From the NCBI GenBank assembly GCA_900547165.1, contig URFZ01000004.1, positions 47,104 through 111,103 of the forward strand: a stretch of 64,000 nt of DNA, written 5' to 3'. The notes beneath the pieces were generated by a model. That model saw only the letters and a list, made by a program, of their open reading frames with translations. It was not told the DNA's origin and ran no database searches. A program made the translations under genes and the position numbers. This document shows positions 1 to 64,000 of the stretch, piece by piece; within the stretch, counting starts at the first letter, position 1; each line of letters opens with the position of its first letter. Origin of the DNA: an uncultured Eubacteriales bacterium. GTDB lineage: Bacteria; Bacillota; Clostridia; Oscillospirales; UBA644.

Positions 1-403
1 GATGTTCGGCTATCTCCGCGCCGACTTGGGCTGTGTCGCCGTCCGTGGTGAGTTTGCCGCAGACAATAAGGTCGCAATCAAGTTTTTTTATACCGCCGAC
101 AAGCGTATACGACGTTGCCAGCACGTCTGCGCCCGCGAACTTTCGGTCGCTTATCAGAACTCCCCTGTCCGCGCCCATATAAACGGTTTCGAGCAATGCG
201 GTCTTTGCCTGCGGAGGTCCCATGGTCACGGTTGAGACCGTGCCGCCGTAACGGTCTTTGAGTTCAAATGCGGTCTCCAACGCGAACAGGTCGTAAGGGT
301 TCAGTTTGCTCTCTACGCCGTCGCGGACGAGCGTTCCCGTTTCGGGGTCAACGGCAACTTTTGTCGTGCCCGGAACCTGCTTGACGCACACAACGATATT
401 CAT
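1..403 (-). CDS. etfB: Electron transfer flavoprotein beta subunit, N-terminal part (C-terminus lies left of the window)
   Basis: Absent from the ORF track because it runs off the edge. Hand translation from ATG (plus-strand CAT 401-403) gives [43 protein letters not shown]..., a canonical EtfB/FixA N-terminus. AGGAGA lies about 9 nt upstream. Confidence 0.85.
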
Positions 404-600
404 TCGGACATATCTCCTTTTATGTTATATCTTTAATATGATATGTGTTATATCATTTTCTACAAGATTATAGCATACATTTCCGATAAATGCAAGATTG
501 AAAATGCGCCCAATGTGCAATATCGTTAAAAATATATAAATACAGTTTATATGTTTTGGTTATTATTGAAAATATGGCGCTCAAAGGATAAAATCGGGAG

Positions 601-657
601 TTTAGTCAGATACAATTTGCAAAATCATAATTTAGTCAGATACGATTTGGCAAATCG
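601..657. repeat. Tandem direct repeat, two copies of about 27 bp (TTTAGTCAGATACRATTTGSCAAA...), in the AT-rich region upstream of etfB
   Basis: Copies at 601-626 and 631-657 read directly from the sequence, about 200-250 bp upstream of the etfB start. Confidence 0.5.
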
Positions 658-720
658 TACTTGACTAAATTTGCGATGTTGGAAAATATTCGGCGCAACA
701 GACGAAGAAGAAACAGCAAA

Positions 721-766
721 ACGCAAAAAGAGAGAACCGCCGACCTCTCTCCAATCGGCGGTTCTC
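721..766 (-). terminator. Rho-independent terminator downstream of the 573-aa surface protein gene
   Basis: 12-bp stem GAGAACCGCCGA (732-743) pairs with TCGGCGGTTCTC (755-766). On the minus strand it is followed by TCTTTTTGCGTTTT. Confidence 0.5.
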
Positions 767-952
767 GAAGGACCGGTTATACGAATAAATCATCTGCTTT
801 TGACAGACAATTTATCGTCTGTATAGAAATTTTTTCTGAGCAAAGTTATTTGTGTCTGTTAAAAATGCCCCATAGGCAACGGCAGAATATACGCGCCTTG
901 TTGCCTATGCCTGATAATATCGGAGCGACAACCGTTTCGAAGCCCGATTATA

Positions 953-2674
953 TCAGAACGCCTTTTTCTTTTTGAGGACGATAAGTCCCGCAAGGCAGAG
1001 AGAAGAAAGCATCGCGGCTGCGACCCAAATGCCGAGGTTTGCGGGGTCGGAAGTCGAGGGCGTTTTTTCTTTTTTGGGAATTTCCGTCCCCTCGCTTCGC
1101 TTTGTGCCGCAGACGGAACATTCTTCGTGTTTTTCTCCCGTTTCGTCTTCGGTCGCTTCGCGGTCTACGATCCATTCAAAGGTGTGTGCGTCTTCATCAA
1201 GACGAACGCCGCAAACGCACTCGTGCCAATGTTTTTCGGCATCAGCGCGAATGCCGTTTTCATCGGGAGCATGGGCAACGGCAGCGTCGGTTATTTCGCA
1301 GCCTGCATTTTGGCATTCATGCCAATGACCGTTTTCGTCGGAGAGCCACTCTCCCGAAAAATCGTGATTGAGCGCTGCTTTTATCTCATAGCCGCAGACG
1401 GTGCAGTTTATCGCGGTGGTGCAGTCGCCGTCGTCCGCGCCGACGTGCGCTTCTTTGGTGTCAACCGCTTCGCAGCCTGCGTTTTGGCATTTATGCCAAT
1501 GCCCGTTTTCGTCGGAGAGCCGGTCGCCCGAAAAATCGTGCTGTTTTGCGGCGGTGACAACTTCGGAGCAGTATACGCAGTAAACGGGAATCGTGCAATC
1601 GCCGAGGTTCAAACCCGGAGTATGCCCGTCGTAAACGGTCACGTCGGCGGTCGTTTTGTTTCCCGCCTCGTCGTAAACAACGATGCTGTTTTTACCGAAC
1701 GGAAGCGTATAAACGCCGTTTTCGGGTTTGATCTCCTCGTTGTTTACGAATACGCCGTACAGGTATTCCTCAGTGACCGTGAACGTTTGCCCTGAGCAGT
1801 ATATTCTGCCGTCCTCGATGCCGTTTATAACGGGCGCTGTCTTGTCTATTATTATGCGGTCGGAGCGGAGATACCGAATATTCATTCCGCCGTCAACTAT
1901 CATGACGTAAATGATATATTCGCCGTCCTCGTCAAGAACAATAGGCTCTTCATAAGAGGCGTACACCGCGTTTTCCATGTCGGCAACGGACATATCCTGC
2001 GATGAAATAATATAGCCTATCATCATGACGGTGCCGTTATCGTAAGCCGTAACCGTGACGGTCTGCGTATCTGCGCAGTACCATTCATAGGTAAGCGGAG
2101 AGGTAAAATCAATCCAATTATAGCCGCGGAGCGTTATCATGCCCTCGGGCGCAACCGTGTCGTGCCAAACGGCGACAAGTTTTATTCGAAGCCAACCGTC
2201 TGTTTCAAGGTCGCCGAATTTGGTATCGGCGGTCACAAAAGTATCTTTGAAGCGCCAGCCTTTGAACTCAAAGCCCTCTCTTGTGGGGGCTGCAACGCCT
2301 TCAAGAACCTTATCCGAATAGTAAAGCGTTTTTTCGGGAATAGATGTTCCGCCTTGCGTGTCGAAAGAGACGTAATACTTTATTGCCGACCATTTTGCTT
2401 TGTAAGTCGAAACGCCCGGACCTGTCGGCACATACGTCCAACCCGTGAGACGGTGTCCCGGCTTATAAACGTCGGCAGACGTCGGGAAAGGGATATTCTC
2501 ACCGAAAATGTAACTTGTCGGCAACGTATACCCCTCTTTGACAAAGCCGCCGTCAAGGTCGAAAATCAGTTGAATCTCCCTTTTTTCGTCATCGGCGTTG
2601 GCAGCAAGAGCCAACAGCCCGAACGACAGCACTATGGCAAGCAGAATACAAAATACTCGTTTCTTCATCTTCAA
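953..2674 (-). CDS. Secreted, membrane-anchored surface protein with InlB B-repeat (Listeria-Bacteroides repeat) domains and C-terminal Cys/His-rich repeats
   Basis: Signal peptide MKMKKRVFCILLAIVLSFGLLALAANA. Segments of the GHRLTGW.. / ..GFEFKGW type. Two repeats HDFSG(D/E)xLSDENGHWH(K/E)CQNAGCE. C-terminal TM helix LGIWVAAAMLSSLCLAGLIVL followed by KKKK. Confidence 0.8.
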   Translation of the reverse strand: MKMKKRVFCILLAIVLSFGLLALAANADDEKREIQLIFDLDGGFVKEGYTLPTSYIFGENIPFPTSADVYKPGHRLTGWTYVPTGPGVSTYKAKWSAIKYYVSFDTQGGTSIPEKTLYYSDKVLEGVAAPTREGFEFKGWRFKDTFVTADTKFGDLETDGWLRIKLVAVWHDTVAPEGMITLRGYNWIDFTSPLTYEWYCADTQTVTVTAYDNGTVMMIGYIISSQDMSVADMENAVYASYEEPIVLDEDGEYIIYVMIVDGGMNIRYLRSDRIIIDKTAPVINGIEDGRIYCSGQTFTVTEEYLYGVFVNNEEIKPENGVYTLPFGKNSIVVYDEAGNKTTADVTVYDGHTPGLNLGDCTIPVYCVYCSEVVTAAKQHDFSGDRLSDENGHWHKCQNAGCEAVDTKEAHVGADDGDCTTAINCTVCGYEIKAALNHDFSGEWLSDENGHWHECQNAGCEITDAAVAHAPDENGIRADAEKHWHECVCGVRLDEDAHTFEWIVDREATEDETGEKHEECSVCGTKRSEGTEIPKKEKTPSTSDPANLGIWVAAAMLSSLCLAGLIVLKKKKAF

Positions 2675-2823
2675 TCCTCCGTCATCTGTTCGGCGCAGGA
2701 AAGCCGCGTTTCACAATTTAATATTGGGTTATGCACCAATTATATCATAGTTTGTAATAAAATGCAATAGGAAAATGAAAATTTAAAAAAAATGATAAAA
2801 AAAACAAAAGTAAAAACTTTATA

Positions 2824-2852
2824 TTGACAAATAGGTATAATACATGTATAAT
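2824..2852 (+). promoter_or_regulatory. Consensus sigma-A-type promoter for phd-doc
   Basis: TTGACA (2824-2829), a 17-nt spacer, then TATAAT (2847-2852). RBS GAAGGTG lies before the ATG at 2878. Confidence 0.6.
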
Positions 2853-2877
2853 TTATTAAAGAAGGTGTGATGCACAA

Positions 2878-3120
2878 ATGATAATTGACACTAATCAAGT
2901 TATAACTGTAACAGCAGCAAACCAAAACTTCTCAAAAGTGACGCGTATTGCGGATAAATACGGTAAAGCGGTAGTATTTAAGCACGGAAAGCCAAAATAC
3001 ATTCTTGTCAACACGGAAAAAGAACCCCAGCTTGAATTGACTGATGATGAAAAAATTGATATTGTTGCGGCAAGAGTTTTGAAAAAGTACAGAAAGGCTT
3101 TTGAGGAACTGGCAAAATGA
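2878..3120 (+). CDS. Type II antitoxin, Phd/YefM family
   Basis: 80 aa. The N-terminus (..VITVTAANQNFSKVTRIADKYGKAVVFKHGKPKYILV) fits the Phd/YefM pattern. ATGA stop-start overlap with the downstream Doc gene. Confidence 0.75.
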   Translation: MIIDTNQVITVTAANQNFSKVTRIADKYGKAVVFKHGKPKYILVNTEKEPQLELTDDEKIDIVAARVLKKYRKAFEELAK

Positions 3121-3497
3121 TAAAGTTTTCGAAAGACAAAATTCTGCTGCTTCATAGATTAGTTTCAGAGCAGACAGGCGGAGATATCGGAGTTCGAGAC
3201 GAATCTCTCATTGAATCTGCGATTTCAAGTGCTTTTCAAACTTTCGACGGAGAAGAATTATTCAAAACAATTGAAGAAAAGGCTGCAAAACTCGGATATG
3301 CATTGATTTCAAATCATGCTTTTGTTGACGGAAACAAGCGAATAGGTATGTTCGTTATGATTACGTTCATGGAAGTGAACGGTATTAAAATATTTTCAAC
3401 AGACTCCGAAGTCGCAGAGCTCGGATTGTCTGTTGCTGGCGGGCAAAAATGTTACGAAGACGTACTTAACTGGATCAAAGACCACGAAGTTGAATAA
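3117..3497 (+). CDS. doc: Type II toxin, Doc (death-on-curing) / Fic family
   Basis: 126 aa with the Doc-type Fic motif HAFVDGNKRIG. Translationally coupled to the upstream antitoxin. Confidence 0.85.
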   Translation: MIKFSKDKILLLHRLVSEQTGGDIGVRDESLIESAISSAFQTFDGEELFKTIEEKAAKLGYALISNHAFVDGNKRIGMFVMITFMEVNGIKIFSTDSEVAELGLSVAGGQKCYEDVLNWIKDHEVE

Positions 3498-3527
3498 GCT
3501 CTTTTTCATAAAATTTCAGACACACGC

Positions 3528-3566
3528 ACAAATCCCGCGGAGTGAAAAAACTCTGCGGGATTTGTT
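3528..3566 (+). terminator. Rho-independent terminator after doc
   Basis: ACAAATCCCGCGGAG ... CTCTGCGGGATTTGT stem with one mismatch, followed by TTTCTG. Confidence 0.55.
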
Positions 3567-3618
3567 TTCTGAATGAATATATCTGAATTTATGAATATGC
3601 CTTTATTCTTCCGTTAAA

Positions 3619-4590
3619 TCACTTTGCCCAAAAGAGCGTGACAAAAACGGTAACGGCGGAGACAAACGCCTGAACAATGGCGAAACGGTAATCGACCTGA
3701 GTGTTTGACCAGCCGCGGTTTTTGCGCATATGGTCGTGAACGGGCGTTCTGATATTCCAGAAAAGTTTGACGTGCAGAAAACGCTTCATCGAAACCTTTA
3801 CAAGACCGAGACCGCCGTCAACGAGCATTACAACGGACGCGGGAATGTAAATGAACGGGCTGCCCGTTTTGAGTGCGGCAAGCGCGATGACCATACCCAT
3901 GGCGCGCGAACCTGCGTCACCCATCATAAGCGACGAGGGGTTGGCGTTAAACCAAAGATAGGCGAACAGCGTTGCGACAAACATCAGCGTTGAGAAGTTG
4001 AAGCCGTCGGCGCCGTTGCGGATAACATCGACGGCAACAAGCGTCAGCAGCGTTATCGAAGTAAGCGTTGCGGAAAGACCGTCTACACCGTCGGTGCAGT
4101 TGGTGACGTTGATGGACGTCCAAACGAGAATGACCGTGAGTATGCCGAACACAACGGGGTGAATGCCGAACGTGAAATCAGCGATAACGAGCGTTGCGGT
4201 GTGGTCGTTGTAAAACAGGAACGTAACGGCAACGGCAACCGCAAGAAGCAGGTCGAGAATGCCTTTTTTGTATTCGTTCCACGGCACGGACGACGCATCG
4301 TCGAAAAAGCCCGTAAGCATGGTGGCTATTACGATGAATATGTAAATGCCGTACTCGATATTAACATCGCCGAACAGCAGCGCCGCGACCGCAAACACGA
4401 GAACAAATATTATTCCCGCGCCGCGGGGTTTGCCCGCCGAAAGTTTTCCGTCAACGGCAAACTCTCTGCCGCCGTCACGCGGAAGTTTGTTTTTGAACAG
4501 TTTTGTGAACAAAAGCGTTGCGGCGAACGCGAATATCACGCCGATATAATATACAAGCGAGTGATTGACGCCGTTTATCAGATTGAGCAT
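3619..4590 (-). CDS. MraY-family (glycosyltransferase family 4) polyprenyl-phosphate sugar-phosphate transferase, divergent stand-alone copy
   Basis: 323 aa and polytopic. Motifs NCTDGVDGL and GDAGSRAMG match the MraY/WecA signatures. C-terminal PVHDHMRKNRGWS aligns by eye with the MraY PxHHHFExxGW region. Confidence 0.7.
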   Translation of the reverse strand: MLNLINGVNHSLVYYIGVIFAFAATLLFTKLFKNKLPRDGGREFAVDGKLSAGKPRGAGIIFVLVFAVAALLFGDVNIEYGIYIFIVIATMLTGFFDDASSVPWNEYKKGILDLLLAVAVAVTFLFYNDHTATLVIADFTFGIHPVVFGILTVILVWTSINVTNCTDGVDGLSATLTSITLLTLVAVDVIRNGADGFNFSTLMFVATLFAYLWFNANPSSLMMGDAGSRAMGMVIALAALKTGSPFIYIPASVVMLVDGGLGLVKVSMKRFLHVKLFWNIRTPVHDHMRKNRGWSNTQVDYRFAIVQAFVSAVTVFVTLFWAK

Positions 4591-4685
4591 ATACAGCCTC
4601 CGAAATTTTCATTTACAGCATATTATACCATACATTTGCGGATATGGCAAGAGTATCGTCAAATTTTTCGGAGATTCGGGGATTC

Positions 4686-4750
4686 TGATTTTCTATTCCG
4701 CAAGATTTCGGGATTTCATTCCGCAGGATTTTGAGATTTCATTCCGAAAG
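4686..4750. repeat. Degenerate tandem repeat, about 3 units of about 22 bp (GATTT..ATTTCATTCCGNANGATTTT)
   Basis: Read directly from the intergenic region between the MraY-like gene and the GNAT gene. Confidence 0.4.
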
Positions 4751-4794
4751 ATTTTTTTTGCGGACGGTGCGGAAAGCACTTTTGTTGAGCGAGG

Positions 4795-5547
4795 TCAGAC
4801 TATGCCGTCGATTATTTTTTCGAATTTTGGGACGGACTGAATCTCATGCGTGATGAAATTGCCGTTGTGCCAAAGCGAAAATGTCGTAAACGGGCAGGGG
4901 GCGTTTTGTGCGGCTTCGCGTGTATCAATATGAACGGACGTCATTTTTACGCCGCGTTTTTCGGCGGCGGCGCAGAGCAGCGGAACATACTTTGCGGTAA
5001 ACGGACATTGCGAAGTGTAGAAAAGAGTAAAACCGACGGACATTGTCGCGGGAGCGTTCACGCAAGGACGGAATTGCGGAATTTCTGCCGATTCGTCAAA
5101 CGGCAAATACCAAAGTTCGAAATACGGAGCTGCCGCATCGGCAAGTTTGAAGCCTTTATAAAGAAGATATTTCGGGTCGGACAAAAAACCGTGTTTCTTT
5201 TTCGAAGACAGAACGCAAAGCCCCTTTTTCCCCTTTTCGCGGCTGTCCCGAATACATTCGGCAAGCAGTTCGGAGGAATATCCGTGTCCCTTGAATTGTC
5301 CCGAGACCCAAAGACAGTCAATATACATATACCCGTCGGCTGCTATCGGAGCCCACGCGTTTTCAGCGGGGATATATTCGATAAAACATTTGCCGCGGAC
5401 ATTACCTTTCAGAAAAACAAGTCCCTCGTCAAGACGTTCCGCAAGCCACTCTTTTTTCGACGATACCTGAACGTCCTTGTTGTTCGAAATCGCACAGCAG
5501 ATATGCTCGGCATCAAGATTTTCATGAGTGAGACGTATAAATTCCAT
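4795..5547 (-). CDS. GNAT family N-acetyltransferase with YoaP-like C-terminal domain
   Basis: 250 aa. The N-terminal half has an acetyltransferase-like core (..WVSGQFKGHGYSSELLAECI..). The Cys-containing C-terminal half resembles YoaP-type fusions. Confidence 0.65.
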   Translation of the reverse strand: MEFIRLTHENLDAEHICCAISNNKDVQVSSKKEWLAERLDEGLVFLKGNVRGKCFIEYIPAENAWAPIAADGYMYIDCLWVSGQFKGHGYSSELLAECIRDSREKGKKGLCVLSSKKKHGFLSDPKYLLYKGFKLADAAAPYFELWYLPFDESAEIPQFRPCVNAPATMSVGFTLFYTSQCPFTAKYVPLLCAAAEKRGVKMTSVHIDTREAAQNAPCPFTTFSLWHNGNFITHEIQSVPKFEKIIDGIV

Positions 5548-5721
5548 TATCTTCTCCTTTTATAAAACATACGTTGCAAATTATACGGAACATTATACAA
5601 CCAACAAAAGGATTTGTCAAGTAGATGTTTTTTACAAGGCTTTTGCGAAAGTTAGGACGAAAATCAGCCCGTCAAAACCGTCAAGAGTTCGGGTAGAATC
5701 AGCGCATCAAATCAATATATA

Positions 5722-5844
5722 TTCGGCGAATTCATTTCGCCGAACTATTTTTTCCTGTGCAAACCAAACGCTTAAACCCCATACATATAAATAAAGTGAA
5801 GCGCGACCCTGCAAAAGCAGAGCCGCACTTCCAAGAGAAAGAAA
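5722..5844. repeat. Intergenic repeat module, copy 1 (small hairpin, conserved spacer, long hairpin)
   Basis: TTCGGCGAATTCATTTCGCCGAA ... CATACATATAAA ... hairpin ... CTTCCAAGAGAAAGAAA. A second copy starts 208 bp to the right. Confidence 0.6.
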
Positions 5845-5929
5845 CTCTCAAAACGCGCCGCCGTTTTGAGAACAGCCATGTGCGTGTTGCGCAGCGACAA
5901 TTTCGCACGGCGTATCGGATCGACCGGTC

Positions 5930-6048
5930 TTCGGCGAATTTATTTCGCCGAACTATTACTCCCTGCGCAAACTAAACACTTAAATACAATACATATAAAA
6001 TGAAGAGAGACTTCACCGAAGTGAAGCCCCTCTTCCAAGAGAAAGAAA
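5930..6048. repeat. Intergenic repeat module, copy 2
   Basis: Same layout as 5722-5844. The long hairpin has a different stem sequence but sits at the same position. On the minus strand it reads as a terminator-like stem with a UUCG loop followed by ATTTTAT, just after the htrA stop. Confidence 0.6.
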
Positions 6049-6124
6049 TATGAAAAAAACACGAGCAAGCAATTTAAGTTTTCCGACCGCGTGATTGCGA
6101 GCGCGGAGGAAAAGGGCTTATGCG

Positions 6125-7678
6125 TCAGCCGTTCTGCGACGGGACGTATTCGCCAAAGGTCAGGGAGACGGTCTTTTGTTCGCCGTTCCTGATTATGGTC
6201 ACGTCAATGGTGTCGCCTATCTTGTGAGCGTCAACAACGGAGTTATAGTCCGACATGGAACTGATAACCGTGCCGTCCATGCTGACAAGCAGGTCGCCGC
6301 TTCTGAATTGAGAAGTTGCGTCCGTGACTTTGTATACATATATACCGGTTCTCGAAACACGGTAACTTATCGCGGTTGCGCGGTCGGTGAGGTCGATGGG
6401 TTCAAAACCCGTCGAGATCCTGCCCGTAACGTAGCCGTATTGAATAATATCGTTTATAACAGTTTTTGCGGTGTTGACGGGAATTGCAAAGCCGAGGTTA
6501 TCTATATTCGAACCTGTCGATTTTGCATTGACTATGCCGATAAGGTTGCCGTTTGCGTCAAATGCGCCGCCGCCTGAGTTACCGGGGTTGACAGCCGCAT
6601 CTATCTGCAAAAGCGTCATGGTCTGATTTTCAATGGTTACCTGACGGTCAAGCGCGCTGACAATGCCCTTGGTGACGCTTCCGCCGAGAGAGCCGAGAGG
6701 GTTGCCGATAACGACAACGTCCTGTCCGACAACTATCTGCGAAGAGTCGCCGAATACCGCGGGGGTAAGTCCCGTAGCATTTATTTTGACAACTGCGATG
6801 TCGGTCTTTTCGTCCGTGCCGACAACCGTGGCGTCATAGGTCGTTTTGTTTGCGAGCGTGACTTTTATATTTGTTGCGCCGTCAACGACGTGATTGTTCG
6901 TGACTATATATCCGTCCGCGCTGACAACAACGCCGCTGCCTGCGCCCTGGGTAACATACTGACCGAAGAAAGTGGAGGTGGTGACGGTCTCCGTTGTTAT
7001 CTCGACAACGGAGTTTTCAACCGCCGCAACGACTTTTGCGGTGTCCGTGCTGCCCGCGACGGAGGAGGGGTCAACTTTGGGTTCGGTGCTTTCGTAAATG
7101 ACGGTGTTGCCGCCCGAAGATGTCTGCGAACCGCCCGCTGTGCCGTTTCTGCCGAAGAGCATATACGAACCGCCGATGCCGAGTCCCGTTGAAAGGATTA
7201 TTGCCGCGACAAGCAGCGCGCAAACGGCGCCGATGCCGAACTTCTTTTTCTCTTTCGGCTTTTTGGGAGGTCTCGGAGGCTGCTGCGGAGAGGAATATGA
7301 ATACGTTCCGTTCGGAGCAACTCTGCCGTAGCCGTATTCGCCGCCGTAATTATAATTGGTCTGCGGCTGACCGTTGCGATACGAGTATTCGTAGCGCGGG
7401 GGTTGTGCGGTGGTCTGTGCGGGCGCGCCGTAAGGCGGGTTCGGTCTGTGATACGGAGGCTGTCCCGCAGGAGCATGGGGTTCGGGTCTTGTGCCGACCT
7501 CGTAGCGTTCGCCCGTTTGCGGGTCGTAAGCATATCTCGGCTGCGGTCTGTCGGGCGTTTCGGCGGCGGGCGTTGTCTGCGCCGCGTCCGTCTGTGCCGT
7601 CTGCACATCGTCGGGTCTCGTTTCGTTCTCCGACGGCGTTTCATTTATATTGAGTTCGTTTTTTTCGAAATCGTCCAT
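6125..7678 (-). CDS. htrA: HtrA/DegP-like S1C serine protease with PDZ domain and a long Pro/Gln/Tyr-rich N-terminal region
   Basis: 517 aa. Has a TM segment (FGIGAVCALLVAAIILSTGLGIG), the catalytic-serine motif GNSGG, and a PDZ-like C-terminus. Confidence 0.85.
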   Translation of the reverse strand: MDDFEKNELNINETPSENETRPDDVQTAQTDAAQTTPAAETPDRPQPRYAYDPQTGERYEVGTRPEPHAPAGQPPYHRPNPPYGAPAQTTAQPPRYEYSYRNGQPQTNYNYGGEYGYGRVAPNGTYSYSSPQQPPRPPKKPKEKKKFGIGAVCALLVAAIILSTGLGIGGSYMLFGRNGTAGGSQTSSGGNTVIYESTEPKVDPSSVAGSTDTAKVVAAVENSVVEITTETVTTSTFFGQYVTQGAGSGVVVSADGYIVTNNHVVDGATNIKVTLANKTTYDATVVGTDEKTDIAVVKINATGLTPAVFGDSSQIVVGQDVVVIGNPLGSLGGSVTKGIVSALDRQVTIENQTMTLLQIDAAVNPGNSGGGAFDANGNLIGIVNAKSTGSNIDNLGFAIPVNTAKTVINDIIQYGYVTGRISTGFEPIDLTDRATAISYRVSRTGIYVYKVTDATSQFRSGDLLVSMDGTVISSMSDYNSVVDAHKIGDTIDVTIIRNGEQKTVSLTFGEYVPSQNG

Positions 7679-7858
7679 TTCAAAAAACCGTCCTTTCTTG
7701 TTTTTACAAGAGGATTATACCCCCCGAAAGTGACGGTTGTGTGAACGCTCGGTAAAAGTCAGCGGAAAATTAGGGAAAAATGCGGTTCACATCGGAAACG
7801 GGCAGGGACTGCCGTTTATATGAAAAAATGTTCGGACAGAGAAAAGCGAACCCAAAGG

Positions 7859-8476
7859 CTATTTTATTCTGAAAATAACGACCTTACCTGCATGAACGGT
7901 TATAGTCGCTTCCGTGTCGGGAAGCGTGGAATTGCTTGCCCAAAGCGGGACGTCGGCAAAGAACTCGGTCTTTTCGACGCTGTATTTCAGTCCGCGTTCG
8001 GTGACAAGCGCGGTTTCGGTCAGCGGAAAAACGGTGACGTTCACGCTTTTTTCTTCTGCGGGGAGCGTCAGAGTGCCGTTTTCGAGATAATCTATCCGCG
8101 CGCGGTCGGTTATGATATACCCTTTTGCGCCGCGGGAGTAAATATACCGCAATGTTGCGATATTGGCAAAAGTGTGGTCTTCCCTCGCGCCGCCGATACC
8201 GCCGACTATAACTATCTCGTCCGCGCCGCGGTCAAGTGCGTAACGGACGGCGTAATGCGTGTCCGTATCGTCCTTTTCAACGGGCAGAACGACCTTTTCG
8301 CCGTTGTAAAGTCTGCCGTTGGGGTATGAGTCAAAGTCTCCTATCACGACGGACGGGCGCACGCCGAAACGCTCGGCGGTCTTCAAACCGACGTCGGCGC
8401 ATATAACAAAATCGTCTTTTTTTATTTCAACGGGAAGGACGGTAAGTTCCGCCCATACAAATATGACCGCTCTCAT
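7859..8476 (-). CDS. thiN: Thiamine diphosphokinase
   Basis: Contains ..VVIGDFDS.. and a C-terminal thiamine-binding-like region. The start is taken at the ATG that overlaps the rsgA stop (ATGA coupling) rather than the track start at 8488. Confidence 0.8.
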   Translation of the reverse strand: MRAVIFVWAELTVLPVEIKKDDFVICADVGLKTAERFGVRPSVVIGDFDSYPNGRLYNGEKVVLPVEKDDTDTHYAVRYALDRGADEIVIVGGIGGAREDHTFANIATLRYIYSRGAKGYIITDRARIDYLENGTLTLPAEEKSVNVTVFPLTETALVTERGLKYSVEKTEFFADVPLWASNSTLPDTEATITVHAGKVVIFRIK

Positions 8477-9345
8477 TTGTTTTCCCACGCTTTCAGTTCG
8501 CCTATCTCGTCGTAAAGGCGGACAAAGGATTCGTAACGGGTCTTCGGCACTCTGCCGTCTTCAACGGCGCGGCGTAAAGCGCAGTCCGGCTCGGCGATAT
8601 GGCGGCAGTCGGAAAAGCGGCAGCCGTCCGAAAGAGGCTCGGCAAATTCGGGGAACAGGTCGGGCAGAAAGCTTCTGTCAACCAGCCCGAACTCACGCGG
8701 TTCTATCTCGGAAAAGCCCGGAGTATCGACAACGCGTCCGCCGCAGGTCTCGAAAAGTTCCGTGTGACGGGTCGTGTTTTTGCCGCGTCCGAGTTTTTTG
8801 GATATTTCACCCGTTTCGGCGCGGGCTTCGGGGCAGATAAGGTTCATAAGCGTCGATTTTCCGACGCCTGAAACGCCCGAAAGCGCCACGGTGCAGCCGT
8901 TTATCTCGTTTTTCAGTTCTTCGACCGTCTTTTCGTTCGGAAATGCCGCCGAAAGAGAATAACTCTTTATCGGTAGCGACGAATACAGAGAAATGACGTC
9001 CGAATGCTTGTCCAGATCGGTTTTGTTGAAAACGAGAACGGGCGTTACGCCGAGAAAGCGCGCGATGACGGTCATTCGGTCAAGCGTGTAAAGATTGGGT
9101 GCGGGGTCGGCAACGGCGCAGACGATGAAAAGTTTGTCTATGTTCGCGACGGGCGGGCGCGGAAAAGCGTTTCTGCGCGGCAAAATCGCGGTCAGAGCGT
9201 CGTTTTCAACCTCGACCTCATCGCCGACAAGCGGCGATATTCCGTTTTTTCTGAAAATTCCTCGGGCGCGGACGGACAGCAGTTCGCCGTCCGATGCTCT
9301 GACGGTATACAGCCCGCCGACGCCCTTTATCAATGTTGCTTTCAC
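8473..9345 (-). CDS. rsgA: Ribosome small-subunit-dependent GTPase A
   Basis: P-loop GVSGVGKSTLMN, NKTD motif, and C-terminal zinc motif CRFSDCRHIAEPDC. Confidence 0.9.
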   Translation of the reverse strand: MKATLIKGVGGLYTVRASDGELLSVRARGIFRKNGISPLVGDEVEVENDALTAILPRRNAFPRPPVANIDKLFIVCAVADPAPNLYTLDRMTVIARFLGVTPVLVFNKTDLDKHSDVISLYSSLPIKSYSLSAAFPNEKTVEELKNEINGCTVALSGVSGVGKSTLMNLICPEARAETGEISKKLGRGKNTTRHTELFETCGGRVVDTPGFSEIEPREFGLVDRSFLPDLFPEFAEPLSDGCRFSDCRHIAEPDCALRRAVEDGRVPKTRYESFVRLYDEIGELKAWENK

Positions 9346-9363
9346 TTGTTTTTGTTTACCGTT

Positions 9364-11127
9364 TTACTGATTTCCGCCGTGTTCGGGGTTCGGGTCTTCC
9401 GTCGGCTCGGGTTCGGTCGTGGTCGGAGTTTCGGGTTCCGTTGTGGGCTCCGTTGTCGGCGGTTCGGTCTGTCCCTGTCCGTTGGAAACGAATATCGTTA
9501 TGGTTGTGCCCTTGGCGACCTTTTCGCCGGGTTCGGGAGAAGTCTTGGTGACAAGTCCCTCGGCAAGGTTGCTCGAACCGTACTGAACGACGTATTTTAT
9601 GCCGAGCGCGTCAAGTATCTTTTTGGCGGTGTCGAGATTTTCGCCGATGATGTTTGTGGGAATGGCTACGTCTTCGGAAGCCGAGCTGCCTTTCTTGTTC
9701 AGATAAAGGATTATCTTGCCGTTGCGGTCGAACTTCTCGCCTGCGGAGGGAGACGTTGCGACAACGTAATCATCTTCGATATCCGCGGATTCGGACGTAT
9801 ACTGTATCTCATACGCTATGCCGAGCGCGTTCAGAATGCTTCTTGCCGTATCGATATGGACGTTTGTCAAGCCCTCGGGCACGATGGTATAAGGCGAGTT
9901 GCCGTTTGAGACGTAAAGCACTATCTCCGAGCCTTTGGCAACGGATTTGCCTGCGGGCGGGTCCTGGTCTATTATCTTGCCCTCGTCCTCATCGGAGTTT
10001 TGCCATATAAAGCGGAACGCGAACTTCTGCGAATCTTCCATGGTCAGGTCGCTTGTCAGTTTGCCTTTGTATTCGGGCACGCGTTCATAGTCGCCTTTCA
10101 AGCCGTTGCCTATGCCGAGCATGACCAAAACCATAACAAGCAGCAGCAGCGCCGCGCCGCCTATGCCGATAACGGCGAACAGCCAGCGGTTTTGTGTGCG
10201 TTTTCTGACGTAGCGGCTCTTTCTCTTCGGTTGCGGGTCTTCCGCAACATAATTCGGGTCTGCTTCGGGCGGCGTTGTTTCGAGAATAACGTCGGGATTT
10301 TCTCTGAATTTTTCTATATCTTCAAGCATTTCGCCCGCGTTCTGGTATCTTGCCTCAACGTTTTTGCGCATGGCTTTCATCACGATATGCTCAACGGCGG
10401 GCGGGATGTCGGGAACTATCTGCGACGGCGGAACGGGCTTTTGCTGAACCTGCATGAGTGCGACGGAAACGGCGCTGTCTGCGTCAAACGGGAGTTTGCC
10501 CGTCAGCATTTCATAAAGAATGACGCCCGTCGAATAGATGTCGCTGCGTTCGTCGGCGGGTCTGCCCTTTGCCTGTTCGGGGCTGATGTAATGAACCGTG
10601 CCTATCGCCTTGTCGGAAATGGTTATCGTGCTGTAATTCTGAACGTGCGCGATACCGAAATCCATGACTTTGACGGTCTCGTTGCCGTCCACCAGAATGA
10701 TGTTCTGCGGTTTTATGTCACGGTGAACAACGCCGCGTTCGTGGGCGTGTTTGAGCGCGGAAAGTATCTGTTCGACGATATGGAGCGCGTCGTAAACGTC
10801 AAGCGCGCCGTGTTCGACCATATATTCTTTGAGCGTGGGACCTTCGAGGTATTCCATAACGATATACTGAACGTCGCCCTCGAAATTGACGTCGAGAACG
10901 TCCACGATATTCTCGTGCGAAAGCATTGCGATGGCGCGGGATTCGTTGAGAAAACGGCGGCGGGACTTCGGCTCGCGCACAAATTCCTCTTTAAGAACTT
11001 TGAGCGCAACAAGTCTGCCCTCCTGCGTGTCCTCGGCTTTGTAAACGATGCTCATGCCGCCCGTGCCGATAACTTCTTTGACTGCGTAACGACCGTCAAG
11101 GACGGTTCCGACCAATCTGTCTTCCAT
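9364..11127 (-). CDS. prkC: Ser/Thr protein kinase with extracellular PASTA repeats (PrkC/Stk1 type)
   Basis: Hanks kinase motifs (GTGGMSIVYKA, HRDIKPQN, DFG), a central TM helix, and repeated PASTA-like modules at the C-terminus. Confidence 0.9.
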   Translation of the reverse strand: MEDRLVGTVLDGRYAVKEVIGTGGMSIVYKAEDTQEGRLVALKVLKEEFVREPKSRRRFLNESRAIAMLSHENIVDVLDVNFEGDVQYIVMEYLEGPTLKEYMVEHGALDVYDALHIVEQILSALKHAHERGVVHRDIKPQNIILVDGNETVKVMDFGIAHVQNYSTITISDKAIGTVHYISPEQAKGRPADERSDIYSTGVILYEMLTGKLPFDADSAVSVALMQVQQKPVPPSQIVPDIPPAVEHIVMKAMRKNVEARYQNAGEMLEDIEKFRENPDVILETTPPEADPNYVAEDPQPKRKSRYVRKRTQNRWLFAVIGIGGAALLLLVMVLVMLGIGNGLKGDYERVPEYKGKLTSDLTMEDSQKFAFRFIWQNSDEDEGKIIDQDPPAGKSVAKGSEIVLYVSNGNSPYTIVPEGLTNVHIDTARSILNALGIAYEIQYTSESADIEDDYVVATSPSAGEKFDRNGKIILYLNKKGSSASEDVAIPTNIIGENLDTAKKILDALGIKYVVQYGSSNLAEGLVTKTSPEPGEKVAKGTTITIFVSNGQGQTEPPTTEPTTEPETPTTTEPEPTEDPNPEHGGNQ

Positions 11128-11141
11128 ATATAAATATCTCC

Positions 11142-11882
11142 TTATTCAATCTCATCGCCGCAGACAATTACCGCGGTCACATTGTCCGTTCCCCCGTTTT
11201 TGAGAGCGCGCGACACAAGTTCGTCGCAGACCCTCTCGGCGGGAACCGTTTCAAAAACACTTTCTATCTCGGAGTCTTCGAGCATATTCGTCAGCCCGTC
11301 CGAGCAAAGAAGTATAATATCCGTCGGAGAAAATTCTGTTTTTTCAATATCCGCTTCGACCTCGCTTGTGAAGCCGAGAACGCGGGTTATAACGTGACGG
11401 TAAGGGTGGGTCTTTGCTTCCTCTTCCGTTATCTCGCCGTCATCGAGCATTTGCTGAACTATCGAATGATCCCGTGTCAGGCGTGAAAGAGAATCACCGT
11501 CATAAAGATAAGCGCGGCTGTCGCCGACATGGGCTATGTACGCTTTGCCGTCCAAAACATAGGCCATAACAACGGTCGTGCCCATTCCGCGAAGTCCCGC
11601 GTCTTTCAAAGAGACAGCAAAAACCGTTTCGTTTGTGTGTTTGATAACTTTGCGGAGCAATGTTTCGACCGAGCGGCTGCGCGCAAAATCGTCGTAACTT
11701 GTCGAAAGCGACGCGTCAAACGTTCTCACGGCAAGTTCGGAAGCAACGTTGCCGCCGTTGTGACCGCCCATACCGTCGCACACAACGGCATAAAGACAGC
11801 CTTCGTCAAGTTGTCTGAAAACCATGTTGTCCTGATTCGATTCGCGAACCTTTCCGACATCGGTCTTTCCGTAAACTTTCAA
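11142..11882 (-). CDS. stp: PP2C-family Ser/Thr phosphatase (Stp/PrpC)
   Basis: 246 aa with VCDGMGGH and GGTDNVT motifs. Sits directly upstream of prkC, as in other Firmicutes. Confidence 0.9.
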   Translation of the reverse strand: MKVYGKTDVGKVRESNQDNMVFRQLDEGCLYAVVCDGMGGHNGGNVASELAVRTFDASLSTSYDDFARSRSVETLLRKVIKHTNETVFAVSLKDAGLRGMGTTVVMAYVLDGKAYIAHVGDSRAYLYDGDSLSRLTRDHSIVQQMLDDGEITEEEAKTHPYRHVITRVLGFTSEVEADIEKTEFSPTDIILLCSDGLTNMLEDSEIESVFETVPAERVCDELVSRALKNGGTDNVTAVIVCGDEIE

Positions 11883-11939
11883 GCCTTTGACACCTCCTCG
11901 GTGTTTGGTTTATTTGAAAATGTTTATTTTACTGATTAT

Positions 11940-12965
11940 TTATTGTTTGCTTTTTTCCTCGGCAAGGCGGAGTTGACCGCAAGCCGCGTTTATGCCGTCG
12001 CCGAGCGTGCGGCGGAGCGTGGCGTTTATGCCGCGTTCAAGCAGCATATCACAAAATTCGTTGACCGTCTTTCTGTCCGACGGAACAAGTCCGCGTTCGG
12101 AAACATAATTGACGGGGATAAGGTTGACGTGGGCAAGTCTGCCCTTCATAAGTAACGCAAGTCTGCGCGCGTGGGCGGGAGTATCGTTCACGCCCTTTAT
12201 AAGAGTATATTCATAAGAAATCCTGCGATTCGTAGCCGCAACATAGGCGTCGCAGGCTTTCATCAGCGTCTCAACATTATATGCGGAGTTTATCGGCATT
12301 ATCTGCGAACGGGTCTCGTCGTCCGGCGCGTGCAGAGAGACGGAAAGCGTTATCTGCAAGCGTTTTTCGGCAAGTTCGTAAATTTTGGGAACGATGCCGC
12401 AGGTGGACACGGAAACATGGCGGTGGCTGATGTTCAGACCGCGCGGGTCGTGCAGATTTTCAAGAAAAACGCAGAGGTTGTCAAAATTGTCCAGCGGTTC
12501 GCCGACGCCCATGACAACGATGTTGGTCACGCCCGCGTCTGCGTTTGCGAAAGCGACCTGCGCAAGCATTTCGCCCGCCGTCAGATCGCGCTCTTTACCC
12601 AAAAGCGTACTTGCGCAAAAGCGGCAGCCCATGCGGCAGCCCGCCTGCGAAGAGATGCAGACGCTGTTGCCGTGCTTGTATTTCATAACGACGGTCTCGA
12701 TAAGAAGCCCGTCCGAAAGCGCAAAAAGATACTTTGCAGTGCCGTCCTCGGGGTCAACGAAGCGGCGGCGCATTTCAAGCGTGGCAAGGGTGCAGTTCTC
12801 ATGCAGTTTTTCGCGCAGCGACTTCGAAATATCCGTCATGCCGTCAAACGTCATAACGCCGCGGCTCAGCCACGCATATATCTGCTTTGCGCGGAATGCG
12901 GGTTCGCCGAGGGACTTGATATACGTTTCGAGGTCGGTAAATGTCAATGATGAAATGTCTGTCAT
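11940..12965 (-). CDS. rlmN: 23S rRNA/tRNA (adenine-C2)-methyltransferase, radical SAM
   Basis: Cluster CRMGCRFC, FRAKQIYAWL at the N-terminus, and C-terminal ..INAACGQL. The start is moved to the ATG at 12965 (MTDISS...). Confidence 0.9.
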   Translation of the reverse strand: MTDISSLTFTDLETYIKSLGEPAFRAKQIYAWLSRGVMTFDGMTDISKSLREKLHENCTLATLEMRRRFVDPEDGTAKYLFALSDGLLIETVVMKYKHGNSVCISSQAGCRMGCRFCASTLLGKERDLTAGEMLAQVAFANADAGVTNIVVMGVGEPLDNFDNLCVFLENLHDPRGLNISHRHVSVSTCGIVPKIYELAEKRLQITLSVSLHAPDDETRSQIMPINSAYNVETLMKACDAYVAATNRRISYEYTLIKGVNDTPAHARRLALLMKGRLAHVNLIPVNYVSERGLVPSDRKTVNEFCDMLLERGINATLRRTLGDGINAACGQLRLAEEKSKQ

Positions 12966-13061
12966 ATCCGTAATAAAAAAATTCGGTAATGTGGTATCGT
13001 TACTCCGCGCCGAGCGCATACACCGCGTCGGGCAGAGTCTGTATATTTGCCGTTAAAGCGT

Positions 13062-13757
13062 TCAATCCCTGTTGTTGCTTCTCGCTATCAGGATAAGTCG
13101 CAGCAGTTGTGCCAAAGACACGGCAAGCGCGGCAACGTAAGTCATCGCGGCGGCGGAAAGCACTTTGCGCGTACCCGATGTTTCGTCCGACGAAAGTATT
13201 CCGCAGGAAACAAGGGATTTCATGGCGCGGGACGATGCGTTGAATTCGACGGGGAGCGTGACGAGTTGGAAAAGAACAACCGCGGCAAACGCGATAACGC
13301 CCGCCATGACAAGCGGTTTGAAACTTAAAAAGATACCGAGTATAATAAGCGGAATCGAGAGCGAAGAGCCGATATTCGCAACGGGAAGCACGGCGTTTCT
13401 TATTTTGATGGGCGCATATCCCGAATAATGCTGGCAGACGTGTCCGACCTCATGGGCGGCAATGCCGACTGCGGCGACGGATGTTGAATTGAAAACGTCT
13501 GCGGACAGGGACACCACGTTCGTGCGCGGGTTATAATGGTCCGTCAGTTCGCCCCCGCACACCTCGATACGGACATCGGTTATCCCGTTTTCAAGCAGAA
13601 TGCGGCGGGCGGCTTCCGCGCCCGTTATGCCGCTGCGGTTGCGGACTGTTTTGTATTTGGAGTATGTTCCCTTGACGTTCGCGCTCATAATGAGTGAGAA
13701 TATAATCATCGGAACAACCAGAATAACATACCAATAATCATAAAAGAAAAGAGGCAT
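13062..13757 (-). CDS. Membrane zinc metallopeptidase (YugP-like, putative neutral zinc metallopeptidase family)
   Basis: 231 aa with an HEVGH motif and TM helices at both ends. Confidence 0.75.
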   Translation of the reverse strand: MPLFFYDYWYVILVVPMIIFSLIMSANVKGTYSKYKTVRNRSGITGAEAARRILLENGITDVRIEVCGGELTDHYNPRTNVVSLSADVFNSTSVAAVGIAAHEVGHVCQHYSGYAPIKIRNAVLPVANIGSSLSIPLIILGIFLSFKPLVMAGVIAFAAVVLFQLVTLPVEFNASSRAMKSLVSCGILSSDETSGTRKVLSAAAMTYVAALAVSLAQLLRLILIARSNNRD

Positions 13758-13858
13758 TTTAATATCTCCTTATTAAACGGCAGAGCCGTTATCAGAAATT
13801 GATACCCGTGAAAGCGTCTTTCGCTCGCGGCTCGGACTTCACCTGCCGCCTGCCGCCG

Positions 13859-14770
13859 TTACGAAAGCTTTTCCGGCTTTCTGCCGCGGCAGAAGTCCTC
13901 GGCGGACATACGTTTTTTGCCTTCGAGTTGGATATCCGTCAGACGAACAAGCCCGTCGCCGACCCTGACGACAAAGCGTTTGCCGTCAACGACCGTTCCC
14001 GGCTCGGCGTCGGACGAACCCTGTTCAAGGCGCGCGCCGTAAACTTTGAGATTTTTTCCGTCAAGCTCGCAGAAAGCGCACGGTACGGGGCTTAATCCGC
14101 GGACGCGGTTGACAAAATCGCGCGCGGACATATTCATATCAAGGCGGCGCGTTTCGTTGTCTATCATCGGGGAATAGCAGGTCTCGCCCTCCTGCGGAAT
14201 GCGCGGAGCGGTTCCCTGCTCTATCGCGTCAACGGTCTTGACGAGAAGTTCCGCGCCCAACGCGGCGCAGCGGTCGTGCAGAGTGCCGAAATCGTCGTCT
14301 TCGGTTATCTCCGTTTCCGCTTTGAATATCATGTCGCCCGTGTCAAGTCCCGTGTCCATATACATCGTGGTAACGCCCGTCTTTTCACAGCCGTCCATAA
14401 GAACTTTGTTTATCGGGGCGGCGCCGCGGTACATCGGAAGCAGCGAACCGTGAACATTGATACTGCCGAGCCCCGGATAATCGAGAACGTATGCGGGAAG
14501 AATTTTTCCGTAAGCGACAACGACGTTCAGTTCGGGGTCTATCTCCGAAAGCAAGTCCGCTATCGCGCCGTTTTTGAGCGTGGTCGGCTTATAAACGGGA
14601 ATGCCGAGTTCAGCCGCTCTTGCGCTGACGGGCGTCGGGGTCAGGGTATACCCTCTGCCTTTCGGCTTATCGGGCTGTGAGATAACGGCAACGGGGGTTC
14701 TGCCCGCTTTTACAAGCGCGTCAAGGCTTGCAACGGCAAAATCCGAAGTTCCCATAAAAAGTATGCGCAT
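13859..14770 (-). CDS. fmt: Methionyl-tRNA formyltransferase
   Basis: MRILFMGTSDFAV..., a HGSLLPMYRGAAP motif, and a position just downstream of def. Confidence 0.9.
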   Translation of the reverse strand: MRILFMGTSDFAVASLDALVKAGRTPVAVISQPDKPKGRGYTLTPTPVSARAAELGIPVYKPTTLKNGAIADLLSEIDPELNVVVAYGKILPAYVLDYPGLGSINVHGSLLPMYRGAAPINKVLMDGCEKTGVTTMYMDTGLDTGDMIFKAETEITEDDDFGTLHDRCAALGAELLVKTVDAIEQGTAPRIPQEGETCYSPMIDNETRRLDMNMSARDFVNRVRGLSPVPCAFCELDGKNLKVYGARLEQGSSDAEPGTVVDGKRFVVRVGDGLVRLTDIQLEGKKRMSAEDFCRGRKPEKLS

Positions 14771-14788
14771 ATTTTCGGTTTCCTTTCG

Positions 14789-15253
14789 TCAATCCTCGTC
14801 GGGGTCGAGATAATGCTCAACGTGCGTTCTGAAAAGTATTCCGTCGAGGTGGTCAAGTTCGTGGCAGAAGCAGACGGCGGTTATGCCCTCGCGGGTGTAC
14901 TGTACGTCTTCGCCCTTAACGTTTTTGGCGCGGACGGTCACTCTTGCGGGGCGGCGCGTAACGCCGAACACCCCGGGAATGGAAAGACAGCCCTCGTGGG
15001 CTTCCTGTTCGCCGACGGCTTCAACGATTTCGGGATTTATGAGTTCGAACATCTTGCCGTTATCGTCAACCACAACGACAACGCGGCGCAGAATGCCGAC
15101 CTGCGGAGCGGCAAGTCCCAGCCCCTCGGCAAGTTTTAACGTGTCTTTCATGTCGTGAACAAGTTCTTCAAGATGTCTGTCGAATTTTTCGACGGGACGG
15201 CAGACCTTTGCAAGACGCTCGTCGCCCTCTTTTACTATGTTTCGAATAGCCAT
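14789..15253 (-). CDS. def: Peptide deformylase
   Basis: Motifs GLAAPQVG, EGCLS and HELDH. Confidence 0.92.
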   Translation of the reverse strand: MAIRNIVKEGDERLAKVCRPVEKFDRHLEELVHDMKDTLKLAEGLGLAAPQVGILRRVVVVVDDNGKMFELINPEIVEAVGEQEAHEGCLSIPGVFGVTRRPARVTVRAKNVKGEDVQYTREGITAVCFCHELDHLDGILFRTHVEHYLDPDED

Positions 15254-15435
15254 ATTTATAACCTCTGAAAAATTATCCGAATTGTTCTCTCCCGTTCAGC
15301 CCGCGCAAAATCACGGACAGGCAAAATCGTTGCGTGGCAACGGACGGAGAAGATATTGTATTTTCATATTAACCGTGCGAAGCGCAGACCCTTTTGCGCG
15401 GGGAGTGCGCCGCCGTATCGTTCGTTTTATACGTT

Positions 15436-17880
15436 TTATATTATGCTCGTCGGGTTCATGTCAAGCCCCACGGTGACGTCGCGCATATCCTTGTCCGTCA
15501 GCATACCGAGATAAACCTCTCGGAGCAGACGGCGGGTCGGTGCGTCGTCGCGGCATTTGATAAGAACTCTGACCCTGTCCCTGCCGCCGACCATGGGCAC
15601 GGCGGTCTGTCGGGCGCGGATTATCGTGAGCGGGAGTTTTGCGAACTCTTCGCATTTCAGTTTTTCCTCGATGCGGGAAGTGAACGCTTCGGCGGCTTCA
15701 AAGGCGCGCGGGAGCGTATCGGCGGTGAAAACGCATTGACACACGTCGCAGAACGGCGGGTATACAAGCAGTTTTCGCAGCGAAGTTTCTTCCTCAAAAA
15801 AGCCCTCGTAATCCTGCTTTATTGCGTGTTCGAGCACCAAGTGGGTCGGGGAGAAAGTCTGAATAACGGCTCTGCCCTGTTTTTCGGCGCGGCCCGCTCT
15901 TCCGACGACCTGCGTCAGGAGCGAAAACGTTTTTTCGTATGCGCGGAAATCGGACGAATAGAGCAGCGAATCGGCGGAAAGAACGCCGACAAGCGTCACA
16001 TTGGGAAAATCCAGCCCTTTTGTTATCATCTGCGTGCCGAGCAATACGTCGTATTCGCGGCGGGCGAACGCGGAAAGGATCTCATCGCGGCTGTTCTTGC
16101 CGCCTACGGTGTCAGCGTCCATGCGCAGCACACGGAGTTCGGGAAACATCGCTTTTATCTCGCGTTCGGCGCGCTGTGTGCCGTAACCGGAATATTTGAG
16201 CGTTTTTGAGCCGCAGACGGGACAAACCGAAGCGGCGGGTTTGCTTTCGCCGCAGTAATGGCAGACAAGGCGGTCATTGGCGGCGTGGTATGTCATCGGA
16301 ATACCGCAGCTTTTGCAGGCAAAAACATACTTGCATTTGGGGCATTGAACAAAGGAGTTATACCCTCTGCGGTTCATAAAAAGAATGGTTTGTTCGTGTT
16401 TTTCGACGTTTTTCGCTATTTCCGAGGCAAGCACGGAGCCGATAATATCGCGGTTGCCCTCGGCAAGTTCGCGGGACATATCGCTGACAAGCACTTTGGG
16501 AAGCGGTCCGCCGTTATACCTTTCGCGCAGGACGGAAAGCCCTATCCTGCCCTTTTGCGCCTTATAAAAACTTTCAAAGGACGGGGTGGCGGAAGCGACG
16601 AGCAGGAGCGCCTTTTCTTCGTGAACACGGTAGCCCGCAACGGCTTTTGCGTCGTAACGGGGCGATTTTTCGGATTTGTAAGTATGCTCCTGTTCCTCGT
16701 CCACGATAACAAGACCGAGATCTTTGAGCGGGGCGAAAACGGCGCTTCGGGTGCCGACGACGAATCGGGCATCGCCCGTGCGTATGCGTTTGTACTCGTC
16801 ATAGCGTTCGCCGACGGAAAGCCCGCTGTGCAGAACCGCAAGCAGGTCGCCGTAGCGGCTGACAAGGCGGTCTATTATCTGCAAAGTAAGCGATATTTCG
16901 GGTAATAAGAGCAAAACCGACTTGCCCTGTGAAAGCACTTTGTCCGCAAGGGCGGTGAAAACGTGCGTTTTGCCGCTGCCCGTGACGCCGTAAAGCAGAT
17001 GTGCGCCGCCGCTGCCGAGATTTGCCGAAATTTCTTCAAACGCCTTTTGCTGTTCGGCGTTGAGCACGCAGGGCGCGGTGTCCGAGCCGCGTTTCTTGTT
17101 TTTGAGAGGGTCGCGCGGGGTTTCTTTTTCAAAGAACTCCGTCACGCCGTATTTTTCAAGCGTTTTAAGCACCGAAACGGAAACGCCTGTCATATAGATA
17201 ACGTCCTTGACGCTCGAATCCCCGTTTTCGAAAAGATAATCGAGAACGGCAAGCCTTTTTTGAATGTTCGGCGCTTTTTTGGGGCGTCCGCGGCGGGCGT
17301 AATCGGCTGCGCGGGGCAGCACGCGCACAAAGCGCGAAACGCTGTCCGAGACGGTCTGTTTCTTTTCGAGAGTTTCCGTCAGTTCGCCTTTCTTTATCAG
17401 GCGCAGGACTTTTGTGTAGTTTTCTTTGCCGAGGCGCTCGGCAAGGTTTTTGCGTGAAACGGTATTTTGATTTTTCTCAAAAAAGTCGCGTATTTCGGGG
17501 TCGGAAACGGGCGCGTCCATACGCACGAACCTGTCAAACCCGCCGACCGTGCCGGGAGCCATAACGGTCTTTGCGGCTTCGAAAAACGGACAAAAATACC
17601 GTTCTTTCATAAAAGCGCAAAGCCGAAGTCCCTTTTCGTCAAGGACGGGCGACGCGGAAAATACGTCTTCCACCTCTTTGAGTTTCACGCCCTCGGAATG
17701 TTTGCGTATCTCGGTGACAACGGCGCGAACGGCGCGGCTGCCTCTGCCGAACGGGCAGCGCACGAGACTGCCGACGCAGACAACTTCTTCAAGCGCCGCG
17801 GGCAGCAGATATTCGTACTGTTTGTCCGCCTGATAAGGCACATCCTCGATATAAACGAGAACGCTTTTTTCCGAGGTCAT
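15436..17880 (-). CDS. priA: Primosomal protein N' (replication restart helicase)
   Basis: 814 aa with Walker A GVTGSGKT, a DEEQ box, and a Cys-rich zinc-binding insert (CPKC..C..C..CHYC..CPVC). Confidence 0.9.
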   Translation of the reverse strand: MTSEKSVLVYIEDVPYQADKQYEYLLPAALEEVVCVGSLVRCPFGRGSRAVRAVVTEIRKHSEGVKLKEVEDVFSASPVLDEKGLRLCAFMKERYFCPFFEAAKTVMAPGTVGGFDRFVRMDAPVSDPEIRDFFEKNQNTVSRKNLAERLGKENYTKVLRLIKKGELTETLEKKQTVSDSVSRFVRVLPRAADYARRGRPKKAPNIQKRLAVLDYLFENGDSSVKDVIYMTGVSVSVLKTLEKYGVTEFFEKETPRDPLKNKKRGSDTAPCVLNAEQQKAFEEISANLGSGGAHLLYGVTGSGKTHVFTALADKVLSQGKSVLLLLPEISLTLQIIDRLVSRYGDLLAVLHSGLSVGERYDEYKRIRTGDARFVVGTRSAVFAPLKDLGLVIVDEEQEHTYKSEKSPRYDAKAVAGYRVHEEKALLLVASATPSFESFYKAQKGRIGLSVLRERYNGGPLPKVLVSDMSRELAEGNRDIIGSVLASEIAKNVEKHEQTILFMNRRGYNSFVQCPKCKYVFACKSCGIPMTYHAANDRLVCHYCGESKPAASVCPVCGSKTLKYSGYGTQRAEREIKAMFPELRVLRMDADTVGGKNSRDEILSAFARREYDVLLGTQMITKGLDFPNVTLVGVLSADSLLYSSDFRAYEKTFSLLTQVVGRAGRAEKQGRAVIQTFSPTHLVLEHAIKQDYEGFFEEETSLRKLLVYPPFCDVCQCVFTADTLPRAFEAAEAFTSRIEEKLKCEEFAKLPLTIIRARQTAVPMVGGRDRVRVLIKCRDDAPTRRLLREVYLGMLTDKDMRDVTVGLDMNPTSII

Positions 17881-17893
17881 AAGCGTTTACCGT

Positions 17894-18109
17894 TCAGACT
17901 TCTTCGAAGTACGCTTTGCCGTCCGCGAAATCCTTGACGGCAAGAGATACGGAACGGTCTTCAAGACGTTCGTCAGCTGCGTCCGCTCTGTCGGCTATCT
18001 CACGCGCGTGTTTCGCAACGGCGATAACGAGCGAATAACGGCACTGTCTTCTGTTGGCAACACCGTGTTTGTTGATTTTCAAAAGTTGATTCATGCTGGG
18101 ATATAACAT
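17894..18109 (-). CDS. rpoZ: DNA-directed RNA polymerase subunit omega
   Basis: 71 aa, MLYPSMNQLL..RYSLVIAVAKHAREI, with the conserved gmk-rpoZ arrangement. Confidence 0.85.
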   Translation of the reverse strand: MLYPSMNQLLKINKHGVANRRQCRYSLVIAVAKHAREIADRADAADERLEDRSVSLAVKDFADGKAYFEEV

Positions 18110-18120
18110 AACAATAACAC

Positions 18121-18693
18121 CTATCCTATATATTTCAAAATCAGTTTTTCAAGTTCGTTGACGGCTTCCTCAAGTCCGTCGTTTACAATGCGGTGGTCGT
18201 AATCGCCGCTCATTTTCATCTCGTAACGCGCGCGGTTGAGACGTTTTTCTATCGCCGCGGAAGTCTCGGACTGTCTGCCGCGTATGCGTTTTTCGAGCAC
18301 TTCCTCGCTCGGCGGCGCGATAAACACGGTCACGGCCTCGGGCATACGCTTGCGGACGTTGAGCATTCCCTCGCGTTCGATTTTGAGTATGACCGCTTTG
18401 CCCTCATCCACCCATTTTTTTATCGGGTCGAGCGGCGTGCCGTAAAGCACGGAGCAATATTCGGTATATTCAAGCATTTTGCCCTCGGCTATGGCGCGGC
18501 GGAATTCATCCTCGCCGATGAAGTTATAATCCACGCCGTCGACCTCGCCTGAACGCGGCGGGCGGGTCGTGTTGGAAACAGAAATCACCGCACGGTCGCC
18601 GAGGCGGGGCATGAGTTCTTTCAGCACGGTGTCCTTGCCTACGCCCGACGGTCCCGAAACAACAAAGACGGCGCCTTTTTTGTGACTATTCAT
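18121..18693 (-). CDS. gmk: Guanylate kinase
   Basis: P-loop [10 protein letters not shown] and TTRPPR motif. The start is moved to the ATG at 18693 ([12 protein letters not shown]...). Confidence 0.9.
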
Positions 18694-18952
18694 CCTCTTC
18701 GTCCTCTTCCATATCCGTGTCGGGTTCCGCTCTCGCGGCAACGGTCTCGGGCTGAACGGCGCTCAGAATAACGTGTTCGCTGTCCGTTATGATAACGGCG
18801 CGCGTGCGTCTGCCGTATGTGGCGTCGATAAGGGTCGATTTTTCTTTTGCGTCCTGTATTATGCGCTTTATCGGAGAAGAGTCGGGGCTGACAATGGCAA
18901 CTATCCTGCCCGCGGCGACAACGTTTCCGAAGCCGATATTGACAAGTTTCAT
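18686..18952 (-). CDS. remA: RemA/YlzA (DUF370) regulatory protein
   Basis: 88 aa, [47 protein letters not shown]. Conserved position between yicC and gmk. Confidence 0.85.
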
Positions 18953-18970
18953 ATCTCTTTTTCTCCCCTT

Positions 18971-19849
18971 TTATTCAACGTTCTGTATCTGTTCGCGTAT
19001 CTTTTCGATACACGTTTTTATCTCAATAACGCGGGCGGTGACTTCAAGGTCGCCTATCTTGGACGATATAGTGTTCGCCTCGCGGTTCATCTCCTGTATG
19101 AAGAAGTCCATCTTCTTGCCGTTCGAAACGCCGTCCGCGAACATATCCGCAAGCGTTTTGCAATGGCTGTTCAGGCGCACGAGTTCTTCGTCAATCGCTA
19201 TCCTGTCCGCCATTATCGCAACCTCGGTCAAAAGGCGCTGTTCGTCAACCTTGACGTCGCCGAGCAGTTCCTCTATCCTCGCGCGGAGTTTTTTCTCATA
19301 TTCGCCTATCAACTGCGCGGAACGGCTTTCGATGAAATCGACGTTGGATTTAATCTCGGCGCACTTTGCCTGAATGTCTTTCGAAAGACGGCCGCCCTCG
19401 GCTTCGCGCTGGGCGATAAATGCGTCGGTCGCCGCTTCAAGCGCGGGCAGAACGGAAGCCCAAACGGCTTTTACGTCCTCGTCCTCTTTCTCTGCGGCAA
19501 TGACGTCGGGAAAACGGAGAGCAACCGCCGCGCCCGCATCGAACGGGAGCGAATACGTTTCCGAAACGTCTTTCAGCGCCGCGTAATATGCTTCGAAAAG
19601 CGGCTTGTTCACTTTGACGGACGAAACGGAAGCACCGTTGTCGGCGATGGATACGTTTACCTCGATTTTGCCGCGGACAATGCGCGTCTGCAAATACGAA
19701 CGTATCATGTCCTCTATCTGCATATATGCGCGGGGAATGCGCGCAAACATTTCAAAATATCGGTGGTTGACGCTTTTTATCTCAACGGTCACGTCGCGTC
19801 CGTCGGTCACGAGCCTTGCTTTGCCGTAACCGGTCATACTTTTTATCAT
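18971..19849 (-). CDS. yicC: YicC-family stress-induced protein
   Basis: 292 aa, MIKSMTGYG... N-terminus, ..EMNREANTI.. near the C-terminus. Confidence 0.85.
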   Translation of the reverse strand: MIKSMTGYGKARLVTDGRDVTVEIKSVNHRYFEMFARIPRAYMQIEDMIRSYLQTRIVRGKIEVNVSIADNGASVSSVKVNKPLFEAYYAALKDVSETYSLPFDAGAAVALRFPDVIAAEKEDEDVKAVWASVLPALEAATDAFIAQREAEGGRLSKDIQAKCAEIKSNVDFIESRSAQLIGEYEKKLRARIEELLGDVKVDEQRLLTEVAIMADRIAIDEELVRLNSHCKTLADMFADGVSNGKKMDFFIQEMNREANTISSKIGDLEVTARVIEIKTCIEKIREQIQNVE

Positions 19850-20106
19850 ATTTTCTTTCCTTTCGGGGACGTTTTCGGGCAGAGATCTCTCCGCCTGTTT
19901 TTGCTTTGCATACGCCCGTGCGCAGGCATAATATTTTATATTATATTATATCATATAAAGGCGCGTTGTCAAGGAGAAAGGCAAAAGATGTTATAAAAAT
20001 TTTCCATAGTATGCCTGAAACGGGCTTTTACGAACAAGGCAACCGAAAAACAGAAAAAAATCGAGGACGCTCGCGACGCGTAATTTCAAACTTTTTCCGA
20101 ACAATA

Positions 20107-20135
20107 TTGAATAATCGCCTATAATATGTTAATAT
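20107..20135 (+). promoter_or_regulatory. Candidate promoter for a long 5' leader of the EamA transporter gene
   Basis: TTGAAT (20107-20112), a 17-nt spacer, then an extended -10 TGtTAATAT (20127-20135). Confidence 0.4.
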
Positions 20136-20139
20136 ATTC

Positions 20140-20164
20140 ATTGAGCGCGTGCGCGCGAAATGTT
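20140..20164 (+). repeat. 25-nt GC-alternating box, copy 1 (ATTGAGCGCGTGCGCGCGAAATGTT)
   Basis: Repeated at 20278-20302 with 2 mismatches. Confidence 0.6.
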
Positions 20165-20277
20165 AAACTGATTCCTTTCTGTTATCCGGTGAGATCGTTC
20201 GCTTTTGCCGTGCCTTACGCAGCACGCGAAGCGTCAGAAGACTGTCTTCCGTCCATCGGTAATCTTTTCTGTTTTTG

Positions 20278-20302
20278 ATTGAGCGCGTGCGCGCGAAACA
20301 TT
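20278..20302 (+). repeat. 25-nt GC-alternating box, copy 2 (ATTGAGCGCGTGCGCGCGAAACATT)
   Basis: Direct repeat of 20140-20164 inside the same leader region. Confidence 0.6.
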
Positions 20303-20595
20303 TTGGAATCGTTAAAAATGCCGTGTTTTCCGTTTACGACAAGACAGGAAAACAACTGCGTTTTTATCTCCCGAAATAGGTACAGGCTCCGTTCAAAAGG
20401 GAGGAGAACTCTTTCTGCATTTTGCGAAGGTTGGGGCGGTCAATCGTATTTGTTCGGATCGAATATATTCAGACTACGGTTTAATATATTCGGTTCCGAC
20501 AAATCCCGCCGACGGGCAGGGTTCAAAAAGTCCCCTGCTCCCGCCTTACGGCGCGCGAAGCAACGACTTTTCTCCGGTTGAAAGACGGGTTAAAT

Positions 20596-21531
20596 ATGAA
20601 CAAAACTCTTGACAAAGCAAGACACACATTTTTGCCGCTTTTGGCGGCGCTTATATGGGGAACGGCGTTCGTCGCGCAGGAAACGGCGGCGAAGCACGCG
20701 CAGGCGTTCACGATAAACACGGTGCGCTCGCTGCTGTCGTTCCTTTTTTTGCTTGCCGTGATAGGCATTTACAGACTTGCGACAAGGGAAAAAAGGAAGA
20801 ACGAACAGCCGAAGACAGCCGACGAAAAGAAGCGGGAAAGAAAACTGCTCCTGCTGGGCGGGCTGCTCTGCGGAACGGCGCTTTTTGTGGCGCAGTCGTT
20901 CCAGCAACTCGGTTTTTCGCAGGGCGCGGATTCGGGCAAAGGCGCGTTCATAACGGCGCTTTACATGGTTCTTGTGCCGCTGTTCGGGCTGTTTTTCAAG
21001 CAAAAAATGCCCGCAAAAGTGTGGATAAGTCTCGGCATTGCAATGGCGGGTTTTTATCTGCTTTGCATTAAAAAAGATTTCACGCTCGAACTCTGCGACC
21101 TGCTCATATTCATAAGCGCGGTATGCTTTGCGGGACATATTCTGATAATCGACCGCTTCACGCACGATGTGAACGGCGTCAAACTTTCGTGTGCGCAATT
21201 TGCGGTCTGCACGGTGCTTTCCGGCGCGACCATGTTTATATTCGAAACACCGTCGTTCGGTGAGATAACGGCGGCTTGGCTGCCGCTTGTTTACCTCGGA
21301 ATTCTCTCGTCCGGTATAGGCTACACACTCCAAATAGTTTCGCAGAAAGGCGCGAATCCCGCGGTCGTTTCGCTGCTGCTGAGCCTTGAATCGGTGTTCG
21401 GCGTAATAACAAGCGCAATAATACTCAAAAAGAGTCTGACGGCGCGTGAATATGTGGGTTGCGCGCTCATTTTTGCGGCGGTGGTGCTGACGCAGTTGCC
21501 CGAATTTCGGAGGAGAAAAAAGAATGGATAA
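20596..21531 (+). CDS. DMT superfamily (EamA-like) transporter
   Basis: About 10 predicted TM helices in two EamA-like halves separated by a Lys/Arg/Glu-rich loop. The first ATG at 20596 is preferred to the TTG at 20578. Confidence 0.8.
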   Translation: MNKTLDKARHTFLPLLAALIWGTAFVAQETAAKHAQAFTINTVRSLLSFLFLLAVIGIYRLATREKRKNEQPKTADEKKRERKLLLLGGLLCGTALFVAQSFQQLGFSQGADSGKGAFITALYMVLVPLFGLFFKQKMPAKVWISLGIAMAGFYLLCIKKDFTLELCDLLIFISAVCFAGHILIIDRFTHDVNGVKLSCAQFAVCTVLSGATMFIFETPSFGEITAAWLPLVYLGILSSGIGYTLQIVSQKGANPAVVSLLLSLESVFGVITSAIILKKSLTAREYVGCALIFAAVVLTQLPEFRRRKKNG

Positions 21532-22123
21532 TTCGCTCGACAAAGAGTATTACGCCAAATACGGCGCGCTTGTGTGCGGCGTTGACGAAGTGGGCAGAGG
21601 ACCGCTGTGCGGACCTGTTGTGGCGGCGGCGGTGATATTGCCCGAGGATTTTGTGCCCGAGGGAATAAACGACTCGAAAAAACTTTCCGAAAAGAAGCGT
21701 GAAAAGCTGTATCCCGTCATTCTCGAAAACGCAGTCGCCGTAGGCATAGGCGAAGCGTCCCCTGCGGAGATAGACGAAATAAACATACTCAACGCCTCGT
21801 TTCTGGCGATGCGCAGAGCCATAGAAAATCTTTCCGTCAAGCCCGATTTTGCGCTTATCGACGGCAACAGGGCGCGCAATATACCCGTGCCGTGCGACAC
21901 CGTCGTGGGCGGCGACGCAAAAAGCGCTTCGATAGCGTCCGCTTCGGTCGTGGCAAAGGTCTACCGTGACAGACTGATGAAAAAACTTGCGGAGGAATAC
22001 CCGCAATACGCGCTTGAAAAGCACAAGGGCTACCCGACAAAAGAGCATTACGAACTGCTGAAAAAACACGGAATCGCGCCGATTTACAGACTGTCGTTTT
22101 TGAAAAATCTGGACGAGAAATAA
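21524..22123 (+). CDS. rnhB: Ribonuclease HII
   Basis: 199 aa with CGVDEVGRGPLCGPVVAAAV and DSKKLS motifs. Confidence 0.9.
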   Translation: MDNSLDKEYYAKYGALVCGVDEVGRGPLCGPVVAAAVILPEDFVPEGINDSKKLSEKKREKLYPVILENAVAVGIGEASPAEIDEINILNASFLAMRRAIENLSVKPDFALIDGNRARNIPVPCDTVVGGDAKSASIASASVVAKVYRDRLMKKLAEEYPQYALEKHKGYPTKEHYELLKKHGIAPIYRLSFLKNLDEK

Positions 22124-22253
22124 ATTTGAAATCTAAACATAACGAAAAAAATCAGGATTGGGAATCGGTGTTCCGACCGTAATAAGAAAAGATTAAAAAA
22201 CAGTTTGCTCGGCTTTTCGCTTGCGAAAAACGACGCAAACTCCGCGTAGCGGA

Positions 22254-22500
22254 AAGAAAAAGACGATGTCTGTTTAGGCTAATCAAATGTTTGCATAGCA
22301 AACACTTTACGCACTTTGCTGATATAACAGAAAAAACAATACCAATTACTTTTGAAACGATATATTTATGAATTCACCTTTATTTTCCCCGCGAAACCTC
22401 CCGAGACAATGTCGAGGGTGAGTTGAGCGGCGGCGAGCAAGCGGAGCGAAGACGGAGCGGCGAGACGACTTTGAACAAGGTCCGCACGCAGATAAAACCT
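22254..22500 (+). repeat. Dispersed noncoding repeat of about 245 bp, copy A
   Basis: Collinear blocks are shared with 48421-48665. The 55-nt core CGAGGGTGAGTTGAGCGGCGGCGAGCAAGCGGAGCG...GCGGCGAGACG (22413-22467) differs from 48578-48632 at 3 positions by hand alignment. The reading frames are not conserved between copies. Confidence 0.7.
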
Positions 22501-22654
22501 TACACCATAAGGGTTGAAAAAAAGTTTTCGTTTTGCTTTGATATCAGATAAGGTTTCCGACTTAATCAAAAAATTTCCGTATAACTATAAGAAATAACTT
22601 ACATAACTCACACATGCCACACACCACACCGACAGTAAAAGAGGAGAAAAATCA

Positions 22655-23167
22655 ATGTCCGCATTCTTTACAAAATACCCCTGGCTTTGGATAGTTCTTA
22701 TTTCAATGGTTCCCGTTGTCGAACTGCGCGGCGCAATTCCGACGGGCTTTTTCGGCTACGACCTGCCGATAGTTCAGGTCTGCATAATTTCGGCGATTGC
22801 AAACCTCATTCCCGTTCCGATAATCTACTTTTTTGCGAGAAAAGTGCTTGTCTGGGGCAAGGACAAAAAAGTTATAGGCAAATTCTTCACATTCTGCCTT
22901 GAAAAGGGCGAAAAGGGCGGCAAAAAACTTTCGGGCAAGACCGGTATCGGTCTTTTTATCGGGTTGGCTCTCTTTGTCGGCATTCCCCTGCCCGGCACGG
23001 GCGCATGGACGGGTACGCTCGTTGCGTCCCTGCTTGACATCAAATTCAAGCGCGCATTTCCCGCGATATGCTGCGGCGTTATATGTGCCGCCGTTGTTGT
23101 GGGCTTCATCTGCGCGGGCGGCTCGTCGGCGTTCAGCTGGCTCATACCGAACATAACAAAGGCGTAA
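22655..23167 (+). CDS. Small multidrug-export-like membrane protein (COG2426 / Sm_multidrug_ex family)
   Basis: 170 aa with the family-typical ..MVPVVELRGAIPTG.. and ..NLIPVPIIYFF.. segments. Strong RBS AGGAGAA. Confidence 0.7.
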   Translation: MSAFFTKYPWLWIVLISMVPVVELRGAIPTGFFGYDLPIVQVCIISAIANLIPVPIIYFFARKVLVWGKDKKVIGKFFTFCLEKGEKGGKKLSGKTGIGLFIGLALFVGIPLPGTGAWTGTLVASLLDIKFKRAFPAICCGVICAAVVVGFICAGGSSAFSWLIPNITKA

Positions 23168-23270
23168 CCATCGCAAAAAAGCCGCTGCATTTTTTGCGAT
23201 TAGCCATGTGCGGTTTGCGCAAATGCGCGAACTATCGCACGGCGTATTAAATTTCTCTTTGAGTTATAAC

Positions 23271-23354
23271 GAGAAAAATCAAAGTTTTCCGAACAAATCC
23301 CCGTCCGTAACAAGAAAAATCAAGGTTTTCCGAATAAAAAAATTTTGTTCGGAA
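23271..23354. repeat. Two direct repeats of about 27 bp (RAGAAAAATCAARGTTTTCCGAAYAAA) plus an inverted partial copy, upstream of chrA
   Basis: Copies at 23271-23297 and 23312-23338. TTTTGTTCGGAA (23343-23354) is the inverted partial copy. Confidence 0.5.
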
Positions 23355-23367
23355 GTCAAAATAACAG

Positions 23368-23967
23368 ATGTCAAACAATATGAAAAACAGCAAGATTAAA
23401 AACCTTTTGACGCTTTTTCTCACCTTTTTCAAGGTCGGGGCATTCACTTTCGGCGGCGGTTACGGCATGATTGCCCTTTTGGAAGCCGAATTGGTCGGCA
23501 AGAAAAGTTGGATTGACGAGGATGAATTCCTCGATATCGTTGCTATTGCCGAATCCACACCAGGCCCTATCGCCGTCAATGCGGCGACTTATATCGGCAG
23601 TAAAATCGCAGGGCTTGCGGGTTCGGCGGTCGCGACGTTGGCGATATGTATGCCGTCGTTTTTTATAATCTATGTCATTTCGCTGTTTTTGGACAGATTT
23701 CTCGGGCTTGAATACGTCCGCTACGCATTCGAGGGCATACGGGTCGGAGTGGTCTTTCTGATATTCTCGGCGGGGCTGAAAATGCTGAAAGAAATGAAGA
23801 AAAACGCATTCAACATTGCGGTGGCGGTCACGGTCGCTGTTGCTATGATTATGGTTTCGCTGTTCTCCGTTTCGTTCTCCTCGATTTTCTACATTCTGAT
23901 ATGCGGCGCGCTCGGAGTGGCGGTCTACCTTATCGGCAGATGTCGGGAAAGAGGGGGCAAAAAATGA
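23368..23967 (+). CDS. chrA: Chromate transporter family protein (short ChrA, first of pair)
   Basis: 199 aa with the F(T/S)FGGGYGMI signature. Confidence 0.8.
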   Translation: MSNNMKNSKIKNLLTLFLTFFKVGAFTFGGGYGMIALLEAELVGKKSWIDEDEFLDIVAIAESTPGPIAVNAATYIGSKIAGLAGSAVATLAICMPSFFIIYVISLFLDRFLGLEYVRYAFEGIRVGVVFLIFSAGLKMLKEMKKNAFNIAVAVTVAVAMIMVSLFSVSFSSIFYILICGALGVAVYLIGRCRERGGKK

Positions 23968-24536
23968 TATATCTTCAACTCTTTCTCAATTTTCTGATGA
24001 TAGGCACGGTCTCTTTCGGCGGAGGTTATGGTATGATCTCCCTGATACGCGAGACCGTTGTATCTAACGGCTGGCTTGCCGAAAGTGAATTTCTTAATAT
24101 GATAGCGGTTTCGGAATCGACACCAGGCCCTCTTGCGATAAACATGGCGACGTTCGTCGGCTCGACACAGGGCGGCTTTTTCGGCGCGCTTGCGGCGACA
24201 TTCGGGGTCGTGCTTCCGTCGTTCATCATCATTTCGCTTATTGCGCTTGCGATGAAGCGGCTGATGAAATACGGCGGAGTGCAGGCGTTTCTGAACGGCA
24301 TTCGCCCGTGCATAATCGCGATGATACTTGCAACGGCGCTTATTATGGCGCTTGAAACGCTTTTCGGCTTTTCCGCCGTCGGCTCGGGCTTTGCGCCGAA
24401 CATAAAGCGAATTGCGATGTTTGCCGTTATTGCCGCCGCTGCCGCAGGATACAAACTGCTGCGTAAAAAGCAGCTTTCCCCTATAATCCTGCTTCTGTTT
24501 TCGGCGGTGCTGGGCGTGCTGTTTTACGCGCTGTGA
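23964..24536 (+). CDS. chrA: Chromate transporter family protein (short ChrA, second of pair)
   Basis: MIYLQLFLNFLMIGTVSFGGGYGMISL... The ATG overlaps the upstream stop (ATGA), and the track start at 23901 is rejected. Confidence 0.8.
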   Translation: MIYLQLFLNFLMIGTVSFGGGYGMISLIRETVVSNGWLAESEFLNMIAVSESTPGPLAINMATFVGSTQGGFFGALAATFGVVLPSFIIISLIALAMKRLMKYGGVQAFLNGIRPCIIAMILATALIMALETLFGFSAVGSGFAPNIKRIAMFAVIAAAAAGYKLLRKKQLSPIILLLFSAVLGVLFYAL

Positions 24537-24566
24537 CGCTGCGGCGACACATTAAAACAAAATCAA

Positions 24567-24618
24567 AAAGCTTCACCCCGTACTCTTGTCCGATATGACA
24601 AAAGCACGGGGTGAATTG
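24567..24618 (+). terminator. Terminator-like hairpin after the chrA pair
   Basis: Stem TTCACCCCGT / ACGGGGTGAA with a long loop, then TTGTTCG. The weak T-tract lowers confidence. Confidence 0.35.
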
Positions 24619-24762
24619 TTCGTCTACGCGATATTTTCTGAAACATACGGCATAAAATCCGAAAAAGCAAATTGATTTGACGGGGAAAAATCGGCGCGGA
24701 CCGAATACGGTCGAACGCGTATTGCCGACACGGGCGGATTGCGCGCTTTGGGGACAGCGTTA

Positions 24763-26808
24763 TCAACCGAGTTTTTCGGAAATGACTATATCGGTCGGAG
24801 TGCCGAGAACGAAAGAGCCGTCAAGGGTGCGGACAAAGGGCGTGACGGTTATTTTTTGTGAGAATGCCGAAGACGGCACGGACGAAAGAACAAACGTGGC
24901 GAAATATTTCGACGCAAAGCAGATATCGGCGGGTCGGTATTCAAAAGAGGAGGCGCCGTCGGTCGCAAACAGCGAGGAATAGACGGTTTTTGTTTCGACA
25001 TCGACGATCTTGCCGCCGTATTCAACGCGGAAGCCGACGGAGGAATACATATCGCCGTCAACGGTGGTTATCAGGCGCAGAGAGGTTGAAGAGGAGGTCG
25101 GAACTGTGCCGACACGGAGTTGGCTTTTGACGGAAAAAACTGCGGCGGGAATGAATTTTGCATAGGCGCTGCCGTCGGTTTTAAGATAGGGTTCGGTGCA
25201 GTTTTCGTCGGAGAACCAGCCCGCGAAAACGCTGCCGTTAAACGTCGGGAGCGTATCGGTCGATTTATAATCGGAAACGGGAAGAAGTTTTGAAACGAAA
25301 GGTTCAGACGCTGTCCGAGGCTCGTAATACCATACTTCTTCCACTCCCGCGTCTGTCTGCGAAACGGTTTCCCTGCGCGCGGAAGCAAGCCCCGAAAGTG
25401 TTTGCGGCGGCGTTGGAAGGCTGCCGTTTTCGGGCAGCGGAATAAGCATTTCGCCGACATTCGAAATATTTTTTCCGTCGGTCGTCTTACAGGTCACCGT
25501 AAGCGTTTTTCGTTCAAAATCGCCGCTTTTGTCGGTAGCAAGCACCTCGCCCGTTTCCGCGTCCGTGACAAAGCCCTCGATGCGGTCTTTCCAATAAAGG
25601 GACGGCAGGTCGGCGGCGGAAATGACAAGAGACAGCGACTTTCTTGTGGGCGCATAGTCGTACCACGAGGAAAGCGCGGGGATTTCAAACGTTTGTGAGC
25701 GTTCGAGTTTTATCTCGTTTTCCTCGGATATTATGCGGAAAGTCAGTTTCAGCGTTCGCGGTTCGGACGAAAGGTTTTGAACGACGGTGCGGAATTCGAG
25801 GTCGTGTCCCTTTGCGCGGAGCAGGTTTTTGCTTGTTATGCGGTATTTTTCATAGGCTGAGCCTATCGCGTCCGTTGCGGAATGTTCTATTGTCACGTCG
25901 GGCGCGGCAACGTATATCTTTTCGGGTTTTTCGGTATACGCGGAATCATTCAGACGGCGAACCAGCTCGGCTTTGCAAACCTCGCAGAACCGATAATTTC
26001 CGATATCTTCCATAATGCAGGAGCGGGACGGGATATAGGTCGACGAGGCGTTGCCCTGCGTTATGCCGATGCCCCGGAAGCCGAGAAAATCGCGCCACGG
26101 AACGTCGCTTTGAGAGGCGGTGTTTGAGATGTTTACGGAGTTTTCCCTGAAACTTCCGTACTCGTCCGCAAGACGGCCTATCGCGTGACCTATCTCGTGC
26201 GTCATGGATTCTCCGTTTTCACCGTCCTCCGCAAGCGACGAATACGAAAAATAACCGCGCGGAGCCGCGGAGCCGAAATATTCTTCGGAATTGGAAAGGA
26301 TATGAACGGAGCAGGCACTGCCGCCTTTATCGAGATATTTTTCCTCTATGACGTCGCGCAGAGCGCGTAGCTTGTTCATACCGTCTTCCGAAATATACGT
26401 GGTCTTTCCGTAATGCGAGACGGAAAAATACGTGTTTTTCACCGTTCCGAAAGAAACGCTTACTCCGCTTTCCTCGGACGGCGGCGCGACGGCATAGATG
26501 TTGATTTTTGTCGCGTAGGACGCGAACGGCTCATAAGAAAGCATTCCGCGAACGCGGCGTGTCACGTCCGATATGAATTTATCTCTTTCCGCTGCGGTAT
26601 AGCCGTCACCGAAAAAGAGCATGACGCGGTTTTCGGCGTCGCTGCCGCATTTTTGAATGATATGAACGGGAAACGGGACGGCGTTTTCGTTGCCCGACGT
26701 TTCGGCTGCCGCCGTTTTCGGCAAAACAAAAGCAAAAAGCCCGATCATCATTGAAAACAAGATAAAAAACGCCGACGCGCGGCATTTGTTTCGCACCGTT
26801 TTTTTCAT
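24763..26808 (-). CDS. Secreted zinc metallopeptidase, M64 (IgA-peptidase)-like, with large C-terminal non-catalytic domains
   Basis: Start moved to the ATG at 26808 (MKKTVRNK..., signal peptide ending AAAE). HEIGHAIGRLADEY resembles the M64 HExxH..ADEY signature. Confidence 0.6.
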   Translation of the reverse strand: MKKTVRNKCRASAFFILFSMMIGLFAFVLPKTAAAETSGNENAVPFPVHIIQKCGSDAENRVMLFFGDGYTAAERDKFISDVTRRVRGMLSYEPFASYATKINIYAVAPPSEESGVSVSFGTVKNTYFSVSHYGKTTYISEDGMNKLRALRDVIEEKYLDKGGSACSVHILSNSEEYFGSAAPRGYFSYSSLAEDGENGESMTHEIGHAIGRLADEYGSFRENSVNISNTASQSDVPWRDFLGFRGIGITQGNASSTYIPSRSCIMEDIGNYRFCEVCKAELVRRLNDSAYTEKPEKIYVAAPDVTIEHSATDAIGSAYEKYRITSKNLLRAKGHDLEFRTVVQNLSSEPRTLKLTFRIISEENEIKLERSQTFEIPALSSWYDYAPTRKSLSLVISAADLPSLYWKDRIEGFVTDAETGEVLATDKSGDFERKTLTVTCKTTDGKNISNVGEMLIPLPENGSLPTPPQTLSGLASARRETVSQTDAGVEEVWYYEPRTASEPFVSKLLPVSDYKSTDTLPTFNGSVFAGWFSDENCTEPYLKTDGSAYAKFIPAAVFSVKSQLRVGTVPTSSSTSLRLITTVDGDMYSSVGFRVEYGGKIVDVETKTVYSSLFATDGASSFEYRPADICFASKYFATFVLSSVPSSAFSQKITVTPFVRTLDGSFVLGTPTDIVISEKLG

Positions 26809-27034
26809 ATTCTTTCTCCGTATTGAATTTATAATTATGCTTATAAGATAACACCGAACGCGCGGTTTGTCAACGGTTTTTGCGTGACAGCCGCGAAGTT
26901 TTGCGTGTTTGTTCGCGGCTCGACCGAAAAAGAGGACGTCGGGACGGGGCAAAAAGAAAAAAGAGACCTCGCGATCTCTTTTTTTTCGGTATTATGCGCC
27001 CGTATCGGGCAAAAATATCCCGAAACGGGGCTGT

Positions 27035-28489
27035 TCATTCGCCGCAAGAAGTGGTTTTTCGGTCGCGTTTTCTCTTTTTCAGGAGGGTCACGGCGAATAC
27101 TGTCGTGCCGACAAGCAGGGGGATTCCCACAAAAAGAACAAGCGCGGCGACGGCTATGATTTTGCCCGGGAAAGAACTGAAAAAGCCCGTTTTTACATAT
27201 TTCGGAGATTCGGAGGCGGAAAGCGAAAATTCCATCTCCGTATCGGGCAGCCCCGGCAGGGAAAGCTCATACCCTGCGTCGGTCTTAAAAAAGCCGTCAA
27301 TGCCGCTTTTCGTGATAAAATACGGGGTTTTTACAACGATTTTCAACTCGCCGAAATCCGCCCATTTTTTTGCGGGCGAAAGCAGGTATTTATAACTGTA
27401 AACGCTCGGAGAATAACTTGCGTCAATGTCGGGATAAAGAGGCGCGGTCACCGTGTTCGTCAGGGTCTGTCCCGGCTCGACAGAGAGTTCATACTCGTAC
27501 CACCGCATCAGGGAAAAGTCCCATTTATCCCAAAAAATCACACCTTTTCCCGAGCCTTCCGAAAGATAATTCAGAAAAGCGACCGTGGCGTTGTATTTAT
27601 CAACATCAAGGATCTCCGCATCGGCTGAATACTGCCCGAGAGCGTAATCGGAAAACGCCGTGACGTCGGAATGTTTCAGGGTCACGGTTCCGTCGATAAC
27701 ATCTTCGCAGGCGCCGTTTTCATAAAGCGTCCATTTCAGTTCTTTTTCGGGAAGTTCCCCGAAAAAACGAACCGTGAGAGTGTCGCCGTTTTTAACCCAG
27801 CAGGAAACCTGATAGCCGGATTTTAAAACCGTTGCGCCGCTCTGCGATTCGCAAAGAACGCGCGTTTCGGACTTATCTGAGCCGTACACAAAAGCCGCCG
27901 TTGCGGCGCTGTGCCGCTCGTCAAGCCCCTCGACGGAATATACAAGAGTGCGGACGGGCAGATCGGGGCGGAAAAAAGGGTCGGAGACAAAGCCGTCCGA
28001 AAGTCTCGGCATATCCTCTTCAAGAGAAAAGACTGTATACCTGTTTTTGAACGTGTAACGAACCGTCGCCTCCGCAGGTCTGCCGTCAACCGCGACGCCG
28101 TATTTTTCCGTATCGGGAAAAGATACGGATATCTTATCGGAGGCAGAAACCGAAAATTCTCCGTAAAACGGCGGATTTCCGAAAGGAAAGACAAGCTTTG
28201 CGGTCACCTTGTAATCGGTCGGATTGCGAAAAACGTATTCGGCGGAAACCTTTCCCGCGTAAGCAAGAAAGCCCTTTTCGCTTTCGTAATACGTATCCGG
28301 AAACTCTCCGATATCGAAAGTCAGCGTTTCACGCTCGACGGTAAGAGGGCAGTCGTCTGCCGCGGCGATAACGCCCGAGGTGTCCGTCCCCTGCCAAAAG
28401 CGCGGCGCGGAATTTGCGAGCGCGGGGCTGATAAAAGCCGCGGTTATGAGAATAAGCGAAAGGGAAAACGCAAAAACTCTGTTTTTCAT
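27035..28489 (-). CDS. Secreted protein of unknown function with a C-terminal transmembrane anchor
   Basis: 484 aa. Signal peptide MKNRVFAFSLSLILITAAFISPALA. C-terminal TM helix IIAVAALVLFVGIPLLVGTTVFAVTLL followed by KKRKRDRK. Confidence 0.7.
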   Translation of the reverse strand: MKNRVFAFSLSLILITAAFISPALANSAPRFWQGTDTSGVIAAADDCPLTVERETLTFDIGEFPDTYYESEKGFLAYAGKVSAEYVFRNPTDYKVTAKLVFPFGNPPFYGEFSVSASDKISVSFPDTEKYGVAVDGRPAEATVRYTFKNRYTVFSLEEDMPRLSDGFVSDPFFRPDLPVRTLVYSVEGLDERHSAATAAFVYGSDKSETRVLCESQSGATVLKSGYQVSCWVKNGDTLTVRFFGELPEKELKWTLYENGACEDVIDGTVTLKHSDVTAFSDYALGQYSADAEILDVDKYNATVAFLNYLSEGSGKGVIFWDKWDFSLMRWYEYELSVEPGQTLTNTVTAPLYPDIDASYSPSVYSYKYLLSPAKKWADFGELKIVVKTPYFITKSGIDGFFKTDAGYELSLPGLPDTEMEFSLSASESPKYVKTGFFSSFPGKIIAVAALVLFVGIPLLVGTTVFAVTLLKKRKRDRKTTSCGE

Positions 28490-28567
28490 AAAAACTCCTT
28501 TCGTTGCGGCGGACAGAGCCGCCCTTTCTGTTTTTTCACAAAGACGAAAGTTATCCCGCCCGAAAGA

Positions 28568-30130
28568 TCAGATGAGTTCGTAATCTATATCCGCGGGGAA
28601 GTACGGCAGCGAGAAGCCGAGCAGGTTCGCGCCCTCGAAAACGGCGGCGCGCTTGAAGCGGTTGGACTTGAAACGGTCGTAGAAACGGTCAAGCGTCGAA
28701 ACTATCTCGTCCTCGTCAAGTTCTTCAAACACGGCAAGGCAAAGATTTTTAATATCCGAATATGCGGCGTGGCGTTTGGCAAAGAAGAACATCGCAAAGT
28801 CGATGAGTTCGTATTTGCCCACGCTCTTTTCGGTCTCCTGTCCCTCGACAAGTTCGGGGCTTATCGGGGTCTCGGCGATGTCCGTAAGCACCTTGCCGAG
28901 GTCGCCGCCGCGGGTGGCAGCGATATTCTTTACAAGTTCGCGGACAAGCGTTTTGGGAACGGAAGCGTTCGGGTTGTAATGTGCGAGGTCGTCGCCGCCG
29001 AATGTGCACCAGCCGAGTGCGGCTTCCGAAAGGTCGCCCGTGCCGACAACGAATGCGCCCTCCGCGTTGCCGACGTTGAACAGGATATCCGCTCTGGTTC
29101 TTGCCTGTGCGTTTTCGTAAACAACGTTCTTGTTTGCCTCGTCGTGTCCCAGCGCTTCAAACATCGCTTTGGTCGGTCCGACGATGGATATTTCGCGGCA
29201 GGTGCAGCCGAGAAGTTTCATCAGGCTGTCGGCGTTCGAATGGGTTCTGGACGATGTGCCGAAGCCGGGCATGGTTATGGCGATAATATTTTCCGTGGGC
29301 AGACCCGCCATGCGGAAAGCGTTTTCCGCAACAAGCAGGGCAAGCGTGGAATCAAGCCCGCCGCTGACGCCGATAACGGCTTTTTTCAGTCCCGAACCGA
29401 CTATGCGCTGATAGAGCGCCTGCGTTTGGAGCAGGAAAAGTTCGTTCAGATAGCGGGACGGCTCGTTTTTGCCGTAATACGGTATGCGCTCCGTTCCCCT
29501 GTTCGGGCGGGAGTAGATAAGCCCTGTTTTTTTGTCGCTGTCCGCGCAGGCGATAACGGTCTCGGGGCGTTCCTGACTTTTGAAATCAACGATAACGCCG
29601 CTGTTAAATATACCCGTAAAGCCCTTGTAAACGCGGTCCGCGGAACTTTCGCCGAAGCCGCAGTTTGCAACAGCGACAACGCAATGACGCTTGTTTGCCG
29701 CGTCCGCGCAGAACTCGATGATGTCGTTCTGAATGCACGGATAGCCGTCCATTGCGGTCGGAAGAAGCAGAACGTCGGCGTTCGTCTCCGTGCCCGACTC
29801 GGAGACCATAACGGTCTTTCCGCCTATCTTTACGGTGGGTTTCTGTATCAGGTCGCCGCCCTTGACGATAATATTATCGTAGCCGTAAACGGCGGTAACA
29901 AAGCATTTGCCCGTTTTTTCGGAATATTCGCAGAGTTTGTCGAGAGCCTCGTTGGTCTCGTCCGCAAAGCACTTATAGTGCGCCAGATCCGAGCAGCTTG
30001 CGCCGGTCAGGCAGTATGCGGGAAAAAGGTAGACATCGGCTTCGTTTTCGTCCATAACTTTCATCATGGCGTCCGCGTTGCGGAACGGTCTGCCGACGGT
30101 AACGACAAATGTCGCAGCCAAAATTTTCAT
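28568..30130 (-). CDS. nadE: NAD+ synthase (NadE with an N-terminal nitrilase-like domain)
   Basis: 520 aa with the PP-loop SGGLDSTLALLVA. Confidence 0.8.
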   Translation of the reverse strand: MKILAATFVVTVGRPFRNADAMMKVMDENEADVYLFPAYCLTGASCSDLAHYKCFADETNEALDKLCEYSEKTGKCFVTAVYGYDNIIVKGGDLIQKPTVKIGGKTVMVSESGTETNADVLLLPTAMDGYPCIQNDIIEFCADAANKRHCVVAVANCGFGESSADRVYKGFTGIFNSGVIVDFKSQERPETVIACADSDKKTGLIYSRPNRGTERIPYYGKNEPSRYLNELFLLQTQALYQRIVGSGLKKAVIGVSGGLDSTLALLVAENAFRMAGLPTENIIAITMPGFGTSSRTHSNADSLMKLLGCTCREISIVGPTKAMFEALGHDEANKNVVYENAQARTRADILFNVGNAEGAFVVGTGDLSEAALGWCTFGGDDLAHYNPNASVPKTLVRELVKNIAATRGGDLGKVLTDIAETPISPELVEGQETEKSVGKYELIDFAMFFFAKRHAAYSDIKNLCLAVFEELDEDEIVSTLDRFYDRFKSNRFKRAAVFEGANLLGFSLPYFPADIDYELI

Positions 30131-30329
30131 AGTATTATCCTCTTGTTTCAGATTGCTGTTATTTTACATTTTATTATACAATATTCGGCGGGGATTGTCA
30201 ATAGCGGCAATAGACGATATCATAATTGAAAAAGTAATCACCATAATTGCGTATATCCTCTTGACGAAACGGGAAAATTATGATAAAATACGATTAACCA
30301 TAGATTATCCTAAAAATGCGAGGTGTATT

Positions 30330-31553
30330 ATGGCATATATTACACGGGAACTTGAACGCAAGTTCTTAAAACTCAATGATTTTTTCAAGGTTATTCTTGT
30401 TACGGGTGCAAGGCAGGTCGGCAAAACAACAATGCTGAAACATTTGGCAAAGAATGACCGAACCTATGTCACCATGGACAATGCAACGGCTAGAGAACTT
30501 GCGAAGGCCGACCCTGTGCTGTTCTTTCAGACGTATAAACCGCCGATACTCATAGACGAGGTGCAGAAAGCACCGGAGTTGTTCGAACAAATCAAAATCA
30601 TCTGCGACGGAAGCGACGAAAAAGGTCTTATTTGGCTTACGGGTTCGCAACAGTACAACATGATGAAGAAAGTGAGGGAGACTCTTGCGGGAAGGATTGG
30701 AATTCTGGAGCTGTACGGTTTGTCTGCAAGAGAAAAAGCGGGGCTTGTGTTCGATACGGATTTGGATTTCTCTCTCGCTTCCTTACAGTCAAGACAACGC
30801 AGGCTTCCGAAAAACGATGTGATTCAAGTGTTCAATTACATTTGGGAGGGCGGTATGCCCCAAGTACAGGGTGTGGATGACGAACTGAGACAGGAGTATT
30901 TCAATTCCTATATTGACACATACCTTATGCGCGATGCCACCGAAGCGGGAGGCATTACGGACACCGTTCGTTTTCGCAAATTTCTTGTAGGCTGCGCATC
31001 TCTTGTTTCGGAGCAGGTCAATTATTCAACGTTGGCTGAATCTGCCGACATCGCACCGAGCACCGCAAAAGAGTGGCTGAAAATTCTTGTCGGATTGAAT
31101 ATAGTCTATCTTCTTGCGCCGTATTCAAACAATGAACTCAAACGGCTGAGTAAAACGCCGAAGCTGTATTTCTGCGATACGGGACTTTGTGCGTATTTGT
31201 CCATGTGGCTGACACCTGATACGCTGCGCAACGGAGCCGCAAGCGGTCATTACTACGAAAACTATGTTGTGATGGAACTTGTTAAAAACTATGCCTATGC
31301 AAAGTCAAAGGTAAACATCACCTATTTCCGAGATTCCAACGCAAAAGAAATTGATGTGTTTGTTGAAGAAAACAATGTCATTCATCCGTTGGAGATCAAA
31401 AAAAGCGCGGCACCCGACCGTCGTGAAATCAAAAAGTACAGCGTATTGGATAAGGCTTTCCTGAATCGCGGAAACGGCGGAATCATCTGTATGTGCGAAG
31501 AACCGATACCGATAGACAAAGATAACTGCTTTATTCCGAGTAATCTGATATAA
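30330..31553 (+). CDS. AAA-family ATPase with DUF4143-type C-terminal domain
   Basis: Start at ATG 30330 (MAYITRELERKF...). Walker A GARQVGKTT, Walker B LIDEVQ. Paralogous to 31849-33039. Confidence 0.8.
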   Translation: MAYITRELERKFLKLNDFFKVILVTGARQVGKTTMLKHLAKNDRTYVTMDNATARELAKADPVLFFQTYKPPILIDEVQKAPELFEQIKIICDGSDEKGLIWLTGSQQYNMMKKVRETLAGRIGILELYGLSAREKAGLVFDTDLDFSLASLQSRQRRLPKNDVIQVFNYIWEGGMPQVQGVDDELRQEYFNSYIDTYLMRDATEAGGITDTVRFRKFLVGCASLVSEQVNYSTLAESADIAPSTAKEWLKILVGLNIVYLLAPYSNNELKRLSKTPKLYFCDTGLCAYLSMWLTPDTLRNGAASGHYYENYVVMELVKNYAYAKSKVNITYFRDSNAKEIDVFVEENNVIHPLEIKKSAAPDRREIKKYSVLDKAFLNRGNGGIICMCEEPIPIDKDNCFIPSNLI

Positions 31554-31681
31554 TCAAATTCAACAACAAAAAGGGAATGAAAATAAAACAATGCCTGCAT
31601 TTTTGCCGTTATCGGCAAAAACGGACGGTTTTTCGGTAATGAAAGCCAGATTATTGCCGATAACACAAACCGCTTTAGATT

Positions 31682-31784
31682 TTGTGCGGTTGACTGCACA
31701 AAACGCACGATTTTTCCGACCTTGTGCAGTTGACTGCACAAAACGCACGATTTTTCCGACTTTGTGCAGTTGACTGCATAAAAC
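31682..31784 (+). promoter_or_regulatory. Array of 2.5 tandem 40-bp units, each carrying the palindrome TTGTGCAG-TTGA-CTGCACAA (operator-like)
   Basis: Units at 31682-31721, 31722-31761 and 31762-31784 (partial). They abut the promoter of the downstream ATPase gene. Confidence 0.6.
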
Positions 31785-31813
31785 TTGACAAGAGAAAGAT
31801 AATATGCTATAAT
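31785..31813 (+). promoter_or_regulatory. Near-consensus promoter for the second DUF4143 ATPase gene
   Basis: TTGACA (31785-31790), a 17-nt spacer ending TGc, then TATAAT (31808-31813). RBS GGGAGGA lies before the ATG at 31849. Confidence 0.6.
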
Positions 31814-31848
31814 ATTAAGCAGATAAAACGACAAGGGAGGAAATCGGA

Positions 31849-33039
31849 ATGATAAAACGCGAAGAGTATCTTAAAGAACTGCGGGCATTTCGCGAAAAGC
31901 GGGTGATAAAGGTCGTCAGCGGTATACGCAGATGCGGGAAATCGACGCTTTTTGACCTTTTCAAAGAGGAATTGCTTGCGGACGGCATTGAAGAAGAACA
32001 GATAATATCGTTCAATTTTGAAACGGCGGACAATTACGACATAGACGATTTCAAAAAGCTGTATAAAGCGGTGGAAAACAGACTTTGTCCGAATAAAATG
32101 AATTATGTTTTTCTTGACGAGGTTCAGCAGGTTCGCGAATTTCAAAGAGCCTGCGACAGCCTTTATATACTTAAAAATGTGGATTTATATATAACAGGCT
32201 CAAACGCAATGTTGCTTTCGGGAGAGTTGGCGACATTGCTTTCGGGCAGATACATTGAGATAAAAATGCTTCCTCTGTCTTTCAAAGAATACATCTCGGT
32301 CAAGGGAGAAAGCGATCTTTCAAGAAAGTACAGAGACTACCTGACAAAGAGTTCGTTTCCGTACACGCTTGAACTTTCCCGCAGCAAGGATATTCACTCA
32401 TATCTGGACGGAATATACTCATCAATCGTGCTGAAAGACATTGTTGCACGGAAAAAGATTGCGGATGCGGCAATGCTTGAAAATGTTATAAGATTTATGT
32501 TTGACAACATAGGCAACCCGTGTTCTACGACAAAAATAGCGAACACGCTGAAATCAAGCGGACACAACATATCCGTGCATACGGTTGAAAATTATCTGAA
32601 AGCGCTTTGCGAAAGTTTTGTGCTTTATAAAGCGGACAGATACGATATTAAAGGCAAGCAATACCTGCGTTCCGGCGCGAAATATTATGTGGCGGACATC
32701 GGACTGCGTTACTATCTGCTCGGACAAAAGCCCGCAGACCTTGGGCATATTCTCGAAAATGTTGTATATCTCGAACTTTTGCGCAGAGGTTATGAGGTAT
32801 TTGTAGGGAAAAGTGACAAGTCGGAAATAGATTTTATTGCAATAAACGAAGAAGATACCGAATATTATCAGGTGGCTTTGACTGTCAGAGATGAAAAAAC
32901 GCTCTTGCGTGAACTTGCGCCGCTTGAAAGCGTGAACGATCACAACGGAAAATATCTGCTGACACTTGATGACGATCCGCCGTGTTCGCACAACGGAATC
33001 AAACAGGTAAATGCGCTTGATTGGCTGTTGAAAGAATAA
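31849..33039 (+). CDS. AAA-family ATPase with DUF4143-type C-terminal domain
   Basis: 396 aa with Walker A GIRRCGKST and Walker B FLDEVQ. The C-terminal ..NVVYLELLRRGYEVFVGK..EIDF.. is typical of this family. Confidence 0.8.
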   Translation: MIKREEYLKELRAFREKRVIKVVSGIRRCGKSTLFDLFKEELLADGIEEEQIISFNFETADNYDIDDFKKLYKAVENRLCPNKMNYVFLDEVQQVREFQRACDSLYILKNVDLYITGSNAMLLSGELATLLSGRYIEIKMLPLSFKEYISVKGESDLSRKYRDYLTKSSFPYTLELSRSKDIHSYLDGIYSSIVLKDIVARKKIADAAMLENVIRFMFDNIGNPCSTTKIANTLKSSGHNISVHTVENYLKALCESFVLYKADRYDIKGKQYLRSGAKYYVADIGLRYYLLGQKPADLGHILENVVYLELLRRGYEVFVGKSDKSEIDFIAINEEDTEYYQVALTVRDEKTLLRELAPLESVNDHNGKYLLTLDDDPPCSHNGIKQVNALDWLLKE

Positions 33040-33077
33040 ACGGACTGACTGTTCAAGCCGAATATATTCAGACAGAC

Positions 33078-33125
33078 GCGCCCGCCCGTCCGAGAGAGAA
33101 GTCTTTCGGGCGGGCGGGGTTTTAT
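33078..33125 (+). terminator. Rho-independent terminator after the ATPase gene
   Basis: GCCCGCCCG ... CGGGCGGGC stem followed by GGGGTTTTAT. Confidence 0.55.
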
Positions 33126-33151
33126 GCGGATTAGGAATTATTGAAATTATC

Positions 33152-33315
33152 GGGATTTGTGGTGTTTTGTCGCTATGCAAGGAATAACATTATTTCGCAT
33201 TATGTGGGGATTTGTGGTTTTTATGTCATACGAGGGATAGCATTATCCCGCACTACACGGAGATTTGGGGTGTTTTGTTGTTATGCAAAGACAAGGCTAT
33301 CCCCCGATTATGAGC
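33152..33315. repeat. Three degenerate tandem repeats of about 55 bp, each with a small internal hairpin
   Basis: Units start GGGATTTGTGGTGTTTTGT.. / GGGATTTGTGGTTTTTATG.. / GAGATTTGGGGTGTTTTGT... An example internal hairpin is GGGATAgcatTATCCC. Confidence 0.6.
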
Positions 33316-33324
33316 AGGATAAGG

Positions 33325-34248
33325 TTATTTTGCGGCGTAGTTCTCTTTTTCGATGAGCTGCTTGCCCTGCGCGGAGCAGATCCAGTTGTAGAGGATTCTT
33401 GCGGGGCTGTCTTCGGGTTCGTCGGCGCGGATAACGACATAGAAATCGTTGGAAAGTTCGTATTCGCCGGAGGCTATCGTCTTGTTGGATGGCGTAACGC
33501 CGTTGAAGTCGAATATTTTTGCGGAATCGAGCGTGCCGGCTTCCATATTGGTCAGATAATAATAAACGGTGTAACCGAGCGCGCCCGTGGAGCCGTCATA
33601 GCCCGCGATGGCTTCGAGAAGACCTATCATAGAGCCGACAATCTGATCTTTCGGGGGTTCCATGAGAGCGTCGCCGAGCGGGAAGAATTTGTCAAAAAGG
33701 GTCTGGCTTCCGCTCTGCTTATTGCGCTGGAAAGGAACGATATCGACCTTTTCTCCGCCGAGTTCGCTCCAATTCTTCATTTCACCCTTGAATATTTTTT
33801 CAACGTCTTCGCGGGTCAGGTTGGTGACGGGGTTATCCTTGTTGCCTATAAAAACAAGTCCGTCAGCGCCTATTGCGGTCATTTCAAGTCCGACTTTCGA
33901 GTCTTCTATCATCTTTTTCGCGTCTGACGAGGGTTCGTAGACGAGAACAATATCGAACGTGCCGTCAAGAATCCATTTGTAGTTATCGGTGGTCGAGCCC
34001 GCGAACGAAATCATTTTGTTTGCACTTTCGCGGTCGATGCCGCATATGGTGGCGGTAACGGCTTCGCCGAGAGGCAGACAGGCAAGAGAGCCGCCCATTT
34101 TGGGATAGTTTTCAACGGTGAATTTGAATGTGTCGCCCTGTTCCGTTGTTGTCGGGGCGGCGGTTGAGGGTTCGCCTTTCTTTGTGCAGGCACATACGCA
34201 GCCGAGTAAAAGAACGGAGAGAAGTACGAGAGAAACGAGTTTTTTCAT
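33325..34248 (-). CDS. Lipoprotein, periplasmic-binding-protein fold (PstS-like / PBP_like_2 substrate-binding domain)
   Basis: Start moved to the ATG at 34248 (MKKLVSLVLLSVLLLGCVCAC, lipobox). The body resembles phosphate-binding-protein-like solute binders. Confidence 0.55.
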   Translation of the reverse strand: MKKLVSLVLLSVLLLGCVCACTKKGEPSTAAPTTTEQGDTFKFTVENYPKMGGSLACLPLGEAVTATICGIDRESANKMISFAGSTTDNYKWILDGTFDIVLVYEPSSDAKKMIEDSKVGLEMTAIGADGLVFIGNKDNPVTNLTREDVEKIFKGEMKNWSELGGEKVDIVPFQRNKQSGSQTLFDKFFPLGDALMEPPKDQIVGSMIGLLEAIAGYDGSTGALGYTVYYYLTNMEAGTLDSAKIFDFNGVTPSNKTIASGEYELSNDFYVVIRADEPEDSPARILYNWICSAQGKQLIEKENYAAK

Positions 34249-34611
34249 TGCGGGGAATCCTTTCTTTTTATATAATTTAATTGGGTGCTTGTAATAATTA
34301 AATCGGGCGCGGGAATAACAGAACTTTTGCAATGTGCGAATAAGTATATAAAATTTTGTTTGGTTTTTGTCGCGGAAAATACGGCATTGCCCCGATACAG
34401 ATAACGGCTGCGCCGCCGTTTTGTTCTCCCCCGACGCTGCATCGGGCGGCAAAACGGGAGTTTTTCAGCGGCTTTTATTCAAAGCAAAGGTCCGATTTCG
34501 GGAGACGGGAAAATATTCCGGCAAATGATTTAGCAGCGGAGCGTGTTCTACGGCGTAAAAGCGGATTTCCGTTTTTTTACGGCAAAACACTCACTCGGGC
34601 TTTTACGTTTT

Positions 34612-36105
34612 CTAATCCGTGAGGTTCATCGTTGTGCGGCAGAGCACGTTCCAATCGGAGTCAACCGTCCAAACATAGCCGTCACAGTCGTAAACATACA
34701 ATGTGCCGCGGGACGTCTCGACAGAATCAATAAAGGTGTCATACGTCCGAATAACGGAGAGGTCGTCGGGGGCAATAACGGAAAATCCGCCGCCGTCCTC
34801 ATTCTCTTTCAAAAGATATTTGCGGTTCAGCAGTTCCTGATATTTTTCATCGGAGAGTTTGCCGCTGTTTTTGTCGAGCAGCCGATAATAATAACCGCTT
34901 CCGTCATCGTTGAACAGGCACAGAAGATACTTTTCGCTTTCACAATACATTATTTGTGGGCAGTATTCAGGCACGTCGCATACGGTTTTCAGGTTTTTAT
35001 CCACAACGGTTTGCTTACTGCCGGTGCGGAGCAAATACAACCCGCCGCCCAATGCTTCCGCCCAATCGCATTGACGGGTCTTTCCCGAAAAATTATAAAC
35101 GGTATCAGTGTCGCTTATAAAGAGCAGATCTCCCAAAGGAGATACTCCGCGCATGAAAGACGAAATATTACCCGAAACATCGAATGTCGCCTTCACTTTT
35201 TTGTTCTTGTCAAAGACGGTGACTGTTTTATTCTTTAACACAAATATGTTGCCGTAATCATCGGAGCATATACCGTCATATTCGCGAGGCAATATCTGTT
35301 TTTCTCCGCGATAAAGCCCGCATTTTCCGTCGGCGCCGTAAACGGCGAACTCACCCGGGGCAGTAGATACTGCGGCGGCAACGCCGTACTCGAATTTTTT
35401 GATTCTTTTGCCCGACTTGTTTATTATGTAATATTCCGAGTCCGAGCCGTAGACGGAAAGAAGCGCCGTGCCGTTGAAGAAATCGGAAACGACAGAGTTT
35501 TCATCGACTGTGAAAAGATATTTTCCCGTCGCGGAATAATAAGAGGTTTCGGACGCTGCGACAGATTCAAATAAAGAATCACAGCAACCGAAAACACCGT
35601 CTCCGCAATAAAAGGCGGATTTCTTTTTCGGAAATTCGAACATTGACGAACCGTCTTTCGGAATCAGGAAATAATCGGCAAGAAGGAGGTCGTCTTTGCG
35701 GTAACATTTTTCCAGCAGATAATAACCGTCGCAGTATTCGATGCTGTCGTAAACGGGATCGGTCACGATAACGCCGTCAACGGTGCAAAGACCGTAGTAG
35801 CCGCGAATCATTTCCGACATATATACATCTTCGACCTTTACGTTTTCATATTGAACGACGGAGCCGAGATACGGCACAAGTTCGCCGTAATCGGAGCGCG
35901 GGATAAGATTATCGACGTACTTATCAAACATTCGCGGCGAATCCGCCGACTTATACTTGCCGATGTCGGGCAGTTCGTCGAGAATTAAGCCCCACGTCGT
36001 CGGTTCGGGCGAAGAAGTCGGCTGTGTTTCGTCATTTTTCTTGCAGGCGCAGAAAAGCGTCAGAAGAACAGCGAAAAGGAGAAGAAGAGAGACGGTTTTT
36101 TTCAT
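34612..36105 (-). CDS. WG-repeat-containing lipoprotein, paralog 1
   Basis: Lipobox LTLFCAC. Repeated motifs of the YGLCTVDGVIVTDPVYDSIEY.DGYYLL type. Conserved C-terminus WNVLCRTTMNLTD. Confidence 0.75.
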   Translation of the reverse strand: MKKTVSLLLLFAVLLTLFCACKKNDETQPTSSPEPTTWGLILDELPDIGKYKSADSPRMFDKYVDNLIPRSDYGELVPYLGSVVQYENVKVEDVYMSEMIRGYYGLCTVDGVIVTDPVYDSIEYCDGYYLLEKCYRKDDLLLADYFLIPKDGSSMFEFPKKKSAFYCGDGVFGCCDSLFESVAASETSYYSATGKYLFTVDENSVVSDFFNGTALLSVYGSDSEYYIINKSGKRIKKFEYGVAAAVSTAPGEFAVYGADGKCGLYRGEKQILPREYDGICSDDYGNIFVLKNKTVTVFDKNKKVKATFDVSGNISSFMRGVSPLGDLLFISDTDTVYNFSGKTRQCDWAEALGGGLYLLRTGSKQTVVDKNLKTVCDVPEYCPQIMYCESEKYLLCLFNDDGSGYYYRLLDKNSGKLSDEKYQELLNRKYLLKENEDGGGFSVIAPDDLSVIRTYDTFIDSVETSRGTLYVYDCDGYVWTVDSDWNVLCRTTMNLTD

Positions 36106-36125
36106 TTTCAAAACCCCTTTGATAT
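35863..36125 (-). repeat. 263-bp near-identical segment (5' end and upstream region of paralog 1) shared with paralog 2
   Basis: Hand alignment with 37524-37786 shows about 6 mismatches. Confidence 0.8.
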
Positions 36126-36257
36126 GAAAATCTGCGATTCAACGGCATGGTCACCTGTCGAACGCTTTATATATCATCTGAAAAATCGCGCGTTTCGGAC
36201 TTGCCTTTTTCGCCGCAGCCGAGCCGCGCGGCGGTGCGTTTCTTTTTCGGGCGCGCG

Positions 36258-37766
36258 TCAGTCTGTTGCGTTCATCGTTGTGCGGCAGAGCACGTTCCAA
36301 TCTGCGTCCGTTGTGTAAGCATAGCCGTCGAGGTCGTAGAAATACAGAGTGCAGAGAGAGGTTTCGGACACGGCGAAAAATGTCGAATACGTCAGCAGAA
36401 CTTTGCCGTCTTTGCCCGAAAGGAGGTTGCGGTGACTGCCGTCCTCGGTCGGGCGGGAATAACCGTCAAAGCCGTCGATAGGAGAAACGTTTTCAACGAT
36501 GCTCCAATCGGAGGTGTCCGCGAGTTTATATTCGTAAACTTCGCCGTTGGCGGGGTCAAGGGAGCGTTCCAGAACGACATATCTGCCGATATTAAAATCC
36601 GTGATATACCAATCTTTCGGGGCGGTATAAAGTTTTTTGAAATTGTTCGAAACAACACAGAATGTGCCGTTTTCACCTTTTCCGTAATCGGCACTGACAT
36701 ACAATTTCAGTTCGGGGATATACGAAAGCTTATCATACGGAATTTTTTTTCCGCTGTTGTCTATCAAACGTCCGCCTACGGAAAGAACATTCGCGGAATA
36801 TAAATAAACTTCTTCTTCCGCAGGGTCAACGGGAAAACGGGAGACCTCTTTGAGTTTTTCATCAAGCACAACGGCGTACTCTCCGTCGCGGATAAGGAAA
36901 TATCCGTTATCGTATGCGGGTTTTTTATCGAATTTTCTGTCCGAAAGCGGCTTTGTGCCCTTGTATATCATATATTTTCCGCTGTCCGTCAGCACGGCAA
37001 AATATCCGTTGTCGGAAAGCATTTCCGCATCGGGAACGGTCAGCAAAGTCTTAAAGGAAGTATCGACAAAGCGTGTCTGACCGTCAAAAAGGAGACTCGC
37101 GACACCGTTTGTGAAACGTGTCAGAAAATAATTGCCGTCGGAGTTGTCGAGCAGCAGTTTACCCGCTGCGGAATAATATTTTTCGTTATTGTTTTCAAAG
37201 TCATATATTGCGCGGAATACTCCGCAGCCCCGGTATTCGACATAAACGTTTTTTCCGAAAGAAAAAATCGAAGAGCCGTCTTTCGGAACAACATAAAAAT
37301 TGCCGCGAAAATCAGAGGGGTCATACGTCGTATCGACGGAAGCCTTTTTCAGCAGATAGTAACCGTCGCAGTATTGAACGGACGCATAAACAGGGTCGGT
37401 GACAATAGTTCCGTCCTTGCGGCAAAGCCCGAAAAGCCCTTTCGTTTCGGCAAAAGTTCCGTCTTTAACCGTTGTGTTGTTCGCGGCGGCGTCCGAGATA
37501 TTGAAAAAGTAATCCGCGACGGCGCCGAGATACGGCACAAGTTCGCCGTAATCGGAGCGCGGGATAAGATTATCGACGTACTTATCAAACATTCGCGGCG
37601 AATCCGCCGACTTATACTTGCCGATGTCGGGCAGTTCGTCGAGAATTAAGCCCCACGTCGTCGGTTCGGGCGAAGAAGTCGGCTGTGTTTCCTCATTTTT
37701 CTTGCAGGCGCAGAACAGCGTCAGAAGAACAGCGGACAGGAGAAGAATAGAGACGGCTTTTTTCAT
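36258..37766 (-). CDS. WG-repeat-containing lipoprotein, paralog 2
   Basis: Start moved to the ATG at 37766 (MKKAVSILLLSAVLLTLFCAC). The first 75 or so aa are almost identical to paralog 1. C-terminus WNVLCRTTMNATD. Confidence 0.75.
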   Translation of the reverse strand: MKKAVSILLLSAVLLTLFCACKKNEETQPTSSPEPTTWGLILDELPDIGKYKSADSPRMFDKYVDNLIPRSDYGELVPYLGAVADYFFNISDAAANNTTVKDGTFAETKGLFGLCRKDGTIVTDPVYASVQYCDGYYLLKKASVDTTYDPSDFRGNFYVVPKDGSSIFSFGKNVYVEYRGCGVFRAIYDFENNNEKYYSAAGKLLLDNSDGNYFLTRFTNGVASLLFDGQTRFVDTSFKTLLTVPDAEMLSDNGYFAVLTDSGKYMIYKGTKPLSDRKFDKKPAYDNGYFLIRDGEYAVVLDEKLKEVSRFPVDPAEEEVYLYSANVLSVGGRLIDNSGKKIPYDKLSYIPELKLYVSADYGKGENGTFCVVSNNFKKLYTAPKDWYITDFNIGRYVVLERSLDPANGEVYEYKLADTSDWSIVENVSPIDGFDGYSRPTEDGSHRNLLSGKDGKVLLTYSTFFAVSETSLCTLYFYDLDGYAYTTDADWNVLCRTTMNATD

Positions 37767-37786
37767 TTTCAAAACCCCTTTGATAT
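37524..37786 (-). repeat. 263-bp near-identical segment (5' end and upstream region of paralog 2)
   Basis: Partner of 35863-36125. Confidence 0.8.
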
Positions 37787-37969
37787 AAAAGAGTACGAAT
37801 AATATATAATTTTTATATTCAATTTGACCTTTCAATATATTAGACGTTTTACAAAGGTTTTTGTGACATAAAACCCGATTAGTTTACAAAATATTCACAA
37901 ATGTAAATCAGATGTCGGAGGTTCTCCCCTGCGGCTGCCGCGCGTGCGGTATTTTGTGTTGTTTCACGC

Positions 37970-39526
37970 TCAATCTTTGTTTATCGGCGCACAGCAAACG
38001 GTGTTGAAATTTTCGTCAACGGTATATGCGTAACCGCCGCGATCGTAAAAAACAAGAGTGCCGAGAGCGGTGCCGAGAGAGCGAGCCAGACTGTCAACCT
38101 TTGTTTTTTGTTCGCCCGTGACGGGGTCGGTGAGCGCAAGTGTCCGCTTTTCGGGATAACCGGTCAGAAAAAAGCCTCCGAGACCGTCAAAGTATGCCGA
38201 AAGTTCGTATTTACGCGTTTTTCCGTTTTCGGGGTCGTAAACAATAGCCTCGGAAGACCGCATGGCGTAAAAAACGGGAATGTCGCAAGGCAGTACCCAC
38301 ATATTTACGGAATAACCCTCGGGCGCTTTGAAAAGCTCGTTTAAGTCACGGTCGAGAACCGCTCCGCCGACGGACAGAGAAACGGAGTAAACGCCGCTGT
38401 CGGGATAAAAAACCGTATCGTAAAATCCGGAAATATTCTGTCTTTTGCCCGAATTCGTAAGCAAAAACGTGCCTGTATACAAAGTCGAAAAACAAACGGC
38501 GACGGGGCTGACTATACGGGCGTCTTCGACGTTGTTTTTCAGCCCGTCGCCGCCGATGTCGAACGTGCCGAGGGACTTCATATCGGGGTCAAAAGCGTAA
38601 GCCGTCGAGCCCTTTACAGCGACTATGCCTTTTTCATCGCCGAACACGCCGTCGTATTCCGAGGGAAGCAGCATATCTTTGCCGTTCGCCGTCACGCCGT
38701 ATTTGCCGTTTCCGTCACCGACGCAAAACAGCCCGCACCTGAAATCTTTGGCTTCGACGGGGGTTGAAACGGTGTTGAAAGAAGTGTCCGCGAAACGGTA
38801 TGTGTTCCCCGTCGCTTCGCCCGAGGACGATGTATTGAGTTTTTCTTCAAGCGCGACGCCGTTATAAAAAGAGAGCGTGAGATCGAAGAATTCGCCTTTG
38901 TCAAAATACAGTATCTCGCCGCGGGAGGTGCAGTATGCCGTTTTTACGGAATTTTTTGAAGAAGAGTGATAATACGCGAATATTCCGTCACCGCAATACT
39001 TAGCCGTGCCGCACGTTTTAAGCTCGGTCACAAACGAACCGTCGGAGGGTATTATCAGATATGTAACGTCAGTATCTCCGACAAGAAAGGACTGCATATA
39101 ATCGGATACAGTCGCAGGCTCGAACCGTTCGAGCAGATAATACCCGTCCCGGTATTCGACGCTTTTGTATATCGGCGCGGTGACTATTCTGCCGTCGGCG
39201 GTGCAGAGACCGTAAATCGGAATGACGGTATACGGATCTTTCGCGCGCGAACTTCCGGAGGTTCCGCCGTCAAGATAATACTCATACATGTCGCCGAGAT
39301 ACGGCGCAAGCGTTCCGTAGCCGTCATCGGGGACGAACTCGGTCAGCGCCGTGTCGAAATATGTCGGAGAGCCTTTCGGCTTATACTCGCCTATGTCGGG
39401 CAGTTCGGCAAGAGTAAATTCCCGCGTCGGCTTTTTCGTCGGGTTTTCATCGGAGTTGTCGCAAGCGGCGAAAACCGTCAGAAACACGGCAACGGCAAGC
39501 AACAGAGAAAAAATCTTTTGCATCAT
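37970..39526 (-). CDS. WG-repeat-containing lipoprotein, paralog 3 (more divergent)
   Basis: Lipobox TVFAAC and the same LAELPDIGEYK..P..GYG.LAPYLG N-terminal module. WG-type repeats (YGLCTADGRIVTAPIYKSVEYRDGYYLL). Confidence 0.75.
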   Translation of the reverse strand: MMQKIFSLLLAVAVFLTVFAACDNSDENPTKKPTREFTLAELPDIGEYKPKGSPTYFDTALTEFVPDDGYGTLAPYLGDMYEYYLDGGTSGSSRAKDPYTVIPIYGLCTADGRIVTAPIYKSVEYRDGYYLLERFEPATVSDYMQSFLVGDTDVTYLIIPSDGSFVTELKTCGTAKYCGDGIFAYYHSSSKNSVKTAYCTSRGEILYFDKGEFFDLTLSFYNGVALEEKLNTSSSGEATGNTYRFADTSFNTVSTPVEAKDFRCGLFCVGDGNGKYGVTANGKDMLLPSEYDGVFGDEKGIVAVKGSTAYAFDPDMKSLGTFDIGGDGLKNNVEDARIVSPVAVCFSTLYTGTFLLTNSGKRQNISGFYDTVFYPDSGVYSVSLSVGGAVLDRDLNELFKAPEGYSVNMWVLPCDIPVFYAMRSSEAIVYDPENGKTRKYELSAYFDGLGGFFLTGYPEKRTLALTDPVTGEQKTKVDSLARSLGTALGTLVFYDRGGYAYTVDENFNTVCCAPINKD

Positions 39527-39694
39527 TTTCGGTTCATCCCTTTTCTTTTCGAGGAGAGATAAAAAGACTATCGCGGTAGTCTATATTCATATTAACATAT
39601 ACCGCAGGTTTTTTCAAGAGGTTTTGGGCGCTGAATTTTTTCTGTGTTTTGCGGAAACAGAGATATAAAGGCAAAAGGTTCAATCAAGGTTTGC

Positions 39695-39732
39695 TACAAA
39701 AAAAGTTTGCCGAGGATACCGACAAACTTTTT
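39695..39732 (-). terminator. Terminator after the 146-aa membrane protein gene
   Basis: AAAGTTTG / CAAACTTT stem, followed on the minus strand by TTTTTTTG. Confidence 0.45.
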
Positions 39733-39813
39733 AATCAAAATTGTTTTTACTTGCAAGAAAAATCACCGACACAGGAAAAGTAACAGAAATGAGTTGCATC
39801 ATTTCCCCGTTGT

Positions 39814-40254
39814 CTATCCGCGAAGATAACGCCACGGGTAATTTGCCCGGCGCGCCTTGCGTTCAACAACAAGAAGAACGATAAACGGCACTGTTCCTGC
39901 GGCAAAAAGTCCGACAAGGGTCAGAATGACGGTCAATCTGAAATCCATTTTATATACGACGCATAGGAAAGTGATGCACACGCCGGTGAGAAACAGCCAT
40001 ACGGCGAACAAAATTCTGTCCGCGAGAAGAGAAACTTTTTCTTTTTTTATCAGAAAGTGCGTTGCGACGCAAAGCCCCGTGATAAGCACGGCTTCCGCCA
40101 AAACCACCGCTATGCGGGATATTATACTTGCGGCGGATTCCTGAAAATCGGAAGGGAGCGGGAATATATCGGTTGCGCTCAACATCATTATCGCGGTCAG
40201 CAGAGACAACGCAACGGTTGCCGCAACGAGCAAAAAAGTGATGAACTTTCTCAT
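39814..40254 (-). CDS. Small polytopic membrane protein of unknown function (possible immunity-type protein)
   Basis: 146 aa with four hydrophobic helices. Lies 142 bp downstream of, and in the same orientation as, the double-glycine peptide gene. Confidence 0.6.
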   Translation of the reverse strand: MRKFITFLLVAATVALSLLTAIMMLSATDIFPLPSDFQESAASIISRIAVVLAEAVLITGLCVATHFLIKKEKVSLLADRILFAVWLFLTGVCITFLCVVYKMDFRLTVILTLVGLFAAGTVPFIVLLVVERKARRANYPWRYLRG

Positions 40255-40396
40255 ATTTATTTCTTTTTTTCTGTTATTTAAAACTATTCACCGTATCGGT
40301 AAACTTCGCCCGAATTTTATCGGAAAACTCCGAAAAGAGAGGGCAAACCGCGCGGACGGAGCAGCTCAGCCCGCGCGTTCGAAACCGTATAACAAC

Positions 40397-40594
40397 TCAA
40401 CGTGAAAATTGGTGGGAGCATTCGCGGCAGAGGTAAACTTTCGAAGAAATTTTGCTCACTTTTGTGGAACGGCACTTCGGGCAGAATAAAATTTGAGTGT
40501 GCAGTTTTCCTTTGCCTCCGATACCGCCCGCCACGTTTTCAAGTTCGTCATCGTTCATTTCATTGTTTGCGTTGTTTTTCAGTTCTTCCGACAT
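40397..40594 (-). CDS. Double-glycine-leader peptide precursor (bacteriocin/RiPP-like) with a CxxC...CxxC core
   Basis: 65 aa. The leader MSEELKNNANNEMNDDELENVAGG matches the GG-leader consensus. The cationic 41-aa core is IGGKGKLHTQILFCPKCRSTKVSKISSKVYLCRECSHQFSR. RBS AAGGAGA lies 8 nt before the ATG. Confidence 0.65.
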   Translation of the reverse strand: MSEELKNNANNEMNDDELENVAGGIGGKGKLHTQILFCPKCRSTKVSKISSKVYLCRECSHQFSR

Positions 40595-40643
40595 TGTTGA
40601 TGTCTCCTTTTCTTTATGATATATTATGTTTTAATTTTATGTC

Positions 40644-40658
40644 TGCGGATATTCCGCA
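40644..40658. promoter_or_regulatory. Inverted repeat TGCGGA-TAT-TCCGCA upstream of the peptide gene (operator-like)
   Basis: Perfect 6-3-6 palindrome 50-64 nt upstream of the peptide ATG, in an AT-rich promoter region. Confidence 0.35.
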
Positions 40659-40699
40659 AACGCTCTTCACTCTTTTATACGATGAAAAAACGCAGATGG

Positions 40700-41719
40700 C
40701 TATTCCAACGTATCAATTTTTTTTGCAACGTAGTAAAAAATCTTCATCGCGTCGGCTATATCGACCTCGCCGCTTTTATCCGCGTCCGTGCGGAGCAGCG
40801 CGTCCCACGAAATCGACTCTTTTTTCGCAACGTGATAAAAAACAAGCATTGCGTCGGATATATCGACCTCGCCGTCGCCGTTCGCGTCGCCGACAACGCA
40901 GTCACGCAGAAAAACAGCCTTTTTTGCATAATAGAAATACCCGTCCTCGGTATTGATGCAGATGCTTATGTCAAACGACTCGGCATCGGCCGAAACAATA
41001 ACCTTTTCGGCGGAGTATATCCCTTTCGCGATTTCGGTAAAATCAACGCTCCATCCTATAAATTCCATCTCTATGCTCGCGCTCCACAAAATCATATCCT
41101 GCGGAACGGCAAAACGGAAGGAAAACGGCATATTTCTGTAAACGTATTCGGTCGCGTCTATCTCAACGCGCGGAACGGGGCGCTTTTCGGGGGTATGGCC
41201 GCATTCGGCATAGGTAAGCTGATAATACCCGTCCTCCTCGACCCATATACCGCCGAGGTGCGGTGTTATAATGCAGATGCCGGATGTAAAAACGGCAATG
41301 TCTCCCGCCGCATTTTCGCATTTGACAACGGCTTTCAGAATTTTGTATTCGACGCCGAAATCAGAGATGTTTGCCGTGAACGACAGCTTACGCGAGGACG
41401 GATCATACGTCAGGGTATCGCCGTTCGGGGAGCCGTTTTCAACGGTATAAGGCGTGACCGCGCCGTATTTCTTTATTTCCAGATATATCGGCTTTTCGGT
41501 GGGCGCCCAACCTTCAGGCAGCGTCACGGACGCCCGTAACGGAGTGCAGGTTCCGGCTCTTCCGGGCAAAGCAAATGCTGCTTTTTCTTCAATCCTCTCT
41601 CCGCATTCGCATACGCCGTCCACATAAAAATGGCCGTGTTCTTCCGCGCTCGACGCAAAAGCGGCAAGCGTCGCGGCAATGCAGAGAGCAAGAAGCGCAC
41701 AAATAAGTTTTTTCTTCAT
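40700..41719 (-). CDS. Secreted dockerin-containing protein
   Basis: Start moved to the ATG at 41719 (MKKKLICALLALCIAATLAAFASSA). C-terminal type I dockerin duplicate GDANGDGEVDISDAML...DADKSGEVDIADAMK. Confidence 0.8.
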   Translation of the reverse strand: MKKKLICALLALCIAATLAAFASSAEEHGHFYVDGVCECGERIEEKAAFALPGRAGTCTPLRASVTLPEGWAPTEKPIYLEIKKYGAVTPYTVENGSPNGDTLTYDPSSRKLSFTANISDFGVEYKILKAVVKCENAAGDIAVFTSGICIITPHLGGIWVEEDGYYQLTYAECGHTPEKRPVPRVEIDATEYVYRNMPFSFRFAVPQDMILWSASIEMEFIGWSVDFTEIAKGIYSAEKVIVSADAESFDISICINTEDGYFYYAKKAVFLRDCVVGDANGDGEVDISDAMLVFYHVAKKESISWDALLRTDADKSGEVDIADAMKIFYYVAKKIDTLE

Positions 41720-41873
41720 GGCAAAATTCCTTTCCGATAGTTTCAAAGAGTATATTTTTGTGTTTTTTCACTCTCGGGAAGCCTCGCCGCGGTCTTTTTT
41801 CGCGCCGACGGCAACTGAAAGCGTCCTCGTCGTTTTTGCGCGAAAGAACGGCAGACGCGAAGGTTTTTTCCGG

Positions 41874-42557
41874 TTATTTCAGCTCAAACTCAAACTTCAT
41901 CGCAAGCATTTCAAACAGTTTTTGCATAACGCCGTTTGAAACGGCAACGATGTCCGTTTTGGATATTGCGTCAAGCACGGCGCGCTGTTCCTCTTCCGGC
42001 ACTCGGTATGCCGAAAGGCTCATCGAAAGAAAACGTTCGAGTTTGTGCGCCAGCGTGAAATACTTATCGCACGGACGCGCCATATAACTGCGCATAAGGC
42101 CCGCAGAGCCTATCTCCATTTCGTAAAAATCGCTTTCGCTGCAACACGGCAGATATTTGCCGAAAATCTGCATGAGTTCGGTGGACGTCTGCTGATATAT
42201 GTATTCCGCCGTTTCGGGGTGCGTGTAAGCCTCAACATATATCTCGCGCAGATTCTCGTTCAGTTCCGCAAGCGTCATCTGTATCGAAGTTTCGACCGCA
42301 TACAGCAGCACGGGCGACGCGTTTTTTCCAACGACCGCTCTTGCCGAGCCGAACTGCCCTTCAAACATGACGCGCACAAGTTCCATAAGAACGCCGTCCT
42401 TTGTGCGGAAAACATTTTGAAACGTTCCCGCCGAAACGTCCGCGTCGTGAATTATATCGTTCATGGTCGTTCTCTTATACCCCTTTTCGATGAACAACCT
42501 CACGCACGCCGAAAGGATTCTCCTTTTTGCGTCTTCACTGTCATATCTCCTTGCCAT
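41874..42557 (-). CDS. TetR/AcrR family transcriptional regulator
   Basis: Start moved to the ATG at 42557 (MARRYDSEDAKRRILSACVRLFIEKGYKRTTMNDIIHDADVSAGTFQNVF, a TetR-type HTH). Confidence 0.85.
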   Translation of the reverse strand: MARRYDSEDAKRRILSACVRLFIEKGYKRTTMNDIIHDADVSAGTFQNVFRTKDGVLMELVRVMFEGQFGSARAVVGKNASPVLLYAVETSIQMTLAELNENLREIYVEAYTHPETAEYIYQQTSTELMQIFGKYLPCCSESDFYEMEIGSAGLMRSYMARPCDKYFTLAHKLERFLSMSLSAYRVPEEEQRAVLDAISKTDIVAVSNGVMQKLFEMLAMKFEFELK

Positions 42558-42603
42558 AAATATCCCTCTTAATTCGAATTGGGTCATACACCTGAACCCA
42601 TAT

Positions 42604-42619
42604 TTGGTATATATACCAA
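42604..42619. promoter_or_regulatory. Perfect 16-bp palindrome TTGGTATATATACCAA, candidate TetR operator
   Basis: Lies 47 bp upstream of the tetR-family start codon. Confidence 0.5.
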
Positions 42620-42825
42620 TTATAACACATATTTTTAGAAAGTGCAATAGGAAAAAACAAAAAAATCTGAAATTTCTCGGCAAAAACGATATTTTCGGCG
42701 TATCCCGTCTGCCTACGATTGACAAAGCATAATGTTTTTGAAATAACGGTTAATAAAAAGAGACCTGTGAGGGTCGCTTTTGTCGGTTTCTTCTTCAAGT
42801 TTTTCTACAATAGAAATTGCACAAG

Positions 42826-44580
42826 TTATTTCATAATGTTAAGTTCACCGATTTTTTCTATAAATGATTTATTTATATAAGACGTAATCTCATCATCAGT
42901 TTCTTGCAGAGAGAGCCACTCACTTAAGTCGCAAAAATTCTTTTTAGTTACAGCCATATCTTCAGACGTAGAGAATTCTTGATTATTAAAACAAAGCCCC
43001 AGTAATAATTCTGCGATTTTTCTCTTTTTCGCGTTATTTGACTGCGCATAACTCTTCTTAAAGGTTTTCAACATTTCTGAATCAAAGCTTTCAAAACACA
43101 TTTTCGATATTGCAATTTTTTCATTATATAATCCATTGTCTAAATATGCTATAAATCTTTTTTTCTGTTTATTCATAATTACCCGATTTTCAAACCTCAT
43201 TGCTGTATTGTATAATTCTTTCCATTCGGGAGCAATGTTTTCTATCTCTACAACGCTATATCTTTCAGATTCTTCCGTTTTTTCAGTTATAACCCTCAAA
43301 AAACGTTCATTAAGACCTTTTACCATTTTCGAAGGATCCACTTCACATGGGAAAGGAATCTTTACACTTTGCAGCATTTGAACTTTTGTCAAGAACGAAA
43401 TGATTTGTTCACAAGACAAGTCTCCTGAATATGCCTTTTCTACGACTTCCGAAAAACCCTTATCTATATCTTGTTTATCTAAATCCCAAAAGTTCTTCCA
43501 CAAAAACAGTTCCCATGGCTGTATCTCTGAATCCCCGTATTTTCGTGTCAATTCAGAAATAAAAGCATCTTCGTTCCAATATCCAGTATTAATCCATTCA
43601 CTTAGTGAATCAAATGAACTGTACGCTTCTCCCTTATTAAGAAATCTTTTATTTGAATTAAAAATAGGTGCCAACACCTCTTCATCAGAAATATCAACTT
43701 GTTTATCCTCTTTAGAACTCGCTTCAAACCTCTCGGCGCCAAAAGTATATAAAACCCATTTCATATTCTCTGTCGAAACAGACGTCCCTTGCCAATAGCC
43801 GAAAACCCTTTCAAAATCTGCTAAAATATATTTTAAAATACGAATATTCTGAGAACTGCTCTCTCCGAACAATTGTCTTACAAGAACAATGTTCTGACGC
43901 AAAAAATCCTTATAGCCCAACTCTGTTTCATTATATCCGTCAACAACAGTATCGACAACAGCATTTTTATCAAGTTCAATTTTTATGGTTCTTGAAATAA
44001 CTTTTTCCTTATAATCATTATAGCATTTTTCTGTGTTGATTTTATTCTCGTCAGCCACCATAATCGTTTTTATATTTTTGTTTTCAACATAATCGTTTAT
44101 TGCGCCCAACAAATCTTGTGCATCAATTTTACACCGTTCAAAATCATCAAATGCAAGAGCAAATCTCATATCATTTTTCACAGTATTACTCACTTTTAAT
44201 AAGTCAGAAAAATCTATTGATTCTAATACTGATGTAACCCCACTGACAACCGCCGAGACGACAGGATTACTTATCGTGCACGCAGTCGTATCAATTAATT
44301 TCTTTGTACCTTCTTTCATTGGTTTCGCAGCTTTTTTAATTTTTTTCGCATGTGGCATTTGGAGCGCGAAATATGCGGATTGGACTCTTTGGTTTAAGGT
44401 TTTAACCTCTGTAATTCCAAACAAAGATATTACTGCAACGGCAATTTTTTTTTCACTAAACTCTTTTGCAATTTCTTTAATCAAATAGGATTTACCGCAC
44501 CCCCACTCTCCCGTAAGTAAAAGTGCTCCCGTTGCTTCTTTGCAGTTAAGATAGCTTTCAATTTCTTTTCTGATATCCAT
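42826..44580 (-). CDS. KAP-family P-loop NTPase
   Basis: 584 aa. Walker A LLLTGEWGCGKSY, Walker B-like FALAFDDFERC. The gene is strongly AT-rich compared with its flanks. Confidence 0.75.
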   Translation of the reverse strand: MDIRKEIESYLNCKEATGALLLTGEWGCGKSYLIKEIAKEFSEKKIAVAVISLFGITEVKTLNQRVQSAYFALQMPHAKKIKKAAKPMKEGTKKLIDTTACTISNPVVSAVVSGVTSVLESIDFSDLLKVSNTVKNDMRFALAFDDFERCKIDAQDLLGAINDYVENKNIKTIMVADENKINTEKCYNDYKEKVISRTIKIELDKNAVVDTVVDGYNETELGYKDFLRQNIVLVRQLFGESSSQNIRILKYILADFERVFGYWQGTSVSTENMKWVLYTFGAERFEASSKEDKQVDISDEEVLAPIFNSNKRFLNKGEAYSSFDSLSEWINTGYWNEDAFISELTRKYGDSEIQPWELFLWKNFWDLDKQDIDKGFSEVVEKAYSGDLSCEQIISFLTKVQMLQSVKIPFPCEVDPSKMVKGLNERFLRVITEKTEESERYSVVEIENIAPEWKELYNTAMRFENRVIMNKQKKRFIAYLDNGLYNEKIAISKMCFESFDSEMLKTFKKSYAQSNNAKKRKIAELLLGLCFNNQEFSTSEDMAVTKKNFCDLSEWLSLQETDDEITSYINKSFIEKIGELNIMK

Positions 44581-44708
44581 AAAACATCCTTTCTAATACT
44601 GATATAAATGCAATCAAATATATCTTTTAAATTACTATAACCGACATATAGTAAAACAATAACACACGAGATATAATAACACATTTACAACAAAAAGTAA
44701 AGACGTTC

Positions 44709-44752
44709 TTAACAAAATGAGCGGTATGGAACGCATGTTTCATACCGCTCAT
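44709..44752 (-). terminator. Hairpin terminator/attenuator between the methyltransferase gene and the KAP NTPase gene
   Basis: 12-bp stem ATGAGCGGTATG (44717-44728) / CATACCGCTCAT (44741-44752), followed on the minus strand by TTTTGTT. It starts 4 nt after the stop codon at 44757. Confidence 0.45.
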
Positions 44753-44756
44753 CATT

Positions 44757-47027
44757 TTACTTCAAAAATTCATATTCAAACAACGTAGGGACAATTTCGC
44801 TGTTATAATACTCTTTCACTTTTTGTTTTAAAGACTTTAAAGCCCCATTAAGCTCAGGATAATCCGGTTTGTTTTCTCCTGATTCTTCATCTGCGGTAAA
44901 AGTGTTGAGTTCTGCAAAAATCTGATATACACCATAAGTCAATTCTTTATTGTAGTTATTAGTTTTCTTTGCCCACTTAAACACTGTTTCCCATATGCTG
45001 AACAGTTCTTTTTCTTTTAACGTGACATTAAGTTTTTTTAAATCATGGCTTGCCAAAGTTTCTCCGTTTGTTGTGTCAAGGCACAATTCATTCCGGTAAA
45101 ACCGATTATCCGTACCGTGAAAACTTCTCATATGGTTTTGCATTTCAAAACAAGTAAAAACAAGACACTTTAATAAGAACTGACTCAATTTCCCGCTTTT
45201 TACGTCGGCAAAGAATTTATCTGCCCCATCTGCCGATTTCATAATTCTTGCGCGTTCCGTCCATTCTCTGTTATATGTAATATACCTGCTTGCACAGAAC
45301 ATCGGTAACTTTTCAAGATAATTATCTTTGCGAACATAAAACCCATTCCCGTCATATCTTCCAGCAACCGTAAATCCTGAATTTAAGTCCGGATTATCAA
45401 ACCCTGCAGAATTTGCAACTAAAAATCCGATGATATTATCGTCCCATACTTTTTTTACTCTCGCGCTTTCTTTGCTATATTCTGTTCCGTTCAGATTACA
45501 ACAAATCCCGTCTGTCTTATCATTATTATAAGAGGTTTTATCATAGTATTTATCAGCCAAAGTATAATAACATTTTTTAATAGTTAATTTTTCAGGCATC
45601 TCAACCAATTCTCCGCCGACTATATCAAAACCAACCGTATTAAACTTTTCGATATTTTCAGATATGTTTTGCCACGCAACAACTACAATACAAGCATCTA
45701 TCTTTGTATGAAAGTGCTTTCTGTTAAACGCGTAACTTCCGATTATTTTTTTGTTTATTAGATGATGTATTTTCCAATACTTGATCGGCGAATACACTAT
45801 ATAACAATCAGTTTCTTGTCTTAAATAGTATTTAAACCCCGACCAAATAAAAGCATTTCCTAAATCATTTGTACCTGATCCCTTAATCTCTTTCTTCATC
45901 TCTTTTACAACATAGCTGTTTTTCCAACCACTGTTTATTTTTGTTGTACCGTTTGATTCTGCATAAGGCGGATTTTCGAATAAAATTATTGTACAATTGG
46001 GGTCATCGATGTAACTTTTTATAACAGGGTTCTTTACATATTCTTCAGATAACGCGTCAGCGCCTCTGACAAGCCCCATATTAAACGTATCTTCTTTTTC
46101 AATCGGCGGAACAATATATCGAACTTTACTGCCTAACAATTCCAGCAATACTTTGTATTCATAGTATTCAATGGTCGATACAATACAATGGGAAAGTTCT
46201 TCTTCGGTCATTGTTTTTTCAAGGTTACCGGTTCCGGCACAGCGATCCAAGATTATATAATCGTTTCCTTCGGGTACCCTTTTAATAGCTTCCCTTACCA
46301 ATTCAAGAGATTTTTTTACATAGGGCTCCGGTGTATAGAAAGCACCTAAATTCTTTTTTTGAAGCGTGTCGTTCAATTTATCCATTAGATACTGAAAACG
46401 CACATTGTCTTTTCCTTTATAAGGGAAAATATAGTCTCTAAATTTAATAGGTTCTCTGATTTCACCGATAATCTTGACTTTACCGGTGTTATCGCCGATA
46501 AAATCTGATTTTCGAGCCTGTGGGTTTTCGCGGTAATACTTTTCTGCCCAACCCACAATACAGTTTTCATCAATATTAATCTTTGTATAGGATTTCTCTT
46601 TAAGCAACTGAATTAAAGAAAACTCATCCTTCTCGTCTTCGATATATTTTAGTTTTGAGATATAATCGGAAGCGAAAAATCCAACATTCTTTTTTGATGC
46701 ACCGCCGACATAAACCTTTTCAATGTGAGCCAAATAATCTTTTGAATGATATACATAAACAGTACCCGTATTTAAAGAAACCAAAAGAATATTAGCAGGA
46801 ATCGGCTCCCCCTTAACTCTCATAGCAGAAAGATATTTTATCGTTTGCAACAAACAAGCATTGAGATCTGTTATATTCAATTTAAATTCAAGCAAATTCC
46901 CGTTTAAAATACCATCTGTGTTATTACGAAAAATATCATCAAATGTCAATTCAGGATTAACGATTTTTAAATATTGCTCGTAAAATTCAATTTGACCTTC
47001 AAGTTCAACACTGTATTTTTTCAACAT
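44757..47027 (-). CDS. Single-polypeptide restriction-modification-like enzyme: N-terminal PD-(D/E)xK-like motif fused to a gamma-class N6-adenine DNA methyltransferase (Type IIG/IIL-like)
   Basis: MTase motifs GAFYTPEPYV (X), ILDRCAGTGNL (I) and FENPPYAE (IV). N-terminal TDGILNGNLLEFK is D-x8-E-x-K. The start is taken at ATG 47027, which has AGGAGG 7 nt upstream; the track start at 47048 is a GTG. Confidence 0.7.
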   Translation of the reverse strand: MLKKYSVELEGQIEFYEQYLKIVNPELTFDDIFRNNTDGILNGNLLEFKLNITDLNACLLQTIKYLSAMRVKGEPIPANILLVSLNTGTVYVYHSKDYLAHIEKVYVGGASKKNVGFFASDYISKLKYIEDEKDEFSLIQLLKEKSYTKINIDENCIVGWAEKYYRENPQARKSDFIGDNTGKVKIIGEIREPIKFRDYIFPYKGKDNVRFQYLMDKLNDTLQKKNLGAFYTPEPYVKKSLELVREAIKRVPEGNDYIILDRCAGTGNLEKTMTEEELSHCIVSTIEYYEYKVLLELLGSKVRYIVPPIEKEDTFNMGLVRGADALSEEYVKNPVIKSYIDDPNCTIILFENPPYAESNGTTKINSGWKNSYVVKEMKKEIKGSGTNDLGNAFIWSGFKYYLRQETDCYIVYSPIKYWKIHHLINKKIIGSYAFNRKHFHTKIDACIVVVAWQNISENIEKFNTVGFDIVGGELVEMPEKLTIKKCYYTLADKYYDKTSYNNDKTDGICCNLNGTEYSKESARVKKVWDDNIIGFLVANSAGFDNPDLNSGFTVAGRYDGNGFYVRKDNYLEKLPMFCASRYITYNREWTERARIMKSADGADKFFADVKSGKLSQFLLKCLVFTCFEMQNHMRSFHGTDNRFYRNELCLDTTNGETLASHDLKKLNVTLKEKELFSIWETVFKWAKKTNNYNKELTYGVYQIFAELNTFTADEESGENKPDYPELNGALKSLKQKVKEYYNSEIVPTLFEYEFLK

Positions 47028-47085
47028 AAACATACCTCCTGGATTCACTGCTTATAAACTTCTTTACCTCTCACTTTTGCAATGC

Positions 47086-47114
47086 ACAACATAATCGACA
47101 TTATGTTGCAAACA
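47086..47114 (+). repeat. Left inverted repeat of the invertible switch (ACAACATAATCGACATTATGTTGCAAACA)
   Basis: Exact 29-bp reverse complement of 47383-47411. Internally it has ACATAAT / ATTATGT arms around an asymmetric CGAC. Confidence 0.9.
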
Positions 47115-47183
47115 GGCAAAGCGGCGGCGATATATCGGGCTTTGTTGACGGCATAAGCGGAGTAAAAAGAGAATAGAAACGGC

Positions 47184-47209
47184 ATAAAAAAAGCCGCCCG
47201 AGGGCGGCA
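47184..47209 (-). terminator. Rho-independent terminator inside the invertible segment, active on the minus strand in this orientation
   Basis: GCCGCCC-GAG-GGGCGGC (47193-47209), followed on the minus strand by TTTTTTT (plus-strand A-run 47186-47192). Confidence 0.6.
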
Positions 47210-47314
47210 GATAAAAATGCGTATAAGAAAATAAGCCTTTTCCGAAACATCTAAACGAGAGAGGCTTTATTCGTATGTTTTATTTTTTCGAAAACTCAAA
47301 ACTCTTTTATGTAC

Positions 47315-47343
47315 TTGACAAATTGTCACGGATATGTTACAAT
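47315..47343 (+). promoter_or_regulatory. Near-consensus promoter inside the invertible segment, currently facing away from the methyltransferase gene
   Basis: TTGACA (47315-47320), a 17-nt spacer, then TACAAT (47338-47343). Confidence 0.65.
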
Positions 47344-47382
47344 AAAACAAATAAAAATGTTATGTTATAAACAAATTAATTT

Positions 47383-47411
47383 TGTTTGCAACATAATGTC
47401 GATTATGTTGT
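47383..47411 (-). repeat. Right inverted repeat of the invertible switch
   Basis: TGTTTGCAACATAATGTCGATTATGTTGT is the exact reverse complement of 47086-47114. Confidence 0.9.
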
Positions 47412-47447
47412 ATACGTCGCCGAGTGGCGGCGTTTTTTGTTTTTGGG

Positions 47448-48290
47448 CTACAATACTAAATGCATATTTTCCATGCGGCGGCGGTGTTCTTCACCTGTGG
47501 AAATGATATATATGCGGGTGGTGTTGATACTGCTGTGTCCGAGAATATCCGCGAGCTTTGCAATATCCTTTTCAATGCAGTAAAACACTCGGGCGAACAG
47601 GTGGCGCAGATTATGCGGAAAAACTTTTTGCGGGTTGACATTTGCTTCGGCGCATAATGCTTTCATTTCGCGCCAAACGGTCGTTCTGTCCAACGGTTTT
47701 CCTGAACGGGTGATGAAAATCATTCCCGATTTTATTTTTTGCTCTGCTGCGTAGCGGAGCAATTTTTGTTTTAGTTCTTTCACAATAAATACCGACCGTG
47801 TCTTTGCTTTGCAGTTTACAACAGCCTCGCCTTGCTTTACAGCCTCAACGGTTATAAATTGCAGTTCGCTGACGCGGATACCTGTGCCGCAAATTGTTTG
47901 CAAAATTAAGCAAAGGCGTTTGTTGCATTTTTTAGCGGCGGTACGGCAAAGACGTTCGTATTCTGCTCTTGTAAGTTCTTTTTCTTCGGGGCAGAATATT
48001 CTGCGTTGAAGTTTGAGCGATTTTACTTTTAGTTCCGGGTGTTCGACAAATTCAAAAAATGCGTTCAAACCGGCAAGCATGGAATTTACACTGCGAACAG
48101 CATAATGACCGTTAAGAAAATTCTTGTATGACACGACGGTTTCTTTTGTGACAAGTTGTCCTTTTGTATAACGGGCAAATACGGAAACATCACGAACATA
48201 TTTTTCAATGGTAGCTGTACTGCGTTCGCAATAAGTCAGATGTCGGCGAAAGCGCGAAATATTATCCGATTTTATTATAAGTTCTTTCAT
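47448..48290 (-). CDS. Tyrosine site-specific recombinase (XerC/D-phage integrase family)
   Basis: Start moved to the ATG at 48290 (MKELIIKSDNISRFRRHL...). Catalytic-region motifs HNLRHLFA and LGHSSINTTRIY. Confidence 0.85.
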   Translation of the reverse strand: MKELIIKSDNISRFRRHLTYCERSTATIEKYVRDVSVFARYTKGQLVTKETVVSYKNFLNGHYAVRSVNSMLAGLNAFFEFVEHPELKVKSLKLQRRIFCPEEKELTRAEYERLCRTAAKKCNKRLCLILQTICGTGIRVSELQFITVEAVKQGEAVVNCKAKTRSVFIVKELKQKLLRYAAEQKIKSGMIFITRSGKPLDRTTVWREMKALCAEANVNPQKVFPHNLRHLFARVFYCIEKDIAKLADILGHSSINTTRIYIISTGEEHRRRMENMHLVL

Positions 48291-48420
48291 CTTTTGATAC
48301 CTCCGCAGATATTCTACCCTAAAAATCAAAAAAGAACAAACAAAAATGCTAACGGTGCATAAAATGGAATGTGAGGAAGAGAGTTTGCGCATTCGCGCGA
48401 ACTGCCGCACGGCGTAAAGG

Positions 48421-48665
48421 CGAAAAAAAGACAGCGTCTGTTTCGGAATATCCCCTGCTCGAATCTCAAACACTTTCCGCACTTTGCAGACATGACCAAA
48501 ACAATATCAATTTATTTGATTATGTTTTGTTTGACAGATACCCAAATAATCTTCCGCGAAACCGCCCGAGGCGGCGGCGAGGGTGAGTTGAGCGGCGGCG
48601 AGCAAGCGGAGCGCAGGCGCAGCGGCGAGACGGAATGAGCTGAAACAAGTGTGTTCGAGAGAGAA
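48421..48665 (+). repeat. Dispersed noncoding repeat of about 245 bp, copy B
   Basis: Collinear with 22254-22500, with its core at 48578-48632. Lies between the recombinase gene and dpaA. Confidence 0.7.
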
Positions 48666-48773
48666 TAAACCGTATTTCTTGCAATGAGCTTCGCGCGGGG
48701 ATAAAACTATTGCGTTGATAAATTTCGGCGGGCTTTTTCAAGGAGGACAGTCCGAGACGGCGGGAGAAGAAAT

Positions 48774-49664
48774 ATGATAAAAAACATTATATTCATCGGC
48801 GGGGACGGGCGGACGGTCGAAGCTGCGAAAACACTTAAAAAAGCGGGGTTCGGGGTTCGCCTTGTCGGGTTTGAAAAATATGAGAGCGGCGATACGGCTG
48901 ACGCAAAAGTGCGGAAAAGAGACAATCCCGAAGCGGGGACGCAAAGAATTGACGGAACGGAAATCGGGCTGACAGAGGATGCATGCGTAGTGTTGCCTAC
49001 ACCGTGTTCAAAAGACGGTCAGACGCTTTTTGCGCCGTTTGCGCAAGCGCCGCTGTATATCTCGGAAGTTCGGAAAATGCTGCGCGGAGCAGCGATAGTT
49101 GTAGGCGGCGGTGCGAAAAAATACTTTTCGGAAGCGGTCGATCTGCTTGAACGGGAAGACTTCAAGATACTGAACGCAGTTCCGTCGGCAGAGGGCGCGG
49201 CGGCAGTCGCCGTGACAGAGACGGACATAACGCTTTCGGGCGCAAAATGCGTTGTTGTCGGGTTCGGAAAGATTGGCAAACGGCTGTCTGCCCTGCTCCG
49301 CGCATTCGGCGCAGACGTAACGGCAACGGCAAGAAAAGCGGTCGATTTTGCGGAGGCTCGGGCGGCGGGGATACGCATTGTTCAGACAAGAAACGTCGCC
49401 GCGGCTCTTGCGGAAGCGGACATTGTTTTCAACACCGTTCCGTACTCGGTCATCGGCGAAAAAGAGTTGTCGGCGACAAAAGAAACGGCGGTATTTATCG
49501 AACTTGCGTCTGCACCCGGCGGAATTGACAAAGAGGCTTGCGGGCGGCTCGGCAAAAAATATGTCTCCGCTCTCGGTCTTCCGGGACGGTTCAGCCCGAA
49601 AAGCGCGGGGCGGATAACTGCGGAAGCGATAAAGAATATTATCGAAGAAACATACCGGATTTAG
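48774..49664 (+). CDS. dpaA: Dipicolinate synthase subunit A
   Basis: 296 aa. N-terminal IIFIGGDGR.. and a Rossmann-type VVGFGKIGKRLSALLRAFGADV, similar to SpoVFA. Followed by dpaB. Confidence 0.8.
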   Translation: MIKNIIFIGGDGRTVEAAKTLKKAGFGVRLVGFEKYESGDTADAKVRKRDNPEAGTQRIDGTEIGLTEDACVVLPTPCSKDGQTLFAPFAQAPLYISEVRKMLRGAAIVVGGGAKKYFSEAVDLLEREDFKILNAVPSAEGAAAVAVTETDITLSGAKCVVVGFGKIGKRLSALLRAFGADVTATARKAVDFAEARAAGIRIVQTRNVAAALAEADIVFNTVPYSVIGEKELSATKETAVFIELASAPGGIDKEACGRLGKKYVSALGLPGRFSPKSAGRITAEAIKNIIEETYRI

Positions 49665-49719
49665 GTGGAGCATACGCGGCATTTGCCGAGATCCAACGCT
49701 GAATTATACAGATTAAACG

Positions 49720-50313
49720 GTGAAAGATATGGAAATGAAAGATGCTCGTGCGCGGATAGGCTACGCTCTCTGCGGGTCGTTCTGCACACTCAAAAAAATG
49801 ATAGACCAAATGGAAACGCTCGCTTTGGCGGGCTATGACATCGTGCCGATAATGTCGGCAAATACTTATTCGACCGATACACGTTTCGGAACTGCGGAAA
49901 GTTTCCGCGAAAGGGTCGAGAACATCTGCGGCAGACCCGTTCTGCACACGCTTGCGGAGGTTGAGCCGTTCGGCCCGAAAAAGTTGCTTGACCTGCTTAT
50001 TGTCGCGCCTTGCACGGGAAACACCCTCGCAAAAATAGCCAACGGGGTCTCGGACAGCGTAGTGTCACTGGCTGTAAAAGCACACTTGCGCAACGAACGC
50101 CCCGTTTTGATAGCCGTGTCGAGCAACGACGCATTGTCGGGCAATGCGAAAAATCTCGGAGTTTTAATGAACACGCGGCACATCTATTTCGTACCTTTCG
50201 GACAGGACGATGCGATAAAAAAGCCTACATCTCTCGTTGCGAAAACAGAAATGATTCCCGAAGCGGTCGAAGCGACATTAAAAGGCGAACAGATTCAGCC
50301 TTTGCTGATGTAA
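49720..50313 (+). CDS. dpaB: Dipicolinate synthase subunit B (flavoprotein)
   Basis: RIGYALCGSFCT.. and ..LIVAPCTGNTLAKIANG.. are typical of SpoVFB. The exact start among several in-frame Met codons is uncertain. Confidence 0.8.
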   Translation: MKDMEMKDARARIGYALCGSFCTLKKMIDQMETLALAGYDIVPIMSANTYSTDTRFGTAESFRERVENICGRPVLHTLAEVEPFGPKKLLDLLIVAPCTGNTLAKIANGVSDSVVSLAVKAHLRNERPVLIAVSSNDALSGNAKNLGVLMNTRHIYFVPFGQDDAIKKPTSLVAKTEMIPEAVEATLKGEQIQPLLM

Positions 50314-50884
50314 AAAAACTGTCGGCGGCATCGTGCCGCCGATTTTTACATAACTGTTTTTTCAACGAACACCCGCGGGAGTGATTGAATACGCCGCGCG
50401 AAATTTTTGCTTTTAAATACGAAAATGTCTGTTTACTTGTATCGCAAAGGCGTTTATCAGCTCGTTTTTGTCGGAATTTGCAAACAATTTGTAAACTTTT
50501 GTCTTTTTCTGTCACGAAATCCATTTTTCGACCGTATTAATTGGTAAAAGGAGGTAAAATCGAAATTTGCCGAGGTCGAGATGTGCATGGTTTGCGCAAG
50601 CAAACCTGTGCGGGCACATGGCAGATCAATCCAAACGGCAAGAAGAACATGGGCAAGGCGTCCCGTGTTCGAACCGAAAACATATAAAGAAGAAATTACA
50701 TCTATACTTCTTCTTTTTCTTCCGTTTCTTTGTTTATATGTTTTCAAAACGAAAACGCAAAAAGAGATACTCCTTCCTTTTCTTTTTATTTAGCATTACA
50801 TCCTCTTAATGCGTTTTTGTCCAAGAAAAAGTAAAAAGAAGACAACTCCTTTTCTTCTCTTTTAATTCTTCTTTTTACGCTTTT

Positions 50885-50964
50885 CCCTCCCGAATTTAAA
50901 GTTGCAGCGGCTTGGAAGTAGTAAAAACTTGCCCCACCTGTGCTTTTTCGGGAGGCTTTTTTTG
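50885..50964 (+). terminator. Long hairpin with a T-tract inside the gene-poor region
   Basis: CCTCCCGAA (50886-50894) pairs with TTCGGGAGG (50947-50955), with extra inner pairing, then CTTTTTTTTG. Confidence 0.4.
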
Positions 50965-51196
50965 TCATAAGGCAACAATGCAAAGCAAATAACAGGCATT
51001 TGCACGGTTTTCAAAGACTTCGGAGAGACGAAACGAGGCTTCGGCAGAGAGGCCGAACGTTGCCGTATCGTCTGCGCGGGTTCGCCGAGATTTGACGTCT
51101 GATGTTGTGGGTGCGAAAGGTCGAGGTTGATGTATCGTCTGCTTCTGCGCCCGTTCCGACGTTTTTATGTTTCCGCAAATAATGCCGAACGACAAA

Positions 51197-51236
51197 ACGG
51201 CTGATGACGCAAAAATCATCAGCCGTGTTTATTGTT
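51197..51236. terminator. Bidirectional terminator hairpin
   Basis: ACGGCTGATGA (51197-51207) / TCATCAGCCGT (51216-51226). T-rich tracts follow on both strands (GTTTATTGTT on plus, TTTTGTCGTT on minus). Confidence 0.55.
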
Positions 51237-51346
51237 GTATGCGCTTAATTTCTTCAACGCCGTTGCCCGAATACATTATGATCCGGTTTGAATCTTCTCC
51301 TTTTTCTGAACAGCGTATCTTTTTTTTCTTAAAAAGCGGTATATTT

Positions 51347-52192
51347 TTATTTTTCCGCGACTTTGTGCGCATAGTCTCCCAAACCGTGCTCAAAATCAAG
51401 TCCGAAGCGGGTGTCGGTCTGCGCCGCATAAGTGCGCTTTATGCTGCCTACGGTCAGGTCAAGGACTATGTCAACGGCGGTTTTGATGTCTTTTTTGTTC
51501 AGCAACGCCCCGAGAAGTGCCGACGAAAACACGTCCCCTGCACCGTGAAACATACCGTGTACGTTTTCGGAAAAAGAGAACCCGCTCTCCCCTGTTTTTG
51601 TGTCCGAATATGCCGCGCCAAGCGTCCCTTTTTCAAGCGAAACACCCGTTACGATAACGGTTTCCGAACCGAAAGACGCAAGTTTGCGCAGAATTTCTTC
51701 GATATATTCGCGGTCGTAGCCGTCGGGGCGGTATTCGGTGTCCGTAAGCAGGCACGCTTCGGTCAGATTGGGAGTGAGTATCTGCGAGCGGCGGCAAAGC
51801 GTTTTCATTTTTTCGGGGAATGTGGGGAGAAACGACGAGTAAAGCCGCCCGTTGTCACCCATAACCGGGTCGGTGAAGATAAGCGTGTCGCGGTCCGCAA
51901 GCGCGTCGATAATGCCGCATACCATGTCCGCTTGCGCTTCCGAGCCGAGGAAGCCCGTATAGAATGCGTCAACTTTCAGGCCGAGACTTTTCCAATGGTT
52001 GACTATCTTCGGAATTTCGTCGGTCAGGTCAAGGTATGTATAGCCGTCAAAGCCGCCCGTGTGCGTGGACAAAAGCGCGGTGGGAAGCACCGAAACTTCA
52101 ACGCCTGCCGCCGACAGCACGGGCAGGGCGACCGTCAGCGAACATTTGCCGACGCAGGATATGTCATGAATTGCAACAACTCTTTTTTGCAT
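51347..52192 (-). CDS. pdxK: Pyridoxal/pyridoxamine kinase
   Basis: Start moved to the ATG at 52192 (MQKRVVAIHDISCVGKCSLTVALPVLSAAG...). Ribokinase-fold C-terminal GAGDVFSS motif. Confidence 0.8.
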   Translation of the reverse strand: MQKRVVAIHDISCVGKCSLTVALPVLSAAGVEVSVLPTALLSTHTGGFDGYTYLDLTDEIPKIVNHWKSLGLKVDAFYTGFLGSEAQADMVCGIIDALADRDTLIFTDPVMGDNGRLYSSFLPTFPEKMKTLCRRSQILTPNLTEACLLTDTEYRPDGYDREYIEEILRKLASFGSETVIVTGVSLEKGTLGAAYSDTKTGESGFSFSENVHGMFHGAGDVFSSALLGALLNKKDIKTAVDIVLDLTVGSIKRTYAAQTDTRFGLDFEHGLGDYAHKVAEK

Positions 52193-52432
52193 AATAACTC
52201 TCTTTATATTTGGATTTGATTGATATGATTTTTTTTGATATTTTATATTATATATAATATATTTTATCACCTTTGCGGCGGGCTGTCAAGGGACGAAATG
52301 CGGCAAATATTAAAATGGAAAAAACGCTTGAAATCTTTCGAAAAACAGGATTTCGCGCAAAAGCAAAAATCGCGTAAAGATAAAACAGAGAAAGGGAATC
52401 GGCTATCGGACTGAAAACGAGAAATTCAATTG

Positions 52433-52510
52433 TCGTCCTCTCTTTCCTTCCCGATGTCGGAGAGGATTATCTGCCATGAGTCGCGCATAGCTTCGGCGTG
52501 GCGGGCGCGG
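52433..52510 (-). repeat. About 78-bp relic copy of the 3' end of the gene at 54517-55062
   Basis: Hand alignment to 54521-54598 shows about 8 mismatches. Here it is a truncated fragment outside any intact ORF. Confidence 0.75.
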
Positions 52511-52592
52511 GACTTGACAGAAAAGAGGTTTGATGATATAATGTTAATAGGAACTAATCCTAATAATATTTTTCAGAAAGAGGGTAACGAAC

Positions 52593-53138
52593 ATGAACGC
52601 AAAAAACATGTATGCGGGAACACAGACCGAGAAAAACCTTTGGGAAGCGTTTGCCGGAGAATCGCAGGCGAGAAACAAGTACACCTATTTTGCATCCGTC
52701 GCAAAGAAGCAGGGATATGAACAGATCGCCGCCCTGTTTCTGAAAACGGCGGATAATGAAAAGGAGCACGCAAAACTCTGGTTTAAAGAATTGCGCGAAT
52801 TTTCCGATACGGAAAAAAACCTGAAATCCGCCGCGGAGGGCGAAAACCACGAATGGACGGCTATGTACGAAAATTTTGCAGCGACAGCCGAGGAGGAAGG
52901 CTTTTACGAACTTGCGGAACGTTTCCGCTCGGTTGCCGCTGTCGAACAGCTTCACGAGGAGCGTTTCCGTTCGCTTCTCCGCAATATTCACAGAGGAGAA
53001 GTGTTTGCGAAGAACGAAGTCACGGTGTGGGAATGCCGCAATTGCGGGCATGTCATTATAGGAAAAGAGGCGCCCTGTGTATGTCCCACGTGCGACCATC
53101 CGCAGAGTTACTTTGAACTTTACTCGGAAAACCACTGA
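52593..53138 (+). CDS. rbr: Rubrerythrin
   Basis: 181 aa. Ferritin-like N-terminus ([22 protein letters not shown]) and rubredoxin-like C-terminus (CRNCG...CPTC). Confidence 0.9.
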
Positions 53139-53290
53139 TACTTTACCGCGCGCCGTCGGCGACAGAGGATGAAAAAGGTCCGGTTCCGCGGGTCCGCGAT
53201 AATATACGCGGGAAATTCCGCGTCGGAAACCGCGTCTGTTCTTTCCGCGGACGAACACCGTTTTGAAATCGCGTAAAGGAGGATACCGAG

Positions 53291-53674
53291 ATGAAACAGC
53301 GTTTTTTTATCTGCGACCGTTGCGGAAACATTGTCGCTTTTGTTAAAGAGAGCGGCGTTGACGTTGTCTGCTGTGAAGAGTTTATGAAAGAACTCGTTCC
53401 GCGCACGGTTGACGTTTCGAGCGAAAAGCACGCGCCGGTATATACGGTTGAGAACGGCGTTGTCGAAGTGAGTGTCGGCGCTCTGCCGCATCCGATGAGC
53501 GAGGAACACCATATCGAATGGATATCCTTGCGATCCAAGTTCGGCAATCAGCGCAAGGAACTGTGTCCGACGGGAGAACCGGCGGTCGGGTTTGCCTTGA
53601 GCGGCGGCGATGAGGTGCGGGAGGTATATGCCTACTGCAATCTGCACGGACTGTGGCAGAGCGACGACAGGTAA
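53291..53674 (+). CDS. dfx: Desulfoferrodoxin (2Fe superoxide reductase)
   Basis: 127 aa. N-terminal CDRCGN...CC desulforedoxin-like site and C-terminal ..CNLHGLW.. centre II ligands. Confidence 0.85.
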   Translation: MKQRFFICDRCGNIVAFVKESGVDVVCCEEFMKELVPRTVDVSSEKHAPVYTVENGVVEVSVGALPHPMSEEHHIEWISLRSKFGNQRKELCPTGEPAVGFALSGGDEVREVYAYCNLHGLWQSDDR

Positions 53675-53870
53675 CTGAAAAAGGAACGTAAAAAAACCGT
53701 ACCGCAAGGCGTGACGGCGACGCGGTAAAGAAGAAATCGGCGGCTGAGGATCAGACTGCCTCAAAAAAATATCCGTCCTGCCTGTCCTATGCGGGGCGGG
53801 TATTTTTGAGACTCTGTCAGCCGACGGCAAAACCCGGAATCCGCCCCTGCGTTTTTATAAAAATACGGAG

Positions 53871-54299
53871 ATGAAATCTATGATGACCCGAAGAGAAACA
53901 AAACAGCGCCGTCTTGTGTTGCAGGCGGTACAGTCAAGACACGACCACCCGACGGCGGAGCAGATATATGAGGACGTCCACGCAACCGACCCGAAGATAA
54001 GCCACGGAACCGTGTACCGCAATCTGAACTGTCTGTCGGAGGACGGAATCATCTGCCATGTGCGCGTTCCCGGAGCAGACAGGTACGACCTGCGCACCGA
54101 CCTGCATTACCACATATACTGCGTAAAATGTAAAAAGGTTACGGACGCGCCGTATTCGTACAAGCCTTTTCTTGACGCGGAGACGGAGGAAAATTCGGGG
54201 TACCGGATAATACGGCACCGTTTGTTTTTTGAAGGGATTTGCGCGGAGTGCGAAAAAAATTCGGGCTCTGCCGCGGAAAAAGAACCCGGTACGGGCTGA
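53871..54299 (+). CDS. perR: Fur-family peroxide-responsive regulator (PerR-like)
   Basis: 142 aa with HPTAEQIYEDV...ISHGTVYRNL (HTH) and CxxC motifs. Adjacent to rbr and dfx. Confidence 0.75.
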   Translation: MKSMMTRRETKQRRLVLQAVQSRHDHPTAEQIYEDVHATDPKISHGTVYRNLNCLSEDGIICHVRVPGADRYDLRTDLHYHIYCVKCKKVTDAPYSYKPFLDAETEENSGYRIIRHRLFFEGICAECEKNSGSAAEKEPGTG

Positions 54300-54516
54300 C
54301 CGAAAGAAGGCTTCTGTCCACGGCGGAGCGGCGCGCAAGAGTTTTGCCCCAAAGGCGCGGCGGACAGAAAAACGTGAGTTTTTTCGGGTTTAACGAAAAA
54401 AGCAGCAACGGAAAGTCTTTGCGAAATAATTTCATATCCCTCAGGCTGAAAAAGCTTGCGCGTCGGAGCGTGAGTATTCGCGGTCTGAGGGGTATTTTTT
54501 GTCCGGGAACGGGCGT

Positions 54517-55062
54517 TCACCCGTCCTCTCTTTCTTCCTCGATGTCGGAGAGGATTATCTGCCAGGAGTCGCGCATGGATTCGGCGTGACGGGCGCGGCG
54601 CTCGGCGGAAGAACGAGCCGAAGAGGGCGATGCGGTCGGTTTTGAGTTTTCCGAGGGCAGCGGGAAAGCGTTGGGACGGGAGTTCAGAACGGATTGACGG
54701 ACGCATTGCAGGCGCAGGTCCGCGTCATCGGGATAAATGGCGAAAACACGGGCGATATAGTGCTTTAACGCGGCGTTCGTGGGCGGTTTTTTGATGTAAA
54801 AACGCATTTGAACATATTCTTCGAGCGCACTTTTCAGGGATTCGTCCGCAACGGCGGCGATTATATCGTCGAACGTTTCGGAGCGCTTACTTTCTTTCTG
54901 TGACAGTATTCTTTCTTTTGATATTCTTTTATATTCATTATTCTTACGGCGGCAATTTACCGCAGGCGGTGTTTTGGCAGACGGCGGCGCAAGCCCCGAA
55001 AGCGTTTTTGAAGCGCTCGGCGGCAAAATGAGTGCAAAAAAACTCCGCGAACAGATAAGCAA
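54517..55062 (-). CDS. Hypothetical protein (start uncertain)
   Basis: 181-aa ORF. The central, helical-looking part (..SLKSALEEYVQMRFYIKKPPTNAALKHYIARVF..) looks coding. Its 3' end is the master copy of the 78-bp repeat. Confidence 0.45.
   Translation of the reverse strand: MLICSRSFFALILPPSASKTLSGLAPPSAKTPPAVNCRRKNNEYKRISKERILSQKESKRSETFDDIIAAVADESLKSALEEYVQMRFYIKKPPTNAALKHYIARVFAIYPDDADLRLQCVRQSVLNSRPNAFPLPSENSKPTASPSSARSSAERRARHAESMRDSWQIILSDIEEEREDG
54521..54598 (-). repeat. About 78-bp repeat, intact copy (3' end of CDS 54517-55062)
   Basis: Partner of 52433-52510. Confidence 0.75.
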
Positions 55063-55191
55063 ACTGCTCGCGGGTTAAAATAAAAAACTTGCCTTTTTCC
55101 GGCTTAGGCTGAATATGTTTTTCAAAAAGTATAAGAGTGCCTGCGAAAAATTTCCGCAGGCACTTTCAAATTCAAGTCAGGTCTGACAAAG

Positions 55192-57051
55192 CTACTGCCT
55201 TACCGAGTCCGTCTTCTTCGCCACAAAGTAGAATATCGCCATGGCGTCCGCTATGTCCACATCGTTGTCGTCGTTTACGTTGCAGCGCACCAGCGCGTCC
55301 TCGGGAAGCAGTTCCTTTTTCGCAACATGGTAGAACACGAGCATGGCGTCGGTGATGTCAACCTCACCGCTGCCGTCCGCGTCGCCGTAAACGATATCGA
55401 GGGTCGGTTCGATAGAATAAACGCTGAAATGATCGGTTTCAAACACCATAAAGCCGTTTGAATAGACAGCGTTCATGTCGTTCTTTGCGCCGTTGTCGGC
55501 GATATGGTAAACACGCATATCGGCGCCGTTCATGCCCTGCGGAACGGGAAGAGCCACAAGGACAGCGCCGTTAGGCTGAACGGTTTCGCCGCCTTTGACA
55601 AGACCTATGTCGAACACCGCCTTTTCGGCGGTCTGCTCTTTTACAACAACGGAAAGTTCCGCATTTTCGGGAACACCGCCGCCGACGGTCACGCCGCTTG
55701 ACGTGTCCGTAAGCTCGCGATATTCGACAAACGGTATGCCGTTTTTGTCCGCATAGGTTTCGGCACAAGAACCTTTAACGCCGTATATAGTCAGGTTGTC
55801 GCAGCCGTCAAATGCGGAATTGCCTATGTTTACAACGCTTGCGGGGATGAGTACAAATTTAAGTTCGGCGCAGTTCAAAAACGCGCAGGCTCCTATCTGC
55901 GTTGCGCTGTCGGGAATTTTTACGAAAGTCAGTTTTGAGCAGCCGTAAAATGCGTATCTGCCTATTTGGCGCAGTCCTGCCGGAAACGAAATTTGGGTCA
56001 GTTCGGGGAAAGCATTGAACGCGTTATCACCGATATTTTTCAAACCGTCCGGCAACCTGACACGGGTAAGCTTCGGGCAGGCCGAAAAAGCGCCGTCGGT
56101 GATTTCCGTAATATTCGGCAGGGATACTTCCGCAAGTCCCGAGCCGCTGAAAGCGTTAACACCGAGTTTTGTTACGCTGTCCGGAATACTTATTTTTGTC
56201 AAATCCGTGCAGCCCGCAAAGGCTCTTGCTCCTATCTCGGTCACGCTGCCGTCGGAAGGGATAATGCTTGTCTTACAGCCGACGACAAGTTTTTTTGAGG
56301 ATTTTTCAATAAGGCAGTTGTCAACGCTGAAAAACTCCGTGTTGTTTTTGTCAACGGTTATCGAGGTCAGCCCCGGGCAGTACGCAAATGCGGAGGAGGC
56401 TATCCATGTCACGGCAGAGGGAACAGTCAGCTGCGTCAATCTGTCGCGGCCCCAAAAAGCGGAGGAGCCTATCGAGGTCACGCTGCCGTCGGACGGAATA
56501 ACGCTTGAAGCACAGCCCGCGATAAGGTTGCCGGAAGATATTTCCGTAAGGCAGTTGCCCGCGTCACTGAAAAATGTGTTTTTTTCGTCAACCGTAATGC
56601 TTTCGAGAGAGGGACAATCGGAAAATGCACCCGCTCCTATATTCGTCACATTTGCGGGTATATTTATGCTTGTCAGACTGCCGCAACCCTGAAAGGCTTC
56701 GGGAGCGATAGAGGTCAAGCCGTCGGGCAGAGTTATCGAAGAAAGAGAAGAGCAAGCCTTAAACGCGCCCCACGCTATCTCCGTCACGCTGTCGGGAAGA
56801 GTTATCCCAGTCATAGCCGAGCGGTTGAAAAATGCGGAATCGCCTATCACGGTCACGGTGTATCCGCCGAGCGTGGACGGAACAACAACGCTGCCCTCAA
56901 CATCGCCGTAATAATCCGTAACAACGGCTGTGCCGTTTTTCACGTCGTATTGCCAAGCGCCGACGGATTTTGCCGAGAATTGCGCGGCGAATGCGGGAAC
57001 AAGAGAAAGTACCAGCGCAAACGTCAGCAGCACGGAAAGTGTTTTTTTCAT
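55192..57051 (-). CDS. Secreted leucine-rich-repeat (BspA-like) protein with C-terminal dockerin
   Basis: 619 aa with a signal peptide and many ..IPDSVT.IG..AF..C..L.. LRR units. C-terminal dockerin GDADGSGEVDITDAML...NDDNDVDIADAMA. Confidence 0.85.
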   Translation of the reverse strand: MKKTLSVLLTFALVLSLVPAFAAQFSAKSVGAWQYDVKNGTAVVTDYYGDVEGSVVVPSTLGGYTVTVIGDSAFFNRSAMTGITLPDSVTEIAWGAFKACSSLSSITLPDGLTSIAPEAFQGCGSLTSINIPANVTNIGAGAFSDCPSLESITVDEKNTFFSDAGNCLTEISSGNLIAGCASSVIPSDGSVTSIGSSAFWGRDRLTQLTVPSAVTWIASSAFAYCPGLTSITVDKNNTEFFSVDNCLIEKSSKKLVVGCKTSIIPSDGSVTEIGARAFAGCTDLTKISIPDSVTKLGVNAFSGSGLAEVSLPNITEITDGAFSACPKLTRVRLPDGLKNIGDNAFNAFPELTQISFPAGLRQIGRYAFYGCSKLTFVKIPDSATQIGACAFLNCAELKFVLIPASVVNIGNSAFDGCDNLTIYGVKGSCAETYADKNGIPFVEYRELTDTSSGVTVGGGVPENAELSVVVKEQTAEKAVFDIGLVKGGETVQPNGAVLVALPVPQGMNGADMRVYHIADNGAKNDMNAVYSNGFMVFETDHFSVYSIEPTLDIVYGDADGSGEVDITDAMLVFYHVAKKELLPEDALVRCNVNDDNDVDIADAMAIFYFVAKKTDSVRQ

Positions 57052-57293
57052 TTTTTATACCTCTTTTATTTTCGCCCGCAGACGAAAACTTTTAATTTTC
57101 ACAGGTATTATACTACCGTTTAATGTTTTTGTCAACATATTTAAATTTTTATCATACGGAAAATCCATATCACGGAATTTATATCTCCGAATCAGCCGCA
57201 AAAGCAGTTCTTTATTAAATTGAACCCCATATTTTGCAAGCAAAAGTATATATCACAAAGTTTTATAGAGTTGTAAGTCAAAGCCGACAGTTT

Positions 57294-58718
57294 TTATCTC
57301 GAATCAAACCCCTGTTTCGCGAGCAACAGCAGCGTTATAACATTCGGAAACGCCATAAGCGCGTTGCATATATCTGCGGCGTCCCATGCGGCACGGACGG
57401 GAACGAATGCTCCGAAAAATACGAATGCGATGTAAGCAAGGCGATACAGCGTCAGAAAAAGCCCGAAGCGGCGGCGTTTTCCGCAGAGATAGCGCAGGCT
57501 TTGTTCGCCGTAAAAGCACCAACCGACAGCCGTTGTAAACGCAAAAAGTATCAGGCATACGCCGAGCATAACGCGCCCGAACGGGGAATTTTCGCCGAAC
57601 ACGGGCGCAAGCCCTTTGGTGAAAGCCGAGGTTACGAGGTCGGCGGCTTCAAGAATTTTTGAGCCGTTCGAAAGCGGCATATCCGCACCCGTGACAAGCA
57701 CGGCAAGACCGGTCAGCAGGCAGATAACGTGAGTGTCGAAAAACGTGCCGAGCATAGCCACAAGCCCTTGTTCGCGAGGGTCTTTTCCGTCCGAGCAGGC
57801 AATGGCTATCGGCGCTGTGCCGACGCCCGATTCGTTTGAAAATATGCCGCGTGAAACGCCGAGACGCACGGTTTGGGAGATACCGTAACCGACCGTACCG
57901 CCGACCGCAGCGGACGGGTCAAACGCGCCGACAAAGATACGCCCGACGGCGGCGGGGAGCGCCGAGAGATTGCAGCCGATGACGCACAGTGCAAGCACGA
58001 TGTACACGCCCGCCATAACAGGCACGGCAACCGTGGAAAACGTGCTGACGCCTTTCAGCCCGCCGAAGATTATGACCGCCGCCAAAAATGCGGAAACAAC
58101 GGCAAACACGGCAACGGACAGCGGCACGGACGCGCCGAAAACGGAAAAACTTTTTTCTTTGCCGAACGCGCCCGCTATACCGCGAACGCAGAGAGCCATT
58201 CCGTTTGACTGAACAAGCGTTCCGAGCCCCGTGACCGCGCCGACGACGCAGACAAGCGCAAAGAACACGGCAAACGCGCGCGGCAGTTTTTTCGCGCGCG
58301 GAAAACGACTTGAAAGCCCGCATTCCATATATAAAAAAGGACCGCCGAACGGAACGCCGAACGTATCGGTCTTTCTGTATTTCACGGCAAAAAAGCCCTC
58401 GGAGAACTTAACCGCCATGCCGAGCGTGGCGCAAAGGATCATCCAAAAAAGCGCGCCCGCACCGCCGTAAACGACGGCGGCGGTCACTCCGACGATGTTG
58501 CCTGTGCCTATCGTGGCGGAAAGCGATGTGCAGAGCGCGGCGAAAGGAGAAACGCCGACGCCCGTCCCTTTGCGAAACACTCCCGCAAACGCCTTTTTGA
58601 AGCCCCTGAATTGAATAAAACCCGTCGCGACAGTCAGAAAAACACCCGCAAAAAGAATAAGCGCCGTGAGCGGCACGCCCCACAGCACACGACTGATTTT
58701 TTCAAGAATTTCGACCAT
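57294..58718 (-). CDS. Sodium:alanine symporter family (AGCS) transporter
   Basis: About 474 aa and polytopic. N-terminus MVEILEKISRVLWGVPLTALILFAGVFLT..GFIQFRGF and GTGNIVGV are typical of AGCS. Start at ATG 58718. Confidence 0.8.
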   Translation of the reverse strand: MVEILEKISRVLWGVPLTALILFAGVFLTVATGFIQFRGFKKAFAGVFRKGTGVGVSPFAALCTSLSATIGTGNIVGVTAAVVYGGAGALFWMILCATLGMAVKFSEGFFAVKYRKTDTFGVPFGGPFLYMECGLSSRFPRAKKLPRAFAVFFALVCVVGAVTGLGTLVQSNGMALCVRGIAGAFGKEKSFSVFGASVPLSVAVFAVVSAFLAAVIIFGGLKGVSTFSTVAVPVMAGVYIVLALCVIGCNLSALPAAVGRIFVGAFDPSAAVGGTVGYGISQTVRLGVSRGIFSNESGVGTAPIAIACSDGKDPREQGLVAMLGTFFDTHVICLLTGLAVLVTGADMPLSNGSKILEAADLVTSAFTKGLAPVFGENSPFGRVMLGVCLILFAFTTAVGWCFYGEQSLRYLCGKRRRFGLFLTLYRLAYIAFVFFGAFVPVRAAWDAADICNALMAFPNVITLLLLAKQGFDSR

Positions 58719-58888
58719 GCCGCACACTCCGCATATTTTTGTAGATTTATATGCGAATGAACGATGAAATATTATTATTAAACATTATCGACACTCAACT
58801 TATTCGGAATTTTATTGTGAAAGACGGAGAATCACCGAGCGAGAATTCCCCGTCATTATATACGCTTAAAATATGTTCCGACCTTATA

Positions 58889-59287
58889 TCAATCTGTTTT
58901 TTCCGACAGCCAATCGCGCGCGTTCATTATACTTATTCCGTCATATTGCATTTCGGGGTCATCGTCAAGCGTCAAAACAAATTTCGGATAACGGTCTTTG
59001 ACGGCGGTCAGCGGACGCAATTCGCGTTTTAGAGTATTTTCGTCACGAACGGTCAGCGCGACCTGATAATACAGCGTCTCTTTCCCTTTTTGAGAAACAA
59101 AATCTGTCTCAAACTCGTCGATCTTGCCCACATAAACATCATAGCCGTTGCGCAAAAGTTCAAGATATACCACATTTTCCGAAATTCGAGCAGCATCAAC
59201 GCGCCGCGAGCCGAGCAGCCGCAATTCCATACAAAGAGAGTATGCGTACTTGTCAAGCGCCGCTTTGGTCACAGCGAAAAGCCCCAT
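58889..59287 (-). pseudogene. Truncated C-terminal remnant of a DUF4143-type ATPase gene
   Basis: ..ENVVYLELLRNGYDVYVGKIDEFETDFV...YYQVALTVRDENTLKRELRPL...LTLDDDP.. aligns with the last 100 or so aa of 31849-33039. The Walker ATPase half is missing. Confidence 0.7.
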
Positions 59288-59433
59288 GAACGGGAGCGGA
59301 TTGAGCGGCGCAACTTTTTTCTCTGCCGCTCCGACGTTTTTTCAAAACTATACCCGATAAGGTATAATTCGCACAAATCCAATGCGTTTTATACCCTATC
59401 GGGTACGATTTTATATTCAGATAAACTTTTTGT

Positions 59434-60333
59434 TTATTCTGCGGCAGTTGTCGCCGCTTCTTTTGCGGGTTCGTTCGCGCCGAACGCGGTCGCGGTGTAT
59501 GACGTAACGCCGAGAATGGTCTCGCCGTCTATTTGAAGCGCGCGCGGGCTGTCAAACTCAACGGTTATGGTCTTGCCTTCAAGCACGGTCACACAGTCCG
59601 TGTGTTTGACGTGTTCGCCCTTGAAAATGGACGGGAAGATAGCCAATGTCTTTATCTTGCCCGAACCGTGGAAAAGCATCGTTGAAAGTTTGCCGCCGTT
59701 TCTGACCTGCTCGGGGGTCGGCATCATACCGCCGCCGTAAAATCTGCCGTTCATCGTAGGCGCAAGCCATACTTTTTTGAACTCATGACGAACACCGTCA
59801 ACGGTAACGACCGCGTTTGTCGGTTTGTAGTGGAACAGCAGCCCCTTAATTGCTATTCCCGCATAATTGATGTCTTTCTTTCCCTCGCCGCGCATTTTGT
59901 CGCCTACTTCGCAACAATAACCGTCGATACCGTAGCCGATGCCGTTGATAAAGCGGTATGTATTGCCTTTTACGCAGACCGTAGGCAGATTTTTAAGATA
60001 TTCGGTAATGTCGAACGGTTCGTCGTCCGCAGTTTTGCCGAGGTCGTGCGCAAAGTCGTTGCCAGAGCCGAGCGGACAGTAGAAAACATCGTGTCCGAGG
60101 TCGCGGTTGCCGACAAAATTGATAAATCTGTTCAGCGTTCCGTCGCCGCCGCAGACGATGAGTTTATCGTCGGGAGCAAGGGAAAAAAGAGTGCTCTCGT
60201 AAACGCTTTCGTCGGTCATATTGCAGAAGACCGCGCCCTCGCCTACAACTTTTGTCAGACCTTTCGCGCTGTCTCCGCACCTGCCGTTGCCCGCAAGCGG
60301 GTTAAAAAATACATAAGTGGTTGCCATATCCAT
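59434..60333 (-). CDS. Diacylglycerol/lipid kinase family protein (YegS/BmrU-like)
   Basis: ..YVFFNPLAGNGR.. and the VCGGDGTLN motif. The start is either ATG 60333 or ATG 60327. Confidence 0.8.
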   Translation of the reverse strand: MDMATTYVFFNPLAGNGRCGDSAKGLTKVVGEGAVFCNMTDESVYESTLFSLAPDDKLIVCGGDGTLNRFINFVGNRDLGHDVFYCPLGSGNDFAHDLGKTADDEPFDITEYLKNLPTVCVKGNTYRFINGIGYGIDGYCCEVGDKMRGEGKKDINYAGIAIKGLLFHYKPTNAVVTVDGVRHEFKKVWLAPTMNGRFYGGGMMPTPEQVRNGGKLSTMLFHGSGKIKTLAIFPSIFKGEHVKHTDCVTVLEGKTITVEFDSPRALQIDGETILGVTSYTATAFGANEPAKEAATTAAE

Positions 60334-60564
60334 ATTCCTCTCTTGCCGTCCGCCGAACTCCTTTCGGACCCCGGCGGACGTTTTCATATTCATTTATGGT
60401 TTTTCAGAGCCGTGGAACAGAGCATATCCGGAACGGGCAGACGGCCTTCATACGCCGATACCGTCCGCCGTTTCTTACGGGATAAGCGGATTGAACCGCA
60501 AAACTCTTATACCCGAAGTGCCGAAAACTTTTTTGCCCCGTTTTATTAGCCGACAGCCGCTGAA

Positions 60565-62379
60565 TTACTTATCAAGGATCTGCATAAACTCTTCGCCCGT
60601 GATAGTTTCCTTTTCATAAAGGAACTTGGCAAGCTCGTCGAGTTTTTCGCGGTTTTCGGTGATTATCCGCGTCGCTTTCGCATACTGCTTCTTAACAAGG
60701 TCAACTACCTTTTTGTCCACTTCGCGCTGCGTTTCCGCCGAGCAGGAAAGCTGCGTGTCGCCGCCGAGATACTGATTCGTTTCGGTTTCAAGCGCAACCA
60801 TGCCGAACTCGTCGCTCATACCGTAACGGGTTATCATGGAGCGCGCAAGGTTCGTTGCCTGTTCGATGTCGTTTGATGCACCAGTGGTTATCGAGCCGAA
60901 AACGACCTCTTCCGCAACTCTGCCGCCCGTGAGCGTGGCTATCTTGTTCTCCATTTCCTCTTTCGTCCAAAGGTAATGGTTGCCTTCCTCCACCTGCATG
61001 GTATAACCGAGCGCGCCCGACGTTCTCGGAACAATGGTTATCTTTTGAACGGGTGCGGACTGCGTCTGCTTTGCCGCCACAAGCGCATGACCTATTTCGT
61101 GATACGACACTATGCGTTTTTCGTGGTCCGTGAGTATCGCGTTCTTCTTCTGATAGCCCGCGATAACGACTTCTATGCTCTCTTCGAGGTCGGACTGAGT
61201 AACGGTATTTCTGCCGTCGCGAACCGCACGGAGAGCCGCTTCGTTGACGATGTTCGCAAGTTCCGCGCCCGATGCGCCGGAAGCCATACGCGCAACAGCG
61301 GAGTAATCTATATTGGGTTCGGTCTTAACTTTTTTGGCGTGAACGCGCAGAATAGCCTCTCTGCCTTTCAGGTCGGGCAGTTCAACGGGAACGCGGCGGT
61401 CAAAACGTCCGGGACGCGTCAGCGCGGGGTCGAGAGATTCGGGTCTGTTCGTCGCCGCAAGAATGATAACGCCCGTGTTGCCCTCAAAACCGTCCATTTC
61501 CGTCAACAGCTGGTTCAGGGTCTGCTCACGCTCGTCGTTGCCGCCTATGCGCGAATCGCGCTTGCCGCCTATCGCGTCTATCTCATCGATAAATACTATG
61601 CACGGAGCCTTTTCTTTTGCCTGGTTGAACAGGTCGCGGACTTTTGAAGCGCCCATACCGACGAACATTTCAACGAACTCCGAACCGCTCATTGAGAAGA
61701 ACGGAACGTTCGCTTCGCCCGCAACGGCTTTTGCAAGCATTGTTTTACCCGTGCCCGGAGGGCCTACGAGCAATATGCCTTTCGGCATCGACGCGCCTAT
61801 TTCCGTATATTTTTTCGGGTCGTGAAGATATTCCACTATCTCGGCCAGGTTTTCTTTCGCTTCGTCCTCGCCCGCAACGTCATCAAAGCGTATGCCGCTT
61901 GAAGACTTGACATATACCCTTGCATTGCTCTTGCCCATATCGAACATCATCGAGCCTGCGCCGCCGCCCATTTTCTTCATCATCCAGCGGGACAGCAACT
62001 GCCCGAGAACGAACAAGATCACAAGGGGAAGCACCCAATAAACGACGAAACTTACAATAGGCGAAGTCTCTTCGATTATCTGCGTCGAAAACTTTGCGCC
62101 CGACGCTTCGAGACGGGAAACAAGTTCATCGTCCGTGCCGATATAACCGGTTTTATAAAGGTTGCCCTGCTTGTCGGAAAAAACTATCTTGTTGGACGCA
62201 ATATCGACCTCGTCAAGTTCTTTCTGCTCCGTCATTTTGATAAACGTGCCGTAATCGACCTCTTTGACCTGCTTTTCCGCTATGCGCGGCATCAGAAGCA
62301 GGTTAAAAAGAACGATAACGAGCAGCGCGATGCCGTAATAGAAAAATAACGGCTTGTTCGGTTTTTTTACTTCGTTCAT
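60565..62379 (-). CDS. ftsH: ATP-dependent zinc metalloprotease FtsH
   Basis: 604 aa with Walker A GPPGTGKT, the SRH region and a HEIGHA zinc site. Confidence 0.93.
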   Translation of the reverse strand: MNEVKKPNKPLFFYYGIALLVIVLFNLLLMPRIAEKQVKEVDYGTFIKMTEQKELDEVDIASNKIVFSDKQGNLYKTGYIGTDDELVSRLEASGAKFSTQIIEETSPIVSFVVYWVLPLVILFVLGQLLSRWMMKKMGGGAGSMMFDMGKSNARVYVKSSSGIRFDDVAGEDEAKENLAEIVEYLHDPKKYTEIGASMPKGILLVGPPGTGKTMLAKAVAGEANVPFFSMSGSEFVEMFVGMGASKVRDLFNQAKEKAPCIVFIDEIDAIGGKRDSRIGGNDEREQTLNQLLTEMDGFEGNTGVIILAATNRPESLDPALTRPGRFDRRVPVELPDLKGREAILRVHAKKVKTEPNIDYSAVARMASGASGAELANIVNEAALRAVRDGRNTVTQSDLEESIEVVIAGYQKKNAILTDHEKRIVSYHEIGHALVAAKQTQSAPVQKITIVPRTSGALGYTMQVEEGNHYLWTKEEMENKIATLTGGRVAEEVVFGSITTGASNDIEQATNLARSMITRYGMSDEFGMVALETETNQYLGGDTQLSCSAETQREVDKKVVDLVKKQYAKATRIITENREKLDELAKFLYEKETITGEEFMQILDK

Positions 62380-62731
62380 ACCGAAAATCCTTTCGTTAAA
62401 AACTTTGCGTATCTCACATTATACATTTTTATAGCCAAATCACTTCGCACGTTTTATTGTAACATAAATTTTCGATTTACGCAAGTCTTTCCGAAAAAAT
62501 GTTTTCGAAAGAAACACAATCGACCGAAAACTCCGAAAAACGCGTTGTCACGAGCAAAGAATACGTGCAGCGGACATATAACAAGACAAAACTTCAAATC
62601 ACGATTTGTCTGAACCATATAGCAAAGATATTCTTTACTGTGTCAGTTTCAAGTTTCAAATAAACATTAAAAAAGAAAAAAGGTCTCCGGATTTTCGGAG
62701 ACCGAGGTTTTTCGTGATCCTGTCCGTGTTG

Positions 62732-63211
62732 TCAGAACAGTTTTATCTCTTCGGGCGGGAGGTGTTTTTCCGCGTAAACGTCGAGGAACCAGCTGAACGC
62801 TATGCTGAGAGCTCCCACGATAAAGATTATGTAATGAACCCAATATATATTGCCGTAATGCAGCGTTTTTGTAAAGGGAAAACCGAGAAGTCCGATAACC
62901 GCCCATACGAAAGCGATAACGTGCGTGAACCACTCTTTCGGCATGGTAAAACAAAAAATCGCCGCCACAAGGCATATAAAGAACAGCGCGAACGGAACGA
63001 GGAACTCGTTGTTTATCGCGTAGCCGGGAATGACGGAACGCCAATAATCTTTCATTTCATCGAAGTTGAGCCATATATAACCGGAGATGGAGGAAGTCTG
63101 ACCGTCACCGTAAGAATAGTACGGCAGGAACATCAAAAGCCATTGAATGAGTATCAGACCGCCTGTTCCGTAGGCGAGAAACTGTCTTTTTCTTGCGAGT
63201 TTTTCCAACAT
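62732..63211 (-). CDS. Small membrane protein of unknown function
   Basis: About 159 aa from ATG 63211 (MLEKLARKRQ...), with four hydrophobic helices. Confidence 0.55.
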   Translation of the reverse strand: MLEKLARKRQFLAYGTGGLILIQWLLMFLPYYSYGDGQTSSISGYIWLNFDEMKDYWRSVIPGYAINNEFLVPFALFFICLVAAIFCFTMPKEWFTHVIAFVWAVIGLLGFPFTKTLHYGNIYWVHYIIFIVGALSIAFSWFLDVYAEKHLPPEEIKLF

Positions 63212-63317
63212 AACTTTGCTCCTTATCAAGCAATACTGACGATATTATATAACATCGCTCGGCAAAAGTCAAGTTTTGTCATAAAAAAATCGGTTTAGAG
63301 GAATCAATACGGTCACA

Positions 63318-64000
63318 TCAATCCGTTTCAACCCGTATGTTCCCCGCCGCGTCGGCAAAGACGGAGATACAAAGAGAAGCGTCCTGTGTGACGTAAGTCT
63401 TTGCGCCGAGGGCGTCGAGAGACGCGAGGACGGACGGCGCGGGCGTTTCGGAGCGTTCGGCGGTCGAAGTGCTGATAACCGCGACTTTTGCGCCGACACG
63501 CTTCAAAAATGCGTAGGAAGACGCTTTGTCCGAGCCGTGGTGCGCAACTTTGAGAACGTCGGCGGAGATGTCGAGCGGGAGCAGGTCGTTTTCCTCTTCA
63601 AACTGCGCGTCGCCCGTAAAAAGTGCGGTCGCTTTGCCGCCGCAGAGTTTCAGCACAAGCGAATTGTTGTTTTCGCCGTCGGCAAGGCGAACGGGTGCGA
63701 GCACGTCAAAAAACAGCCCGTTTTTACCGACCGAAAAATGTTCTCCGACGGAAAGGCGGGTCACGGCAAATCCGTGCTTTTCGGCGCGTTTGTCAACCTT
63801 ATCCTTTCCGTCTTCGTCAAAGTCTCCGACGGCGGGGGCACAGACTTTGCCGACGGAAACGTCGCCGTTTTCGAGCAGGTCGTTCAACCCGCCGATATGG
63901 TCTTTGTCCGTGTGCGTGATGAACACGGCTTCAAGCGAGGTCACGCCGAACTTGTCAAAAGCGGTCCGCAAAACGGAATAAGAATCCTTTGTCCCCGTGT
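63318..64000 (-). CDS. MBL-fold metallo-hydrolase (ComEC C-terminal-domain-like), C-terminal part; N-terminus lies right of the window
   Basis: ITHTDKDHIGG (HxHxDH-type motif) and ..LKVAHHGS... The frame stays open upstream of the track start (a TTG at 63971) to the window edge. Confidence 0.7.
   Translation of the reverse strand, partial: TGTKDSYSVLRTAFDKFGVTSLEAVFITHTDKDHIGGLNDLLENGDVSVGKVCAPAVGDFDEDGKDKVDKRAEKHGFAVTRLSVGEHFSVGKNGLFFDVLAPVRLADGENNNSLVLKLCGGKATALFTGDAQFEEENDLLPLDISADVLKVAHHGSDKASSYAFLKRVGAKVAVISTSTAERSETPAPSVLASLDALGAKTYVTQDASLCISVFADAAGNIRVETD

What the first reader, a model, noticed from the sequence alone, without database searches (positions are those of the whole stretch)
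40397..40594. Double-glycine-leader peptide with a zinc-ribbon-like (CxxC...CxxC) cationic core
The 65-aa product starts with MSEELKNNANNEMNDDELENVAGG. Counting back from the GG, it has V at -4, L at -7, E at -8 and M at -12. This is the textbook double-glycine leader of class II bacteriocins and GG-type RiPPs.

The predicted 41-aa core (IGGKGKLHTQILFCPKCRSTKVSKISSKVYLCRECSHQFSR) is strongly cationic. It carries CPKC...CREC, a spacing typical of a zinc ribbon, which is unusual for an exported peptide. The gene has a strong RBS and a palindrome (TGCGGA-TAT-TCCGCA) in its promoter region. It is followed by a hairpin and a 4-TM protein that could be an immunity factor. No C39-peptidase ABC exporter is present in the window.
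Basis: partly seen in the sequence, partly recalled or inferred. Interest (0 to 1): 0.65.

Follow-up and report, generated by a model that had tools for sequence, protein, structure and literature searches.

The report
Secretion-tagged zinc-ribbon peptide, strain-variable
A 65-residue gene in an uncultured human-gut Clostridia bacterium joins a classic "double-glycine" export/cleavage tag to a small zinc-ribbon domain, and it is a stand-alone, strain-variable member of a widespread class of such peptides that has no curated family.

Summary
ORF 40397-40594(-) encodes the stated 65 aa, with V-4, L-7, E-8 and M-12 before GG. The RBS, the palindrome, the downstream hairpin and the 4-TM neighbour are all present. 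No C39/ABC exporter lies in the 64 kb window.

The leader looks real. An HMM built only from leaders in exporter (PCAT)/radical-SAM loci matches residues 1-24 end to end (E=6e-7). The leader's dN/dS is 0.03-0.22.

The core is a true zinc-ribbon fold. AF2 gives pLDDT ~90, and the best structural matches are ribosomal eL43 ribbons at about 1 A rmsd.

Within one species the neighbouring genes are 93-100% identical, yet the core exists as mosaic alleles (dN/dS ~0.9, four Cys kept).

Relatives found by profile search are GG- or Nif11-leader peptides with zinc-ribbon cores. Many sit beside PCATs and rSAM/SPASM enzymes in gut and rumen Clostridia. In 80 PCAT loci, 18% of candidate GG precursors carry CxxC...CxxC, against about 2% in shuffled cores.

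Here the gene is an orphan whose only conserved partner is a TetR regulator. The proposed immunity protein is a lineage-restricted ORFan and is absent from two related loci.

Still untested: export, cleavage, zinc binding, activity, and whether the genome has a PCAT.

Verdict: a new variant of a known kind, of moderate to high interest.

The parts
40397..40594 (-). 65-aa precursor gene (leader + zinc-ribbon core + stop)
   Evidence: ORF list and translation. There are 22 close homologs, with the same synteny in 20 loci. Codon-level constraint is shown.
40523..40594 (-). Double-glycine leader, residues 1-24 (MSEELKNNANNEMNDDELENVAGG); predicted cleavage after G24
   Evidence: Residues 1-27 (the leader plus IGG) are almost invariant across the family, with dN/dS 0.03-0.22. 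They match the HMM of PCAT-locus leaders over model positions 1-25, at 25.7 bits and E=6e-7. They give sub-threshold hits to TIGR01847, PF10439, PF04604 and NF038167. AF2 predicts them to be disordered, pLDDT <50.
40397..40522 (-). 41-aa cationic core (residues 25-65) plus stop. The zinc ribbon spans about residues 36-64, with ligands C38, C41, C56 and C59.
   Evidence: AF2 gives pLDDT ~90 for residues 31-65, with three strands. Foldseek top hits are eL43/L37ae zinc ribbons, rmsd ~1 A over 28-32 residues, probability ~1.0. The profile search against PDB sequences returns L37ae and Rpb12. Zn_ribbon_IS1595 scores 24.8 bits against a 25.4 cut-off. The four Cys are invariant in the 11 full-length family members. 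pI 9.97, charge +7.9.
40604..40608 (-). Shine-Dalgarno AGGAG, 9 nt upstream of the ATG
   Evidence: Read from the sequence. Conserved in L001, L016, L017 and L018.
40641..40661 (.). Imperfect palindrome GTCTGCGGA-TAT-TCCGCAAAC overlapping a promoter-like -35; candidate operator (perhaps for the neighbouring TetR)
   Evidence: Inverted repeat I6. It is the only exact copy in the window. A promoter-like site lies at 40645..40616 on the minus strand. The palindrome is conserved in same-lineage loci, including L017, but absent in L021. Its function is inferred only.
40667..40684 (-). Conserved upstream block TCGTATAAAAGAGTGAA (contains a TATAAA -10-like hexamer)
   Evidence: Identical or near-identical in window, L001, L016, L017 and L018, and recognisable in the distant L021 (TCGTATAAAAGATTGAGAA).
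40349..40377 (-). GC-rich hairpin after the stop codon, a likely terminator or transcript stabiliser
   Evidence: Inverted repeat I3: 14-nt arms, 86% complementary. A hairpin is retained at the same place with different sequence in L001, L016 and L017. L021 has a canonical terminator there.
41874..42587 (-). TetR-family regulator, the only partner of the peptide gene conserved across lineages
   Evidence: TetR_N, E=4e-10. Gene calls give 227-237 aa in all loci. In L021 a TetR that is 86% identical sits directly upstream of the 50%-identical peptide P0023.
40700..41719 (-). Secreted dockerin-bearing protein between TetR and the peptide (lineage-specific insertion, hypervariable)
   Evidence: Dockerin_1, 29.6 bits. 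It is 48-99% identical between loci and absent in L021.
39814..40254 (-).
   Evidence: Hydropathy. No family reaches threshold. Only 9 homologs, all >=82% identical. Absent in L017 and L021.

Best explanation
The gene encodes a ribosomal precursor with two modules.

Residues 1-24 are an acidic, disordered double-glycine leader. I infer that it is bound by the C39 peptidase domain of a peptidase-containing ABC transporter (PCAT) encoded elsewhere in the genome, through the hydrophobic residues at -4, -7 and -12. The leader would then be cut after Gly24 as the cargo is pumped out.

The 41-residue cationic cargo folds into a three-stranded zinc ribbon held by Cys38/41/56/59. The fold is predicted; metal binding is inferred. 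In an anaerobic gut bacterium, Zn(Cys)4 would do the stabilising job that disulfides do in aerobic secreted peptides.

Outside the cell the mini-protein probably acts on other cells, either as a narrow-spectrum bacteriocin or as a recognition or signal peptide. The reason is that its exposed residues exist as recombining alleles within one species, while the leader and the fold-defining residues are frozen.

Transcription is from the gene's own promoter. That promoter carries a conserved palindrome and is probably controlled by the adjacent conserved TetR regulator (inferred).

The gene is an 'orphan' precursor that has left the PCAT/radical-SAM multi-precursor clusters in which its wider class normally sits.
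For: Shown:

- The ORF, the motif positions and the Cys spacing are as described.
- The leader matches an HMM made only from 32 leaders of PCAT/rSAM loci. The match runs end to end at E=6e-7 and is the only hit in the window.
- Several curated GG-leader models give sub-threshold hits on the same residues.
- Leader dN/dS is 0.03-0.22, against 0.84-0.93 for the C-terminal tail between allele types. In the window vs L017 contrast the leader has 6 synonymous and 2 non-synonymous changes and the tail has 4 and 12 (Fisher p=0.03).
- Same-species loci have neighbours 93-100% identical, but peptide alleles only 65-83% identical, with mosaic DNA breakpoints.
- AF2 gives pLDDT ~90 for residues 31-65. 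Foldseek and the PDB profile search return eL43/L37ae and Rpb12 zinc ribbons.
- The full HMMER search of 1.84 billion representatives finds 29 hits. The distant ones are GG- or Nif11-leader peptides with CPxC...CxDC cores.
- Such peptides lie next to PCAT, a second ABC transporter and rSAM-SPASM genes in L024, L026 and L109-L118.
- In 80 further PCAT loci, 26 of 145 candidate GG precursors have CxxC...CxxC, against 2.5 expected from shuffled cores.
- TetR-peptide synteny is kept in L021, where TetR is 86% and the peptide 50% identical.

From the literature: PCAT1 recognises only leader positions -4, -7 and -12. Its cavity is unspecific and large enough for a 66-residue cargo (PMC6959990).
Against: - No C39/ABC exporter lies in the 64 kb window or within 10 kb of the peptide gene in the 20 related loci, as far as each contig reaches; several are short. 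Whether the genome has one could not be tested.
- The curated GG-leader and zinc-ribbon HMMs all fall below their cut-offs.
- No conserved immunity gene is present.
- A folded, metal-bound domain is an unusual PCAT cargo.
- Related cluster-encoded peptides sit next to rSAM/SPASM enzymes. Their cysteines, and perhaps these, could be crosslink sites rather than metal ligands.
- Truncated and frameshifted alleles exist (P0016-P0022), so the gene is dispensable.
- No expression data were available.
Confidence: 0.6

Rival explanations
1. It is a radical-SAM-modified RiPP precursor. The four cysteines are donors for thioether (sactionine- or ranthionine-type) crosslinks installed by an rSAM/SPASM maturase encoded elsewhere. 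The zinc-ribbon resemblance then reflects only the unmodified precursor.
For: Nif11-leader relatives with the same CPxC...CxDC core lie directly beside 465-471-aa rSAM/SPASM genes. Examples are P0024 in L022/L023 and P0051 in L026-L028, where the rSAM-peptide pair stays together in different flanks. The MSEE-leader loci L110-L117 each carry an rSAM-SPASM gene.
Against: The only radical-SAM protein in the window is RlmN. There is no rSAM hit in the window or in L001-L021. The core matches true zinc ribbons beyond the Cys positions, in strand pattern and in the CPxC and CxxC knuckles. Sister cargos in the same clusters use His ligands (CxxC...HxxxH, zf-C2H2_4 at 25.8 bits), which fits metal binding and not thioether chemistry.
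Confidence: 0.15
2. It is an intracellular small zinc-ribbon protein. The GG-leader-like N-terminus is a relic, or an acidic regulatory tail, that is never cleaved. The protein would act inside the cell, for example as a nucleic-acid- or protein-binding regulator working with the adjacent TetR.
For: No exporter, maturase or conserved immunity gene is nearby. The locus is in the core genome next to dpaAB and NAD synthase genes. The conserved partner is a transcription factor. Zinc ribbons are typically cytoplasmic nucleic-acid-binding modules.
Against: The leader is the most conserved part of the protein (dN/dS 0.03-0.22), and it aligns end to end with leaders from PCAT loci, including the GG terminus. 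The core's surface evolves at dN/dS ~0.9 with intraspecific mosaic alleles, inside a block of hypervariable surface proteins. That pattern is typical of extracellular interaction molecules.
Confidence: 0.15
3. It is an exported signalling peptide (pherotype-like) rather than a toxin. Allelic cores would mark strain identity and be sensed by a cognate receptor, as with GG-leader pheromones such as CSP and BlpC.
For: Discrete recombining alleles exist within one species. There is no linked immunity gene. GG-leader pheromones processed by distant transporters are established in streptococci (review PMC7595303, listed).
Against: No histidine kinase or response regulator lies next to the gene. Known GG pheromones are short, unstructured and Cys-free. 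The core here is strongly cationic and folded.
Confidence: 0.2

Closest known systems
Double-glycine-leader class II bacteriocin / PCAT substrates (e.g. CtA of Clostridium thermocellum PCAT1; lactococcin/ComC-type leaders; Pfam PF10439, TIGR01847)
   Same: A 24-residue acidic leader ending in GG, with hydrophobic residues at -4, -7 and -12 and Glu at -8. The core is small and cationic. As in many systems, the precursor gene can lie far from the transporter.
   Different: The curated leader HMMs are not reached (14.2 vs 15.7 bits; 14.8 vs 27.1). The cargo is a zinc-ribbon domain rather than an amphipathic or disulfide peptide. No transporter or immunity gene is nearby. The conserved partner is a TetR regulator.
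Nif11-/GG-leader multi-precursor clusters with PCAT and rSAM-SPASM enzymes in gut and rumen Clostridia (loci L024, L026, L109-L118 here; Nif11-like leader family TIGR03798)
   Same: The leader is homologous to the MSEEIKKEAQDxELNPEELDKVAGG leaders of these clusters. The CPxC...CxDC zinc-ribbon core occurs among their precursors.
   Different: The window gene is solitary. It has no PCAT or rSAM within reach, has a short (not Nif11) leader, and forms a narrow family confined to one uncultured lineage.
Classical zinc ribbons (ribosomal eL43/L37ae, RNA polymerase Rpb12, TFIIS/TFS4, IS1595 transposase N-terminal ribbon PF12760)
   Same: Two CxxC knuckles, a three-stranded sheet, and about 1 A rmsd over 28-32 residues to eL43. 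PF12760 scores 24.8 bits against a cut-off of 25.4.
   Different: Those are intracellular nucleic-acid-binding modules inside larger proteins. This one is a free 41-residue domain behind a secretion and cleavage tag.
Sactipeptides such as ruminococcin C (two Cys pairs, double hairpin, rSAM-installed thioethers)
   Same: Gut Clostridia origin, four cysteines in two pairs, and a small cationic peptide.
   Different: No rSAM maturase is at the locus. The Cys spacing and strand pattern are those of a zinc ribbon. The leader type is GG, unlike the RumC leader (the leader comparison is from my own knowledge and was not tested here).

Membership tests
Double-glycine (GG) leader / PCAT substrate | GG (or GA/GS) cleavage motif 15-30 residues from the N-terminus, with hydrophobic residues at -4, -7 and -12 and an acidic residue at -8 | tested here: met
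   V21(-4), L18(-7), E17(-8), M13(-12) and G23-G24, read from the translation. Conserved in all family members.
Double-glycine (GG) leader / PCAT substrate | Scores above the curated cut-off of a GG-leader HMM | tested here: not met
   TIGR01847 14.2 vs 15.7; PF10439 14.8 vs 27.1; PF04604 19.6 vs 21.7; NF038167 21.6 vs 32. These are short models, and all the hits fall on residues 1-33.
Double-glycine (GG) leader / PCAT substrate | Leader homologous to leaders of precursors that are physically linked to a C39-ABC transporter | tested here: met
   An HMM of 32 leaders from L109-L118 (loci with a PCAT and/or an rSAM-SPASM gene; a full PCAT in L109 and L111-L115) matches residues 1-24 over model positions 1-25, at 25.7 bits and E=6e-7. 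It is the only hit among 1193 window segments.
Double-glycine (GG) leader / PCAT substrate | A cognate Peptidase_C39 ABC transporter in the same genome | not testable with these tools
   None in the 64 kb window, and none within 10 kb of the gene in the 20 related loci, as far as each contig reaches. Sister-species genomes did not appear among the best 80 PCAT loci, which is uninformative.
Double-glycine (GG) leader / PCAT substrate | Cleavage after GG and export of the core | not testable with these tools
   This needs biochemistry or mass spectrometry.
Zinc ribbon fold | Two CxxC knuckles flanking a beta-hairpin, with a three-stranded antiparallel sheet | tested here: met
   C38-x2-C41-x14-C56-x2-C59. 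The AF2 model has strands 46-48, 53-56 and 62-64, with pLDDT ~90. Foldseek top hits are eL43 ribbons at rmsd 0.8-1.9 A and probability ~1.0, but with E ~0.06 because the domain is short.
Zinc ribbon fold | Scores above the curated cut-off of a zinc-ribbon HMM | tested here: inconclusive
   PF12760 24.8 vs 25.4 (just below); NF050000 22.1 vs 28. PF12760 is precomputed as a hit for cluster representative P0002.
Zinc ribbon fold | Stoichiometric Zn(II) bound by four cysteines | not testable with these tools
   This needs metal analysis of the purified peptide.
rSAM-modified RiPP (sactipeptide/ranthipeptide-like) | A radical-SAM/SPASM maturase encoded next to the precursor | tested here: not met
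   The only radical-SAM protein in the window is RlmN. tblastn with three cluster rSAM-SPASM proteins finds nothing in the window or in L001-L021.
Class II bacteriocin operon | A dedicated immunity gene co-located and co-conserved with the structural gene | tested here: not met
   The 146-aa TM protein is missing in L017 and L021. It has no relatives below 82% identity and no family hit.
Nif11-like leader RiPP precursors (TIGR03798) | A ~60-70-residue Nif11-homologous leader | tested here: not met
   The leader is only 24 residues, and TIGR03798 scores 16.9 vs 32.3, on the GG end only. Distant relatives P0024, P0034, P0035 and P0051 do carry Nif11-type leaders.

The most novel reading that the evidence does not exclude
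Gut and rumen Clostridia secrete, through a very widespread PCAT family, a whole repertoire of miniature zinc-finger domains (zinc ribbons and C2H2-like fingers). These would use metal coordination instead of disulfides to stay folded in an anoxic, reducing lumen. The window's peptide would be a domesticated, TetR-controlled, strain-variable member used for competition or recognition between strains. That would make it the first recognised class of extracellular zinc-finger bacteriocins or signals.
Probability: 0.3. Interest if true: 0.8.

Novelty: new variant of a known kind. Interest (0 to 1): 0.6.

Why it matters
Double-glycine leaders and PCAT exporters are well understood. Their known cargos are amphipathic peptides, lanthipeptides or unstructured proteins.

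A zinc-ribbon cargo that recurs in hundreds of gut and rumen Clostridia loci would add a new structural class to secreted bacterial peptides. None of Pfam, NCBIfam or the papers searched describes it. It would also suggest how strict anaerobes stabilise extracellular mini-proteins without disulfides.

The window's gene is abundant in human gut metagenomes; the index lists the exact sequence in 610 blocks of the collection. It shows discrete recombining alleles within one species. That makes it a tractable marker, and a possible effector, of strain-level competition in an uncultured lineage.

It also warns genome miners of two things. CxxC...CxxC cores next to rSAM enzymes may be metal sites rather than crosslink sites, or the reverse. 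And context-based tools that require a nearby C39 gene will miss orphan precursors like this one.

Tried and rejected
1. 'Chance ORF': rejected. The gene shows synteny in 20 loci, synonymous-only change in the leader, and an RBS, promoter and terminator.

2. PCAT or rSAM in the window: the large ORFs were Pfam-scanned and a tblastn search with cluster PCAT, ABC and rSAM proteins was run. Nothing was found except RlmN.

3. Paralogous GG peptides in the window: a six-frame regex scan found none.

4. Finding the family in GTDB genomes: the pattern scan found only a Butyrivibrio peptide that shares the leader alone. The window's own species seems absent from that collection. Its nearest representatives are two uncultured Eubacteriales MAGs, with PriA 88% and 79% identical.

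5. Finding a PCAT in sister species: the best 80 of at least 556 PCAT loci did not include them, which is uninformative.

8. The palindrome as a repeated operator: there is only one exact copy in the window, and it is not conserved in L021. TetR control therefore stays an inference.

9. TM146 as an immunity protein: the homology search found only near-identical lineage-restricted copies, with no PADLOC, Pfam or NCBIfam family.

10. Literature: seven full-text searches found no paper on GG-leader zinc-ribbon peptides. No supplements are held for the IIBacFinder gut atlas, so I could not check whether it lists this peptide.
Full report
OBSERVATION

Counting back from G24, the leader has V-4, L-7, E-8 and M-12. 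The core is 41 residues, 4655.5 Da, pI 9.97 and about +8, while the leader is acidic with pI 4.05. The cysteines form C38-x2-C41-x14-C56-x2-C59.

An AGGAG lies 9 nt before the ATG. The palindrome TGCGGA-TAT-TCCGCA is at 40644-40658 and overlaps a promoter-like site. It is the only exact copy in the window. A 14-bp GC-rich hairpin follows the stop codon at 40349-40377. The next gene, 39814-40254, has four hydrophobic segments.

No Peptidase_C39/ABC exporter is in the window. The large ORFs were scanned with Pfam, and tblastn with a cluster PCAT found nothing. A six-frame scan finds no second GG-leader candidate.

IS IT A REAL GENE?

Yes. The exact protein is listed in 610 blocks of the public assembly index, and its close variant P0005 in 150. 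All the loci inspected for these two proteins are metagenome or MAG contigs with the same gene order. That order is dpaA/dpaB, TetR, a dockerin protein, the peptide, the 146-aa membrane protein, three ~500-aa lipoprotein paralogs, and a PBP-like protein.

The organism is an uncultured human-gut Eubacteriales/Oscillospirales lineage. Its nearest species representatives have PriA 88% and 79% identical.

Codon analysis shows strong constraint on the leader. Window vs L017 has 6 synonymous and 2 non-synonymous changes in codons 1-27. Leader dN/dS is 0.03-0.22 in all contrasts.

THE LEADER

Curated models for GG leaders (TIGR01847, PF10439, PF04604, NF038167, TIGR03949) all hit residues 1-33, but below their cut-offs.

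A more direct test was possible. Peptides with the leader MSEEIKKEAQDxELNPEELDKVAGG were found in eleven GTDB genomes of rumen and gut Lachnospiraceae, Ruminococcaceae and Oscillospiraceae. Ten of those eleven loci carry a PCAT, a second ABC transporter and/or an rSAM-SPASM gene within reach, and six have a full-length PCAT.

An HMM built only from 32 such leaders matches the window peptide's residues 1-24 from the first to the last model position. The score is 25.7 bits and E=6e-7 among 1193 reading-frame segments of the window, with no other hit. The leader is therefore homologous to leaders that are physically linked to C39 exporters.

From the literature, PCAT1 recognises its substrate only through leader positions -4, -7 and -12. 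Its cavity has no cargo specificity and holds a 66-residue cargo (PMC6959990). A 41-residue cargo is therefore compatible; this is an inference.

THE CORE

AlphaFold2 run on an 11-sequence family alignment gives a disordered leader (pLDDT <50). It gives a confident three-stranded domain for residues 31-65 (pLDDT ~90).

The best Foldseek matches in the PDB are the zinc ribbons of ribosomal protein eL43/L37ae, at rmsd 0.8-1.9 A over 27-32 residues. Probability is ~1.0, but E is only ~0.06 because the domain is so short. A sequence profile against PDB chains finds L37ae and Rpb12. Pfam Zn_ribbon_IS1595 scores 24.8 bits against a cut-off of 25.4.

So the resemblance goes beyond the Cys spacing. 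Zinc binding itself is not shown.

POPULATION PATTERN

Among loci of the same species, TetR, the dockerin protein and the membrane protein are 92-100% identical to the window. The peptide is only 65-83% identical.

The window allele and the P0005 allele have identical DNA for the first ~122 nt and then differ at about 17 of the last 75 nt (4 synonymous and 13 non-synonymous changes). L016 carries a third middle segment joined to the P0005 tail. This is a mosaic of recombining modules.

Between allele types the C-terminal tail has dN/dS 0.84-0.93, while the four Cys and the strand residues stay fixed. The contrast between leader and tail is significant in the window vs L017 comparison (Fisher p=0.03), though the counts are small.

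The flanking surface proteins are also hypervariable: the dockerin protein is 48-99% identical between loci and the lipoproteins 29-100%. TetR stays at 93-100%.

Some metagenome variants are frameshifted or truncated (P0016-P0022). The gene is therefore dispensable in some strains, unless these are assembly errors.

A frozen leader combined with a diversifying exposed core is what is expected of a secreted interaction molecule. It is the opposite of what is expected for a disordered tail on an ordinary intracellular zinc ribbon.

THE WIDER CLASS

A full HMMER search of 1.84 billion representative proteins with the family profile returned 29 hits. Apart from the family itself, the hits are 48-240-residue proteins from other organisms. 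Nearly all of them have a GG leader followed by a CPxC...CxDC zinc ribbon. Some have short MSEE-type leaders, some have long Nif11-type leaders (P0024, P0034, P0035), and one is a 240-aa protein with four GG motifs (P0025).

A word-indexed search with that alignment added more, including many peptides with the leader MKTKEELNALKEEVETLNKKLHELTEEELEQVSGG. None of them reaches any curated NCBIfam cut-off.

Their contexts are as follows:
- P0045 lies in a cluster with a 726-aa PCAT, a second ABC transporter, about a dozen Nif11-leader Cys-rich precursors and an rSAM-SPASM enzyme.
- P0051 lies beside a PCAT and two rSAM enzymes. In other contigs it keeps just its adjacent rSAM.
- P0024 lies beside an rSAM/SPASM gene.
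- P0027 is one of three tandem GG precursors, two of which have zinc ribbons.
- P0026 is an orphan next to RNase J.

In the 80 best loci I found 145 unique candidate GG precursors. Of these, 26 (18%) carry CxxC-x8-25-CxxC, against 2.5 expected when the same cores are shuffled.

Some cargos in these clusters look like C2H2 fingers (CxxC...HxxxH), with zf-C2H2_4 at 25.8 bits against a cut-off of 27. His ligands argue for metal binding rather than thioether chemistry, at least for those peptides.

THE LOCAL LOCUS

The nearest relative outside the family is P0023, 50% identical. It lies directly downstream of a TetR that is 86% identical to the window's TetR. That locus has no dockerin gene and no 146-aa membrane protein, and a canonical terminator follows the peptide gene. 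TetR is thus the only partner conserved across lineages.

The upstream block TCGTATAAAAGAGTGAA is recognisable in all loci, including L021. The palindrome is conserved only within the window's lineage. TetR control is a reasonable inference but is untested.

The 146-aa membrane protein is cleanly absent from L017, where 323 bp separate the peptide gene from the next gene. Its only homologs in 5.8 billion proteins are at least 82% identical. It cannot be called an immunity factor on present evidence.

MECHANISM PROPOSED

Confidence is about 0.6. The proposed steps, each marked shown or inferred, are:
1. Translation of the 65-aa precursor. The gene is shown.
2. Recognition of the leader by a C39 domain of a PCAT encoded elsewhere. 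This is inferred from leader homology and constraint.
3. Cleavage after G24 and export. Inferred.
4. Folding of the cargo into a Zn(Cys)4 ribbon. The fold is predicted; the metal is inferred.
5. Action on other cells as a narrow-spectrum bacteriocin or recognition peptide. This is inferred from cationicity and allelic diversification.
6. Regulation by TetR. This is inferred from synteny.

The rivals are:
- An rSAM-crosslinked RiPP made by a distant maturase (0.15).
- An uncleaved intracellular zinc-ribbon protein (0.15).
- Within the export model, a signalling rather than killing role (0.2, overlapping the main model).

COMPARISON AND NOVELTY

It works like a GG-leader PCAT substrate, and its core is a zinc ribbon. 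It meets the motif-level and homology-level tests for the leader and the fold-level test for the ribbon. It misses every curated HMM cut-off, and its transporter is unseen.

No Pfam or NCBIfam family covers the combination, and no paper found in seven full-text searches describes it. I cannot exclude that it appears in supplementary tables of gut bacteriocin atlases. The IIBacFinder study reports 4,186 unique double-glycine precursors from ~280,000 gut genomes, but no supplements are held.

I rate it a new variant of a known kind, with interest 0.6. The window's gene alone is a modest find. The class it points to is the more interesting lead: zinc-finger-type cargos as a recurrent product of a very widespread Clostridial PCAT system.

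Noticed in passing
window 42826-48482: A low-GC island (34-38% GC, against ~50% in the flanks) lies between TetR and dpaA. It holds a tyrosine integrase (47448-48482), a 763-aa protein with no Pfam hit that carries NPPY- and DxxxGxG-like methyltransferase motifs (44757-47048), and a KAP-family NTPase matching the PADLOC candidate defence family PDC-S49 (42826-44580, E=3e-50). The same island is in L012 but absent from the other related loci. It is probably a mobile defence island.
   Followed up: partly
window 34612-39526 (three ORFs, minus strand): Three tandem paralogous ~500-aa lipoproteins, with only a weak WG_beta_rep hit. They are hypervariable between strains of one species (29-100% identity), while flanking genes are 93-100% identical. 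In some loci only two copies are present (L018, L019).
   Followed up: partly
window 40700-41746 and 55192-57051: Two secreted proteins end in type I dockerin modules, and one also has BspA-type LRRs. This implies a cohesin-dockerin surface system in this uncultured gut lineage. The first of them has a 48%-identical allele in L017.
   Followed up: no
L001-L014 (about 4.5-6.5 kb in locus coordinates); window 49720-50313: Next to dpaA/dpaB, related strains carry one to three extra 162-188-aa PF02441 flavoprotein genes in variable copy number. They could be dpaB paralogs or HFCD-type enzymes; their function is unknown.
   Followed up: no
P0016-P0022 (metagenome variants of the peptide): Frameshifted or truncated alleles that keep the leader but lose the zinc ribbon. 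One of them, P0021 (37 aa), is seen on 7 contigs. They are either real decay of the gene in some strains or assembly errors.
   Followed up: no
L110, L111, L112 (e.g. L112:10001, L110:10190): GG-leader precursors in PCAT/rSAM clusters whose cores look like classical C2H2 zinc fingers (CxxC-x12-HxxxH). zf-C2H2_4 scores 25.8 bits against a cut-off of 27. Secreted C2H2-like fingers in bacteria would be unusual.
   Followed up: partly
P0025 (240 aa, from the representative search): A single protein containing four successive GG-leader-like motifs (…EEVAGG, …ENVAGG, …EDVRGG, …DNVAGG). The last is followed by a zinc-ribbon core. It may be a multi-cassette precursor or a fusion of tandem precursor genes.
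   Followed up: no
L015:9947-10228 (Butyrivibrio sp. MAG): A 93-aa GG-leader peptide (…MNDDELENVTGG) with a Lys/Ser-rich, Cys-poor core sits just upstream of pheS/pheT with no exporter nearby. It is another orphan GG precursor and shares only the leader with the window's peptide.
   Followed up: no
window 30066-31553 and 31849-33039: Two adjacent AAA_14/DUF4143 ATPase genes. Related loci carry one or two copies in this position, so this is a variable spot.
   Followed up: no

Follow-up and report, generated by a model that had tools for sequence, protein, structure and literature searches.

A strain-variable island of a clostridial genome joins an invertible promoter, a putative single-chain restriction-modification gene and a KAP NTPase gene

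Results

An AT-rich island in the window (the whole 64-kb stretch of DNA that was analysed) carries a tyrosine recombinase gene, a promoter inverton and a large ORF that together form a conserved unit, followed by a gene for a KAP-family NTPase. The best explanation, to which we assign a probability of about 0.6, is that the large ORF encodes a phase-variable, compact Type IIG-like restriction-modification (R-M) enzyme of an undescribed family, placed beside an independent KAP defence gene. The large-ORF family, with more than 3600 homologs, is undescribed; its members are unnamed or 'hypothetical' wherever sources supply names.

Composition and borders of the island

The island and its three genes are located as follows:

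42782–48553, no strand: AT-rich, strain-variable island of 5772 bp between tetR and dpaA (empty-site comparison and GC)
47448–48290, minus strand: XerC/D-like tyrosine recombinase, 280 aa, candidate invertase (Pfam Phage_integrase, E = 3.6e-24)
44757–47033, minus strand: large ORF, 758 aa (756 aa from the second ATG at 47027)
42826–44580, minus strand: KAP-family P-loop NTPase, 584 aa (Pfam KAP_NTPase, E = 6.8e-15, 55.5 bits vs a cutoff of 20)

The initial annotation had judged this region AT-rich by eye and had listed three co-oriented genes; the computed composition bears out the former, and all three genes do lie on the minus strand. GC content is 0.354 within 42782–48553 vs 0.499 across the remaining window (35.4% vs 49.9%). 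Windows of the same size elsewhere (n = 235) have a minimum GC of 0.451, a mean of 0.503 and a standard deviation of 0.024; therefore, the island is ∼6 standard deviations low. A 500-nt profile stays at 0.31–0.37 over ∼42.5 to 47.5 kb with ∼0.50 on each side, and the GC of individual genes is 0.336 (KAP), 0.340 (large ORF) and 0.423 (recombinase).

Other assemblies of the same species have an empty site: tetR directly adjoins dpaA in L095, L101 and L103, whose DpaA proteins are identical. The island bounds were defined by BLASTN against the empty site of L095, with breakpoints at 42781/42782 and 48553/48554 of the window; the island substitutes for 146 bp of empty-site sequence. A search for flanking direct repeats of at least 9 nt found none. 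Composition and strain comparison support the view that the island is horizontally acquired, AT-rich and strain-variable. The host genome belongs to the human-gut Clostridia.

The promoter inverton and the adjacent recombinase

A 326-bp promoter inverton sits between the recombinase gene and the large ORF. Its parts are:

47086–47114, no strand: gene-proximal inverted repeat, perfect, 29 nt, with a complete recombinase-type core site CAACATAAT-CGAC-ATTATGTTG
47383–47411, no strand: recombinase-proximal inverted repeat, the reverse complement of 47086–47114
47115–47382, no strand: invertible segment, 268 bp, in OFF orientation here (orientation compared among assemblies)
47315–47343, plus strand: strong sigma-70-type promoter in the segment (TTGACA, 17-nt spacer, TACAAT, TG; 11/12 consensus positions)
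47193–47208, minus strand: terminator hairpin within the segment (GCCGCCCTCGGGCGGC followed by T7; terminator scan)
47414–47433, plus strand: terminator-like hairpin just beyond the distal repeat (scan: 8-bp stem with 6 GC pairs, T-run)

The two repeats, 268 nt apart, each hold a 9-4-9 palindromic core. A search for the core-site pattern over the window gave two matches vs 0.00 expected by chance; this core, altered at one spacer position, also flanks the orthologous invertons of loci L001–L003, L014 and L198. In the present orientation the segment promoter faces away from the large ORF. By arithmetic, flipping would move it to ∼47182–47154 on the minus strand, ∼115 nt upstream of the large-ORF ATG, which is preceded by an AGGAGG ribosome-binding site. 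The hairpin at 47193–47208 would, in the OFF state, keep transcripts of the recombinase gene from running on into the large ORF, while the one at 47414–47433 would halt OFF-state promoter transcripts running antisense into the recombinase gene.

Inversion occurs naturally in the orthologous module. In independent assemblies, the segments of L001 and L003 are oriented oppositely to those of L002 and L014 (alignment scores between orientations of 344–350 in reverse vs 28 in forward direction), and L001–L003 encode an identical large-ORF protein (P0046) despite the opposite segment orientations. In the ON-oriented L001 and L003 a promoter-like TTGTAA-17-TATAAT with TG faces the ORF by inspection; the pattern scan flagged none. 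Within the species of the window, no flipped orientation was seen among L007–L012, seven island-bearing loci of L094–L102 (some of them from the same contigs) and L197. The earlier placing of a recombinase next to an inverton was thus well founded: the repeats are perfect, a promoter lies inside and an orthologue is seen flipped.

The recombinase, to which we tentatively assign the flip, also matches SAM-like N-terminal domains of Pfam; among NCBIfam models, XerA, XerD and XerC match below their cutoffs and those of tyrosine-type DNA invertases weakly. Catalytic-type residues are present (R139, H226-x-x-R229-H230 and GHSSINTTRIY), and gene callers on other assemblies give the same length of 280 aa. 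Orthologues in L001, L002 and L014 (72% identity), as well as that in L198, adjoin the same repeat core and a member of the same ORF family.

The large ORF and its family

Three regions can be delineated in the large-ORF product:

46524–47033, minus strand: N-terminal domain, ∼residues 1–170, with a PD-(D/E)XK / RecB-Cas4-like residue set (D40, E49-x-K51, Q63-x3-Y67)
45654–46361, minus strand: gamma-class N6-adenine DNA methyltransferase core, ∼residues 225–460 (motifs, conservation, Foldseek)
45354–45713, minus strand: hypervariable cassette-like segment, ∼residues 441–560, candidate target-recognition module (entropy and allele comparison)

Searches of the large ORF against Pfam, NCBIfam and PDB sequences gave no match, and PADLOC models gave only a non-significant match to MTase_II (E = 0.031). 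An AF2 model (pLDDT 77.9) has CamA, HsdM, BsaXI, BrxX and PacII as top Foldseek matches (E = 1e-6 to 1e-5, probability 1.00). Methyltransferase motifs X (LGAFYTP), I (ILDRCAGTGN) and IV (FENPPYAE) were read from the translation. A diverse family alignment shows no variation at D263, C265, A266, N354, P355 and P356 and a conservation of 90% or more at G267-T268-G269 and Y357; Pfam N6_Mtase gives weak matches to 3 of the 33 family members. Motifs and the modelled structure support the fold of an N6-adenine DNA methyltransferase, in agreement with the methyltransferase half of the nuclease–methyltransferase fusion proposed earlier.

The nuclease half of that proposal is matched by an invariant PD-(D/E)XK-type motif in the N-terminal domain. 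D40, E49, K51, Q63 and Y67 do not vary among 33 family members, even at identities as low as 27%, which favours a catalytic site that has been preserved; the motif spacing is D-x8-ExK...QxxxY in a predicted helix-strand mix. Foldseek with this domain yielded nothing significant (best PDB match E = 0.41), and the weak lists include PD-(D/E)XK nucleases such as cap-snatching endonucleases, PrfA/RecU, Dna2 and RecB or Cas4-like phage proteins. The invariant motif and the weak fold matches suggest a nuclease, and cleavage activity is predicted on this basis. In one strain the homolog carries a 4-bp frameshift directly after the ExK motif.

The entropy of the family peaks at residues 461–540, a stretch free of indels. 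The allele of L197 is 98–100% identical to that of the window over residues 1–360 (except 88% at 121–160), 65–75% over 361–440, 32–52% over 441–560 and then 85–98%; at the nucleotide level BLASTN breaks down across 45436–45687. Such exchange of a segment between alleles of the same locus, with the remainder 85–100% identical, behaves like the specificity domains of R-M enzymes. We infer from these features a DNA specificity and a restriction phenotype of the product.

The conserved unit is recombinase, inverton and large ORF, which occur jointly in the window and in L197, L198, L001, L002 and L014; in the orthologous module the recombinase is 72% and the ORF 76% identical, with the same repeat core. 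Among 84 large-ORF loci no other gene keeps company in more than nine. The gene is horizontally spread over many phyla and is found on small plasmids and beside serine-recombinase elements; on 9-kb mobilizable plasmids of Limosilactobacillus reuteri it is the sole large cargo gene. At the position taken here by the inverton, other loci of the family have divergent XRE-type regulators (nine loci) or a structured, terminator-containing leader (10 loci). Different gating devices at the same position fit a product that is harmful if freely expressed.

The KAP NTPase gene

Two features separate the large ORF from the KAP gene:

44709–44753, minus strand: intrinsic-terminator-like hairpin and U-run directly 3′ of the large-ORF stop (fold, inverted-repeat I7, terminator scan)
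44673–44701, minus strand: promoter-like site upstream of KAP (TTTACT, 17-nt spacer, TATTAT, TG before the −10; weak, 9/12, consensus scan only)

The KAP protein has Walker A (GEWGCGKS) at residue 24 and Walker B (ALAFDD) at residue 141. It matches phrog_4740 (E = 4.5e-52) and the PADLOC single-gene candidate PDC-S49 (E = 3.1e-50), the latter match spanning only the N-terminal half of the profiles; these matches suggest a function in defence. The region had been described as outside the named defence systems, and indeed the PADLOC models recognise KAP alone, as PDC-S49. Outside its own species the closest homologs reach only ∼41% identity.

The initial annotation had raised two options: a single system of KAP and a Type IIG-like enzyme under the recombinase-controlled switch, or two independent defence genes that had landed together. 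The co-localisation of homologs, which it had named as a check, was negative from both sides: by BLASTP and KAP HMM none of 80 large-ORF loci of other species has a KAP gene beside it, and none of 75 KAP loci has a large-ORF homolog. The nearest large-ORF relative from another species (85% identity) keeps recombinase, inverton and ORF, with KAP absent; L198 and L001/L002 have no KAP, and in a sister module VbhA-Fic occupies the KAP position. KAP and the large ORF as a conserved pair are not supported. Within the species, the two genes are always gained or lost jointly. The 176-nt gap between them contains the hairpin, whose RNA fold on the mRNA strand has −23.1 kcal/mol (z = −5.4 vs shuffles) and is followed by UUUUGUU, and the promoter-like site; therefore, KAP is probably outside the control of the inversion switch. 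The option of two independent genes fits better.

The KAP clade does recur in methylation-based restriction operons. Its closest relatives (37–41% identity) belong to Type I operons, where they separate hsdS from hsdR and are translationally coupled, with start and stop codons overlapping by 4–11 nt; hsd genes flank KAP in 9 of 75 metagenome KAP loci. Other KAP loci have an Eco57I-type methylase and a helicase-nuclease as flanking genes, and in one BREX-like locus KAP comes after the PglZ gene. Of the Pfam families seen in 120 deduplicated same-strand neighbours, those of Type I R-M domains are the most frequent. About 80% of KAP loci have no R-M neighbour. Recurrence of the clade in Type I, Eco57I-type and BREX-like loci suggests that a looser link to restriction may exist.

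Proposed function and alternative explanations

We propose to read the island as a defence islet, gained by horizontal transfer, whose two parts are independent. The first would be a self-contained ON/OFF module in which the recombinase flips the 268-bp segment between the two inverted core sites. In the OFF state the strong promoter would fire away from the large ORF into a terminator, and the second terminator, inside the segment, would block read-through from the recombinase gene; after inversion to the ON state the promoter would drive the 756/758-aa gene. The product would be a single-chain R-M enzyme composed of an N-terminal PD-(D/E)XK-type nuclease, a gamma-class SAM-dependent N6-adenine methyltransferase and a C-terminal recognition region, with a core of ∼100 residues in that region swapped among alleles to change specificity. 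When ON, the enzyme may methylate host DNA at its own motif and cleave incoming DNA that lacks this methylation; phase variation may limit cost and self-damage and yield methylated and unmethylated subpopulations. The second part, the KAP NTPase (PDC-S49), whose gene follows the terminator and has a promoter-like site of its own, would be a separate defence-island gene and, in this species, a chance travelling companion of the first. Several points speak against this reading. At the sequence level no curated R-M family matches the large protein, which is also shorter than characterised Type IIG enzymes, and the switch has a single orientation in every assembly of this species that was compared. 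The variable segment is short and indel-free across the family, whereas the recognition domains of Type I and many Type IIG enzymes are large and cannot be aligned, and the repeated presence of the KAP clade in restriction operons may reflect a functional link.

Such a link is central to a rather unlikely alternative, in which KAP assists the restriction-like enzyme in its function and the island acts as one unit. In one form of it, likewise rather doubtful and drawn by analogy, KAP would lie latent as an effector or guard of the second line and fire on inhibition of the methylation-based enzyme, as does PrrC within a Type Ic hsd locus. The hsd, Eco57I-type and BREX-like neighbourhoods of the clade, the prevalence of Type I R-M domains among its neighbours and the joint gain and loss of the two genes in this species favour this alternative; the partner, however, is interchangeable and mostly absent, the two families were not found together (0/80 large-ORF loci of other species, 0/75 KAP loci), and the gap with hairpin and promoter-like site stands against the translational coupling seen in hsd operons. 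Some adjacency of KAP and R-M genes is also expected by chance, since R-M systems are the commonest defence genes.

The large protein might instead act mainly in DNA adenine methylation, as the switchable enzyme of a phasevarion through which host gene expression is reprogrammed, with an N-terminal domain that is inactive or has another role; we regard this as unlikely. Its best structural match, CamA, is a solitary methyltransferase, turning on restriction in an unmethylated cell is risky, and allelic variation of the recognition segment is likewise typical of phasevarions; ON/OFF methyltransferase switching, leading to epigenetic heterogeneity, is known in gut bacteria (PMC11741434, PMC7672463). 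Against it stand the family-wide invariance of the five nuclease-type residues, and the horizontal spread, small plasmids and serine-recombinase elements, which typify selfish or defensive R-M genes, not host regulators; the two roles can, moreover, coexist in the same enzyme. It is very improbable that the recombinase is the integrase of the island, responsible for insertion and excision, with the inverted repeats as remnants or unrelated. The enzyme is encoded at the edge of a strain-variable insertion and matches phage integrase PHROGs, but direct repeats or att-like duplications flanking the island were not found, and the only two complete core sites in 64 kb are inverted, 268 nt apart and set around a promoter. 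Moreover, the orthologous segment was observed inverted, not excised, and the recombinase, small (280 aa) and of XerC/D type, lacks an arm-binding domain.

Comparison with known systems

Type IIG and IIL enzymes include MmeI (nuclease motif D-x9-ExK), Eco57I, BpuSI and the phase-variable Cj0031 of Campylobacter jejuni. The predicted enzyme resembles them in its single chain with an N-terminal PD-(D/E)XK-type motif, a gamma N6-adenine methyltransferase with NPPY and a C-terminal recognition region, in being solitary (no separate methylase), in a specificity apparently altered by exchange of a small segment and in phase variation, which is known there. It differs in that homology to Pfam Eco57I, N6_Mtase or PADLOC R-M models is not detectable for the large ORF itself. 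Characterised Type IIG enzymes have roughly 880–1100 aa, so that the predicted enzyme, at ∼756 aa, is 100–250 residues shorter. Its methyltransferase core is nearest to CamA and HsdM, with MmeI and BpuSI not among the 50 matches listed, and its switch is a promoter inversion, not a homopolymer tract.

Foldseek ranks CamA of Clostridioides difficile (PDB 7LNI, 7LT5) first (E = 1.2e-6, probability 1.00), and the alignments cover the methyltransferase and C-terminal regions; both proteins come from Clostridia. Identity is, however, just 11–14%, and CamA chains have ∼540–575 residues, whereas the large ORF adds ∼215 N-terminal residues with the nuclease-type motif. CamA is chromosomal and is not known to be phase-variable.

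The island KAP matches the PDC-S49 HMMs, and its clade resides in defence islands; PDC-S49 is a computational candidate only, and a literature search found no paper mentioning the name. KAP NTPases are also found in Qat (QatA) and RADAR (RdrA), but the island has neither QatB, QatC and QatD nor the RdrB deaminase. PrrC and RloC-type genes are embedded in Type I hsd loci. The nearest relatives of KAP share with them the hsdS–hsdR slot and translational coupling, and both are P-loop NTPases; an anticodon-nuclease domain was not detected in KAP by Pfam, PADLOC and NCBIfam profile searches, its neighbour here is not of Type I and the genes are uncoupled, so that the analogy is one of position only.

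Known promoter invertons and phase switches include fimS with FimB/FimE in E. coli, the PhaseFinder gut invertons and the 'epigenetic invertons' of Type I hsdS (PMC7672463, PMC11741434); invertons are associated with R-M genes in gut bacteria (PMC11741434). The element in the window shares with them a short segment, inverted repeats, a promoter inside and an adjacent tyrosine recombinase, and its orthologue is naturally present in both orientations. In contrast to the hsdS invertons, which shuffle recognition domains, it would act by an ON/OFF promoter flip before a fused R-M-S gene. It also differs from known invertons in having a full 9-4-9 core site in each repeat and a segment that carries the putative OFF-state read-through terminator.

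A probable phase-variable unit of recombinase, inverton and large ORF

In the AT-rich island between tetR and dpaA, the probable functional unit joins a tyrosine recombinase gene and an inverton to the large ORF, whose predicted product is a compact, Type IIG-like enzyme from an undescribed family. The KAP-family NTPase gene that lies beside this unit is a defence-candidate gene, probably independently transcribed and not a conserved partner of the large ORF. The initial annotation had combined the KAP gene and the Type IIG-like gene in one candidate phase-variable defence module. Its observations were confirmed and its interpretation is partly supported: a phase-variable defence-type module is the probable reading, without the KAP gene as conserved partner. 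The locus is a variant of single-chain R-M enzymes combined with promoter invertons and presents no categorically new system. All three genes are on the minus strand, in agreement with their first reading as genes of one orientation.

Features of the island (window coordinates)
42782-48553: AT-rich island
42826-44580, minus strand: KAP gene, 584 aa
44757-47033, minus strand: large ORF, 758 aa (756 aa if read from the second ATG)
47086-47114 and 47383-47411: perfect inverted repeats of 29 nt, with 268 nt in between
47208-47193, minus strand: terminator inside the invertible segment, GCCGCCCTCGGGCGGC followed by T7
47315-47343, plus strand: promoter-like site (a consensus match only), TTGACA-17 nt-TACAAT with TG, 11 of 12 consensus positions, facing away from the large ORF
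47414-47433, plus strand: terminator hairpin with T-run, just outside the distal repeat
47448-48290, minus strand: tyrosine recombinase gene

The core in each inverted repeat is a full palindrome, CAACATAAT-N4-ATTATGTTG; this pattern occurs twice in the 64-kb window, with 0.00 occurrences expected by chance. The repeat pair and the core pattern thus support the inverton that had been proposed beside the recombinase gene. The recombinase start was placed at the methionine of MKELII (position 48290), which gives a protein of 280 aa, and gene callers agree on this start in other assemblies. The protein matches Pfam Phage_integrase (E = 3.6e-24), and the residues typical of tyrosine recombinases (R, H-x-x-R-H and GH...Y) are present; 37 nt separate the end of its gene and the distal repeat. 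A half-site with flank TTTTGTTTTCAACATAATCG was detected in the KAP gene (44073-44095), identical at 19 of 21 positions to 47377-47397. As it has no second arm, we rejected it as a third recombination site and treated it as non-functional or a chance match.

By arithmetic, inversion would turn the promoter onto the minus strand at ∼47182-47154, some 115 nt ahead of the start codon of the large ORF. Positions of both terminators would suit an OFF design: the one at 47414-47433 would stop transcripts of the OFF-state promoter from entering the recombinase gene in antisense, and the one at 47208-47193 would keep transcription of the recombinase gene from running on into the large ORF. The OFF orientation, with the promoter facing away from the large ORF, was found in the window and in all same-species assemblies examined; consensus assemblies present the majority orientation only, and minority states cannot show in them.

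Inversion is directly evidenced in an orthologous module, where the recombinase is 72% and the large ORF 76% identical to those of the window and the repeat core is identical except for one change in the spacer. Three loci of this module, L001, L002 and L003, encode an identical large-ORF product (P0046). Comparison of the inverton interiors of L001 and L003 with those of L002 and L014 gave alignment scores of 344-350 in reverse and 28 in forward orientation. As read from the printed sequences, L001 and L003 have TTGTAA-17-TATAAT with TG facing the large ORF (the ON state), while in L002, L014 and L198 (a relative 85% identical) the matching promoter sequence points in the other direction, like that of the window. 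With a promoter pointing one way, a terminator pointing the other way and an adjoining recombinase gene, the locus is a small and clean example of a predicted inversion switch.

An undescribed family of predicted methyltransferases with a nuclease-like end

The large ORF is preceded by AGGAGG. Its product was searched against Pfam, NCBIfam, PADLOC and PHROGs, and against PDB sequences both by itself and as a family profile, with nothing useful found; the best PADLOC match, MTase_II, reached only E = 0.031. Among 33 relatives scanned with Pfam, N6_Mtase appeared weakly in three (best E = 8.9e-4), and a Pfam scan of 10 architectural variants gave nothing useful either. By sequence, the large ORF does not belong to the curated Type IIG or N6_Mtase families (Pfam Eco57I, Pfam N6_Mtase, PADLOC, NCBIfam).

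The family is large and uniform, with more than 3600 homologs, 755-765 aa in length; they are unnamed in the sources or, where a name is given, 'hypothetical'. An exhaustive HMMER scan gave 602 family clusters (50% identity). A one-genome-per-species collection yielded 270 matches, from which 80 loci with 54-79% identity to the large ORF were kept. These 80 loci span Clostridia, Streptococcus, Bacteroidales, Prevotella, Treponema, Veillonella, Haemophilus, Actinomycetaceae, Collinsella and Melainabacteria, among others. BFVD contains one family member, from a virome contig and annotated 'N-6 DNA Methylase'; no carrier was found in the phage record collection. In the plasmid collection the family was present on four Limosilactobacillus plasmids only. 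On mobilizable Limosilactobacillus reuteri plasmids of 9 kb, the family gene is the sole cargo of any size. One such plasmid, p53608_2 (LN906636.1, 9.1 kb), encodes at 5807-8272 a family member of 821 aa (41% identical) as its sole large non-backbone gene; its other genes are those for Rep, CopG, MobA and two small hypothetical ORFs. Contigs of ∼9 kb resembling p53608_2 recur across many samples.

Foldseek, run on the AlphaFold2 model of the large-ORF protein (pLDDT 77.9), matched it to DNA N6-adenine methyltransferases at a probability of 1.00: CamA (E = 1.2e-6), Type I HsdM, BsaXI, BrxX and PacII. Motifs follow the gamma-class order X - I - IV (LGAFYTP, ILDRCAGTGN and FENPPYAE), and residues D263, C265, A266 and N354-P355-P356 are invariant in an alignment of 33 diverse members. 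Motifs, conservation and Foldseek matches together identify a predicted gamma-class N6-adenine methyltransferase domain.

In the N-terminal region D40, E49, K51, Q63 and Y67 do not vary, even among members only 27% identical, and this D-x8-ExK...QxxxY set resembles that of RecB/Cas4-type PD-(D/E)XK nucleases. Modelled on its own (pLDDT 79), the N-terminal domain had no significant Foldseek neighbour in PDB (best E = 0.41) or BFVD other than the virome family member; the weak matches include several PD-(D/E)XK enzymes. The invariant residues and these weak fold matches are suggestive of a putative nuclease domain. A natural knockout of this nuclease-like end was observed in the same-species locus L098 (6925-7260), where a 4-bp deletion at ∼codon 58 (window ∼46860-46863), directly past the D-ExK motif, splits the large ORF into pieces of 61 and 697 aa.

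If the large ORF encodes a compact single-chain R-M enzyme, then a common activity in DNA modification and restriction is being overlooked wherever defence genes and methylomes of gut and oral bacteria are annotated today.

A recognition-like cassette

Family-wide entropy has its maximum at residues 461-540, a segment without indels. An overlapping segment stands out in a comparison of two alleles from one species. Locus L197 is the same locus as that of the window (recombinase 99.3% and KAP protein 98.1% identical), and its large-ORF allele (L197:7001-9301) is a mosaic relative to the window allele.

Identity of the L197 and window alleles of the large ORF
Residues 1-360: 98-100% (88% at 121-160)
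Residues 361-440: 65-75%
Residues 441-560 (window 45354-45713): 32-52%
Residues 561-758: 85-98%

Nucleotide alignment of the two alleles fails over window 45436-45687. Residues 441-560 are thus a hypervariable segment, short and indel-free, which is swapped as a cassette between alleles of the same locus. Specificity domains of R-M enzymes evolve likewise, by replacement of one internal segment while the remainder stays nearly identical. Among the indirect evidence, the cassette swap speaks most strongly for a predicted sequence-specific recognition of DNA that is under diversifying selection. Two natural alleles that differ only over ∼100-200 residues would suit the mapping of specificity determinants.

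Gating devices in front of the large-ORF family

All genes within 5 kb of the large ORF were clustered for 84 loci. No neighbour gene family was present in more than nine of them: small divergent XRE-type HTH proteins and large serine recombinases of mobile elements were found at nine loci each, and the tyrosine recombinase at eight. The XRE-family HTH genes, which look like genes of R-M controller (C) proteins, encode 70-100 aa and are located directly upstream of the large-ORF homolog in divergent orientation at, among others, L013:7573-7869, L025:129-428, L026:2915-3136, L027:7569-7859 and L042:7700-7912.

Ten Clostridia loci have instead a conserved element of ∼215 nt ahead of the large-ORF homolog, a structured leader or small RNA.

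Copies of the structured leader
L005:7737-7943
L017:7728-7945
L018:7721-7936
L019:248-460
L020:7731-7946
L021:7744-7948
L022:7742-7948
L023:515-723
L059:4871-5074
L024:1-56 (partial)

The leader combines a promoter with inner stems and a long-range stem of 14 bp that shows compensatory changes; its AAAATGC loop is invariant, and a strong terminator is located ∼50 nt ahead of the ribosome-binding site. Covariation was detected in 15 of the 40 predicted pairs. No Rfam family reached its gathering score on the leader. Matches of its covariance model were confined to the ten loci, and the window has no copy. The leader may represent a new cis-regulatory RNA or riboswitch-like element. Inverted repeats of 16-18 nt, separated by 112-122 nt, at L005:7739-7892, L022:7747-7890 and L059:4870-5021 had been candidates for further invertons at loci without a recombinase. 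RNA structure is the better reading and the candidates were rejected, because the repeats are the arms of the long-range stem of the leader and all ten copies are collinear.

An inverton, an XRE-type regulator or a structured leader may therefore occupy one and the same position, so that the family has three different gating devices in front of it, which fits a product harmful under free expression. Both XRE-type controller proteins and phase variation are classic for R-M genes, and the title of PMC3874152 points the same way.

The KAP gene is not a conserved partner

The KAP protein matches Pfam KAP_NTPase (PF07693) with 55.5 bits (cutoff 20) and has Walker A (GEWGCGKS) and Walker B (ALAFDD) motifs, by which it is assigned to the KAP-family P-loop NTPases. 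Three PADLOC models of PDC-S49, a single-gene defence candidate, gave HMM matches with E = 3.1e-50, 4.7e-41 and 2.9e-38, with alignments that cover at most KAP residues 3-385 and about half of each 620-residue profile. A literature search found no paper that mentions PDC-S49. Among PHROGs, phrog_4740 was matched (E = 4.5e-52). The nearest relatives outside the species are only ∼41% identical. As the initial annotation had stated, BREX, DISARM and RADAR signatures are missing from the island, since its three genes match no models of PglZ, BrxC, DrmA, DrmB or the deaminase RdrB; they do not match the Qat signature genes QatB, QatC and QatD either.

A conserved two-gene system of KAP and nuclease-methyltransferase was not found from either side. 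None of the 80 other-species loci of the large ORF had a KAP homolog within 8 kb (BLASTP at 1e-5, KAP HMM at 1e-2), and the family HMM found no large-ORF homolog beside KAP at any of the 75 metagenome KAP loci. Co-occurrence of the two genes across genomes, which the initial annotation had put forward as a check, is confined to this species. In L198 the recombinase gene, the inverton and the large ORF are followed by a LysR gene, and in the clade with 76% identity VbhA-Fic and other cargo occupy the position of KAP. In the window a hairpin (−23.1 kcal/mol, z = −5.4) with UUUUGUU behind it comes after the large-ORF stop codon; the stretch from there to the KAP gene contains a promoter-like site and the ribosome-binding site of KAP. 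Absence of the pair elsewhere, together with the hairpin and the promoter-like site, therefore argues for a species-specific pair in which KAP is probably a transcription unit separate from the large ORF. This negative result matters, as 'KAP + Type IIG' is no conserved pair. A 67-aa ORF at 44481-44684, overlapping the KAP start and matching nothing in the libraries, was treated as spurious.

KAP relatives in restriction operons

Type I operons contain the closest relatives of the KAP gene, placed after hsdS and before hsdR; the gene overlaps measure 4-11 nt.

Loci with gene order hsdM-hsdS-KAP-hsdR and overlapping hsdS/KAP codons
L104:3301-11157
L105, L106
L112:3242-11156
L113, L117, L118, L120, L122, L141, L143, L150, L155

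This is the slot of prrC in E. coli, a gene located inside a Type Ic hsd locus. The same hsd context was present at 9 of the 75 metagenome KAP loci, and among 120 deduplicated same-strand KAP neighbours the most frequent Pfam families are those of Type I R-M. Three further loci (L138, L144 and L169) have a common pattern of neighbours of 508, 1007 and 297 aa ahead of KAP; at L138:419-7800 Pfam confirms the 508-aa neighbour as an Eco57I-type methylase and the 1007-aa neighbour as a T5orf172/ResIII helicase-nuclease, whereas L144 and L169 agree in ORF sizes only. At L158:290-6905 a PglZ gene is followed by KAP in a BREX-like locus. Other relatives adjoin Qat, AbiE or nSTAND genes or reside on mobilizable elements. 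A literature search for KAP genes inside hsd operons found no paper describing them.

Judged from gene order, placement of the KAP clade does not appear random; R-M systems are so common that a degree of adjacency would be expected in any case. The original idea may hold in a looser form, in which KAP accompanies methylation-based restriction at large. A stronger version would make the clade a dedicated companion of m6A-methyltransferase restriction systems, a PrrC-like guard or second-line effector, and the island a two-layer phase-gated immune unit built on an unrecognised family of compact single-chain restriction enzymes. The systems served would then be Type I R-M, the Eco57I-type methylase/helicase, BREX and, here, the Type IIG-like family, and KAP would sense failure or inhibition of the restriction enzyme. 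We regard this stronger version as unlikely. What deserves closer attention is that the clade is found time and again within restriction operons, of Type I and of other kinds.

Composition, borders and strain variation of the island

The island had been called AT-rich by eye, and computation confirmed it: GC content is 0.354 in the interval 42782-48553 versus 0.499 in the remaining window. Windows of the same size elsewhere have a minimum of 0.451 (mean 0.503, sd 0.024). In a 500-nt profile, GC drops from ∼0.50 to 0.31-0.37 at ∼42.5-47.5 kb and recovers across the recombinase gene. An Rfam search of the island gave no match.

The flanking genes were confirmed by Pfam as TetR and DpaA genes. 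Public assemblies looked up by the exact DpaA protein served for an empty-site comparison; within the one species the island is present in some assemblies and missing from others. In L095, L101 and L103, tetR and dpaA are adjacent without the island. BLASTN against L095 placed the breakpoints at window 42781/42782 and 48553/48554, with 146 bp of the L095 empty site corresponding to 5772 bp in the window. No direct or inverted repeats were found flanking the borders; the recombinase was rejected as the integrase of the island, since att-like flanking repeats were not found.

Across ∼21 contigs of the species only two states were seen, empty or with the same three-gene island; therefore the site is not a hotspot of diverse cargo in this species. 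The alternative of two independent defence genes in one hotspot fits better as far as KAP is no conserved partner of the large ORF; a hotspot is not what the contigs of this species show. A second GC dip (0.38-0.41) was observed at window ∼50200-51000, ∼1 kb past dpaA. Beyond the dpaA and flavoprotein genes, gene content varies among the same-species loci L094-L103, which makes this region a further variable spot.

Follow-up and report, generated by a model that had tools for sequence, protein, structure and literature searches.

In Escherichia coli, the fimS switch (FimB/FimE) places a ~300-bp promoter segment between 9-bp inverted repeats, next to the tyrosine recombinase(s) that act on it, giving ON/OFF control of fimbriae and making the ends of the recombinase transcript dependent on orientation. 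Clostridioides difficile, a member of the Clostridia, carries short intergenic switches before surface, motility and c-di-GMP genes (cwpV, flgB, cmrRST and pdcB; RecV), which are likewise inverted by tyrosine recombination. One distant recombinase, RecV, serves several of these sites, and several of the switches work via terminators or post-initiation mechanisms. In gut Bacteroidales, the invertible promoters known as PhaseFinder invertons, reportedly the subject of Jiang et al. 2019 (cited in PMC11741434 and PMC11868660), combine inverted repeats, a promoter and ON/OFF control in the human gut.

Phase-variable restriction-modification systems also produce reversible methyltransferase or restriction heterogeneity within a clonal population, and do so by altering coding sequence. 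Type IIG systems are among those that phase-vary by repeat slippage. Type III mod phasevarions switch by repeat slippage (PMC11868660), Type I hsdS ‘epigenetic invertons’ rearrange coding sequence (PMC7672463, PMC7641763), and in a gut-microbiome survey the inverton-like variation of methyltransferases consisted of rearranged gene fragments (PMC11741434). Targets described for invertons of the human gut include capsule, fimbrial, surface-protein and antibiotic-resistance genes.

Here we analyze a 268-bp intergenic segment in a 64-kb stretch of DNA (the window), which we consider very probably a genuine promoter inverton for a DNA methylase gene, with support that comes mostly from comparison with other loci rather than from the element itself. 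The mechanism belongs to an established type; both the target gene and its family of recombinases and sites are apparently undescribed. Our literature search found no paper containing the core site ACATAAT-N4-ATTATGT and no promoter inverton before a restriction-modification or methylase gene, with a prior listing in the tables of Jiang et al. 2019 possible. The locus resembles fimS in its layout, but its recombinase is not of the FimB/FimE family (27-28 bits against cut-offs of 221-222), its repeats are 29 bp long with a complete palindromic core site in each, its OFF state appears to be insulated by two dedicated terminators, and its target is a predicted DNA methyltransferase instead of fimbriae. 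In contrast to the C. difficile switches, it has its own adjacent recombinase and belongs to a group of loci that share a core site with a locus-specific 4-nt spacer, and it differs from the invertons of gut Bacteroidales in phylum, promoter type, recombinases and repeat motifs. Unlike in the known phase-variable restriction-modification systems, the coding sequence stays intact and transcription would be switched by a promoter flip.

Results

Architecture of the probable switch

The features of the locus are given in Table 1, in which the promoter and terminators of the switch are predicted by consensus match.

Table 1. Coordinates of the switch and its flanking genes in the window
Feature	Position	Strand	Size	Description
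Target gene (unannotated protein)	44757-47027	-	756 aa	Predicted N6-adenine DNA methyltransferase core and C-terminal target-recognition-like region
Hairpin	44717-44752		16-bp stem	Directly 3' of the methylase stop codon
Ribosome-binding site	47035-47040	-		AGGAGG, 7-nt spacer to the methylase ATG (47027-47025); from sequence
Left (gene-proximal) inverted repeat	47086-47114		29 nt	Core ACATAAT-CGAC-ATTATGT at 47089-47106
Invertible segment	47115-47382		268 bp	Captured OFF, promoter directed away from the methylase gene
Internal intrinsic terminator	47184-47209	-		GCCGCCCTCGGGCGGC hairpin + T7, hairpin at 47208-47193; predicted
Sigma-70-type promoter	47315-47343	+		Near-consensus TTGACA-17(TG)-TACAAT inside the segment; predicted
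Right (recombinase-proximal) inverted repeat	47383-47411		29 nt	Core ACATAAT-GTCG-ATTATGT at 47391-47408
Outer intrinsic terminator	47414 to 47433 or 47443	+		T-run, faces outward, beyond the right repeat and before the recombinase gene; predicted
Xer-like tyrosine recombinase gene	47448-48290	-	280 aa	True start probably ATG 48290, behind GGAGG; transcribed toward the switch

A first-pass annotation of this DNA had proposed a perfect 29-bp inverted repeat bracketing 268 bp, and we recovered this repeat exactly, with the two copies 100% complementary over 29 nt and 268 nt apart. The core pattern CAACATAAT-N4-ATTATGTTG (at most 3 mismatches) occurs at just these two places in the 64-kb window and at none in 100 dinucleotide shuffles. 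A candidate third recombination site inside the gene for a KAP NTPase downstream (44079-44095) was dropped because a single arm matches. The promoter within the segment is the best match in the 5 kb scanned, with 11/12 matches to the consensus, and on a scale with a maximum of 13 it scores 12 versus 8 for the best gene-facing site, both predicted by consensus match.

Several other structural claims of the same annotation agreed with our analysis. The internal terminator was said to act on minus-strand transcripts only; its hairpin and T7 are present, and because the plus strand lacks a T-run after the hairpin, it is predicted to be unidirectional. The methylase ATG was confirmed to have a good ribosome-binding site, and no minus-strand site that resembles a promoter at 9/12 matches or more occurs in the 58 nt that separate it from the left repeat. 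The recombinase stop codon (47448-47450) lies 36 nt from the right repeat, where 37 bp had been given, and the claim that a flip would bring the promoter to ~120 nt 5' of the methylase ATG agrees with our arithmetic, which places the end of the -10 element at ~47154 and the transcription start at ~47147. Regarding the promoter, its sequence, its plus-strand location and its direction away from the methylase gene were all as described, but the antisense transcription into the recombinase gene that had been proposed is not expected: the outer terminator would intercept the OFF-state promoter, and therefore a ~90-nt RNA is predicted with no antisense run into that gene. This RNA (47350-47440) is predicted to fold into a repeat hairpin followed by a terminator hairpin (z = -4.7), and no Rfam family matched the transcript at threshold. 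The outer plus-strand terminator had been missed in the first-pass annotation.

The segment between the two genes contains no recognisable gene, and the open reading frames of at least 60 aa that touch it (47309-47506 and 47386-47583) are spurious plus-strand frames. A Type I hsdS epigenetic inverton or shufflon was also considered and rejected, since the segment is intergenic with no recognisable gene and a Pfam search found no HsdS, HsdM or HsdR domain at the locus. All genes flanking the switch are encoded on the minus strand. The methylase and KAP NTPase genes together with the switch (42.5-47.5 kb) form a low-GC acquired island, with 31-37% GC versus 45-56% in the flanking genes; the recombinase gene is intermediate (41-44%). 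In GTDB, the most similar DpaA to that of this genome is 72% identical.

The recombinase and the target gene

The recombinase matches Pfam Phage_integrase (3.6e-24) and has all of the catalytic residues R-K-H-R-H-Y. It scores below the cut-offs of the NCBIfam models for FimB/FimE-type invertases (PRK09870, 28.4 bits versus 221; PRK09871, 26.7 versus 222) and of the equivalog models of XerC/XerD type (XerD, 113.8 versus 329.6; XerC, 104.4 versus 335; XerA, 131 versus 220). Its nearest sequence matches in PDB are nonetheless of the Xer family, with 4a8e (‘XerC-like’) the best, followed by XerA and XerD. In general sequence the protein thus appears Xer-like, while by model cut-offs it is classed as neither FimB/FimE-type nor XerC/XerD.

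The 756-aa target protein has no match in Pfam (even at E = 10), NCBIfam, PADLOC or PDB (phmmer and profile search). It contains methyltransferase motifs in the gamma-class order X-I-IV, namely GAFYTP (residues 228-233), DRCAGTG (261-267, within LDRCAGTG) and NPPY (352-355, within FENPPY), which are nearly all invariant across 26 homologues, with P233 and A264 conserved in at least 90%. An AlphaFold model of the protein (pLDDT 72) gave CamA (1.3e-6), BrxX (PglX; 4.5e-5) and BsaXI (2.2e-4) as the best Foldseek matches. The N-terminal 150 residues form a predicted alpha/beta domain (pLDDT 86 when modeled separately) in which D38-X8-E47-x-K49 is invariant; Foldseek found nothing better than E = 0.09 for this domain, with many of the weak matches being PD-(D/E)xK nucleases. 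The motif order X, I, IV (NPPY) and the C-terminal DNA-recognition region are shared with Type IIG/IIL (MmeI-like) enzymes, CamA and BREX PglX/BrxX, and the gene stands alone. The protein differs from these enzymes in having no sequence-level family match in Pfam or PDB, and in an N-terminal domain with an invariant D-X8-E-X-K whose fold matches to PD-(D/E)xK nucleases are weak and non-significant.

The gene had been labeled ‘restriction/methylase’, and the two halves of this label fared differently. Because motifs and fold both match, the protein is well supported as a single-polypeptide N6-adenine DNA methyltransferase. The gene has no database annotation, and the restriction half of the label is plausible but unproven, the N-terminal domain having no significant Foldseek match; the target may be a Type IIG-like restriction-modification enzyme. 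More than 3,700 sequences in the databases belong to the family, which forms ~600 clusters at 50% identity and spans Bacillota, Bacteroidota, Actinomycetota, Spirochaetota and others at 57-79% identity. With no conserved neighbour gene in 80 loci, the methylase behaves as a stand-alone, horizontally mobile gene of an unannotated family.

The description of the target as a ‘defence-type operon’ is probably incorrect. The KAP NTPase gene downstream of the methylase gene, a PADLOC candidate (PDC-S49), lies past the strong hairpin that follows the methylase stop codon and has its own promoter-like site. We rejected it as a partner gene on account of its absence from 80 of 80 GTDB loci and from the other contexts of the cassette. 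Transcription of the switched unit probably ends at the hairpin, and given this hairpin, the separate promoter-like site and the absence of the KAP gene elsewhere, the switch probably controls one gene and not an operon.

The same element in other samples

By searching with the methylase and recombinase proteins, we gathered 28 unique human-gut metagenome contigs that carry the window-type locus (methylase at least 99% identical). All 28 are OFF, with no ON junction of the window-type element among them. Because the flipped state is absent from these assemblies, current flipping of the element in the window is a property that we infer. A search of JGI metagenomes with the flipped-junction pattern also returned no match, and neither did an orientation-neutral junction pattern, which indicates that the locus is absent there and that the first result carries no weight.

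In two of the contigs (L002 and L017), a C-to-T change in the spacer affects both arms, so that CGAC reads CGAT in one and the matching GTCG reads ATCG in the other; none of the 28 has mixed-arm spacers. Such a concerted change is expected if partner sites need identical central bases for strand exchange. One arm mismatch was seen in the gene-proximal repeat of L249, a single low-coverage contig. The methylase gene is frameshifted in one strain (L104).

Sister cassettes in other species

The arrangement of recombinase, switch and methylase was found as a cassette in other species in at least three different genomic contexts, once beside a transposase. In the cassette L019, the methylase is 77% and the recombinase 68% identical to those of the window, and a 20-bp perfect repeat contains the same core. 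It is OFF, with the promoter TTGTAA-17(TG)-TATAAT directed away from the gene, and it has the same two-terminator layout, one internal and facing in the gene direction and the other outer, by the recombinase. The sequence of the inner segment differs between the window and L019, and the architecture is kept. L227, a contig from the Hadza gut that shares 98.4% methylase identity with L019, has a gene-proximal repeat that joins the reverse complement of the L019 promoter end (~53 of 57 bases identical) and is the same as L019 downstream of the repeat. It thus carries the ON junction, in which the gene-proximal repeat adjoins the promoter end.

Two independent contigs of a third lineage (P0019 type, spacer CGGC) begin 4 nt before the gene-proximal repeat. 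A lineage from the pig gut has a degenerate gene-proximal repeat with two arm mutations, and every contig of it is OFF; this may be a locked switch, and the degenerate repeat suggests that switches of this type can become locked. Between cassette lineages, the methylase has a dN/dS of 0.02-0.19 and the recombinase one of 0.07-0.14. Both genes are therefore maintained, which argues against a permanently silent gene.

A wider family of probable core-site invertons

To place the core site in a wider context, we scanned one genome per GTDB species and found ACATAAT-N4-ATTATGT in at least 119 genome stretches, nearly all from gut or rumen Clostridia. Among the matches listed, which represent 80 loci, 52 have an inverted partner site at a median distance of 251 bp. 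The 4-nt spacers of the two partners are exactly complementary in 51 of these 52, with 32 distinct spacers across loci, and mismatches are limited to the first two and the last two positions of the 22-nt pattern. At 37 loci, one repeat has a recombinase homologue (42-77% identity) that is directed toward it and stops 0-150 bp away, and the gene beyond the far repeat is nearly always co-directional with the recombinase. The first-pass annotation had described each repeat as a core with 7-bp arms around an asymmetric 4-nt centre, and this is precisely the part that is conserved across dozens of recombinase-linked Clostridia pairs, while the centre covaries. On this comparative evidence, ACATAAT-N4-ATTATGT appears to serve as the recombination site in a module that is widespread among Clostridia.

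The segments between partner sites are also enriched in promoters, with a score of at least 11 in 22 of 38 family segments versus 3% of dinucleotide shuffles (p about 1e-23). At 17 loci the best promoter faces the recombinase, and at 4 it faces the target (binomial p = 0.007), so that both states occur and OFF predominates in consensus assemblies. An inversion is directly visible between two near-identical Acutalibacteraceae relatives, L151 and L186, in which the flanks are 98.7-98.9% identical and in the same orientation and a ~340-bp segment is inverted. The site conservation across the family, the promoter enrichment and the inversions seen in this pair and in the sister cassette all support the original reading of the element as an inverton. 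The targets in the family include a giant LRR surface protein, a collagen-like protein, a PilB-type ATPase, two GGDEF proteins, a VWA protein and glycan-related enzymes, which is the typical phase-variable repertoire and includes the surface, motility and c-di-GMP categories of the C. difficile switches.

Discussion

In the mechanism that we favor, the adjacent 280-aa recombinase most likely recognizes both cores through their 7-bp arms, ACATAAT and ATTATGT, to which it would bind, and strand exchange across the asymmetric central CGAC would flip the 268-bp segment, the outcome being inversion because the two sites are inverted relative to each other. In the captured OFF orientation, the strong promoter would fire to the recombinase side and yield a ~90-nt transcript that stops at the outer terminator, while the internal terminator would keep transcripts of the recombinase gene from running on into the methylase gene. 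The OFF state would in this way be double-locked, with the promoter meeting the outer terminator and the recombinase read-through meeting the inner one, and because the promoter is averted and read-through is terminated, the methylase gene would be left promoterless with its good ribosome-binding site kept. In the ON orientation, the relocated promoter would read across the left repeat into the methylase gene, and the internal terminator would face the wrong way. With switching, genome methylation, and possibly restriction, would vary reversibly between ON and OFF cells.

The uniform orientation of the window-type contigs could also mean that the switch is locked or a relic, with true inverton ancestry and no flipping now, and with the methylase gene silent or expressed by leaky read-through only. 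The pig-gut lineage, always OFF with two arm mutations in one repeat, offers a related precedent, and both the frameshifted methylase gene of L104 and the arm mismatch in the gene-proximal repeat of the low-coverage contig L249 fit this explanation. We nevertheless consider it unlikely for the element in the window, whose repeats are both perfect across 29 bp, whose sole polymorphism in more than one contig is the concerted change of both arms, and whose recombinase keeps all its catalytic residues. Both genes are under strong purifying selection, whereas a permanently silent 2.3-kb gene should decay, and consensus assemblies give the majority orientation only, with OFF dominating across the family as well (17 to 4).

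Two further explanations can be given little weight. One is that the element was captured in what is already its functional orientation, in which the ~90-nt RNA would serve as a small RNA or would regulate the convergent recombinase gene, and methylase switching would be incidental. The predicted transcript does fold well, has its own terminator and would be made in the orientation found in every assembly of the element, but the structure consists of the palindromic core site and the terminator hairpin, both of which the logic of an inverton explains, and it belongs to no Rfam family at threshold. Given also that the inner sequence differs between the window and L019 with the architecture kept, and that a sister element has the promoter joined to the methylase gene, we regard this role for the RNA as highly improbable. 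Least credible of all is that the repeats mark the two termini of a small mobile element that is non-autonomous, or are left over from the attachment sites of an integrative element. The low GC of the acquired island and the presence of the cassette in several genomic contexts, once beside a transposase, would suit such an origin, but no other copy exists within the window, repeat pairs in the family sit between the 3' end of a recombinase gene and a nearly always co-directional gene, their spacers covary within pairs and differ between loci, and the segments are promoter-enriched. Moreover, related loci differ by inversion of the segment and not by its presence or absence.

Returning to the promoter inverton as the preferred explanation, a broader proposal can be made, for which we judge the chances to be somewhat below even: that the locus is a mobile, self-contained ‘switchable methylase’ cassette and at the same time a member of a large undescribed family of ACATAAT/ATTATGT invertons whose spacers keep switches separate. 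The cassette would combine an Xer-like invertase with an insulated promoter inverton and with a restriction-modification-like enzyme that consists of one protein, spreading among gut Clostridia as a unit, and in the family at large, the locus-specific 4-nt crossover spacer would prevent recombination between the several switches of one genome. If this joint proposal is true, the locus would provide the first description of a restriction-modification-type gene that is turned ON and OFF through promoter inversion, a route distinct from the repeat slippage and hsdS shuffling known for restriction-modification systems, and the family would constitute a natural set of orthogonal recombinase sites.

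The combination of core site, locus-specific spacer and adjacent recombinase provides a simple sequence rule by which Clostridia invertons may be found without read data, the family of sites is a candidate toolbox for orthogonal recombination, and the methylase family, with its thousands of unannotated sequences from several phyla, deserves a name. For the organism itself, an active switch would mean that an abundant uncultured lineage of human-gut Clostridia toggles genome-wide adenine methylation, and possibly restriction, between subpopulations, which would affect phage resistance, the uptake of foreign DNA and possibly gene regulation.

The probable target gene and its neighbourhood

The 756-aa methyltransferase-like protein encoded beside the invertible segment belongs to a large, unannotated family of more than 3,700 sequences, for which no models were found in Pfam, NCBIfam or PADLOC. 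Members in the window and in GTDB loci L018-L097 show 57-79% identity across several phyla, the family being present in Bacillota (including Streptococcus), Bacteroidota (including Prevotella), Spirochaetota (including Treponema), Actinomycetota and others, and at all of these loci the gene stands alone. The KAP-family NTPase gene lies within the same low-GC island as the methylase gene (31-37% GC versus 45-56% in the flanks), but the two are not conserved as partners. In L104, a contig of this element type from one human-gut sample, a frameshift divides the methylase gene (4264-6530) into 61 and 697 aa; switch and recombinase are intact.

On the recombinase side, the end of the OFF-state transcript is set by an outward-facing terminator, which the sister recombinase-switch-methylase cassette (L019) also holds, at 4708-4686. 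This terminator was missing from the first-pass annotation.

Features of the window and of related switches
Feature	Location	Strand	Remark
KAP-family P-loop NTPase	window 42826-44580	-	match to PADLOC candidate defence family PDC-S49, 3e-50
Partial repeat match TGTTTTCAACATAATCG	window 44079-44095		inside KAP NTPase gene; one arm plus inner flank of repeat
Methyltransferase-like protein	window 44757-47027	-	756 aa
Outward-facing intrinsic terminator	window 47414-47443	+	between right repeat and recombinase stop codon
13/15 palindrome with ACATAAT, CAAAACATAATCAA..ATTGATATTGTTTTG	window ~48497-48533	-	about 210 nt upstream of recombinase ATG
Three core sites, related switch	L151 6803/7065/7126
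Three core sites, related switch	L186 136-477
Two core sites, direct orientation	L167 49-70 and 90-111		41 bp apart; same spacer GGAA

Other core sites and their arrangement

Two further sequences in the window resemble the recombinase core site (two arms around a 4-nt spacer). The partial match in the NTPase gene agrees with the repeat arm and inner flank at 15/15 with one mismatch, and since no second arm was found there, it is probably due to chance or a vestige. The palindrome upstream of the recombinase gene has spacing that does not suit a core site; an accessory or autoregulatory role in binding is possible.

Some individual MAGs have two core-site loci whose spacers differ (L109/L125, L110/L137 and L166/L173), consistent with a role of the spacer in preventing recombination between switches of one genome. 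Contigs L117, L120, L158, L165, L129, L239, L242 and L244 end 0-40 nt from a core site or inside one, possibly because the populations sampled contained both orientations and the assembly broke at these points.

A pig-gut cassette (L228-L234) has an intact recombinase-proximal repeat and a degenerate gene-proximal one (ACATTAT..ATTGTGT), the latter lying some 40 nt before the ATG of the methylase gene; the neighbours of this cassette are a transposase and a VbhA/Fic toxin-antitoxin pair. As all contigs are also in the OFF orientation, this switch may be naturally locked. A direct-orientation pair of sites, as in L167, would lead to excision, not inversion. In the Acutalibacteraceae loci L151 and L186, the right-hand core site is doubled, with copies 61 bp apart and an identical spacer in all three sites. 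The outermost pair is the one used in the inversion between these loci, and with three core sites more than two states could be possible.
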